From Pelomyxa schiedti (Eukaryota; Protista; Evosea): 53,934 nt of DNA. Below are positions 1 to 53,934 of this stretch, one piece after another. Position 1 is the first letter of the stretch. Each line of letters starts with the position of its first letter. The position numbers and the translations under genes are program-made. The DNA lies in assembly GCA_020536535.1 (NCBI GenBank), contig JAHLWZ010000810.1, forward strand, positions 73,122 through 127,055, in the 5' to 3' direction. The notes beneath the pieces were generated by a model. That model made no database searches, had not been told where the DNA came from, and worked only from the letters and a program-made list of their open reading frames with translations.

Positions 1-1102
1 CAATTTACTCTTCCCTGTTGCATCGTAGTTCTGCGATTATAAGGTATGCCATTATCACCTGTCAACTGGAAACAACGACCGTGTTAGTGGTGGAGCAGAT
101 AGACTAGTTCGTCTGTGGGATACTCGAGTGGCAAATTCAGTGAGCTCTCTTATTGGTCACAGAGGTCCGATTAGAACTCTCACTGATTCCACGCTCGATG
201 CTCCTTCCTCAATAATTGTATCAGCTGGTGAAGATAATATCATCAAGGTTGTGGTGAAGGGTCTTGCCTTTATAAACTCAAAACCAGGTCTGGGATCTCA
301 AAAAAATGGACTGCCTGTATACACTTGAGGGACACACAAATTTTATAACGCAAGTTCTTTTTGATTCTAAGACGATCATCAGTGCCAGTTACGATTGTAC
401 ACTGAAGGTAGTTTCTCCAAAATCTTTTTATGGTACTGACATCATTGGGGTTACTAGTGTTGGGACATGAAAGACTCTGGAAGATGTACTCGTAGTTTAG
501 TGGGTCACCAAGGAAGTGTTAACTGCTTTGCTATTGACAAATCATCATCTAAAATTGTTTCTGGATCTGGTGACAACATGATTCGAGTGTGGGATCATGA
601 CTCAGCAAATTGTTGTGCTGTACTACGAGGACACTCTGCTGAAGTAACATGTCTGGCTTGTGTTGATGGATGGTATGCCTACCCATGAATACTTGTCAAG
701 GGATGTCTCACAATGTTTAGGGTAGTATCCGGAAGTGAAGATAAGACTGTGAGAATGTGGACACTCAATGGTGATTGTGTAAAATTGCTTAGAGGTCATG
801 ATGATTCAGTATGTGACATAACAACTAACTATCTATATTTTTTGTACTCTTTACATATTTGTTTCATGCCAACAGCTCACAAGTATATACGCACAAAGTA
901 AACTACGCATCATTTCTACTTCCCGAGATTCCACTGCCAGAATTTGGTCCATAACACCTCCCCAGCCTCCGACGACCACAGGCTCTACTTTTGTTCTTGG
1001 GCACAGGAAATATGCTGCATCAGTGGATAACAGTCATTTCTCCCAATTAAAGAGTTCCAGTCCTGTCAATACTAAGTACAAGATCAAACAAAGTGAATGG
1101 TA
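1..1102 (+). CDS. WD40-repeat protein, 5' end cut by the window edge. Multi-exon, with introns at about 247-287, 411-460, 674-720 and 830-872.
   Basis: At least five consecutive WD repeats with the GH...WD pattern are readable. These are RLWDTRVANSVSSLIGHRGPIRTL...SAGEDNIIK, WDLKKMDCLYTLEGHTNFITQVLF..SASYDCTLKV, WDMKDSGRCTRSLVGHQGSVNCF..SGSGDNMIRVWD, VLRGHSAEVTCLA...SGSEDKTVRMW and LLRGHDDSV...STSRDSTARIWS. The repeats are joined by short GT..AG introns. The architecture resembles FBXW7/Cdc4 or TAF5 beta-propellers. Confidence 0.8.
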
Positions 1103-1118
1103 GTAACCCATTCTCAGG

Positions 1119-2009
1119 ATGTCAATTCCATTGAAGCCTGCTGCTCCAGCACCAACTCCCACTAAATCGGGGTTGCCAATGATGCTTCATCATAGGACGC
1201 TCAGTGGTGACTCGACAAAGTCCTCTGGCCCGTCACCCTTCCACACAACACCCATAATCATCACCCCATCACAATCTGTACAAGCACCCACGCCATCAGT
1301 CACAATATCCACTGCCGACTCCACTCCTTCACCTACTCCATCTCCAACTTCCTCACCAACACTCCCTCCAATCCCTCCACCGTCACAATTGCCATCTGGG
1401 TCCCAATTCTTATCCCCATCAGCAGCTCACATTATGCCCCCAGCAGCAGCTCCATCATTGGACTCTCCCCAGCAACAGCATCAGCAGCATCAACAGCAGT
1501 TACTACCCCCACTTCCCCTTTTACCCTCATCAACCTCAGGTACTAACCTCACAACCACAAATGCAGTAACCCCTCCTCCTTCAACACAGACACTCACACC
1601 CCCCACATCCCTCTCAGGATCCTCATCATTTTTCTCCAAATTCACGAAAAAGAAGCAACCGGCCCCACCAAGCACCCCATCGCATACAACGACAGCACAC
1701 ACACCCACATATACACACACACCACCCGATTCCACCCCAATTAAACAGCAACCACAGCACACACCCAGTGAATCACAACCATTACAACCAGAATCCACCA
1801 TTACAGTTGTTCCCAATGTACAACAACAGATTCCGCATTCAGACTCACCAATCACAACAACAGCTACACCCCCAATACAACATTCGCACCGGAGACAGCA
1901 ACCGCAGCACCCACTGCCACCAACTCCACAGAGAACTGATTCAACTAGTCCCACCCCAGCAGATAAGGATAACAACAGAGTACCAAGCCCGTCACCCAAC
2001 AAACCATAA
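1119..2009 (+). CDS. Pro/Ser/Thr/Gln-rich low-complexity ORF (296 aa). It may be a separate mucin-like or disordered protein, or untranslated sequence downstream of the WD gene.
   Basis: Uninterrupted 891-nt ORF made of cca/aca/tca-rich codons. Both strands are open over this low-complexity stretch. A genomic A-run follows at 2017-2040. Confidence 0.3.
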   Translation: MSIPLKPAAPAPTPTKSGLPMMLHHRTLSGDSTKSSGPSPFHTTPIIITPSQSVQAPTPSVTISTADSTPSPTPSPTSSPTLPPIPPPSQLPSGSQFLSPSAAHIMPPAAAPSLDSPQQQHQQHQQQLLPPLPLLPSSTSGTNLTTTNAVTPPPSTQTLTPPTSLSGSSSFFSKFTKKKQPAPPSTPSHTTTAHTPTYTHTPPDSTPIKQQPQHTPSESQPLQPESTITVVPNVQQQIPHSDSPITTTATPPIQHSHRRQQPQHPLPPTPQRTDSTSPTPADKDNNRVPSPSPNKP

Positions 2010-2249
2010 ACGAATTGCTAAAAAAAAAAAAAAAAAGAAAATCAAAAGCAATCACAAAGACCCAAGTGCTCACTGCTCCAAAATACCAGGAAGCTACAAC
2101 GCTTCTTGCGGGAATGTCTCAACTCATTACACCTCCCACTGTCCGGAAAGCAGCTGGAGGACAGAAGTCCTGAATACTAACACCGAGAAGAGACTACTAC
2201 CCCTCAGCTCGTGCGGTTCGCATAAGTCGTAGTTCGGCCGTTAGTTGGA

Positions 2250-3313
2250 ATGGCGGCACAGAAGGAGGGAAGGGTGTTACTGTACGGACCGTGCTGTGTG
2301 GGGAAAACGGCTCTAATGGAGTCGTATGTGCCGGTCTTGTTGCGACTCTGCTCGGCACTCCTTTTTTTTTTTTTCTTTTTACCAACGCACTTTGAAATGC
2401 AGGTATTGCAGTGGTCGATGGCGTCCGGAGTCTTACGACGGTTCTTTGGAAGTTTCGGTGAGTAGCCCAAAAATTGTTTACATCCTTGCCAATCATGTAG
2501 TAGTACAAAAAAATGGTGGTTGTTGATTCTGTTCCTGTGATACTGGAGTTCTTGGACACGTGTGTACCAGGGACCAGTAGCATTTTTTCTTTAACGACAA
2601 AAACAAAACAAATTAAAATAAAACAAAACAAACAAACAAACAAAAAAAAGTGCTGGGCAGGAAGAATATCCTTCCATGCTATCACAGATGTATGTAACCA
2701 CTTCTAGAAGATTTTTTTTTACATTGTGTGCCACTACCAGTTTCCGGAGTGCAAATGTGGTCCTTTTATGCTTCTCTCTTGATAACCGAAGTACTTTTGA
2801 TGACGCTTTGAACAGATTCTTCCCTGAAATTCGTCAAGAATCGCAGGTAGTTAAAAATAAATGGTTTCTTTACCGAACCTCTTTACCATTGGTTTGTGGG
2901 TTTTTAGGGGGTAGTCATTCTTGCTGGTCTCAGACTAGACCTTATTAATACAGAGCACCCTTCAACCAGTGACGTATGTACTTTCTTGTGCATTGACAAC
3001 CGTTTAAATATTGTTCTTACTTTGCGTGCAGCCGCCTTCAGGGACCACAGTTTCATTTCAGGAGGGTATTTCTGCAGCTATAAAAAATGCAATGTATGGT
3101 TACTTTCAATGCAGGTGCAGTGTACTATGCTATTGTTCCTTTTACCAAAACTTGTTTAGCGCCAAGCAAGCAGTTGGCCTGGACAACCTTTTTGTGGAAG
3201 TATGCCGAGCTGGGATGTTTGGCGACAAGAAGTCTATGTCCACAAAAAAACCAGGACTCTTCAGTTTTTTTTCAAAAAGATCGCATAACAAGCCAGTATC
3301 CACACAAAAGTGA
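2250..3313 (+). CDS. Divergent Rho/Ras-superfamily small GTPase (multi-exon).
   Basis: Exon 1 reads MAAQKEGRVLLYGPCCVGKTALMESY, a P-loop of the form GxxxxGKT. A switch II-like exon reads FLDT | AGQEEY, which matches DTAGQE if an intron lies at about 2562-2651. Further exons read ANVVLLCFSLDNRSTFDDALNRFFPEIRQ (compare Rho FLICFSL..ENVxxKWxPEI), GVVILAGLRLDL (degenerate NKxD position) and PPSGTTVSFQEGISAAIKNAMYGYFQCSAKQAVGLDNLFVEVCRAGM (compare the Rho C-terminal helix). The protein ends ...STQK with no CAAX box. Confidence 0.6.
2595..2645. repeat. (CAAA/CAAAA)n simple repeat inside a predicted intron of the GTPase gene.
   Basis: acaaaacaaattaaaataaaacaaaacaaacaaacaaacaaaaaaaa. Confidence 0.7.
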
Positions 3314-3425
3314 ACCTCTACTACTTCTATGTTCTTTTATCTCATTTTTGAAGTTCCCACCATACCGTGGATATCTCTCCAGGAACTGTTGTCCAAACTT
3401 CACTGAACGTCATCCCCAATAACAT

Positions 3426-4528
3426 TTGGCTCTGTACGTAAGACACAAAAAGTTTTTTCCCCAACCCCACAAATCAGTTGTCATGGAATACCTTGACTTC
3501 CCGGCACTGATCCGGGTCTCTCGAACATGCAAGCTGTTTTATCACCTTGCCAAGACCGAACCAATGTGGACAAATGCATTTCGTGGGGTTTGGAATTACC
3601 CTGGCTTTGTTAAAGGATTGAGTTGGAAAAACCCCTCGTTCACATGGGACCCTGAAAGGTGTTTCCATGACTATGTTCCCCCTCCACCAAGACGCCGGCG
3701 TGTATGTATCACATATATGAGTTGGCATTCCTCAAATTGCGCAGTCCGGTTCAGATGACATTGTCTGCTTTGGTCCAAATACGAGCATCTTGCTGTCTAA
3801 TAACAAGGTTTGCCCTATGAAAGACCTAGCAGTCGGGAATCAAGTTCTTGCTTTCTATCCCACTTACAATGACTGTGGTTATTTTTCTCTCGCTGTTGTG
3901 CACTGCATTTGGAAGTGTGTGTTTCGCGATTCATACAAAATCTCAGACCTATAGATGTCCAGTGCATCGGGCTATTCCAATGATTGTTATTCACAGCAAC
4001 TCGACCGACTCAGCAACCGAGTCAGTACTTGAAATCACGCCCGACCACCCAATTCTACAGCTGAATGACCACTGTCAACAGCACCCAGTGATTACGCAAA
4101 TAACCAACAATGAACACAACAAGTGGTGCCTCCCTACCGCCCTCGGTGAACCACAAATGATTGATGTGGAGTATGTCTACAACATAGCACTGCAGTCACT
4201 CCCACCGCGGCAACACACACTCAGCATAATTCCGGCATCAGATTCCATCAACAGCGGCACCAGCACAAACGATACAGCTTCCAGTGGTTCCAGCCCCCAC
4301 TGCCCTGATAATGATTGCGATGGTGTTGATTACGACCCTAACACACAGAGACGTGGTGGAGGAGGTGTGGTGGTTGGTAGGTGGTGCTGTTGCACTCTTG
4401 GGATGAGTGTCCCTGGCTACCCTGATGACTGGTGGGGTACTGACCGTGTCATATCCTGGCTGGAATCCAGGCCTGACTTCCCAAATGTACAATCACACCC
4501 ACCACTCCACCACTCCAAAAAGTGCTAG
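3426..4528 (+). CDS. F-box-like N-terminus fused to a Hint (Hedgehog/intein-type) domain. Predicted intron at 3702..3744, and a second intron near 3895..3946.
   Basis: The F-box-like segment reads MEYLDFPALIRVSRTCKLFYHLAKTEPMW. A canonical donor GTATGT at 3702 and acceptor tgcgcag| at 3744 join in phase to SGSDDIVCFGPNTSILLSNNKVCPMKDLAVGNQVLAF. This matches Hint block A (CF...V.L.dG...i.dL.vGd.VLa). Downstream, ...SVLEITPDHPILQLND carries the TxxH motif of Hint block B. The ORF continues to ...VEYVYNIALQ and a Ser/Gly-rich tail. Confidence 0.55.
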
Positions 4529-4696
4529 TAATGAGGCTGCTCTGCTCAAGCCAACAAAAGTTTTTCCTCCTCTATTCACTCCGCATTCCTTGAAAATTTT
4601 CCGAAGATGAACAAAATTTTGTTCGTTCGTCTCAGAGCCACGGCTTTGAGAGAACAAAGGGGCTGTAAGGAAAAAAAACACAAACAAATGATACAT

Positions 4697-6140
4697 TTAA
4701 CTGCCACGCAAGGGGCAGCTTGAGGTGGGTGATAAAGGGGAGATCTGTGGCTCAGGTCTCGTTGGGTTGGTGGTTGTGTCGGTGGAGGCGGAAACACGGC
4801 GCTCGCTTTTTTGTTTCTTCATTTGTGCGGGGTGCTCGCGAATGAATACTGTTGTGTTGGGTGGAATGTCCTCTTGAATCCACGAGTTTGCTCCAATACT
4901 CACATTGTCACCAATGATTATTGGGCCTAGTGTTAATGGTGAATTTTATGGAAAGTAAAATTAAGTACTTGTAGTTTGGGGGGACGTTATGCTATCATAC
5001 CTAACAGTTTTGTTCCAGTTCCTATAACTACATGGTTTCCAACAGTAGGGTGCCTTTTATAGGGCCCTTTTTTGAGTGTCTTGGTGGATTCGTCAATCTC
5101 GAAGTGGAGGGCGCCGAGAGTCACGTTTTGGTATAACCGGCACCAACTTCCAATTTCTTTAATTGACAACAAATTGAGAAACACTTATTGGCGAGGGCTT
5201 GATTACCTGCAGTTTCTCCTATCACAGTGCCCACCCCGTGATCGATGAAGAAATACTACAGTTTTTAAGTGATTGATTTCCCATTAGCATGGACATCACA
5301 CCTCACCAATTTTCGCTCCTGGATGCAGATCGATCGCTGTTAGTCTGTGGACCATTTCACATAATTCTCTTGGATAGACAAGTGCCTTCACCAAGTAAAA
5401 TTCATGTGCTATCCTTTGTATCATCACTGCAGCAAGGCCTGGAATGTCTAAGTTCCTCACAGGAAAATAGAGTGACACACTTGGATAACAGCGAATGATT
5501 TCCGCAATTGAAGCTGCTGCGGGATCACCCTGGTATGCTGCTAAAACTACATGATCATTATAAATACAATGAACGAAGTACAGTTGAGACTCTTACCATC
5601 TTTCTTCAGTAGTTCCCGTATCTCCCCCAGCTTCAAAAATACAACGACTACCATTCCCACAACACTTAGCACATCCTGATGATACGGGAAAATCCCATCA
5701 AACATTACTCCTGCGAGGTGATTCAACTTCTCTCGCAATAGAGGCTTGTTTCCCAGTACAGCGAGTTCACAGCAGTTATAAAACCGCGGCCACATTATCT
5801 GTTAATATGAGGAACTTAGCTAGCACCCCAAGTGAATGACTACTACCTCCATAAGCAAATCCAGCTCCGTGAAGGTTATTCTCAATGGGAAGGTTACATA
5901 CCTTCCCATGTTGGAGCTTGCCGTTACCCTAGATGACTGCATCTCTCTTAGGACAGGATCCCTCCCGTCGCCTTGCTGTACTATTCGCGCTGGCGAAACA
6001 GACGCGGCAGAAGCCACCAAGGACGTGAACCGCTGGTCTGCAGAATCCAGCTCATAACTACGCTGCAGCGACGCAATCACATCGCTAGACACAATTGTGT
6101 CCAGGTGAGGAGCAAGTGGGACCGGCCAAACGTATGACAT
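4697..6140 (-). CDS. Serine O-acetyltransferase (CysE/SAT family, left-handed beta-helix hexapeptide repeats), multi-exon.
   Basis: Minus-strand exons read [13 protein letters not shown] (compare SAT DIHPGAKIG), [14 protein letters not shown]....[20 protein letters not shown] and [17 protein letters not shown] (compare IGAGSVVLKDVPPRTT). N-terminal exons read [43 protein letters not shown] and [14 protein letters not shown]... Confidence 0.8.
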
Positions 6141-6277
6141 TCAAAGGCACTCTTTAGCAGCAACTCTGTCACCTCTGTAACTTTTGTTTTTCCAGTCTGA
6201 TTGATGACTGTACGTGGCTGTGGGCCCCTTTCCACTCAGCAAAGAATTACACACAAAACACGTTGCACCTGTGTGTA

Positions 6278-7655
6278 TCAATCTTTTGAAATGGAAAAAA
6301 ATCCGGAGATGGAAGACGCCTCCCTGATCTTTAGGAACGACCTTCTCAGAGTAAAGTTATTCGTCTTCGCCACTTTTTCGCCTAAGATTGAAAGAAAATC
6401 TGGGCTTCCTAAATTTGAAAAGAAGCTTCGTTTTGATTTGATATGAACAGAAATCTTTTTGTGTGTTTTCTTGTTCGTTACAATCACAGGAACTGTAGCG
6501 ACGAGTTGAATAGTGCTTCCAGATTGTGAAAGGGATGTTATGATATTAGCAATGATGGTTTCCAATAGCGGAGCTTGGGGACATTGTGGTGGTTAATGCT
6601 GAACTGTAAAAGCCCTCGGCCACTACGAACGTTTAGCAGCTCTTTGATTGACTGGAAGGGAGGAATGATTGGTGCGGTGTCAAATTGAGGAAATGTGATG
6701 TTACCAGGAACGGGGGGCCAATAGCTGTAGAGTCTGGAAGTGCCTTGTAGCTGCCCTCATCATGTTTAAGTGCCATGCATACAGCTTCTCCAATCAGCAT
6801 CAGTGCGCACGTATTCCCATCTCGAAGAGCTGAGAGAGTCATATTCAGAGCAAGTGTGACCTGCTCTGCCTTGTCACTTGGAGAGTACCTATTCAAACCG
6901 ATGTTACACAAAAACTCAAAGATGGGCATTACCCTAAGAGAGTTACAAAGTCAAATAAGCAAGCCGCAGGATTTAACCACGCAGCGCCCCCACCTGCCAG
7001 TGATACAATTTTGTAGTTGTATTTGACCAATTCCTGAGCAACCATATGCCCTCTAATACCTACTTGGCAGTACTAACGAAGGTTTTTCATTTAGAATAGA
7101 GATCAACAAGTAGGGTGCAAAAGCATACCACAACAATAAGTTTATCCTGAAAAGCCCTACGGAATGCTTCATCTCTTATAGCAGTAACAACCAATTCTCC
7201 CATCGGAATCACGGTACTATACCAATTACGAGGGGGAAACAAAGCCCCAAACAACAAATGCATGTGTAAAAAAACAAAAAAAAAAAAATAACAAAAAAAA
7301 AAAACCTATTGGGAATTGGTGGCTCCGCAGCATAAGGTTCGTCCCTCTCCACTATGCACAAAACGGCAGTCTTCGCACGGCCTTCCTCCGTAGACAGTAG
7401 CTTTTGCAGCGTCTGTCTGTGGATCTCCAGATTGTCCGCGCCCCCCGGCGACCCGCTCCCACCACTGCCGTTTAGCTTGGCACCACTCCCCGGATGGCTG
7501 CACATCGTCGGTCGTTGTGTGTGACTTGTCACAACCAAAACTGGAAACTGACCCGACGCCTTCCCAATCGTTTTTCCTGATTCGACCCAGCAACGAAATA
7601 GTTTCCCCTTTTCCCCTAAAGATGGTGGTGGTACAGTGCTGTTGGGTTTCCGCAA
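6278..7655 (-). CDS. Hypothetical multi-exon gene, function unassigned.
   Basis: Minus-strand ORFs at 6278..6565, 6633..6929 and 7209..7655 have protein-like composition. One exon reads KIVSLAGGGAAWLNPAACLFDF, followed by MPIFEFLCNIGLNRYSPSDKAEQVTLALNMTLSALRDGNTCALMLIGEAVCMALKHDEG. I could not match any family with confidence. Confidence 0.3.
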
Positions 7656-8168
7656 TGTGATAATTATTACTTATCCGTTGTTTGGTTTTTTTTTTGCCCC
7701 TTCGGTTTGCTTCAGGGGCGTGATTTTGGCTTGGGCTTGTTCTCGATAGTATCAATGTCAAATGGAGGATGCCCAAGTGGAAGGAGTGCCTGCCAGACCC
7801 TCACTGAGGCTGGATGGGGTGGTTGCTGATAGGGGTTGCATACAACTGTTTTTTTTTGGGGGGGGGTTTTGTGAGAAATTTGGGAATGTTGTTTAGAAGG
7901 TTGGGCTGGTAGGAGTACTCACAGGAATTATCTAGTTGAAGTTCTGTGTGGCACTCTGGTAGGGATGCGGCCATGGAAACTACAAAGTTGTCAAGGTCAT
8001 CATGCCAGTCACCTTGGTGAAAATGTTTTTCAGTGAAAGCGTGATTGTGGAATGGAACTGACCTTCCTTTACCATGGACAGGTATCCACCAACGGTTGTA
8101 TGTTGAACTTTAAGCTTGATTCGCTGGTCATTGTCCTCAAGTGGCACCAAGAATCCGGCAGTAAAAGT

Positions 8169-9942
8169 CTAGTTCAGTGTGTTAGTTTGGAATTTAAGAA
8201 TGGGAATATGTACTTGTGCGAGATAATGGCGTGCAAGTCCATGCCAATCATTGGGAGCCAAGTTCAAAGAACTCCAGTAGTCAATCGGGGACTTTTGGTA
8301 CTGGAAAAGATGGCGGGGAACAAAATCTTCCAAAAATTGCTGTTGGAAAGTATGTTTAGAGTAACGAAGACCGGTTTGTTGTCTACATACAGCTGCCATA
8401 TTGATCGTCCTGAAAAGATCGGTCTTGGAGAGTTTAACATTGCCCATGTCACTGTCTTGAGGCAAACGTTTTCTTCTTTTCATGATCAACTTCTCCAACT
8501 CCTGGATTTGAGAATGCACATTCTCGTTGATGGCCCTACTTAGCTCGTGATTGGTATCCAGAATGGCGGCATATGGATGAAGACAGGTTACAAAAAGATT
8601 TTCAAGCGCCCTTTGGGGTTCCCTGTTTCGAAATGTTACTCGTTGCGAGCAAAGAAACAACACGAAAGGAACCTCAGAAGATGCTCGGTGTAAGCCCGGT
8701 ACATATCAAGTTCTCTATGTTCCATGTGAAGGTGAAGGGCTAAAAGAGCATTTTCAGGAGCAATCTGTGAGAATTCTATAAGTTGTCTATAGGGGTTATC
8801 ATGATTACTTGGAAGAACAACGAAGAAGATAGACCCTATAAAAATGTGAGGGTCAAGTATGAAATATGATGCACATACAGGACCAGCAATTCGTCTGGCC
8901 ATAAATGTGTTTGCTGCTGGGACACGTGCAATATGCTTCACAATGGTGTAGTACATTAGTGTGTCATAGGTCTCATTAATGAGCCAACGCAGAAGCCCAT
9001 AGCCAGAATGAAGTGCAGCAGTGAGAGGATGGATAGTCAAGGTAGCGAGAATAGCACTAGACGACTGCAAAACGCCAGTGACTACTATCCGCCAGAGATA
9101 TCGGATAAGAGGGAACCAGTTTGTCCTTGTGCTGGGAGAGGTCATCAAAAAGTATTTAAATAGACTTAAGATTGTACATGGAATTGGAGTCATAGAGCCA
9201 GATCCTGTACAGGTGAGATACGACTACGGCGACAGGGACATATAACACTGCAGATGGAACGAGAAGTGTCGAAAGCAAGAGGTTTAAAAGGGTAAGCGGT
9301 GGTTGGCAGGTCACAATCAATGCTGTGGAAAGAGAACCCTATGCTCTTATTAGTGCAGGAGAAAGGACTCGGGGCAGAAATCGGACTAAAGCAACCTTTA
9401 TCAAGTAGTTCCATATCGCGTTGAAAATACGTGAGACATTTTTGCCAAGGAAGCCTAGATCAGGGGCACTTTCAAAGTCCGAACGGGATTTGAAAGCCTA
9501 GCTACAAGCTCAACATAAACAAATAGCTGGGAAGTGCGTACGCTTGTCCAGGCTGCACTTACACGGGATGCCAGTGTACCAAGTTCTGTTTTTGATGGGG
9601 ACAGTTTACCAGTGGACCAGTCAAAATCTTCACAAAAGATGTTGGAAAAAAGGAAAATACAGCTGCTTGTGTACCTAAACCAGCAGGGTACTTCTTGATT
9701 CTAAAAAGAGACTGCAAACTAAGTGGACCCATCCACATATTAAGGACAATAATCCCATACCTAGAAAGGGACATGAACTTTTTTTGGAAGTGGAAAGTGT
9801 CGTACCAGGTATTCAACAACCAGTACCCGGTTCTGTGAAAGAGTGCTCTGACTCTCCAGAACAGTTTATCAGTGTATATTTTAACTTGTGTATGCTTGCG
9901 AATAGTGTATCTTTTCTTCAGGGAATCAGATGGCACCTGCAT
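8169..9942 (-). CDS. Polytopic membrane protein, possibly a lipid-linked glycosyltransferase or an ER membrane enzyme. Family unassigned.
   Basis: ORFs at 9559..9942, 8636..9193 and 8169..8663 on the minus strand contain several hydrophobic helices, for example ILSLFKYFLMT, IVVTGVLQSSSAILATLTI and IFIGSIFFVVLP. A loop reads NPYRQLIEFSQIAPENALLALHLHMEHRE. A plus-strand ORF at 8052..8543 overlaps and cannot be excluded. Confidence 0.4.
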
Positions 9943-9960
9943 CCTGGGTTACTATACTAC

Positions 9961-12077
9961 TTAAAGTACAACCTGAGGCACAAAAACCTCTTTAATTTTC
10001 CAGTTGGCAGGGTTCCAAATTACACGGGTACACCTAATGAATTTGAAAGGTACAACTCTCCTAGCTAGCTCTTGGGCTATGGCTGACTGTTGTGTGTAAA
10101 TGAATTCCGCTTCTTTATCGATTAAAAAGGCTTGCTGCTTGCACTCATTTGAATCTTTCAAGAGTTTTAGAGTAGACTCAAAATCTTCCTTTCTACAGGG
10201 GAATGAGAAATGAGACACCTTCAAGTTGATGGTTGGGTGCCCTTACTCGTGAATGCGGTCGTATTGTGCCATGGCAGCACTTAAGTTCCTTGCAAACCAC
10301 TCTGGAATACGCGAAAAAAGGGGGTATTCAGCTTTTAAGCGGCGGGATACTTCTTGCTCATGGTTGTCCCGTTTCTCCTACAATATATTCTCAATTGGAA
10401 ATGTCACAGCAAATTGAAAACCTTGTGCAGTGCAGAAAGATGAAATATAAGTCTTACGCAATCTAGATGCTGCAAGAGTTGTTGGGTGATATGTGGATAC
10501 TGTAATAGGGAAAGTAAGAAAACGAATTGTGAGGTGTGTTTTACCAGTGCCTCCAATTTCTCAGAAACTTCCAGTATTTTTTCCCTAAGTAAGCGGTTGA
10601 ATTCCTGAAGTGAATCAGGTGGTTTCCAGAAAGTATGTAGTTTTATACCACAGCACACTTATCAGCCAACTGCCCTGGTGTGAGTTCCAGCAATTCTTCT
10701 TTAGTCATTGATTCCTGCACTTGCTTACAGAACACATGTTTCACAACTTTCCATTGCTCCTCCGCTTCCACCACCGCATCATGAAGAGTGGTCCAAAACA
10801 ATCTCATATGAGCATCTTTGGCATTGTCTTCACATGCACTCCTACTTTTGATCATGAAAAGGCGCAGATCAAGCATGAAATCGTCAAGCCTTCAAGTGGC
10901 ATAAGACTTAAGACCAACAACACTCATCCACCTTCTGTGGCATATCATGGGCTCCACTGTGGGAAGAGGCATAAAATCTCTAAGTTGGAACCGTTTTCTT
11001 TGAAGCTCAATCTCCCTTTCACGCTGATGGTTCTAGAAGTTCTTTATTATTTGATGTATTTTTTTTTGGTAGGACCAATCAGCACTTACATTCATGGCAG
11101 GGACCATGTCTTTCAATCCTACCAATAAGTCTGCAATCCCTCTTACACCCCGAAGAATACTGCAAATACATAAATTCTTTGAGTGGAGTTTGTGCAACTT
11201 ACTTTTTTATTCCATTTTTCACGCTGAAGAAATTTCCAATAATCCTATTTGGCATCCAGACCACTACAACACGCAGTGCAGCTGCCATACTACCTACGAG
11301 GGCACCATTAACACGCTCATGGCCAGTTTGTACAAGGCGGGACAGCTTCCACAAATGAAATTGCCCTGGGAAATTAACACTAGGGACATCAAATTCTGCC
11401 TTGGCTCGAATTTGAGACAATTGAGTGGCATTCAACTATGTGTGAGTTTTCAAAATAAAGCAGTGTCAGGCAGGATTACCTTTTTACGTCCATCAGAACC
11501 CATTGCTATTCTATTAAGGTCATCGTTCTGAGGCCTTTGGAAAAGAGGAGATTTGGTCTTGGCCTCCTCCCTACCACAAGTTTGTATTACATGGCAATGT
11601 ATTACTTAGTTTGTGATGTACACCCCACCCAAATTCTAGTAACAATAAAAGCCCAGCATCATTCAAGGGTGACCCAAAAACAGAAATCCCAAATTTGGAC
11701 ACACAGAGATTTACCCACCCCTTTGGCGGCTTGGGCACAGCCAATGCGCTCTCAGGCAGCCTGAAAGTGACTCGGTTCCACAGGAAGCACGCGGCGTGCA
11801 CCGCGTCGCCCACGGCGCGCCTCGCCGTGTACGCGGCGGGTGGCGGGTCCCCCTTGGGCTGCTGCTGCTGCCGCTGCGGCGGCATCGGGGCCAGCGGCAC
11901 GGGGCCGCGGCGCGCCTCCATCACCCCCGCGGCCCCCCCAGGAGCCGGGCCCCACTCCGCCTCCCACTCCACGGCCCCCAGCTCGGGCGGCGGGGCCGTG
12001 GGCGACGACGTGCTGCTGGTGGTCGCGGTCGTGGTGGACGTCGTGGGGGTCGTGGCCTCGGCCCCTTGGTCGTCCAT
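9961..12077 (-). CDS. Hypothetical protein with a GC-rich, Ala/Pro/Gly/Thr-rich 5' exon (11571..12077) and normal-composition downstream exons.
   Basis: The ORF at 11571..12077 (MDDQGAEATTPTTSTTT...AACFLWNRVTFRLPESALAVPKPPKGW) runs from a 75% GC island into normal-GC sequence without a stop. Minus-strand ORFs at 11199..11435, 10643..10876, 10404..10658 and 9961..10224 look more protein-like than the plus-strand alternatives. Confidence 0.35.
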
Positions 12078-12270
12078 GTTTATTGCTTGTTTGTTGCCTT
12101 TGTTGTTTGTTTTTTTTTTTTGTTGTTGCGGACAAGTGCCTTTTTAGGGGATTTCGGTTTCAAAAAAAGTGAAACAGCATTGACTTGTTTTCGTGTGGCG
12201 GGTTTTGGTTGGGCATGGAACATAGACACGCAGAAACTGGCAATAGGACATCTACTCGTAGACTTGGGGA

Positions 12271-15200
12271 TTAGAAGAATGACCTCACTTTTCGCTTCTT
12301 CCACATTTGTTTTTGCCTGCTCTCCTTGTTGGTCTCACATTGCTGCTGCTCAAGTTCATGCATGATTTTCCGCTTGCTCTCCTCACGCTCCTGCTTCTCG
12401 CGGATTGCATCCTTCCGCTTCAGTTCGGCGATGAACAGGGAGTCGCGGTGGAGCTCCTTGTTTGTGAGCTTGAGCTCCTTTCGCTTCTTTTCCTTGAGCT
12501 TCTTTAGCTGTATGGTCTGGGCCTCGGGGTTCCCGGTGGTGTCTGTGTAGAGTGATATCTTGTCCCTCAGAGTAAGATCCTGTAGTTTTGGCGTGTGCAT
12601 GGGGAGCGGTGCAGGGTTTCTTCTGGGAAGCGTGGAAAATCCGAGCTGAATGCGGGACTTTTCACGTTCTTCTTCCACTTCGTAGTGGGCAACGATGTGC
12701 AAGAAGTTGTTGATTTTGTCTCTCGTCGATGTTGGTAGAATGTACTTTTTAACTTGCTCTGATCCGGTTCCTTCTGCACAGTCATCTTGCGTAACAAGCT
12801 TTGCAAGTAACTGCCGGTGTGTGTGGAAAACCCCACCACCACAATGGTAAAGAGGCGGGAGTAAGGCATTTGTAGGCAACACGGGATTTGAAGTATCTAG
12901 GGTGTACTGTTTCTCAAATAATAGCAGAAGATCAAGGCACATATCCAAGCATTGAAGAGTAAAAGTGTTGCTTGCTAAGGGCATTTCCGTTGATGTTACT
13001 GGTAGCTGGAACTTGGTGGGTGTTGGTGGGGGGGCTTTACAAATCCCAAATGTCAGGAGCCCTGGCGAAGTATCAATCAGGGAAGGCATATCAGAAATCT
13101 GTTTCACTGCTTGAGGTCTAATATGGTCCTTGTCATATGTAATTCTTTTCCCCTTGTTCCTTCTAATTACTTCTGACGAACTGGGCTCGTCAGTTTCACT
13201 ATCACTGAAGTTTGTGTTTAGAAGTGTCACTGAGGAATCAGGACTGTCAGGGATCTCAGCCTCCTCAACGTTTTTGCGTTTCTTTCCTGCAAGCACCTCT
13301 GGTTCTTCAGAGGTTTGGCCGGAAGGTAGACCTTCACACAACAAATGCAAAATACATGCCAAGAAGTTCAGTACCTCGGGGACAAACTTGTGAGACTGTT
13401 TTATGTAATGCAGCAGTGTTGTACAAGCGAGAAATCCGGAAATAATTCCTCCTGTATTACGTATTGGACACATGCAAAGACTTTGGGATAATATCAGCAT
13501 TGCGGGGGTACAAATACTGTGTCTCATGTCAGTGCACGAGAACATGTCTGAAAATAATTTCAGTAGTAGGAAGTCTCTCACTGTGGGCCAGTGTAATTTG
13601 CTTACTACGCCAAAAATTCGTTTTAAGTGGTCATGTGCATAGGCAGGTGCCCCAGCAGGGCGAAGGGGTGGAAGAGGAGTTTGCGGCTGTTCTTCCCCCC
13701 TTTGTTGTCTGTTTCTCAGCTCTATCTTGTTTCTCCTGTCTGCTTCTTCAAAAGCTTCCTTGTTTTTCTGTGCAAGTTCGTGGGAAGTTGAGGTATAGGG
13801 CTCCAGCTCTTTGGAAAGAAATAGGAGAACGCGGGTAAGTGAGTTGAGTTCTTCCATGGTTCCAGAGACATAGAACCTCTCCAGTAAAACGGAGAAGAAT
13901 ACTGCAATTTCAGATGTGTTTTGCGGCTTTAACGTTGGGTGATGCCCGATAAATATTCTTCTGGCCACTAATTCGTGTTGATCAGTTGGAAGTGATTTGA
14001 TTATGTCTGCGTATTCCTCAAGGTTCTTGGGAACCGTGTCGAAATTGAAAGGAAGTTGCAAACTCCTAATATCCAAATCAGTCAGTACTCGCCTCCTTGT
14101 CTGAGTGTCATCTTCAGGTTTTTTTGATGTCTTGTTCTCATCGAACTTTTCAGAAACAAGAACATCCAAAGCAGTGCCCCATGCCCCTGCGTTAAATTTG
14201 TCCTTCTTTGACGGATTGGTATTGTCGTTCAGAATGCGCTCCGCCTCAGCAAGTTCGGTCCATCTGGCTTCATCCATTCCCTCACTTTTCATTCGTTCTA
14301 ATCTCTGCTGCTCTAACTTTCTAAGTTGTTCTTGTTGCATTTTGGCGATTTCCACTGGTGATTTTACTTTGTCAGCAGCTGGTGCTGTAGATTCAAACGT
14401 GAGCTCTCGAACAAGTTGGTCATACTCAGCGTCCTTATTAACACTTGGTGTCGTCTGTGTTGTTGCAGTGGTAGTTGCACCTGTGGATGTTGTTGATGGA
14501 GTTGGAGTTGCTGGGGTTGGGTCTGGCTCATTTGGAGTGTCACTTTTTTTTCTACGTGCAAGTAGGTCAGAAAACCCTTGGAGCTGGGAAAATTCGTCAT
14601 CCAGTTGTGCAGTTAGTTGAGCTCTCTGTTCTCTATCTTTAGCACGTTCTGCACGAGCTAACTTTGACTTGGCAATAATTTCATCATATACGTCCCTGGA
14701 GAGGCACTGTTGGATGAAATTGTTTGAATAGCTTATTGAATGCACATTTATCAATAAATTTCTATGCTCTTACTTGGCAGATTTGCGCTTGTCATCTTCA
14801 TCACCACCACCAAAATGCGCTTTACTAACCAAATCAGCACTCAAGTCATTATCTTCCTCTTCAGCCTGTGATTTTTTCCTAAGACCCCGAAAAATAAACA
14901 AGAAGCAAACCTGCACTTCAGGCAGAGCATTATAATCAAGAGGCTTGCCACCATGTGTGAATGAGATATCTCCAACATCCTCATCCCCATCAGTGAGGTT
15001 GTAACGGGCCGCTCGAACTTGGGCTTTGGAGGGTGCAAAACGCTCCTGATGCCATCGCAAAAGACGTTCGGTCTCGGTAGGTTCCATCTAACCAATCAAG
15101 GTGAGAAGGTGAAAGAGCTTCACTACTATAAAGTAAGTCATGAAAGCTCAATCAATCATTACCAAATACAGATAACACCCCACAAAAGAAAAAACAGAAA

Positions 15201-15807
15201 ATATTGGCCGTACCACAGCAGGACCCAGTGAGGTACCACCCAGAATTGGGTTTTTTGCCCTGATTTTCTTCCTCATGTCCACAAACACATTCGACTTGCC
15301 GGTAGCCGCGGACACATACTCAGGCAGCAGTTTACTCCTCCTCTCCTCGAACCCCTTGGTCTGCCCCTTCACCCTCCCCTGCTTTGATTTCCCCCCCGCT
15401 CCCTTGGGCCCCTTCTCGCCCCTCGCGGCGCCCCCCGCCTCCTTGTTGGCCGCGGCGCCCCCCGCTGCGGGCGCGGAGCCCTTTTTCGCGGCCCCAGGGC
15501 GCTCCCGCGTGTAGCCGCTGCTGAGGCGCTCGCCCACGACGCGCTTGCTGCCCATGGCCTTGGCGACTCCCCCGCCCTTGGGGCCTCGCGCGCCGCTGCC
15601 CAGGCCCCCTCGCGCCGGCCCGTCGTGCTCCTGCGTGACCTGCTGGGAGAGCGCGGCGACCTCCTCGTCCAGGCGGTGCATACGGCCGCCGAGGTCCGAC
15701 TTCGGCTTGGGCTTCGCCGCCCCTGCTCGCCGCGACGCGTCGTGGACGGACTTGGCGGCGCCCTTTATCTTGTGCTTGCCCCCTTTGTGCGCCTTGTGCT
15801 GCGGCAT
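12271..15807 (-). CDS. NOP14: Nucleolar protein 14 (NOP14/Nop14 family; SSU processome, 18S rRNA maturation), multi-exon.
   Basis: An 827-aa terminal exon plus upstream exons reproduce Nop14 landmarks. These are KSNVFVDMR (compare KSNVFRDKRFGE), YNLTDGDED..FTHGGKPL (compare YNLNEDEELTHYGQSL), LSADLVSKAHFGGGDEDD (compare LSAELTAAHFGGGG), DAEYDQLVRELTFE (compare DAYDMMVRELGFE) and a basic C-terminus KKLKEKKRKELKL...KRKVRSFF. The N-terminal exon MPQHKAHKGGKHKIKGAAK lies in a GC-rich island, and the start ATG is the reverse complement at 15805-15807. Confidence 0.85.
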
Positions 15808-16373
15808 TAGAGTGTAATTTCCAATGAGCAACTGCAAACAGCCCAATAAACTGATTTTCCGGTAAAATAAGCTTGCCTCAGACAGACATCGCGGCACGCA
15901 ACTGTCAGGCAGTCCACTTCCTGCCCTTGTTCTCTGCCATGGGCCTTGTTTCCTTTTTAGTCTAAAAAAAACACATCGAAGAGCAGATGATGTCATGAAA
16001 AAGGCTGGAAGTAACATTCCTGAAGGTAAAAGTGCTATTGTGTGCTGTGCATTTGCACACAGTATTACTTGTGTTAAGAGTCTTGGAAGACTCCTAACAC
16101 AAGCTATGCAAATACACAGCACCACACAATAACCACCTTGACCTTAAGGATGTAACTTCAGCCTCTTGGATGACATTCAGTCCTCCTTGGTTTCTGACAC
16201 ACGCTGTCCCTACTTTGTTTTTTCTTTTATAATTTTTTTATATCTTTCTAACCACCCTGCACGGCTCCCACCACACATGCAAAAAAATCAGAAAACCCTT
16301 GGACAATTAGTCATCATTCTAACCTCGACTTGGAAATTTGTGATCGTCACCAACCTAAAAGTTTGGTGGCGGT
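15808..16373. promoter_or_regulatory. Divergent intergenic region between NOP14 (-) and the 16374 gene (+). It is a putative bidirectional promoter and contains a 94-bp imperfect palindrome.
   Basis: A head-to-head gene arrangement leaves about 560 bp of non-coding sequence. The inverted repeat lies at 16037..16130. Confidence 0.3.
16037..16130. repeat. Imperfect inverted repeat (hairpin-capable palindrome) with arms of about 42-46 nt and a 6-nt spacer.
   Basis: The left arm is attgtgtgctgtgcatttgcacacagtattacttgtgttaagagtc. The spacer is ttggaa. The right arm is gactcctaacacaagctatgcaaatacacagcaccacacaat. The inner 15 bp pair with 1 mismatch, and the outer 20 bp pair with gaps. Confidence 0.7.
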
Positions 16374-17660
16374 TTGAAGATGATGAGACAACCGCAGCAC
16401 ACTGTTTCGCTGAAGGCACGGGACCAGTTCGCATCGTTGTTGGCGTCGACACACCCTCGTTGTGGTCGTGGTGATGGTCACCAACACGGTTTGGTTATCC
16501 GAGTTGTGTGGGAGTACTGCATTGGGGTGACCAGGCTTTTCTGTGTGCCCAGCATGGATTGCGTGGCTCAATTCAGAGTGTCTGACGTTCTGGGTTCCGT
16601 CGTCGGCGGTGTTGGCGAAGATGATGATGAGGTGGTTCAGTGGGTGGGCGGGCCCGTCACTGCCCTCCGTGTGATCAACGCGAACCACTGCAACGTTGTT
16701 GAGTCTGCGTTCCATGTTGACGGCTCCACATTGTCGTTCTACCTCAGGAACATTTGGAGCAATGAGCGATTGTTCCTGGCGAGGGACTGTGAGCTGGCCG
16801 ATAAAACTGCACTGAATGCGAAGTGGTTTGTTCTCCTGAGAGCTACAACGCGGAACCTGCTGATTGCATCAACAACAGCCGCGGTGGAACGAGGTTCACA
16901 AGATATCTTCCCATGTGCCCCTATTGTTGAAGTGCCCGTACCCATCACTGATGATCATGGTGATCGCGCCCTTATCAAGTTCTTTCTCAACCACTGGCGC
17001 CACGACGAAGGTATATTGTGCATTGAGAAAAGTGGCCCCAAACCAGGGACAACAGGAGATGATGTCTGGACCGTGGAGCTGACAAGGGTTGACCTTGCCC
17101 AAACGTGGACATCAAAAGGATTGACAGTGCTGGATTGCACAAGGTTCTCATTGGACGTTGTTCAGCACGTGGGTGATGCCTTGGTTATGCTCAAAAGAAA
17201 TGGTTCACGTGCTTTCATTCTGTCTGCAAGCCATCAATCCACGCGGAGGCAGAAACAAGTCATCCATGCTGGTTCTGCTGTTTTTGTTTTGCCTCGTCCA
17301 AGCAGTGCACAAGGAGATGATTGGGAAGTTTCCCTCTCACAGCTGAATGAATCCCTCTTCTGTGTTGCAACCATGTCGCACTATGGCTTGTGTCCCCAGT
17401 CTTTGGCAATCTGGGATGTCAACCACCTCACCAGCTACACAGCTGGGCCCCTGAGAACAATCGAGCTGAGCGCCTCGGTTCATGAAATCTTCGCAGAGGG
17501 AGGCCTGCTTCTCAGCAGAGGTGATAACTGGGGAAACTGTGACATTGTGGTTACTGAACCGTCGACTGGGGCGCTCATTCTGACCCTCTCTGGTAGAACT
17601 GGGCAGCAACCACTGGCTCTCGCCTTCTCTGTCTCGACAAACAACAAAAGCTATTACTAA
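16374..17660 (+). CDS. Hypothetical protein in a single 428-aa ORF. Upstream exons in another frame (16166..16474) are possible.
   Basis: Long intron-free ORF with balanced composition, ending ...GRTGQQPLALAFSVSTNNKSYY*. I recognised no family. Confidence 0.45.
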   Translation: MKMMRQPQHTVSLKARDQFASLLASTHPRCGRGDGHQHGLVIRVVWEYCIGVTRLFCVPSMDCVAQFRVSDVLGSVVGGVGEDDDEVVQWVGGPVTALRVINANHCNVVESAFHVDGSTLSFYLRNIWSNERLFLARDCELADKTALNAKWFVLLRATTRNLLIASTTAAVERGSQDIFPCAPIVEVPVPITDDHGDRALIKFFLNHWRHDEGILCIEKSGPKPGTTGDDVWTVELTRVDLAQTWTSKGLTVLDCTRFSLDVVQHVGDALVMLKRNGSRAFILSASHQSTRRQKQVIHAGSAVFVLPRPSSAQGDDWEVSLSQLNESLFCVATMSHYGLCPQSLAIWDVNHLTSYTAGPLRTIELSASVHEIFAEGGLLLSRGDNWGNCDIVVTEPSTGALILTLSGRTGQQPLALAFSVSTNNKSYY

Positions 17661-17984
17661 GATTGGGGAATATTGAGTTGAGTGCGTGCCTTGGCCAGCC
17701 TTCTTTTTTTTGAAGTAGCACGTAATAACGTAATAATTTGAGGCAATCACCAAGCTCCTCCACATCAACAAACGAAGAAAATTCCCTCAGAAATTCAACA
17801 AGAAGCAGCTCTCCACCCACGTCACCTGTTGCCACACAAAGTCCCCAAAACTAAGAACCCAAGGATCTTCGACCAAGCCCTTCCTACGAGGAATCTTCAA
17901 AACTGGACTGCCCCTCCGAAAAGCATGGCCCGTTCCAAGACTCATTGACAGGTCAAACACTTCCTGTGCCATAAAACGGTTTCG

Positions 17985-19464
17985 TTAATTCAACCCCAAA
18001 GAATCCATCTCAAATTCTTTAGGATCAAAAAGGGATGTGGGAATAGCAACTGGGTCGCGTGTGTGCCGGCACAGGAGGGACCACACATCCTCAGGCATGT
18101 TTAGAGCTATTGTGTTGGCCATTTCCACATACACTCTATTAACATCAGGGAGCATCTGGAACAGTGGATAAATGCTTGGAAGATGTTAGTGGTGCACAGA
18201 GAAAAGGATAAAAACCTGGGTTGGGCCAGAATTTCTGTTCTGTTGAGTACGAGTTGAGCCACGCAAGTAGGCACAGACAGGTGGCATCCAAAGGCAAAGA
18301 AGAAGTCCCACAAATAGAGAACCTGCTCAAAGGGAGGTGTGGATGCGCACAGACAGAATAATGCTGCATATATATTTCATGGAAGTGAGTTCGTTGGGGG
18401 TAAGAGAGGAAGGGTAGGAAGTGAGGAGGTGCTGAAGAAGTTCAAACAACGTTGGAGCACTAAGACAGGTGAGAAACGCTTGGCCTTGAGGTTATTATAC
18501 AACTGAAGATCGACTTGCTTGAGTATCACGGTAAAGAGCTATTACCATGTAAATAAGATATAATGCAGGGTTGTTGCAAAAGAAATTACTTTGGTAGCAG
18601 TGTGTGCACCTACTAGGGCCGGATTAAAATACATTGGAATGTGATGGAAAATTAAAACACAAAATGTGTGAAAGGCATCCAGTTCTGTGGGAGGAGGGTG
18701 AGGCTTAATGGGAAACAGGATTTTGAAACCTGGCATAACATGCAGGAGGCATCCAGCTATCAAGTTCATTCCTTGAATGTACCCTTGTACCTTGGTTTTA
18801 CTTTCAGGTATTGAATGTACAAAGGCATTCAGAAGTCTCCGAAGTTTAGGAGTAGAGGCATTGGAATTGTAAACCTTTTTCAAGATAAGGTACAAAAAAA
18901 CAAGACAAGATGTGGCAAGGTTGATGGGTTTCAAAAAAACAAAAAAAAAAAAAAAAGTACAGGATCATGGGCAAATGTCCTCTCCAGATCTCTCTCAATG
19001 ATCTCAAAATCGCTTTGAGGTGCAGGCCCCCTTCTAATAAGAGCTACATATCTGGTTTTTTTTTTTTTTTTTTAAGGTAGTTGTTAAAAACCAAAAAAAA
19101 ACCAAAAACGCAACTGGTCAGCACTGACAGTCCTGACACCCAGCAGTGCCTTCCATATCCTGCCCCTCAAGCTGCACCTCGTGTCTGTGCCCGTTATCTC
19201 CTCGGTCGACTGCCTGGGCACCCCCTCCATCAGCACCATCGTCCTCAGCTCGTGCAGCTTCTCCACCGCCCTCTCCGGGTGGTCGTTGGCCGCCGCCAGC
19301 GTCGCCTCGTACTTGTGCCGCAGGTGGTGCTCCCCCCGCGACGTCGGCACCCGCGCTACCCCCCCGAACGCCCCAGACGCGCTCTGTTGCAGCGCCGTGG
19401 CCGCCATCGATGACGATGATGTGGTCGGCCCAACGCCCGCTCCAGGCACCGTGGCTGCTGCCAT
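17985..19464 (-). CDS. TBC-domain Rab GTPase-activating protein (multi-exon, GC-rich 5' exon).
   Basis: The 5' exon reads ...LHELRTMVLMEGVPRQ...SLRGRIWKALLGV, which contains the TBC arginine-finger region. A middle exon reads GYIQGMNLIAGCLLHVM, matching the YxQ glutamine-finger motif. The C-terminal exon, read by hand, is FQMLPDVNRVYVEMANTIALNMPEDVWSLLC...* and stops at 17985-17987. Confidence 0.75.
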
Positions 19465-19576
19465 TCGAAGAAAAATTGTTTTCTGAGGAACGATGCAACA
19501 AATTTTAGTAAAGTGGCCAGCTGTGTACCGGCAGATACTGATGGATTGAGAGTTTCTTACAGCTACGAGCTGTAGA

Positions 19577-19635
19577 CAAGCACACTGCCCTCTTTGGTAC
19601 GGTAAAAGAGTCCACCAACTCTTTCCCGAGATTTC
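19577..19635 (+). repeat. 59-bp direct repeat, copy 1.
   Basis: caagcacactgccctctttggtacggtaaaagagtccaccaactctttcccgagattt. Confidence 0.85.
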
Positions 19636-19994
19636 TTATGCCTGCTTGCTTGCCTGTTCCCGCTGCTGCTACTACTAGCTAGAGTCAATCCCCATCATCT
19701 AGGAGGCACGCCAACACACCACCCTGGAACTTGAACTGATTCCACACTTGTAGAAAACGATTCAAAGTAGCAGCCAATTTATCTTTCAATCGTCTCTGGT
19801 CACGTTGCAGTCCAGGTAACGTAGAGCTAGCGTGTCGCAGGTTATCACGTCGTGGCACCCATGCGGCGACTTGATAACCTGTAAAATGAAGGTTCAATAA
19901 TTATTGTTGGGACAGTCAAGGGCTCGCTAACAAGTTGGAACCAGTTTATGGGAAGTCACAACAGCCCCCCGACACCCAGGCAGGGCGATCAGAG

Positions 19995-20053
19995 ATAACT
20001 GCACAAGCACACTGCCCTCTTTGGTACGGTAAAAGAGTCCACCAACTCTTTCC
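19995..20053 (+). repeat. 59-bp direct repeat, copy 2 (58/59 identical to copy 1), 418 bp downstream in the same orientation.
   Basis: caagcacactgccctctttggtacggtaaaagagtccaccaactctttcctgagattt. Confidence 0.85.
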
Positions 20054-20276
20054 TGAGATTTAACTGCACGGCGGGACGAGAGAACAACCCTTGGACTGGG
20101 ACAGCGCCCAATTTAGCATATCTCACTTTCTTTTTTTTTTTAAAAAAATGTTTTGTTTGTTAGTAATTCCACAAGCAGGATCCTTCTTATGTTGGGCATG
20201 TCACTTTGCGAGAAAGTGAAGGGGCATTCTCGGCTTATGCACTCCGCGAACTTGCAGGCTTTTTGGGAGGGATCAA

Positions 20277-22792
20277 TTAATAACCAGGCAAATGATGGAT
20301 GGAGGAAGACTCACCAAATACACCACAGTCAGACCCGTTTGTTTGCAGAGGGATAGTGTCAGGCTGGTAGAAGGGCCAACCAGAAACATCAACGTCCACG
20401 TGCCTTGCCTTGGCTTCTGCTTCCAATAGATTCCTCAATAACTGTGGGAGTGTCGGTGCAGTAATTATGAGCATTAAAGTGCCCTCACTTGTAAGCAACG
20501 ATCATTTGGTGAATGGAAAGAGTCGTAGTATTCAAATCGCTTGTCTCTGATGTTGATCACGGCTAGGCACCAGTGGTTGCCAGCTTATAGTTGTGTTGGT
20601 AAAACTGTTATAGTTGACACATTGTGGAGAATACATTGATGAATAGGAAATAGAAGCATGTCCATATTAAAGATGTCTACTTTGCTTGACCATTTCTTGA
20701 CTCTGTCATAACTCCTTGACAGCAGGGGGTAAAAGAAGGTGTTGAAAAAGTGGCAGTGCGGGAGGTCTTTAGACTTCCGTGACCGCTCCTGTAAAATTTC
20801 CATATACAAGTTGATCACTTCATCATTCAGCCAAGCACCAGGTTTCAGTGTTAGTATGTCGGCCTGAGTAAGACGCTCAGAAAACGCCTTAATATCTGCA
20901 GTTTTATCCTCATCGCGTTTTGATCCCAGGGCAATGGTAACAAGGCGTTGTTCTGATGTCGTAAGTGGGCGGGTTGATTGAGATCTTTTTGTGTTAGAAA
21001 TGTGATTAATGAGTGAACTCTCACTTCAATTTTTTTATTCTCTCTTCCTCTTGTCTTTGCTGTTCCAAAACCCGCACCTTCAACTGTAATTTCCCCACCC
21101 GTGTTATTCATGATTTTAATTATGGCATTGGAAACCATGTTCATGACTACTTGTTCCCTGCGTTGGACAGCTTCTTCTTGAGAAATTTCTAGCTGTTTCA
21201 AACGGCGGTTCAAGTCATTCATTCTGATAGAAGTGAAAATTTGCGTCGAGTGAAGTGCAGGGTACCTTTCATCCATGAATTCAGCCTTCCAGGAGTAGGA
21301 AGGGGGTAAAGTGGTGGATGCTCGTGGCAATGAAAAAGCTATCTTTACATCGGAAGTTTCTGGAATGGCAATAGACGTTTTGAGAGGAGTTGGTGGCTGG
21401 GTATCTGAGTCGCTGTCACTAATCACTATAACTTCACTTTCCTAGCACCATGTTAATGAACCTACGTGGACATTATATATACTGGTAAGGGTTTTTTCTT
21501 TTCAGGACTGAGGGTTCTTTCAATTTCTTCCTCGAGTATCATGCCTACGATTAGTGAGACAAGCCGACACAAAGGAAAGGAGAATTACTTCGTGCCGTGA
21601 TAGTGGAGTGCCTCAGAGGGGTAAATCTATTTGAATCAGACTACGTATGTTAACACTTGAAACAGTAAAGTGTCACTACCAGTGTGCCCAAAAAATGATT
21701 TGGCGAGGAGACCTCATCTCCTTCCACTGAGCTAGCTGTACTAGAAAGCAGTCTTGGAGGTTCGTGCCTGCGTTGTGCTGGTGTTGATGGCGGGGTGTTT
21801 CTTAAGTAATTGGGGGCACCGATTCTCTCAGAATCAACTTCAGTGAATGACATTGTCGCATAGGTATCCCCTAAAGACGTGGAATGTGAAGAAACTGTTG
21901 ATGCAACGTTTCCATTTGAAAGCGGTTGGTAGTGCAGTGATCGAGGGTCAACTGGAGCGTGGTTCTGAGGAGGAAAGGAATCATCATGGGGAAAGCAATA
22001 GTCTACGGAACGGCTAAAAAGAAGACATTACCCAGGAGAAAGAGAATGATACTTACAAGTTGTGGCTGTTTTCTATGCCATTCGGTACGATAATACTTGC
22101 AGCCTCTTGGCTGAGGGAAAGTGAGCGCTGGGTTCCTTCGTCAGTACTGTGATGGCGAGTTCGGAGGGGTGTTGAAGTTTGATAGTGGTTTCGGTTGGAA
22201 GGTGTAGTAGTAATTGAGGATTGGGTCACAGATGGTTTAGTTTTAGTGACCGTTTTTGTGGGAGTTGTGGTGACAAATGCTGTAGAAGTAGCAGACGACG
22301 TCGTGGTGTGTGACACTTGGTCCGAGAAAAGTACTGTAACGGGTTTCGATGGTGAAGCCCAGCTCATCAAATTGCCTGAATAAAAGAATAGCTCCGTTAG
22401 TGCTATTATAATGTGTCATAGTAGTACGTACTGAAGAACTTGAGAGGTGATGTTATTGGTGCAAAGGCCTTCAAAACACTGCTACTTGCTTTTGCCCAAG
22501 ACGGAGAACTGACACGAGGAGGCTCCGAAACAGCGCGTTTAGCACGTTTTGGTGCCGGCGAAGTCGGCAAAGTGAGTGCCGAAGAGACTGTGGGTATGAC
22601 TTCTTCTGCAGAGTCAACGGGTTCTTCGAGATCACCAAATGGATGCGATATAGCCGCTCGGTTGCGTTTCCTCCCCAATGCCGATGGTGCCCGGTTCACG
22701 AACATCAGCACTCTTTTTTTTTCTTTTTTGGATCTGGACAAGAAAGAAAAGCCGTGCAGATCTGGCGGGCAATTAACTGCGACAGACGCCAA
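20277..22792 (-). CDS. Ulp1/SENP-family SUMO-specific cysteine protease (peptidase C48), multi-exon.
   Basis: The catalytic-domain exons read ...MINLYMEILQERSRKSKDLPHCHFFNTFFYPLL...VDIFNMDMLLFPIHQ (the His box; compare WLNDEVINFY...FNTFFY...VDIF...PIH) and LQTNGSDCGVFGES (the catalytic Cys box QxNgxDCGvF). The N-terminal exons are long and Ser/Thr-rich. Confidence 0.8.
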
Positions 22793-22899
22793 GGTGTCAA
22801 TGAAAAAATGAACGAAGGAATCGTCCAGTCAGGCATAAATAAAAGAAAAAGCACAACAAAATCTTGTCTTGGCAAACGGTAGTGGCAAAAGGAGATGAA

Positions 22900-24037
22900 T
22901 CAAGATTTCATGGGAACAAGAGCTACATCCTCAACGTTTATTTGGTCTCCGCTGACTGAACTCAGGTGTGCTGTCAGTTGCCCTTTATTGCAATAGTCAG
23001 ATGTATATCTTACTCTGAGGGAGTCTTTGTGTACCTGTACTGAACTGGAAAAACCTATACAATGCGGGATTCGTTTTGTAGTGGTGGAGCCATTCGTCAC
23101 AAGACAGGCTCCCATCATTGTTGTCATCTGCCGCGAAAATCTAATTCCAGTTAATGGCAAAAGAACCTAAGTTCGAGGGCTTACAGCTGTTACAAACTGA
23201 TCGATCTCCGTCTTTGAAGTCAGCTGATTTGTGAGCGCTTTAACTAAAATTGCAGGTAACATGGAAAGACATTAAATAAAAGTTAACCCCATTTTATGTT
23301 CATAGGCAAATCAGCGTATATCACGAACGGGGAAGAGGAAAAATACTCTTTGCGGCTCTTTCAGAGGCTGATGCTGGAGTTTCTGCCTCACCAGTGCTAG
23401 AGTACTTAAACATCATGAGCAAAACAGTGCTTTTTACTGCCTTAGCTATGGACTCACGAAGTTCATCTCGTGTAATGCTTCCATCGTGGTTCAAATCGCA
23501 GGATTGAAACAGCATTTTGGCCTATAAAAGAGTGTGAATACTCCGGGTTAAAAAAAAGCCCGAGACCTTGGCATCAGCATCGCCTTGAGCAAGAATTGCC
23601 ATCTGACAGTGGTCAGAAGTGAACAATCGTGGTGTATTAGACAGTTAGGTATTTATTTCATCGATGAAACTTGTTGGACTCAATACCCCAGATGCCAAGT
23701 TCTGGAAGGAAACTCTTCCTGTATGATCCTAACATAACACAAAGTCAATTGTTAAGTTCAAACACTACAATCTTATATTAGACAGGTGCGTGATTAACGG
23801 TGATTGCTCTAATATTACCTGGTCCAGAAGTTCGAACAACGCAAAGGCAAATCCTCGTTCCTGCACAGCAGGGACATCAGGAAAAGCAGGAGCCATTCTG
23901 CCCATGAACTCCACAAAGTGGTCACGGTCCATCACCGTGTATTTGTTACCAGAGCGCAACCACTCCTCAAACAACAGCTGCACCTGTTCCACCCCCAATC
24001 CCGTACTCTTGGCCACATCCAGGCACTGACCCAACAT
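22900..24037 (-). CDS. EF-hand calcium-binding protein (multi-exon).
   Basis: The minus-strand exon at 23321..23515 contains a canonical EF loop, DLNHDGSITRDELRESI. The exon at 23765..24037 starts with MLGQ... and reads FVEFMGRMAPAF...AFALFELLDQ. Confidence 0.45.
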
Positions 24038-24463
24038 ATCAGTTGTTTCTCATACTTCATTTTCATTGAGCAATGGAGGGATGATTACATACAGAGACAC
24101 CGCCAACAATTTTTTCTTTCCCGTGGCCTTGTCCCATTGCAGTTTCTCCCCCTTTTTGTTTTCCTTTGAAGTTTTTCTTCAATCACAAAAAAAAAAGCTT
24201 CCGTGATGGTTCTCAGAGTGAAGCTTTTATTTTGCCCAAAATGGAGGCAGCGTTGGCCTTGGGAGTGTACTGAGTACGATTGGAGGTGTCTGAAGAAGAC
24301 AAGGGGAGGGGAGGTGGTACACAGTCTATGGATGAATCCACCAGCCATTGGGCCCAGCAGTAGGGTCTCCCCACTTCGCAGTTGGTGAAGTCAAGGTCCC
24401 TGTTGGTTGGTGAGGGACATGGACAAGGGAGGAAAGGGGGTAATTGAGGGGGATAGGTAGATA

Positions 24464-24481
24464 GATAGATACCTTGGTGCG
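24464..24481. repeat. (AGAT)n microsatellite.
   Basis: agatagatagatagatac. Confidence 0.8.
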
Positions 24482-25129
24482 ATGTATCTGGTAGAAATGC
24501 TGGGAGATGTTACTCCGTCGTCTCCTTCAAAGAGGGATAAAAGAAGTGGAATGTGGGATTGGTGTGTTGGCCTAACGGTGATAAGGTGCAGGTGCTGCAG
24601 GTAGTGAAATTCGATTGAGAATGGTTGCTCTAGAACAGCAGGTCTAAGGAGGAAGTATGTTGGAGGAGACTTACTTGAATTGTTCTGAGTGTTATAAGAC
24701 AGCAGCAGATACAGAGGGTGGGCTGTGTAAATGGATTCCGGGGTGATGGGTTCAGCAGTAAAAACTCGAATTGGATTTTTAGTAACTTTTTTCGAAGTGC
24801 CCTCTATTGGTTTTTTAGAATAAAAATTTCACATTTTTGGGATAATACCTCTACTTTGAAGGGTCAGGGGAGTGGAGACGTCACCGAGAATATCTATCTG
24901 AAACTGGTTTTCTACGAGGCTATATTAGTGCTACTCAACATGAAAGCTACTTATTGCTTTAAAGGTGGGGGAAGTAGTATTACCGAAATGTGTTTTCGTT
25001 GCAACAAGGAAATTCTTTGCCAAAATGTACAAAGGAGTGGGAAGTAAATTGATCTTTGGGTCTTGGGGTGTGTTGAAATCACTTATGCCTTTTATAAATG
25101 GTCGTATTTGATCACATGTCTAGATTGAA

Positions 25130-25800
25130 GTATAAATAAACGAACAAGTTATGGAGTTTAGATCTACTTTCTGAATGGGGGTAAGGCGGGACTGTAAACT
25201 TTCCAAAGTTTTCATTTTTGAAGCACGCTGTTCCGAGAGTGCTTTCACTTTTGCCTTCAGCGATTGTATTTTTTCTTGCTGCCTATCAGAAGTGCAAGAT
25301 AAGGCTTTCAGTTTTCAGATAGCGGAGGGGATACGTTTTTCGTAGCTGAAGTTCAAAAGCGAGTCTGCATAAATTAAGCTGGTGGTCGTGGTCTGGCGAG
25401 AGAGGGTTCAAAGAGGCGCGCATAGTAGCAGAAGCATTTTGCAAAAAGAAGTCCATACTGACAAGAGAAACTTCAATGTTGTTTCTAGTAGCATGTTAGT
25501 GGTGGGGTCGTGCCAAAAAAAAAAAAATTACTGTGAGAGTTTGGCACACACATGGACGACATCCAAGGGATGGCACGTGCTTCTGATTTCAGGTGGTCAC
25601 GCTTGTAGTGTGCCTTGGCGCATGTCAAGGCAGTACTGTCAGACTGGGCTTTTGCTGCTTGTACATCCGCGTCAGCCTTCGTGACTTCGTGCTCCAACTG
25701 CACTGGATTAACCACACGGTGTTCACCAGAAAACAACAACCCACTTTGTGCGCGAGTGCCTTGAGTCGTAAAACCAAAGCCGTGGCTTGAGCACAACAGC
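25130..25800 (-). CDS. Possible small coiled-coil protein (2-3 exons), about 95-150 aa.
   Basis: Hand translation of the minus strand gives MDFFLQNASATMRASLNPLSPDHDHQLNLCRLAFELQLRKT | QQEKIQSLKAKVKALSEQRASKMKTLESLQSRLTPIQKVDLNSITCSFIYTSI*. The upstream ORF at 25485..25796 reads LEHEVTKADADVQAAKAQSDSTALTCAKAHYKRDHLKSE. Confidence 0.25.
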
Positions 25801-26187
25801 CACTGGGCGGAGGCGAAAACAGCAACCCTCGCAGCGACGATATCACATCCTGTGCCGCACTGTTACAGGGGTGCATGGGAAAAAAACTAACAATGAAAAA
25901 GGGGGGAAAAAAAAGTTCACGGTGGCGGGTGTACGGTAATTAAACACACTGCTAACACGGGAGAAACAATTGTGCATAAGAGTAATGTGCATCTATACAA
26001 GGAGGAAATACGATGAAGGGTGACTTTGGTGGAACTGCCTCGTTTATTAATTAGTTCTATGGAATGATGCTTGGCGACATGCCGAATTCGTCATGACCGG
26101 GGGTTGGTGTCAAGATTAGTCTATTTGTTGGCACTAGTTGCCTGCTACGTGGTGTTAATAATAATGTAATCCTGAGATCTCATTTTA

Positions 26188-28569
26188 TTGTCAAAAACCA
26201 ACCAACCAGCCCTTGATCTCGAGACACCCATGAGCAGGCTCTGTTGTATCATTGTCGTCGTTACGGCAGCGATGGTTCTTGGAAGTGATGTTACAAGGCC
26301 TATGACCAGTACACTCTCTGTTTCTTTGAGAAAGATATCTCCGTCTCTGTGTGCACCAGGTGCCAAGGAAGCTGACATGACGTTATCAAATTACATGAAT
26401 GGTACGTTTTCCCCGGCCGATACTCTCTTTTTTTGACCGTATTCCACAGCACAGTACTTTGGAGAAATCGGGATTGGTACACCTTCTCAAGTCTTTCGTG
26501 TTGTACCTGATACTGGATCAAGGTATGACTGTAGTAATGTTCGTGGTTTAACTTAAGATAGCAATTTGTGGATTCCGAGCTCGCATTGCTTCTGGTAGTA
26601 CTTTGGAAGTCTTAAAATAGGTCTAACTTATGTAGGCCTCCTTGTCTTATGCATCATCAATATCATCACGATCATTCCTCGACTTTCCTTGGTTGGTTAT
26701 CTTTCATCTGACATATAAAATACCAACGATTTTTATTGCAGCCAACGGTACTGAATTTCAGATTGCTTATGGGACAAGAGGTAATTTGTGTGCAACTTAT
26801 TCATTCAACTTGTGATTTCGATGCAGGAAGACTGAAAGGTTACCTCAGTGAGGATACAGTCTCAGTGGGTGAGATTGCTGTGATCAATCAGGTAATAACA
26901 AGTCTTGCGTTCTCCCCCGACTTACCTTTAACAGACATTTGCTGAAGTAATTCGCCTTTTTTTCTTTTTATGCCCATTCTGATTTCTTTCATATACAAAC
27001 AGTTAACTACACTTATTGGAATAAAGTAATGGTACTCTGCCGAAAAATGATATCTAACAAGACTCCTAGTTTTCTTCTTGCAAAGTTTGATGGGATACTT
27101 GGTAAGCCAGTTTTGGGTCTGGGTTATGTCCAATACCTAAAAAAGGAGTTGGATTTCCTGAAATTTCTGTTGATGGAGTGCCTACTTTGTGGCAAAGCAT
27201 GATGAATCAGCATCTAATTGATCAACCTGTGATATCGTTTTATTTCAGCAAGTTGACATCCCCTCCTCTTGTCCATTCTAACTTTTCAAAGTGATCTGAC
27301 AAGCAAAGAAGCCGTATCGCTGTCTATACTTCCCTTTAATATGTTCATTTTTTCTATTCTGTATAGGGAGGTGAAATGTTGATCGGTGGTTTGTCAACAT
27401 CACATTTCAAAGGAGAAATCGCTTACACGTGTGCCTGTTTTGAATGCTGTCTTTTCCATCTCATTTGTAACAGACCCGTCACAAGAAAGGCCTACTGGCA
27501 AGTCAAGGCAACTGATATGAAGATTGGGGAGGTTGTCAAGTCTGCCTTTTTTTTCGTTTAACGCTTTTCTGCTAGACATCTCTATGTGTCGACAAGGACT
27601 GCCAGGCAATCATCGGTATGTGTAGGCTCTTAGCATTGTACCCTGACAAAGTGGATAGATACCGGTACCTCACTTATAGGCGGCCCGAAGGACGCCATTG
27701 ATTTGATTCATAAGGTACCTCTAACTCAACAGTATTTTTTCACATTAATATGTTGCAGTCGCTGAATGTGTCGGGAAAACCGTATGGTAAATACATCTCG
27801 CTTTGCCTCATGTGTTAATACTTGTGCAGTATCGCCATGTGCCGCTATTGTCAACAGGAAAGGACCACAGATTGCTAAAATGATAGCCCACACCCAATTC
27901 CTAGAAGTGACCCTTTAACCCATGCATTAATTGGAGCTCACCATCTAAGCAGGATATTTGCACTACAATTGGATTGTGTCCTAATACTAGATTTTGCCCC
28001 ACTTGCGAATCGTGCGCATTCACTCCTGAGCAATACGAAGACTTATACTTTGCTAGGATAATCTCATGGTTAAATGCTGAAGGCTCTCCCGAGGAAAGAT
28101 CAGTGAAGAACATTCTCGCCTCTATGCAACAGTTTTGCTCTGCAAACTCAATAGTGAGTACCTTCATACAAGACTCGTTCATCTTACCTTGTTTCGCTAG
28201 ACCCCACCTGGAATCGTGACAGTGCCATGTGAACAAATTCCTGTATTGCCTGATTTTACAGTGTCTTTTGCAGGCACACCATCTTTCAGCCTGGTCAGTT
28301 CCCACCAACGCAACACCACCACTAACGTGTACACAGAAGGCAGAAGACTATATCCTTCAACTCCAAGAGGGAACCAAAACCGTATGTCTCAGTGGATTCA
28401 TGGCTTTTGATTTTGGAGAGCATGACCCCCTATGGTTCCATTCTACTCGACATGTAACTTTCCTCACAATATCCACCCTAGGCTTCTTGGAGATGTGTTT
28501 TTACGTAAGTACTACACGGTGTTCGACTTTGGGCAGGCCAGAGTGGGTTTCGCTCCGAGTGCCCCGTAA
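26188..28569 (+). CDS. Pepsin-like (A1 family) aspartic protease, cathepsin D/E-like, with at least 9 exons.
   Basis: A signal-peptide-like exon reads [18 protein letters not shown]. The first catalytic exon reads [24 protein letters not shown], then NLWIPSS. Further exons read [74 protein letters not shown] and [19 protein letters not shown] (the second catalytic DTGTS). The last exons read [10 protein letters not shown] and [31 protein letters not shown]. Confidence 0.9.
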
Positions 28570-29019
28570 GGGTAGGTTGGGTTACTCTCACATCAATGGA
28601 ATTGATGGAGAAATAGCAAAAAGAAAATAGAATTTCTTTCTATTACAGTTGTGTTCGCCGCGATATTTGCGGAAAATAAGGCAATGTCGGGACGCAGCGG
28701 TAGCGCCACGATGGAGCACTTGATCGAACTACAAAAATGTTGGTGTTTCACCCCCTTCACTAGATTAATCTGTTGTTTGTTGCCGATTCGTTGGATGTAA
28801 CGTTACGGTCACCAACAACCAACAAACACAAATAAAGGGGTCGAAGATGTTCTCGACCAAAACAACGCACTCGAATACGCCTCTGGTGCAGAAGACCCCA
28901 ACGAAACCGACGACGAGGACCCCTTCGCCTTCCTCTCGGACGACAACAGCACCACCACCGCCAACAGCAGCAGCAGCGACGACAAGAACGCCGTATCGCC
29001 ACAACCCAAGAAGCGGCGC

Positions 29020-30197
29020 GTGGACGAGGCATCAGCAGACTCGGCCTCGGCCGCGGCTTCGTCCTCCCCCGGCACACTCATAAAGAAGGAGGAAGACGAC
29101 GCCGGCGGTGACGCCGAAGCCGAAGCCGAGGCCGCCGCGCCGCTCTCGCCGCCGCCGACGCCCGTGAGATCCACGGCGGCGGCCGCCGCGGCCGTGGCGA
29201 GCCAGGGCGGCTCATACAACGTGCTGCTCAACAGGCTCAAGGACAAAATAGCGCGGGTCCACGAGGAGGAAATGAATTGTGGGGTGCGGGACCAGGAGCA
29301 CAACAGGCAAGTGATCGAGAAGTGGAAGGAGTACCACGTCCGCAAGGCCCAGGCCATCGCCGATGGGCTGCCGATTCCGCCCGAACCGGTGTTTCCGCAG
29401 TCCAGGAAGTCGCTCAAGAAAGAGTCCACTCTCGCTACCAAGGACAGGATCCTTCACCCCGGGGGCCCTACACCGTGGCAAATGAGAAGAGCAAACTTTG
29501 GAAGCGGAAGCGGAAGCTTTGGGAGTGGAAACTTTGGTGGCAGTGGAGGTGGAGGAGCTTACCAGCACATACAGAATTCCCGTAGTCCTCACCAAGCGCG
29601 ATTTCCTGCTCGTGAAGCAGAGTACGAACGGCCAAAGGTTTGGCTTGTGCTAGTTTTCATTCTAAACAGTAACTGCTATGTTTTATTGAAACTCCTCTCT
29701 GGCTTTTTATAATTCTTATTTTTGTTCTTACTCTGTTTAATACTCAGAGCACTGTTATTTATAATGCGTTGGACTTTGGGGACAAACCTGACGATGCTGC
29801 TCCAAATACACCCAAACGAGCAAAACCAAAAAAACTCTTACAAAAAGCTCTTGCAACTGAAAAGAAATTGCGGGCAATGCCAGAGGAAGAAAGAAGAGCG
29901 GTTTCACCTTTCTCAAGATGTGTTGCATAACTCATGAATGATCAACAGGAGGAAAACAAAATGGAATGGAACAAAGCTATCAAGAAATCTAAAGGAGAGC
30001 GAGTATACGAGAGCACCGGCGCACTCATGAGAAAAGTAAACAAGGATTTGAAACAAAAAGTACATAGTGCAAAGAAATGGTGTGTTTCCTTCTTGAATGT
30101 AGAACGCAGTTTGTCTAATGATGCACTAGGGCCGAACGAGACCGCCACCTTCAAGAGTCCATGGCTGAGCGGCAACAAGCCAGAACACAACGGGTAA
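29020..30197 (+). CDS. Hypothetical basic, nucleolar-like protein. It has a GC-rich Ala/Ser/Gly-rich 5' exon and Lys-rich downstream exons.
   Basis: The 230-aa ORF begins MDEASADSASAAASSSPGTLIKKEEDD...YNVLLNRLKDKIARVHEEEMN...KWKEYHVRKAQAIADGLPIPPEPVFPQSRKSLKKE. Downstream frames read ...FGDKPDDAAPNTPKRAKPKKLLQKALATEKKLRAMPEEERRAV and ...WNKAIKKSKGERVYESTGALMRKVNKDLKQKVHSAKK. Confidence 0.4.
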
Positions 30198-30765
30198 CAG
30201 ACAAAAAAACTAGTTCTACAACAAAATCACCCAAGGTATACATCCCAAACCTTATGCAGTTGAACCTACAACAAACACAAAAACCAACAAAAACAAAATT
30301 TTCTCATCAACACCCAGAAACCCAATAACTTGAGGAGGCCCGGCTTCGAGGGAAAAAGACGCCAGTTCCTCAACAGATAACTTTTCACAAAAGGGAAATT
30401 TGAAATGCTATTTGGCCTATTCATTTTATTTTGACGTTTGTTTCTGATAATTCAAGTTTATTCAAGTAGTGCATCGCATTCTTCTTTTCCACAAACATCA
30501 AACAAATAAAAAAACCTGCCTGCGGCAGATCTGTGGGGGTACCGAAGGCAAGCGGAATGGGATCTTGTGGTTCGCACACGAGAGCGTGTGTGGCAGTGAG
30601 AGTCTATGTTGGCGCATTTAACACAACAACAGAAGAAAGAACTTGAAATTCGTTGTTTCACCTAGTGGTGGCGACTACCGCACTCTTGCTGATGGTTTGT
30701 TACACTTTCTTTTCGTATGATCGGGGACGTTTTACTGAAAGGGGAAACAAAAAAAAAATGAAGCT

Positions 30766-32546
30766 GTGGCGAATAGCCCCGCTGGCGCCAGAATCACTGT
30801 AAAACCCGGCACATATGATGAAAAGCGGGATGTACATATCGACAAACCGTTGAACATCACTGGCACAGATGGCGCCACCATAAATGGGAACATTGTAATT
30901 AACCTTAGCTCTGATGTGGGAAAAACAGAAAGGTGTGCCAGAATTTTCTCGTATTCATGGGAAAATACTAACTTAAAAACAGAGTAGTTATAGAAACTTT
31001 GGCTCTGACCTGTAGCCGTAGTATACCAGCCGTCCACATCACTTCTGGACAAGCTATGCTTGTTTCATGTACAATATCAGGTAAGGCGTTGTGTACACGC
31101 CAAGAACCTCACACTCCTAAGGTGGGAAAGATGGACTCGCAGTCCAGGGCAGAAACGGATTTCCCGTACTGCATGCTTGCTCCATCGTTTCCGCAGAGCG
31201 TGCTAGTGTCGTTTTCAGTGATCATGCACAAGGTCAGTTGCATCATTGCATTCTATCCGGTTCCGCTACTGTAACTCTGCTCCTTTACTGGTATAATTAT
31301 TGATACCCAACCTCAGGGCATCATCATTGAAAGTGAATCTGAGCCCCTTTTTTTCAACTGTAGTATCACACACTGCGGTACTGGAATGCATGCTCGTGAA
31401 AGTGCCAAGGGTTACTTCACCAACTGTACATTTGAACACAATAACAAGCCAGGGGTACTTGTGACCACAAGGGCAAATCCAGTTCTAGACCATTGTAGCA
31501 TAGGGGCTGGTGAGAGCAATGGCATCTTCGTGCGCGACGAAGGCATGGGAATATTTACCGTATGTGAGATTTGGGGCAATGCTCTCCCAGGAGTGGCAAC
31601 GTGCACAGGAGGTGACCCGATTGTCAGTGGATGCATTGTACGGGATGGCAGAAACGCTGGAATTTTGGTATATGATAGTGGAAGGGGTGTTGTCAATGGC
31701 TGCATGGTCAGACAGAACATTATGCCTGGTGTTGAAGTGCGAGCAGGAGGCAATCCCGTAATTAATTCCTGCTCAATTTTTAAAGGAGACAGCAATGGCG
31801 TCTATGTTCACAATAGGGGATGCGGACTCTTCAATTCCTGCAGCATATACGAGAATGTATTACCTGGGGTCGCAGTGCGCACAAGTGGCATGCCTATACT
31901 TGTGGGCAGCAAATTAACCACTGGCAAAGACAACGCTGTGTTGATCTGCGATCGTGGCCGCGGGGCCTTTATTCAATGTGAATTGATTGGATATAGCACA
32001 CGACCTATGGAAGTCAGGGACGGGTGCACACCATTTTTACATGAATGTGTCACCCATGATGGCAAACATGCCACAGTTTTACAATGGCTGGAGCAAATTC
32101 CTCTCCATTCCATGACTGACCCGGACCCATTTCAGCCATACACCGGAAGCAGTTTTATCCCAACACCTTCCAATTTGGGGCTCAGTGGTGGTGATACCAT
32201 ACTCAGCAGCAAAGTGGAGATAGGAGTTGGCCCAGCACCGTGGGCAGCAAGTGACAGTGGTGGCGTGGGGCCTAATGGAGCTACAGTGAGCACTGGAGTT
32301 GGATTACCTCCTGGAAGCAACTGTAATATTGTGGAACTAAATGTAGATGCCTCTGCAACAACTAAACAAGCAACACCACATCAGCCCACACCAGAAAGTC
32401 ACCCTACAGACACTCAAGATGAACCTTCTCCAGAGCACCCAACCACCACGGAGGCTCCACTCTGCCTCACAACCACCAAACAACCGGCTGAACGGCGTTC
32501 GTCCATTGCCTCCCTCTCCGAAGAATTTGAAAACCAAGGTATATAA
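30766..32546 (+). CDS. Right-handed parallel beta-helix (PbH1/CASH) repeat protein, FBXO11-like. C-terminal Pro/Thr-rich tail.
   Basis: There are about 9 tandem 22-23-aa repeats of the form NxGIxVxxxGxGxxxxCxIxxNxxPGVxVxxxGNPxIxxCxI. Examples are NGIFVRDEGMGIFTVCEIWGNALPGVATCTGGDPIVSGCIV, RNAGILVYDSGRGVVNGCMVRQNIMPGVEVRAGGNPVINSCSI and NGVYVHNRGCGLFNSCSIYENVLPGVAVRTSGMPILVGSKL. The 5' exon reads ITVKPGTYDEKRDVHIDKPLNITGTDGATINGNIVI. Confidence 0.7.
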
Positions 32547-32979
32547 TTAAAAAATGTTTCATATGTAAAAACAAATGGTGCTGTTTGGCACTCTTTAATT
32601 ACTTGAGTGTTTTTCTCTTTTGTTGATGGATTTGGTGTCAGGGAGAAACATTCAGAACAGCCCAGGGATTTTTAGAGCGTTGCTACCTTTGGGCCACTTA
32701 GACTTTGCTTTTTCTGGGTCTGTGTGCCCCAAACCAAGTATTACACCGTCTTCAATGACCACCGGTTCCTCTGGTACCAACAGAGGGTTAGTTTGCACAA
32801 CTAAAGAAATAGGTAGGGCAACACACCATCATCTTCTAATGTTTCGGTAAGCCTACGGTCCTTTGAAATTATACCCACTTCCCAGCCGGCCATTTGGCTG
32901 GGAGGAATATTGAGCCGCTGGGCAATGAGTGACTTGAGGTGAGCCAGAGAACTGTCCTGATTTCATGTTAGAAGGGGTC

Positions 32980-37330
<4,351 letters not shown>

Positions 37331-37500
37331 TCAATCTCCAATCTCCTGCAACTCACTGTGGGACTCGAAAGAGGCATTCTGAGAGTGATGTAGTGCGGAC
37401 AAGGTGAGGCACGGTGGGTGGGATGTGCTGAAGAATGTCCAAATGGCCAATCAAACGTGGAAGCGGAAGACAGGGAAAAAAAAAAAAAAGAAAAAGAAAA

Positions 37501-38581
37501 ATGAGCAGTATCGGTACCGGGGTACGTGTCTGCGACACTTGGATCTTAACACTCACTTGTTGTTTTTTTTATGTACAGTATGATCTGTCATGCACGACGT
37601 TTTCCCCAGACGGGCGTGTTTTCCAGGTGGAGTATGCAACCAAGGCTGTGGACAACAGTGGCACAGCAATAGGACTGCGTGTTCGTGACGGCGTCGTGTT
37701 GGGCGTGGAGAAGTTGATTTTGTCAAAGATGCTGGTTGAGGGGTCCAACAGACGCGTGCTTACTGTTGACGAGAATATTGGAGTGGTAAGCCCTCCATCT
37801 TATTGCTTTTTCTTTTTATTTTCATGCCTCTCTTTTCTCTTTTGTTCTTGAAATTCCTTTTTGAAAAACATAACAAAAAATACATGACAGGCATTTGCGG
37901 GACTTTCTGCAGATGCTAGAATGTTGGTCAAGAGGTGCCGTACTGAGGCTTCTGGTTACAGAGACTTTTATGGTTCACCAATCCCTGTATCTTCCTCCGA
38001 CATGCAACTTCATTCTAAGTGATGTAGACCCATGTATTGTCTGACAGAATTAGTGGCTATGTTCAAGCACATACACTATATGCACACCTTCGACCATTCG
38101 GTTGTGCACTTTTGATTGCTGGGTACGACGCCAAGGGCCCACAATTATTCGCTGTTGAGCCCTCTGGATTATCTTGGGTACTCTCCCACAATTTTCTTAC
38201 TCACTTAATTGCGGTGCAGGGTTTCTATGGTTGTGCTATTGGGAAGGGGAAACAAGCCTGTAAGACTGAAATTGAAAAATTGCGACTGTCGGCCATGACA
38301 TGTAGGGAGGCTATTGTGGAAGTTGCCCGCATGTATGTTTCATCTTATACGGGAAATAAATCACGCGAACCACTTAAACACAAATTACACTTCCGAGTAC
38401 AAGCTCATTCACACGCAGAATCCAATTGGCACATGATGATAGCAAAGAAAAGACTTACGAACTGGACTTGAGTTGGGTGTGTGACGAATCCAATCACATG
38501 CATCAAGCAGTTCCAGCTGCCCTCAAAGCAGAAGCCATCGCCAAGGCAAAACAAGCTGTTGAAGAGGCTATGGGCGAGTAA
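37501..38581 (+). CDS. PSMA5: Proteasome subunit alpha type-5 (20S core), about 6 exons.
   Basis: The exon chain is MSSIGTG | [69 protein letters not shown] | [32 protein letters not shown] | [37 protein letters not shown] | [38 protein letters not shown] | ...[20 protein letters not shown]. It is almost collinear with PSMA5 ([27 protein letters not shown]...). Confidence 0.9.
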
Positions 38582-38660
38582 AAAAAACAGTGTTGCTTTT
38601 TTACCAGAACGTCACTTTTTTTTCGCTTGTGCGAATTCTTCCTTAAAAGAAATTTCGCGA

Positions 38661-41356
38661 ATGAGCTACCGGCGACTGAAGGGCGACGAGGCCGATGACA
38701 ACCACTCAGGGAAAGGACTGCCGGCTACGAAGATGAGGGGTAGAAGGATGGCCGGGGGCACGCATGACAAAGCGGATGCGGACGGAAATGGGGAGCTACT
38801 GGACATCGACGAGGAAGACGACAGGGGCCGAGGGACGGCTGTTGGTAAGACACCAAAGAGGAGCCGAGACGACGAGGGCTCGAGATCGGGGAGCCCAGCA
38901 GCGGCCAGGGCTGCCAAGCCAAAGAGGCGTGACGGCAGCGGCAGTGCCGCGGGTAGTGGCAAAACGGCAGGCACACGCAGCGGGGCGGGCAGGGAGGGCA
39001 AAGCAAAGGCAAAGGCAACGGGGTCGGCGAGGAGGAAAGGGAGTCCAACTGGGCACAGCAGCGACGACGGCGAACAAGGCGAAAAAGGAAGGAGGGGAAC
39101 CCACAAGAAGGACGACAGCAATGAGGACGACAGCGAGAATGATGATGAGGATGAGGATGATGATGATGACGATGACGATGACGAAGACGATGACGACGAC
39201 GACGACGACGAGGACGAGGAGACAAAATCTAGTGATGAGAGTGAGGCACGAGATAGGGCCAACAGGAGAGGGAAGACATCAGAGGACGTTTCACCAAAAG
39301 CCACCACCACCAACACGAGTGACAGGGGGAATAATGTATCTGCCTTTCACCTTTCGTTGTGTGCTACTCTTACCATTTGTAGACAAGGTGCAGGGAGTGC
39401 ACAGCAAAGGATAAAAAAATACGCGTATCCACCTCCAACTCTTGTGTAGCTTAATTTTGTGAAGGTGCTGGAGAAGGATCTTGAAAAAGCCTACGATGAA
39501 ATTGATCTCCTCAAAACTGATGGGCGAGGTTTCCTCCAACAACTATTTTCTTTCTCTCACATTTGTTAGGTTCAGATCCTTCAAATTTAAGAAGAGACTT
39601 GCGAGAAACACTCCGGGAAAATAAAACCAATCTTGTTGAAATGAAGAAGCTGAAGGCTGAGTTAGCAAGTGTTTCAAGTGAGAAGTCTCAGCTAGAAGAT
39701 GTAGGATTAATGTGAAATAACTTGTTCCTCACCCTTCTTGAGGACTATGATTCTCTCAAAGATACAAACGAAGAACTAGAGCGAGAACTTGAGCAATACA
39801 AACAGCAGATAAAGGAGTACAAGAGTGCATTATCGAGTCACAAGTCTAAGATGGCCAGCTCCCTCAAAGCAGATCAAGATTCTCAAATCAAATTACAGGT
39901 AATTACTTGTTCAAGGTCATTTCTCACTGAAGAAAGGATGCAACTGAAGAATCAACAAAATATAAAGAAAGATTGGAATGCCTGAGTTCTAAAAATACTG
40001 AACTGGAAACGAAACTCTCTGCTGTTGTACAAGATTGTTCTGCCATTATCGAGGAGTTGGACAAGTATCATTTGCTCTTCTAAGTGCACTTCTACATCTC
40101 CCTCACAGTATTAATACAGTGTAAAACTGGAACTTGTAACAGCGAACGAGAACCTTGAAACTCAAAAAACAATCAACACAGAATGTACACCGATTACCTT
40201 CATCTTTATCAAGTTGAATATTGACAGTGAAGCGAGAAAATGAGCAACTTTCTCTTCGTCTTGAGAGTGCTGAGCAGCAATTGCTCTTAGCAGACAGGGC
40301 AAATGAGGAATATTTTGAAGAAGTCAACCAAAAACTAGAGGAATATAAAGTAAGTTGCTGAAGCAAGAGGAAATGATCAACCAAACTCAGGCATTTTCTG
40401 AAACCAAAGTAGCTCAATCAGAATCTACTACTCCCCTACCAAGCACCCGCAAGGTTGTTCCTTCAGAACCACTTCACACAGTTGACCAACTGGTTGCAGC
40501 TTTAGAGCGGAAAGGTACTTTTATTCAAGTTCACACACTCAGTAAACCCTTTACAGATGTGGAATATGAGGGAAAATGCAAGGAATACGCCCAGCTGAAG
40601 ACAGATTTCGAGTGTATCAGTTTGGAGCTTATGAATCTTGAGAAACAAGTTTCCAGCTTGAAACGTGCCAAAACCTCGACTGCAACAAAGCCTCACCCAC
40701 CCATGCCACAAGTGAGTGAATCTAAGGCAATGCATGATCTCAAAGAAAGGCATGCCCGAGAAATCGGTGATTTGGAACAGATGTATGAGCACACAAAATG
40801 ACATTAATTATTATATGAGGGAACCACTGGAGCACGACACCCAGGTCAACACTTAAAACAAACACATAGACATTAGACTCAAAGAAGAGATGAAACGGTC
40901 TGAAGGCTATCAGCGAAGTCTCGTGGAAGTAAAAATGAAACTAAAGCAAATAGAAGAGGGTTCTATAGATATTACCCAAGCTCCATAACACCTTACACCA
41001 TTCCAGAGGATGACGCCTTGAACCGTGCCAACCAAGAAGTACAGCACTTGAAGCTTCAAATAGGCTTCCGGGATGAAGACATTAAACGGTACCTTCTCTA
41101 AACTCCTTGTACCTACCCCATTGTTCTGAAAATTGATAGGCTGAACGACGACTTAAACGCGGAGCTCAGAGTAACAGATGACTTGCTTGCGGAAAATGAG
41201 AGATTAAAAGAGCTTCTTCAAACCAGCAAGGCCAAGACCAATCCAAAACCAAATGCACATTCAGCACAACCACTCAGGCATTCCACTGGAGCAACAACCC
41301 CAACAACACCAACTAAACACCACCCACAACACTTGCATAACACAATGGCCTGGTAA
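38661..41356 (+). CDS. Acidic, coiled-coil protein, with at least 8 exons. A GC-rich 5' exon carries a long poly-Asp/Glu tract.
   Basis: The 5' exon reads MSYRRLKGDEADDNHSGKG...NEDDSENDDEDEDDDDDDDDDEDDDDDDDDEDEETKSSDESEARD. Downstream exons are heptad-like, for example LEKDLEKAYDEIDLLKTDG, LEDYDSLKDTNEELERELEQYKQQIKEYKSALSSHKSKM, SLELMNLEKQVSSLKRAKTS and NDDLNAELRVTDDLLAENERLKELLQTSKAK. Confidence 0.5.
39130..39225. repeat. (GAT/GAC)n trinucleotide tract encoding poly-Asp/Glu.
   Basis: gatgatgaggatgaggatgatgatgatgacgatgacgatgacgaagacgatgacgacgacgacgacgacgaggacgag. Confidence 0.8.
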
Positions 41357-41699
41357 CCAAAACCTCAACATCACAAAGGGAGTCACCCTGCACTGTAAAT
41401 ATTTTGCTTGCATTGGCCCAACAAGGCAAAAATTCTTCCCTTTTTATTCTTTGATCTTTCGGTAATCACCAGAGTTTGTCCGTTTGGACCACCCAAACGT
41501 GATTACATCAGCATATTCCTGCGGTATTGACTGTGCAATCTCAACACTGGTGATGGCACCTTTGGGATGGTAGGACTGGGAGGTTACTATATCTGCTATG
41601 GTGGATGTTACATCTGCTATAACTATGTTCCGGTTGATGACCGCAACAAGTCCAAATACACTCAGCTGTGTGTGTGTAGTTAGGCTGGTTTAAATTGCA

Positions 41700-44326
41700 A
41701 GGAACTGGTGGATGGAAAACACACATCGTCAACTATTTCCCACAGAATGGGAGCCAAATGACGAGTCGAGGTATACTTGAGTCCACGTCGCAGGCGAATT
41801 TTAAGTGTGGTAAAGCCTGGTCTGGCATCAAGAAGCGAAAAGGATGCAGATAGACTGTGGGGTGTTGTGGTATTTGTGTTAATCCTTGTTGGAGTGTGAG
41901 GAGTGGCGCCAGAGAGAAGTGCTAAAACGCGAGAAAGGTATTCCGCTGGTTTGCCCTAAAACTGAAGTTGGAATATGCCCACAGGGGGACAATTTACCGT
42001 GTTGATAAGGAGAGATGCTTGGTCGAGAAATAGGGTGGACATATGGTCAGTGGGTGACACTAATTTTTTCATTGCACGCTCTGTCTGGAGGTCAATGAGA
42101 CGTTCCTCATTTGGTACAGATATTCTCGTAAACTTGATTCCTAATGCCTTTTAGCTCCTAGCATCATTTTACAAGTTAAAAACCAGCTTCTTTTTCTATA
42201 TTCCTCATAGATGGGATATCTTCGTGATAAAAAAGAACAATAGAAGTTCCTTAAGCGATTTTTAGAATAATGAAAAAACCATGATTTGGAACCTTCGGCA
42301 CCAGCACGACCCGTTCTTCCTGCCCTATGAATATACTGAACTGTGGATCTGTAGATAAAAGACAAAGTTAATGCTCACACAAAAAGAAAGAAGCAAACAA
42401 AGGAGGGGCAGCCATTATAATGAGATCAACTGTGGGGATGTCGAGCCCCCTGCCAGCAAGCTCAGTTGCAACCAAAACAGAAAATTCGCCCTAGATTCAA
42501 GTTAAATTTTTACTTCACAAACACGGAAGGCTACATACTTTTCTAAATCCTTGCAGTCTCTCATCACGCTTTGTTTGACTCAATTCCGCGTGGAGTACCC
42601 GTGAAACTATTAGTATGAGTAATGAGTCGAAGTTAGAGGTATGTGTACTTTTGCCAAGAGCAGAAGCATAACTTTTCGCGGATTCAACCGAGTTACAAAA
42701 CAAGAGAGTTTGTGATTTCCCATAGAACTATACATATTTTAGCTTGACAAGGAGGAGGGAAAAGAGAAACCTTCAATAAGCGTTGAATAACTTGAACTCG
42801 AAACTGCTCTTCACAAAACAGGGAGAGGTGTGTTACAGTAACAGGAAGTTTGACTTCTTGTGTTTCAACAAGGTTCACTGTTAGAAGGGCTAAGAACAAA
42901 GTGGGATATAGGGAAAAAAAGACCAACAACAAAATCAGGTGAAAGGAACTGTTGGGCCACATTCTGTGCCCACTGCCCGAATGTGGCAGAGAACAAGAGA
43001 GTTTGATGGGGTATATCTCTGTGACAAAGTATAAGGCAAAACTAGAAAAAAGGGAGGGAGAAAACTTGAGCTGAGAAAGAAGTAGCTCTATTTCATATGC
43101 ATGGATGGGTTCCAGGATTTTATCTGCTTCATCAAGTTGTCTAGTTAAGATACATTTCACCTTTAAAAAGGAGAACGAGGCAACTGAATGACCAAAAGGA
43201 TATGAATAACGAATTTGACGCGATCATATCTGAGCACTTCCAACTCTGCCAGTTCAATGATACGTCCGGGTGTGCCAACCACGATGTCAACCCCAAGACA
43301 GAGGAATTTATCTGAATGGATTAAAAACAAGGAGAGGAAGTGTTGTCGCACATTGGAGGTCGCTTGGAACTCCTCCAAAAACAGGGCATGTCAAAAGCTT
43401 GCCAAGTGAGCACTTCTCGAATTCTTCCGTTGTTTGTTCAGCAAGCTCCCGTGTTGGTTCAAGACATATCACTAGAGGGGTGCTGGATTTTTTTCGTTGC
43501 CAACCAGCACCTCCAGCTTTGGCGCTACTACTTCCACTTCCGCCACTGAGACCAGTGGTAGTCGTACTAGGAGATTCAGTAGGAACCAGTTTAGAGAAAT
43601 CGATGCCGGATGCACTAAAGTCCAGCTCTTCTCCAACAAAGTCCTCTGGTGGAAGAGAGTGATCTTCCTGTTCCACTTCGTTACTGTCTTCGTTACATGT
43701 CTCACTGCCTGGGAGGCTCTCTTCCAAAACCTCTGGGGGATTTTCGAATATAGTATGCAGTACAGGTAAAATAAAAGCAAGAGTCTTTCCACTTCCAGTT
43801 TTGGATTGGCCAACCACGTCTTTCCCAGCAAGCACATAAGAGAACAATGCTTCCTTGTGCCCGTTAGAATAAAGTAACAAGAACCAACCCACCATCATAC
43901 TTGTATAGGAAAAGGGTCGTTAATTCCCCTGGCAGCTAACATATTCACCAAGTCAGGCAGCAGGCCCAACTTGCTGAATCCGTTGTCCACACATTGCACC
44001 GCGGCGCCATTTGCGATTTTTCGACCGCGCTTTTGTTTCCGTCTTTCTGGCTTGGCACTCGGGCGTTCAGAACGTGGGGGGGGCCGCTCCGCGGCGGCGT
44101 CTCTTTGGCCCCTTCGACCACTGCTGGCGCTCTCGTCTGCGGTTGTGCCCTCGACGTACTCCTCTGGATCGGCAACGAAATCTTCGTGCTTCGCCACTGT
44201 TGCGAGGCCCTCGTCGTTAAAAACGATGTGTTTCGATCTGCCACTACTGGCAGTGCTGCTCGTCGTATTGGGCAATACAGAGGTCTCCCCCCTCGGTCTC
44301 TTTCTCACCGGTTCCAAGCCTTCCAT
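41700..44326 (-). CDS. DEAD-box ATP-dependent RNA helicase. It has a low-complexity insertion after motif I and a GUCT-like C-terminal extension. Multi-exon.
   Basis: Minus-strand exons give the Q-motif region [27 protein letters not shown]. Motif I is [18 protein letters not shown], then Ia is [16 protein letters not shown]. The exon [14 protein letters not shown]...VKFV is followed by [10 protein letters not shown] (motif II). The helicase C domain reads [17 protein letters not shown]...[19 protein letters not shown]. Motif VI reads [19 protein letters not shown]. The hand-read C-terminus reads ...[21 protein letters not shown]... and [35 protein letters not shown]. Confidence 0.85.
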
Positions 44327-44574
44327 GTGGTGCTACTACGTGTACCTTTGTTGAATATTGTGCCCTCGTTTTTGATGACACTTCTCCAGCAGTTCGGAGC
44401 CCTTCCTCCATACTGGTCGGTCATGACACCGTAGTGCCCCAGCTGGCGGCATCAGGTTCCGAGACCAGCTGGGAGAAGAAAGACCTGACCCTGTCGATGC
44501 TTTTGATTTGTCTTGTTTGCCCGTTGGAATGGAAGAGACATCAAGAAGTTACGGAGAATAAGGCGTAAGAAAGG
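44327..44574. promoter_or_regulatory. Short (about 250 bp) divergent intergenic region between the helicase (-) and the 44575 gene (+). It sits inside one GC-rich island (about 43950-45100).
   Basis: Both genes point outward and both 5' exons are GC-rich. Confidence 0.3.
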
Positions 44575-46347
44575 ATGTGTAGCACTTTACAGACGTGCGA
44601 ACTGCGTAGGCTGTTCTGTTACACCTGCGGCTCCGCACATGATATTGCGGCTGTCAGTGTGTACTACAAGTGCGAGGGCCACGGTGCCTCCCACGCACCA
44701 GTCACGCCGCCCGTGCACGAGAACCCCCCGAGCCTGGTTTCATTGTGCGAGCCTCTTCACCGTCCGTGCACGTGCGGGTGCCCCAGTGCCTCGTTGTTCT
44801 TTCGATGCCCCACAGGCCACAACCAGCGGCTCTCCGCCGGCGCCATGCGGTTCCATGTGGTCCTTGCCCCAAGTTCCGCGGACAGTGCGAGCGGAGCGCA
44901 TCATCCTTCGCCGCCCATGCCACACGCTCCCACAGCGCCCGCAACAGCACCCGCAACCGCGCCCCCCACTGAGCTGTCTCCTTCTTCAAGTTCTACACCA
45001 ACCCCAACAAACTCTGCGGCGAACAAGGCAGCACCGCCGGGCGTCGCAGAGCTGCTGTCACCGCTTTTCTGCCAGGACACAGAGTGCGAAGGAGGACTTC
45101 CCACGGGGGCGTCATACTGCCCGAGGTTCCCAATGAGGCTCGAGGTCGTGCCGTTCGACCGCGTCCCGCCTTGTGTGCCCAGTATCAGACTGCTCAATGG
45201 GCAGGCAATTATTGGGCACCCTGATTTCAATGCGATGAAGTTCAGGCTCGTGAACATAACAGAAGTGCAGGATGGGAACATAGAAAAATACGAAGGGAAC
45301 CTGAACCTTGCATTATACAGGAAGTGTCGTGACTCTTTCGTGCAAACCAACATCAGCTATTGTGCGTTTTGTCCCCTCTCCCTGTTTTTTTTTTACAGTG
45401 CCGGGACTCACCATTCCGCAGTGACATCTACCGAATTCAGAAGACAACCTCCGTCGAATTTGCACGTTGAAAACAGGGGGCACCAACTTCGTGCGTGTGA
45501 AATAGACACCGTGGAAGCACTTCCCTCAATGCTTCTTGCTGAACAGTTGTGGCAACGTCTGACCGGGGGTGATACCACTTCTATGGTTGCGACACTCGCA
45601 GTATTGTCTTCCTGTTTTCGACGTGCCCCAGTGCGAGAATGGCTTTCCATTGATGCATGCTCCAGTAAAGTTCCCTTTAAGTGCCTGGCCATCTCTTACA
45701 ACAAACCCAGTTTTCCACAATGGCACCGTCACAAAACAGGAGTTCCTCCAGTTGTGTTCATTTTGGTTGTCAGAAGAAAGTCCCCCAGTTTTTTCCTTTG
45801 ATCCGGTGAGTATCTCCACCCAGCAATCTTTCAATGTTCTCACTCTGGACAGGCATTGGTTGGTTATTGGAAGTCGCACAGGTGTCTCCCTTTCGCACAC
45901 CGTCTTTCTTTTTAACTTGCTTCCAGTTGGATATGTGGATTCTTTGAGGAGAACAATTACGAGACACTCTTCTCGGCGTTTCCAAACTGCGCCATACTTC
46001 ATTTCAGTGGCAGCTTTGCCGGGAGATATGTCCTTAAGTGCTCACCAACACAAGAAGGAGTCTCCATATTTCGCAAAGAACGTGACAGCCCGTTCATGGT
46101 GGCAGTGCACAAAGGAACACCCACACACGTCAAGCTGCACAGCACCCCAATCACAAGTGCATCATCAGCTGAACTGTCACCAGTGACGCTGTCGGGGTGG
46201 TACGTGCCTGTGCCAGTTGGAACTCTGCCCACGTTCTTCCCAACACTCCAAGCAGTGATTGAGAGCATCATCCCTTCGTGTTATGGCTGGATCACTCGTG
46301 AAATGCTCCAGGCTTATATGTGCAATAAGCAACACCTGGGAGAATAA
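44575..46347 (+). CDS. Hypothetical Cys/His-rich (zinc-finger-like N-terminus) protein, multi-exon.
   Basis: The 408-aa ORF starts MCSTLQTCELRRLFCYTCGSAHDIAAVSVYYKCEGHGASH...CTCGCPSASLFFRCPTGH and carries a Pro/Ala/Thr-rich linker. Downstream exons read KQEFLQLCSFWLSEESPPVFSFDPVSISTQQSFNVLTLDRHWLVIGSRTGVS and LSGWYVPVPVGTLPTFFPTLQAVIESIIPSCYGWITREMLQAYMCNKQHLGE*. Confidence 0.45.
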
Positions 46348-46441
46348 AAACCCCCAGACCTTCAGTCCCAACGATGAAGGAAAACGATAGGTTCTTATGA
46401 TTCCTTTTTTCGGTCTTTGTTGAAATCGGCGCCGGGGAGTA

Positions 46442-49400
46442 ATGCCATCAGCAGCAAAGGGGCCTGTAATAGACGGCACCAAGTGGTGCTGGTGCCTGAG
46501 GGGCAGAGTTGTTTCGTTCTTGATCTTTTCCCTTGCGTTGCACTGTGCCGCCATCTACTACTTCACGTCGGGGTTTCTGCTGTCGCGGGTCCAATTGACC
46601 GAAACCAGCAATTGCTCCGATTGGCGGAGTGCCATTGGCGGTCACTCAAGTTCAGGGAACTCTTTTCGCGCCGCCGGGAACGATGCTGTGTGTGGGCAAC
46701 AGCCTGTTGTCGACAAAGTCGTAATCCTTTTGGTGGACGCACTTAGGTTAGATTTAACCGATTCTCATTCCCACCCTCATTCTCAATTTCGACTTTTTCT
46801 GAGCACCTTTTAAGATATGACTTTGTTGCCCCTTGGCCTTCTAAGTCCTCTGGTTCTTGCAACAATTTTTTTAAGTGAGGCATGAGAATTTGTACTTTGT
46901 AACTCACTGAGCTCTTTTGCAGTTGCTCTCCACTTGGAGATATTCCCTACTCCAAGAACTTTCACAACCAAATGATGAATATCCAGCAGATCCTGCTGCA
47001 AAAACACAATAGTTTCTTGTTTCCCTTCATTGCTGATCCTCCAACTTCCACAATGCAACGATTGAAAGCCCTAACGACAGGTAGGAGCAAGAAGCTATTT
47101 GTCATGTTAATTTACCGAAGGTGGAATTCCAACTTTTTTTGATGTAAGCAAAAATTTTATGTCATCTGAAATTTCTGAAGACAACGTTGTTCATCAGCTC
47201 ACCAGGGTACCATTTTGACACTCTTGAGTTAGTTTGAAACTTAATTTTTCTTCCCCAGAATAAGAAAAGAATTACATTCACTGGGGATGACACATGGTTG
47301 GGATTGTATCCCAACAGCTTCAATGCCAGCTTTCCGTTCCCATCATTTGATGTCAAGGTAAAAAAGTTAGTGGCAGAGAATAAAAAAGCTAAGCTGCATT
47401 TAGGATTTACATACCGTAGACAATGGTGTCATGAAACACTTTTCTGCACAAATGAAGCAAACCGACTCCTGGGATGTATTGATCGGGCACATGCTTGGAG
47501 TTGACCACATTGGCCACAGATATGGCCCAAACCATCCCGAGATGACGAAAAAACTCGCTTCCATTGATAATGTATGAGTATTTTTCTTGTTGCACGAAGT
47601 TGCTCTAAGATATCATTGAAGTTTATCCGGGAGACAATTGATAACCTGCCTCCTAATTGTGCCTTCATCGCTTTTGGAGACCATGGTATGACTCAAGATG
47701 GCAATCATGGTGGCGGCAGTGAGGAAGAGGTACGATTCTTCCTGAGAGGCCAATAAATTCTCTTCTTAGTGGGCTTTGTGCCATCTGGCAGGTCTCTTCA
47801 GCTCTGTTTGTAGTAATGCCACAAGGCTTGAGATTACAGTCCAACACTGATATTTTGCCCAGCCAAAGATATATCAAGCAAGTGGATTTGGTTCCCACCC
47901 TATCATTTTTACTTGGAGTCCCCATTCCGTATGCCCCTTTCTGAACATTTTTACTACATCAACTCTGTTTAAGGTATGGAAACATTGGCTCAGTAATCCC
48001 TGAGCTATTTCCAAGTGAAATGTTACCCAAGATACTTACAATGAACTCATGGCAAGTAAACAGATACATTCACCAATATGTCAAACACACAAATATTGGA
48101 GAGGTTGGCTCACTCTCTGAGAGAGAAAAAACCAAAGACCCTGCTGTTTGAATTTCATTGACACACACCACCAGGAATCTTTGACCAATGCCAACGAAAA
48201 GTACAGTGAGATTTCAGACAAGACACTGGTTTCGATGCACTCTTTTTTCTTCCATTATAACACGGTTTATCTTTTGGGGTGTATACTTTTAGGAAGTACA
48301 CCTGGACACACACCTACATTACATGAACCAAGTCTTTGAACTGTGTTCACAACTGTGGTCCACATTCAATTACTCACAAGTTGCTTGGGGAATTGCTATA
48401 AGTATACTAACCTCACTTTGTGCTGGTTTGTTCTTGTTGTTACCACCGTATGCTTGGTCCACACCTTTCCTTTTTTAAAATATCACTAAATCTAAATTTT
48501 ACCCTTCCCTCACAAGAGCACCGTTCCCATACCTACATACTGGTCTCGGACTGGTGTTCAGTTTTATCCTTCTATTACTTATCAAACTACAAGGGTCAAC
48601 TATGCCATCCCCCATACAGCTTCCAATTTGTGCAACTGGTTGCCCCTCTAATTATTTGACGTTAAGTAATAAGTACAAACGAACAGTTGCTGTCTCTGCC
48701 CAATTTGGATTTCTTTACTCTACCCTTTTCCGCCTCCACCCATCTGTTTTCAGGACTCTCAGTTACTCCTCCATTGCCTCTATTACTCTTGTAGTGTTGC
48801 AAGTTATCACTTCTTTCTCGAACAGTTACATTGAAGCTGAACCCCAAATAGTCCGTTTCCTTATTACAACGGGAGTGGTATGTGCACTTTATCACATAAA
48901 CTAGGCACTGAACAAAAACGAAGGCAGGAGCTTTTGTGTATAGCTTCATCAGGCTTGTGGAGAAACATCAAGGAGTTTTGCTAGTTTGGCTGCTTATGAT
49001 GGTTTTTACGCGAGCTGTACCATGTCTGGGTCAGTTTTCCCTTGAATCTCATCAAGAGAACATGGTGATTCCTGCATCCATGCTCACACTTTTATGTTTT
49101 GCACCGTTGTGCGCCCTCTATTTTCTGGCATACAAAGTATGTACTCTCATTGTTTCAACACAAATTTCATTTCAATTTAGGCATTGAAAGCAGCCCGTGG
49201 TGTTGAATGGGGATTTATGGCCCGTGTTGTCCTATGCCTTATTTATTTCGCGGCACTTTCTCTGCTTCTATACTGGTGCACTGTTGTATTCAGCAACGTA
49301 ATTCCTGCAGTTGCGCTTCCGGCTTTCATGGGTGGTTCTCTAAGTGTAGCCCTTGCACGATTTGCAATGATAGCTTGTTGCGTGTCTCTTCTCTGCGTCT

Positions 49401-50279
49401 TCATGTTCCCGCCGTTACCCATTTTTGTGGAAATAATTTTCGAGCAAGGTGCTGTCTCAAACCTGCAATTTGGTGCTACCAAAGCTGGTTGCCTGCTATT
49501 CTGCACCCCAGTGTTTCTATGCTGTGCAACTGCACTTGGACCTTCATCGCCACTGTGTATACTTGCCATGGTGCTGCAAATTTGTGCATTTGTCTGGTTG
49601 CTGGACAAGTCAAACAGCTTGAAACTGGGAGGAAAATCCATTTGTGCATCTGGATTTGGAGGAGTCATGTTTGCCCTGTTTGCCCTGCAGCATTATGCAG
49701 CCACAGGGCATGGGTATGAGTTGAGTTCAATTCACTTTGATGCTGCATTTGTGTTGTTCAATGATGCCAATATAATAGTGGGAGGTGCGATTGTTGTACT
49801 GAACACATTTGCTGCCCCCATTCTAACTGCAATTGCTCTTCCTGTTGCAGTTGCTTTCATCAGTGACCAACCATTCAATCCCGTGAGTTATTTTTGTTTG
49901 CTCCCCCTTTCCCCCTCCACCCCGCACTCACCTCCCGTAATTTATAATCAACTGACACCACTCCCCAAAAAACAAAACGCAGTTCTCGTTCGAACACAAG
50001 CTCGCGCCGACGGTCACGGCCTTCAGTGCCTTTTTCAGCCTGTGGCTGAGCACATCGATGCTGGCGGCGTGGGTGTGCCGCAGACACTTGATGGTGTGGA
50101 GGCTGTTTTGCCCGCGCTACTTGTTTGTGGCCGTAATGGTGCTGGTTGTGGACGTTGCTCTGCTGGCGGCTGTCATGTTTGTTGTCAGAGTTACTGGCCG
50201 GTGTGCTGCCAGATACCATTATGGGCCAAAGACTATTGCTAGGATCCAAGCTGGTGGCAACTATTCAACTGAATAGAGT
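46442..50279 (+). CDS. GPI ethanolamine-phosphate transferase (PIG-O/PIG-G/PIG-N family). It has an alkaline-phosphatase-like lumenal domain and a C-terminal multi-pass membrane domain. Many exons.
   Basis: The N-terminal exon reads ...LIFSLALHCAAIYYFTSGFLLSRVQL...VVDKVVILLVDALRLDL (compare GFLLTR...VVLVIDALRFDF). The catalytic-domain exons read DSWDVLIGHMLGVDHIGHRYGPNHPEMTKKLASIDN and IRETIDNLPPNCAFIAFGDHGMTQDGNHGGGSEEE (compare GDHGM...G.HGG). Hydrophobic exons from 48150 to 50279 include a 352-aa ORF with 8 or more predicted helices. The terminal exon follows the acceptor aaacgcag| at about 49981 and ends ...RIQAGGNYSTE*. Confidence 0.8.
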
Positions 50280-50470
50280 AATCTGTTTTTACTCGATAAA
50301 GTCCAAGGTAGCAAAATACATTCTAAAGTGACAAACAACAGTCACATTCACTTGTTGTTTAATTCATCTACAATACAATTGCCGCCATCAGAGAATCCAC
50401 TGTTGGTGGTGCCAATGTGTCCCAATCCAACAAAAGATGAAAAGGCCACTCAACAGTACGCCAAAAGAAT

Positions 50471-50990
50471 CTAGTAGTAGGACGATGAAGCCGCAGCACC
50501 AGCAGCTCCCCCCAGCGACGACGAGTACTGCGGCCCGGAGGCAGATGTATACACGCCGCCGGTCCCTGTGGACGTGGGGTACTTGGTGCCGCCTCTCCTC
50601 CTCATGCTCGGCGACATTCGCCCGGTCACTGTGTGCCACTTCCTCCTGACCACGGCCCACGCCTGGGCGGCCCGCACTCTAGCTGATGTGACTAGCGGCA
50701 TTACCTGGTGGTTGCGATTATGGGATGTGCCGGTTCTCGGGGACTAGTGTGTCCACTGTAGACTGATGTGGTTTTTTGTCGTAATGGTGTTCTGTGGGGG
50801 CATTGTAAATGTATCACGACACAATTGTTGTGAGCGGGAAAGTACATGAGACTGTTTCTTTGTCGACGGTATCAACGAGCCACAAGGTTTGTTGTTGTGA
50901 CTTGTGGGATTTCATGTGTAGGGACCATCGTACGCCTAAGCGTGACTATCGCTGTGACCAACTTGCGGCGATTAGAACGCTTTCAGATCA
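50471..50990 (-). CDS. Possible small gene with a Gly/Ser/Tyr/Arg-rich C-terminal tail. Upstream exons are uncertain.
   Basis: The minus-strand terminal ORF reads ...AWAVVRRKWHTVTGRMSPSMRRRGGTKYPTSTGTGGVYTSASGPQYSSSLGGAAGAAASSSYY* in a GC-rich island. It converges on the 3' end of the GPI transferase gene. Confidence 0.2.
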
Positions 50991-51191
50991 AAAACAATCT
51001 GAGAACGGAAATTCACCTGAATCTAAAAAATACCATAATACCGAAAACCAAAGCAGAAAAAAAACAACAAAAATAATTCTAGAGATGGCAGCCAACGTAA
51101 TGGTTCGCTCGCCCTTTCTTACTTGGTCTTTTTTTCCCACAAGTCTCACGTTGTCTTTTTTTTGTGGTTTTTTTCCTTCCTTTTCTAGCCC

Positions 51192-53408
51192 ATGCAACAA
51201 TTGTTATCAGGGCCACCTGAAATCCCACGCGAGGACATAATTTTCAACCTCGATAATGACAGAATTGGTGGAGGTGCCTACGGTGATGTGTATAGGGCAA
51301 TTGTAAAAGGAATCAAAGTGGCCATCAAAGTGCCAAAAAAACAACAATGGGAAACTGAGGCAGAACTCCAGGCTTTTAAAGACGAAGTCGCCATTCTCAA
51401 GTACTTTTTCCATTACATGCAAATACCTCAGAAGAATAACGTACTTAGGGGAATATTCCACACCAATGTTGTACTTTTCTTAGGTGACTAACGCCCAATT
51501 CAATGTTGCCTTTGACACTTCACAGGAGCTTGCACTGCTCCAGGAAACGTCATTATCGTTTTAGAGCGCATGATGTGTGATGTGGACAGGCTGATTCACA
51601 AGCCCTTGGACACTGTTCCTCCTGAACTGCAAAACTTCCTTAAGGGTGGATTTAGTTTGTATAGAAAGCTTAAAATTGCTTATGAAACTGTACTTTTCTC
51701 CTTGCCTTTTATATCTTCCATAACTATATAAAACAAGGTTTTGGGAGTAAGCTGGCTTCACGATATCTGCAACATTGTCCACCGAGACTTGAAGCCCGCC
51801 AATTTACTAGTAAGCGCAAAACAATGGGGTGGGCAAGTTAACATTCATCTCAGTTGGATGACAACTTTCACGTGAAAGTCACTGATTTTGGTTTTTCTGA
51901 AATATATAGGGCTGATAAACGACAATGCGAGATGAAAGGAACAGGTTTGCACACTCACCAAAAACCTTTTTGTTTTTTCACCTGTTGCGTAGCTTTGTAC
52001 ATTGCCCCTGAAATTTGGAAGCTTGAAGTCTGCTCGAAAGCTTCTGATGTGTATTTCCTCACAGCCTTTTTATTTTATTTTTTTTTAGAAAAAAAAAATA
52101 TCTCCTTATCACTTATTTAGGTATTCTTTTGGTCTCATTCTTTGGGAGCTTCTCACTGAGGAAGATCCATTTGCTGCGTATAATGACATAGAACCGTTTT
52201 ATCAAGTAAAGTTTGAACATTTAAATGTTTTTTTCCTAATATGAACAGGATGTCATTGTACGTGGGCTGAGGCCTATCATTCCTGCGCAAATTCCATTTA
52301 GAAGAAGAACACCAGAGTCTACCTCTGTCACAACTAGGATACCACTTCCTACCTCACTTGTATGCTTGATATCATTTTTCTAAGTCTTGTTCAACACGTT
52401 GCAGGCACTTCTAATGCAAGAATGCTGGAATACTGACCCAAAAGCTCGTCCTACAATGCCACAGTTACAAGTGAAAATTGAGAATATTATTCTTGAAATT
52501 CTTGTAGAGTCACCAGCTGCCAGAACTTTCTGGTCAACCTATCTGCGAGGAGTGCGTGTTCACTTTTTGCCATGTTTTACTGTAACTCAATAGCCACAAG
52601 GAAGGTGGCAGTTTTAAGGAAGTTGTTACATGGGATGAGTTTATGAATGCTCTTTCATATGCCTCTGCTATACCTGCAGAGAATTTGAAACCTTTGCAAT
52701 CTCTCTTTTGCCGTATGTTCTGAATGCATCTCGATGGCGACGTGTAACTGTTCACAGCTGGTGACCCGGCTGAAAATAATCCTGGAAGCTTGGTCAGTTT
52801 GTCGCGGTTTGATCTTATGGAAAAATGGTTTGGGGACTTCTTCCTTCCAGAAGGGAAGCCCATTCTGTTTGAGGTATCCTTGTTGATTAATCGATTTTGG
52901 CTCAAATTCTTTTCCCATGATCAACAAAGATGCTCGAGCTACAGCAACAACCGTAAGTTCATCACTTGAGCCAGTTCTACTAAACTTATTTCCAAATCTG
53001 TTCAGGTGGTTTATGCAAGATGTAAGCAAGGAATACGCTGACTTGTGGCTTGGTGGACGTGACGACGGGTATTTCCTTGTGCGGCTCAGCAACAGCAATC
53101 CCCAAACATCACCTTTCACGATCTCGAAACGAAAAAGTCACCAGAATGTACATCGCCGGTAAGAATTCATTCTGCCTTGGCATAGCCACTAACCGTACAT
53201 CCCAGAATCCAACGATTAACCAGTGATACAACGAAAATAGCCCGATATTCCATAGAGACTGGTGCCGGGCCTGGATACCTCCAAGCCAACACTGTAAGTA
53301 ACCTGGTGGAGAGGCTCCGTGAAATCCGAAGCCTTACAACACCCTGCCCTCGCGAGATATTTGCCAGTGCCTATGTTGGTGTCCGTGTCACTCCTGGGCA
53401 AAGCTGGT
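51192..53408 (+). CDS. Protein kinase (TKL-like catalytic domain) fused to a C-terminal SH2 domain. The architecture matches the SHK-type SH2 domain kinases described in Dictyostelium. About 12 exons.
   Basis: Kinase subdomains can be read across the splice joins: IGGGAYGDVYRAIVKGIKVAIKV (GxGxxG and VAIK), HTNVVLFLGACTAPGNVIIVLERM, HRDLKPANLL (the HRDLKxxN catalytic loop), VKVTDFGFS (DFG), LYIAPEIW (APE), SDVYSFGLILWELLT and ALLMQECWNTDPKARP. After a linker (PAENNPGSLVSLSRFDLMEKWFGDFF...), the SH2 domain reads WFMQDVSKEYADLWLGGRDDGYFLVRLSNSNPQTSPFTISKRKSHQNVHR | RDTTKIARYSIETGAGPGYLQANTVSNLVERLREI, with the FLVR motif and an invariant Arg. Confidence 0.85.
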
Positions 53409-53934
53409 AATCATCATGCCTGATACAAACCCCTTTTCAACCCAAACACTCTGTGGTGTAAATCACAAAGAGAATAATAAGAAAAGACAAATTTGTTTTC
53501 ATGGTTTTTCTCCCCTTGTTTCTTTACGACGTTCAAACGGCGGAGCACACGTTTGGAGATAAACAGCGTCTTGAGTGGCAAGATGATTTCGGGAGACTGG
53601 TGAACATTTTTTTTGACATCTTTGAAACATTGGTCAAGTCACCAAGAAAACTTTGAGAAGTGTGACGCACTGCCAGTCCTGAAAGTTCTTTGTATGTAGC
53701 TTTTCTGTTGAGTGGTAGTTTCCAGTTTCATTCGTGCTATCCGTTCAGACACAGTGAATGGGAAGAACTCTATTATTTCTTTTCAAAGATTCTATTGTAA
53801 AAAAGTATGCAATGTCACCCCTCGTAACTACCGCACACATTTAGCCTGGTATTTATGTCCCGATTCTTTTTCCATATTTAACACTTTAAGCTTTTCTCAG
53901 TATCCATTTGTTTTAGAACCTGTTCTGAAAAGCG

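What the first reader, a model, noticed from the sequence alone, without database searches (positions are those of the whole stretch)
51192..53408. TKL-type kinase with C-terminal SH2 domain (SHK-like architecture)
A complete kinase catalytic domain (GxGxxG, VAIK, HRDLKPANL, DFG, APE) is followed in the same gene by an SH2 domain with the diagnostic FLVR motif (WFMQDVSKEYADLWLGGRDDGYFLVRLS). Kinase followed by SH2 at the C-terminus is the arrangement of the Dictyostelium SHK family, a phosphotyrosine-signalling module with a restricted phylogenetic distribution. It is the most informative lineage marker in the window. It also implies that a pTyr-SH2 signalling system operates in this organism.
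Basis: partly seen in the sequence, partly recalled or inferred. Interest (0 to 1): 0.65.

Follow-up and report, generated by a model that had tools for sequence, protein, structure and literature searches.

The report
Pelomyxa SHK-family SH2 kinase gene

Summary
Window 51085..53410 (+) is a 15-exon gene with 14 GT..AG introns of 42-86 nt. Its spliced product is identical to GenBank KAH3757053.1, 'dual specificity protein kinase [Pelomyxa schiedti]', 533 aa. Pfam finds a kinase domain (1.9e-48) and a C-terminal SH2 (28 bits, cut-off 21).

The kinase is TKL-type. Its closest solved relatives are CTR1 and Raf, the catalytic loop is HRDLKPAN, and all catalytic residues are intact. The SH2 phosphotyrosine-pocket residues are invariant or nearly so in 40 relatives.

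Every relative that carries an organism name is amoebozoan. They include the Dictyostelium SH2-kinases (about 40% identity over 95% of the length). The window gene sits in an archamoebal subclade with a Pelomyxa paralogue, Mastigella and Mastigamoeba.

Two refinements:
- A C-terminal tail tyrosine is conserved in 95 of 97 relatives.

Biochemical activity, ligands, and the phosphatases and other SH2 proteins of this organism were not testable. Low interest: a known family and an annotated gene.

The parts
51085..53410 (+). Whole coding region of the SHK-family kinase gene (15 exons, 533 aa, stop TAA 53408..53410). Exons: 51085-51102, 51189-51400, 51449-51483, 51526-51689, 51738-51809, 51854-51944, 51993-52050, 52121-52205, 52249-52359, 52405-52551, 52601-52712, 52758-52873, 52930-52952, 53006-53158, 53206-53410.
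   Evidence: The spliced translation is identical to P0001 / KAH3757053.1. All introns are GT..AG. Exon GC is 0.448 and intron GC about 0.36.
51085..51102 (+). Optional 6-codon first exon (MAANVM) of the deposited model.
   Evidence: Intron 51103..51188 runs GTTCGC..TTCTAG.
51258..52467 (+). Protein kinase catalytic domain (residues 30-303, spread over exons 2-10). Lys53 is at 51327..51329 and the HRD Asp160 at 51786..51788. All catalytic residues are intact.
   Evidence: Pfam Pkinase 1.9e-48. CTR1/Raf are the closest solved relatives. Catalytic positions are invariant in a 40-sequence alignment.
52504..52947 (+). EF-hand-like domain homologous to Cbl_N2 (residues 316-413, exons 10-13). It was previously read as a linker.
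53007..53344 (+). SH2 domain (residues 416-512, exons 14-15). The FLVR arginine Arg441 is at 53082..53084.
   Evidence: Pfam SH2 scores 28 bits against a cut-off of 21. The family profile hits SHP2/p85/PLCg SH2 domains at 1e-15 to 1e-10. The AF2 model has aA, bB-bD, bE, bF and aB. Pocket residues are conserved.
53372..53374 (+). Codon of Tyr522, the conserved tyrosine in the disordered C-terminal tail.
   Evidence: 95 of 97 relatives have a Tyr 4-19 residues after the conserved Cys513 (mode +9 to +11), usually within 7 residues of the C-terminus. Tail pLDDT is below 50.

Best explanation
This is an intron-rich nuclear gene of the anaerobic amoeba Pelomyxa schiedti (Archamoebae, Amoebozoa). It encodes a cytoplasmic SHK-family kinase: a short N-terminus, a catalytically competent TKL (Raf/CTR1-like) kinase domain, a Cbl-type EF-hand-like domain, a Src-type SH2 domain, and a short disordered tail with a conserved tyrosine.

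Shown here: the gene structure, the domain identities, the intact catalytic and pTyr-pocket residues, family membership, and the amoebozoan distribution.

Inferred from Dictyostelium Shk1, the only studied member: the SH2 domain binds a tyrosine-phosphorylated partner, probably at the plasma membrane or cortex. This recruits or positions a kinase that can phosphorylate Ser/Thr and probably Tyr.

Further inferences: the EF-hand-like domain acts as a rigid, non-calcium-binding scaffold packed against the SH2, as in the Cbl TKB domain. The tail tyrosine, if phosphorylated, could engage an SH2 domain in trans (STAT-like) or in cis (Src-like) to regulate the enzyme.
For: Gene model and identity to KAH3757053.1. 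Pfam kinase and SH2. TKL affinity. Catalytic residues G33/G35, K53, E72, H158/D160/N165, D178, E204, D216 and R297 are invariant in 40 relatives. SH2 pocket across 40 relatives: aA2 is Lys or Arg in 33, bB5 Arg in 40, bB7 Ser in 40, bD4 His in 39, bD6 Arg in 40. EF-like domain homology to Cbl. The full-length AF2 model has pLDDT 89.1 and pTM 0.87, which suggests a fixed arrangement of kinase, EF and SH2. In the NJ tree P0001+P0002 has 96% support, adding Mastigella gives 100%, adding Mastigamoeba gives 72%, and the all-archamoebal clade has 92%. Shk1 is dual-specific and needs its SH2 for plasma-membrane localisation (PMC1420674). Dictyostelium TKLs make pTyr sites that SH2 domains read (PMC4196871). 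Tail tyrosine conservation.
Against: By sequence alone the catalytic loop is Ser/Thr-type, so tyrosine phosphorylation is only an analogy. aA2 is Lys rather than Arg in this protein. The SH2 Pfam score of this single sequence is modest (28 bits). The EF loop lacks calcium ligands: the position aligned with Cbl's loop Glu is Arg385, so nothing about calcium regulation can be claimed. Tyrosine phosphatases and other SH2 proteins of P. schiedti were not surveyed.
Confidence: 0.9

Rival explanations
1. Gene-model artefact: a kinase gene and a separate downstream SH2 gene have been wrongly joined.
For: Intron 9 has several possible frame-preserving junctions. The public gene-position index holds no gene with exactly this product.
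Against: There is a single uninterrupted frame across 14 short canonical introns. No intergenic space is available: the gaps are 42-86 nt. The inter-domain exons encode a conserved folded domain. The same order occurs in complete de novo transcripts of Mastigella, Ceratiomyxa, Clastostelium and Copromyxa. In all 150 listed relatives the EF-SH2 module ends at or within about 50 residues of the protein's C-terminus. The deposited model was built with RNA-seq support (PMC8887013).
Confidence: 0.02
2. It is a conventional TK-group cytoplasmic tyrosine kinase (Fer/Fes- or Src-like), as an orthology label used for expanded archamoebal families suggests.
For: [quoted passage not shown] PK_Tyr_Ser-Thr scores 9e-43. 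BTK, HCK and CSK appear among the structural neighbours.
Against: The catalytic loop is HRDLKPAN, not HRDLAARN or HRDLRAAN. The P+1 segment is GTALYIAPE, not the TK-type PxxWxAPE. The best sequence and structure hits are CTR1/Raf. The SH2 is C-terminal and preceded by an EF-hand domain, unlike any solved SH2 tyrosine kinase: no PDB chain aligns beyond the kinase domain.
Confidence: 0.04
3. The SH2 domain is a structural relic that no longer reads phosphotyrosine. It would bind pSer/pThr or unphosphorylated ligands, or only stabilise the kinase.
For: The single-sequence Pfam score is modest. aA2 is Lys, not Arg. The high pTM suggests tight packing on the kinase.
Against: bB5 Arg, bB7 Ser and bD6 Arg are invariant, and bD4 His is present in 39 of 40 relatives across the Amoebozoa. 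These are exactly the pTyr-coordinating positions. The Dictyostelium Shk1 SH2 is functionally required for membrane localisation.
Confidence: 0.08
4. It is a non-functional recent duplicate (a pseudogene in the making) within an expanded family.
For: At least 8 paralogues exist in P. schiedti. Compared with most relatives this copy has two insertions: DTVPPELQNFL, and about 18 residues after PAQIP.
Against: There are no stops or frameshifts and all catalytic and pocket residues are intact. It is 64% identical to its sister paralogue, so the two are clearly diverged yet both remain intact. The insertions fall in loops.
Confidence: 0.03

Closest known systems
Dictyostelium discoideum Shk1-5 (ShkA-E), SH2-domain TKL dual-specificity kinases
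   Same: The order is the same: TKL kinase, then a conserved inter-domain region, then a C-terminal SH2 and a short tail. Identity is 39-41% over about 95% of the length. The conserved motifs are shared (GPPEIP lead-in, WFG.FF, FLVRLS, H.R, CP...Y tail).
   Different: The archamoebal proteins have a very short N-terminus, whereas the dictyostelid relatives examined have longer N-terminal extensions (the longest is Gln/Asn-rich). This copy has two extra loop insertions in the kinase domain. It belongs to an archamoebal subclade, not to a one-to-one orthologue group with a dictyostelid Shk. No functional data exist for it.
Cbl tyrosine-kinase-binding (TKB) domain (four-helix bundle + EF-hand + SH2)
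   Same: The EF-hand-like domain directly precedes and packs on the SH2. There is sequence-level homology of the EF part, and Cbl is the best structural match over 147-200 positions.
   Different: There is no four-helix bundle, no RING and no linker helix; a kinase domain sits upstream instead. Cbl's calcium-binding loop is not conserved (Cbl loop Glu aligns with Arg385). The SHK SH2 has bE/bF strands and looks like a full Src-type SH2.
Metazoan cytoplasmic SH2 tyrosine kinases (Src, Csk, Fes/Fer, Btk, Syk)
   Same: A kinase and a pTyr-reading SH2 share one polypeptide. A regulatory tail tyrosine is possible.
   Different: In those enzymes the SH2 is N-terminal to a TK-group kinase. Here it is C-terminal to a TKL kinase. 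Solved chains align only through the kinase domain.
Raf / plant CTR1 (TKL group, Raf-like MAP3Ks)
   Different: Raf and CTR1 have N-terminal regulatory regions and no SH2 or EF-hand module.
STAT linker-SH2 unit
   Different: It is much more distant than Cbl. There are no DNA-binding or coiled-coil domains. The SHK SH2 is not STAT-type.

Membership tests
SHK family (Dictyostelium Shk1-5 type SH2-kinases) | TKL-group kinase domain with intact catalytic residues | tested here: met
   CTR1/Raf are the best hits. All catalytic residues are present and invariant in the family alignment.
SHK family (Dictyostelium Shk1-5 type SH2-kinases) | SH2 domain C-terminal to the kinase in the same polypeptide | tested here: met
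   One open frame across 14 introns. SH2 scores 28 bits against a cut-off of 21 at residues 416-474 of the 533-aa protein (409-467 of the 526-aa model scanned). Transcripts of related species show the same order.
SHK family (Dictyostelium Shk1-5 type SH2-kinases) | Full-length homology to the Dictyostelium SH2-kinases | tested here: met
   P0019 and P0023 (D. purpureum, D. discoideum) are 40% identical over 95% of the length, with E 1.5e-108 and 1.5e-106. P0023 carries kinase + SH2. D. discoideum has only five such kinases. Sequences under the names ShkA-E were not available, so orthology to a particular Shk is not resolved.
SHK family (Dictyostelium Shk1-5 type SH2-kinases) | Phosphotyrosine-competent SH2 pocket (FLVR Arg bB5, bD4 His, bD6 basic) | tested here: met
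   R441, S443, H464 and R466 are present. These positions are conserved in 39-40 of 40 relatives.
SHK family (Dictyostelium Shk1-5 type SH2-kinases) | Dual (Ser/Thr and Tyr) specificity and SH2-dependent membrane localisation | not testable with these tools
   Known only for Dictyostelium Shk1, as cited in PMC1420674. It needs biochemistry and cell biology.
TK group (conventional protein-tyrosine kinases) | HRDLAARN/HRDLRAAN catalytic loop and PxxWxAPE P+1 loop | tested here: not met
   The sequence reads HRDLKPANLL and KGTALYIAPE.
Cbl family (TKB domain E3 ligases) | EF-hand-like domain (Cbl_N2) immediately N-terminal to the SH2 | tested here: met
   [not shown]
Cbl family (TKB domain E3 ligases) | N-terminal four-helix bundle, linker helix and RING finger | tested here: not met
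   Pfam finds only kinase and SH2. A kinase domain occupies the upstream position. It is therefore not a Cbl; only the EF-SH2 cassette is shared.
Cbl family (TKB domain E3 ligases) | Calcium-coordinating EF loop | tested here: not met
   The Cbl loop Glu aligns with Arg385. The loop is variable in length and composition across relatives. This is a sequence inference only.
STAT-type SH2 domains | SH2 lacking bE/bF strands, with an extra aB' helix | tested here: not met
   The AF2 model shows strands at 165-168 and 175-178 (bE, bF) and then a single aB helix. Src-type SH2 domains are the best SH2-only matches.

The most novel reading that the evidence does not exclude
The EF-hand-like + SH2 pair of SHK kinases is a mobile 'supradomain' homologous to the EF-SH2 part of the Cbl TKB domain. 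If so, a composite EF-SH2 phosphotyrosine reader predates the split of Amoebozoa and Opisthokonta and was attached independently to a TKL kinase (SHK) and to a RING ligase (Cbl). In addition, the nearly universal C-terminal tail tyrosine would be a phospho-switch that engages the SH2 domain, as in Src or STAT. I found neither point stated in the papers I could search, but the key Shk and SH2-evolution papers were not held, so both may already be known.
Probability: 0.3. Interest if true: 0.45.

Novelty: already known. Interest (0 to 1): 0.2.

Why it matters
The finding matters little as a discovery. The exact protein is in GenBank with a fitting name, its paralogues are deposited as SHK1, and the SHK architecture has been known in Amoebozoa since the Dictyostelium work.

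It is useful in three ways. It is a clean taxonomic marker: it identifies the window as amoebozoan, and by exact match as Pelomyxa schiedti. It documents that anaerobic Archamoebae keep an expanded set of SH2-kinases with an intact phosphotyrosine pocket. It also gives two modest, testable leads on how the family is built and regulated: the Cbl-like EF-SH2 cassette and the conserved tail tyrosine.

Tried and rejected
- The look-up of encoding contigs for P0001 found no record, so paralogue loci and intron-position conservation could not be compared.
- The afdb50 fold library was unavailable, so I could not match the model to AlphaFold models of named ShkA-E.
- My by-eye reading of the upstream + strand gene (about 46.4-50.2 kb) as a GPI ethanolamine-phosphate transferase was not confirmed by Pfam, either on single exons or on a hand-joined pseudo-protein. 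It is left unassigned.
- The antisense ORFs inside the gene (52537..53137, minus strand) have no Pfam match and are treated as chance.
- The key papers (Moniakis 2001; Liu 2011; Liu and Nash 2012) are not held. Searches for Shk together with Cbl or EF-hand returned nothing specific.
- I considered calcium regulation through the EF-hand and rejected it, because the loop ligands are absent.
- I considered a search for PTP, STAT or Cbl proteins in P. schiedti and dropped it: the protein search has no taxon filter and lists only the best 120 hits.

Full report
**What is in the sequence**

The region is a eukaryotic split gene. They are joined by 13 introns of 42-70 nt into one 526-codon frame.

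Only intron 9 allowed several frame-preserving junctions. Donor 52551 with acceptor 52601 is supported by the motif GEGGS[FL]KEV, shared with the closest paralogue, and by the deposited model.

A protein search found a 100% identical entry of 533 aa: KAH3757053.1, 'dual specificity protein kinase [Pelomyxa schiedti]'. It differs from my model only by a 6-codon first exon. A 15-exon model (51085-51102 plus the 14 exons, with the second exon starting at 51189) reproduces it residue for residue.

Exons are GC-richer than introns (0.448 against about 0.36). The genome paper reports 7.43 introns per gene, 98.4% of them GT-AG, with models built by Augustus, PASA and EVM using RNA-seq (PMC8887013).

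**Domain content**

Pfam gives Pkinase 1.9e-48, PK_Tyr_Ser-Thr 9e-43 and SH2 28.0 bits (curated cut-off 21).

**The SH2 domain**

A profile of the C-terminal module from 29 relatives hits solved SH2 domains (SHP2, p85, PLC-gamma, Csk, SOCS6, Syk) at 1.5e-15 to 1e-8. All 29 members pass Pfam SH2 at E<0.01.

The AlphaFold model of residues 316-533 is confident (pLDDT 91.2, pTM 0.86). It shows aA, bB, bC, bD, bE, bF and aB, which is a Src-type SH2 rather than a STAT-type one.

The phosphotyrosine-coordinating positions are conserved across 40 relatives spanning the Amoebozoa:
- aA2 is Lys in 19 and Arg in 14 (Lys in this protein).
- bB5 is Arg in 40 of 40.
- bB7 is Ser in 40 of 40.
- bD4 is His in 39 of 40.
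- bD6 is Arg in 40 of 40.

This is the strongest indirect evidence that the domain still reads phosphotyrosine.

**The 'linker' is a domain**

Residues 316-413 fold into a pair of helix-loop-helix units with the short paired strands typical of EF-hand pairs, followed by a connecting helix. Four observations tie it to Cbl:
- Pfam's Cbl_N2 (the Cbl EF-hand-like domain) passes its cut-off in the D. purpureum and Cavenderia relatives (26.9 and 27.3 bits against 22). It also hits 6 of 29 family members at E<0.01.
- A profile built from the linker alone and searched against all PDB sequences at E<=10 returned 32 hits. Every one was Cbl or Cbl-b (best E 0.015), aligned from the start of Cbl's EF-hand domain.
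- Foldseek also ranks Cbl-c, Cbl-b and c-Cbl first.

The glutamate that closes Cbl's calcium loop aligns with Arg385, and the loop varies in length and composition across the family. I therefore infer a structural EF-hand that does not bind calcium.

No solved structure aligns with the full-length model beyond the kinase domain. The kinase-EF-SH2 arrangement has no experimental structure.

**Relatives and distribution**

At E<=1e-10, 829 of the 8000 scored candidate proteins matched. Every hit that carries an organism name is amoebozoan. The named organisms are:
- Archamoebae: P. schiedti (at least 8 paralogues, several deposited as 'SHK1 protein'), Pelomyxa sp. JSP, Mastigella eilhardi, Mastigamoeba balamuthi and Entamoeba marina.
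- Dictyostelids from seven genera (Dictyostelium, Cavenderia, Acytostelium, Heterostelium, Polysphondylium, Synstelium).
- Other Amoebozoa: Ceratiomyxa, Clastostelium, Physarum, Copromyxa, Arcella and Trichosphaerium.

The D. discoideum and D. purpureum proteins are 40% identical over 95% of the length. D. discoideum has exactly five SH2-kinases, Shk1-5, all in the TKL group (PMC1420674), so the D. discoideum hit must be one of them.

A neighbour-joining tree of 35 named sequences with 200 bootstraps gives these groupings:
- The window protein pairs with paralogue P0002 (96%).
- That pair joins a complete Mastigella transcript (100%).
- Mastigamoeba joins next (72%).
- All of these lie inside a wholly archamoebal clade of ten sequences (92%).

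The gene therefore belongs to an archamoebal expansion of the family and is not a one-to-one orthologue of a particular Dictyostelium Shk.

A profile search of 1.84 billion representative proteins found 98 representatives at E<=1e-30. In all 150 listed proteins the module ends at or within about 50 residues of the C-terminus.

**Mechanism**

Shown: the architecture, the intact catalytic machinery, the intact pTyr pocket, and a confident compact model.

Inferred from Dictyostelium: Shk1 is dual-specific and needs its SH2 domain to reach the plasma membrane. Dictyostelium TKLs create pTyr sites that SH2 domains bind (PMC4196871). The most likely mode of action is therefore SH2-directed recruitment of a TKL kinase to tyrosine-phosphorylated partners, with the EF-hand domain buttressing the SH2 as it does in Cbl.

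A further lead is the tail tyrosine. Of 97 relatives, 95 have a tyrosine 4-19 residues after the conserved Cys513 (mode +9 to +11), and the chain usually ends within 7 residues of it. Here this is Tyr522, in a tail of low model confidence. That position suggests a phospho-regulatory site of the Src or STAT kind. This is a hypothesis only.

**Rivals**

- A fused gene model is very unlikely. The frame is continuous, the introns are tiny, the inter-domain exons encode a conserved domain, and de novo transcripts of other species show the same order.
- A TK-group kinase is contradicted by the catalytic motifs and by the nearest neighbours. The 'Fer family' label in the Mastigamoeba paper is an orthology-database name.
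- A degenerate SH2 is contradicted by the invariance of the pocket residues.
- A decaying duplicate is contradicted by the intact residues.

The lineage-marker claim holds for named sequences. Tyrosine phosphatases, STAT and Cbl of P. schiedti could not be surveyed with these tools. The P. schiedti and Mastigamoeba genome papers do not mention SH2 domains, and neither discusses this kinase family.

**Verdict**

The gene is an already deposited member of a known family. The Cbl-like EF-SH2 cassette and the conserved tail tyrosine are modest additions and may or may not already be in the literature I could not access.

Noticed in passing
window 52504..52947 (+), exons 10-13: The stretch between kinase and SH2 is not a linker. 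It is an EF-hand-like domain homologous to the Cbl TKB EF-hand (Pfam Cbl_N2), apparently without calcium ligands.
   Followed up: yes
window 53372..53374 (+), Tyr522: A tyrosine in the disordered C-terminal tail is conserved in 95 of 97 family members, often as NPY, and usually lies within 7 residues of the C-terminus. It is a candidate phospho-regulatory site.
   Followed up: partly
proteins P0173, P0183, P0186, P0219, P0228, P0237 (environmental relatives, not in the window): Elsewhere the kinase-EF-SH2 core carries extra N-terminal domains: LRR, BspA-type LRR, or five PLAT domains. In some proteins the SH2 is duplicated. In P0219 a Cbl_N2+SH2 cassette sits N-terminal to the kinase as well as C-terminal, which suggests that the EF-SH2 pair moves as a unit.
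   Followed up: partly
[not shown]
   Followed up: no
window 51210..51227 (+), GPPEIP: A nearly invariant GPPEIP motif lies just before kinase strand b1 in the whole family. By eye it looks like the TKL/TK 'WEI..e.l' lead-in. Its role is unknown.
   Followed up: no
window 42144..44332 (-): A DEAD-box RNA helicase gene lies on the minus strand upstream (Pfam DEAD 4.5e-15 for 43311..43919; the HRAGRTGR motif is at 42144..42374).
   Followed up: partly
window 46378..50239 (+): The multi-exon + strand gene immediately upstream of the kinase has motifs that looked to me like a GPI ethanolamine-phosphate transferase (VVILLVDALRLD, FGDHGMTQDGNHGG, VDLVPTLSFLLGVPIPY) and a long hydrophobic C-terminal part. 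Pfam did not confirm this.
   Followed up: partly
window 44000..46000: A GC-rich block (0.59 GC at 44001..45000, against about 0.40-0.45 nearby) has long ORFs on both strands, including a 410-aa ORF at 44569..45798 (+) with no Pfam match. A second GC-rich block lies at 15001..16000.
   Followed up: no
window 458..685 (+), 2622..2945 (+), 20588..21025 (-), 31275..32543 (+), 35057..35992 (-): Other genes recognisable from single long exons: WD40 repeat protein, Ras-family small GTPase, Ulp1/SUMO protease (Peptidase_C48), a right-handed beta-helix repeat protein (Beta_helix 2.2e-33) and a ubiquitin-specific protease (UCH).
   Followed up: partly
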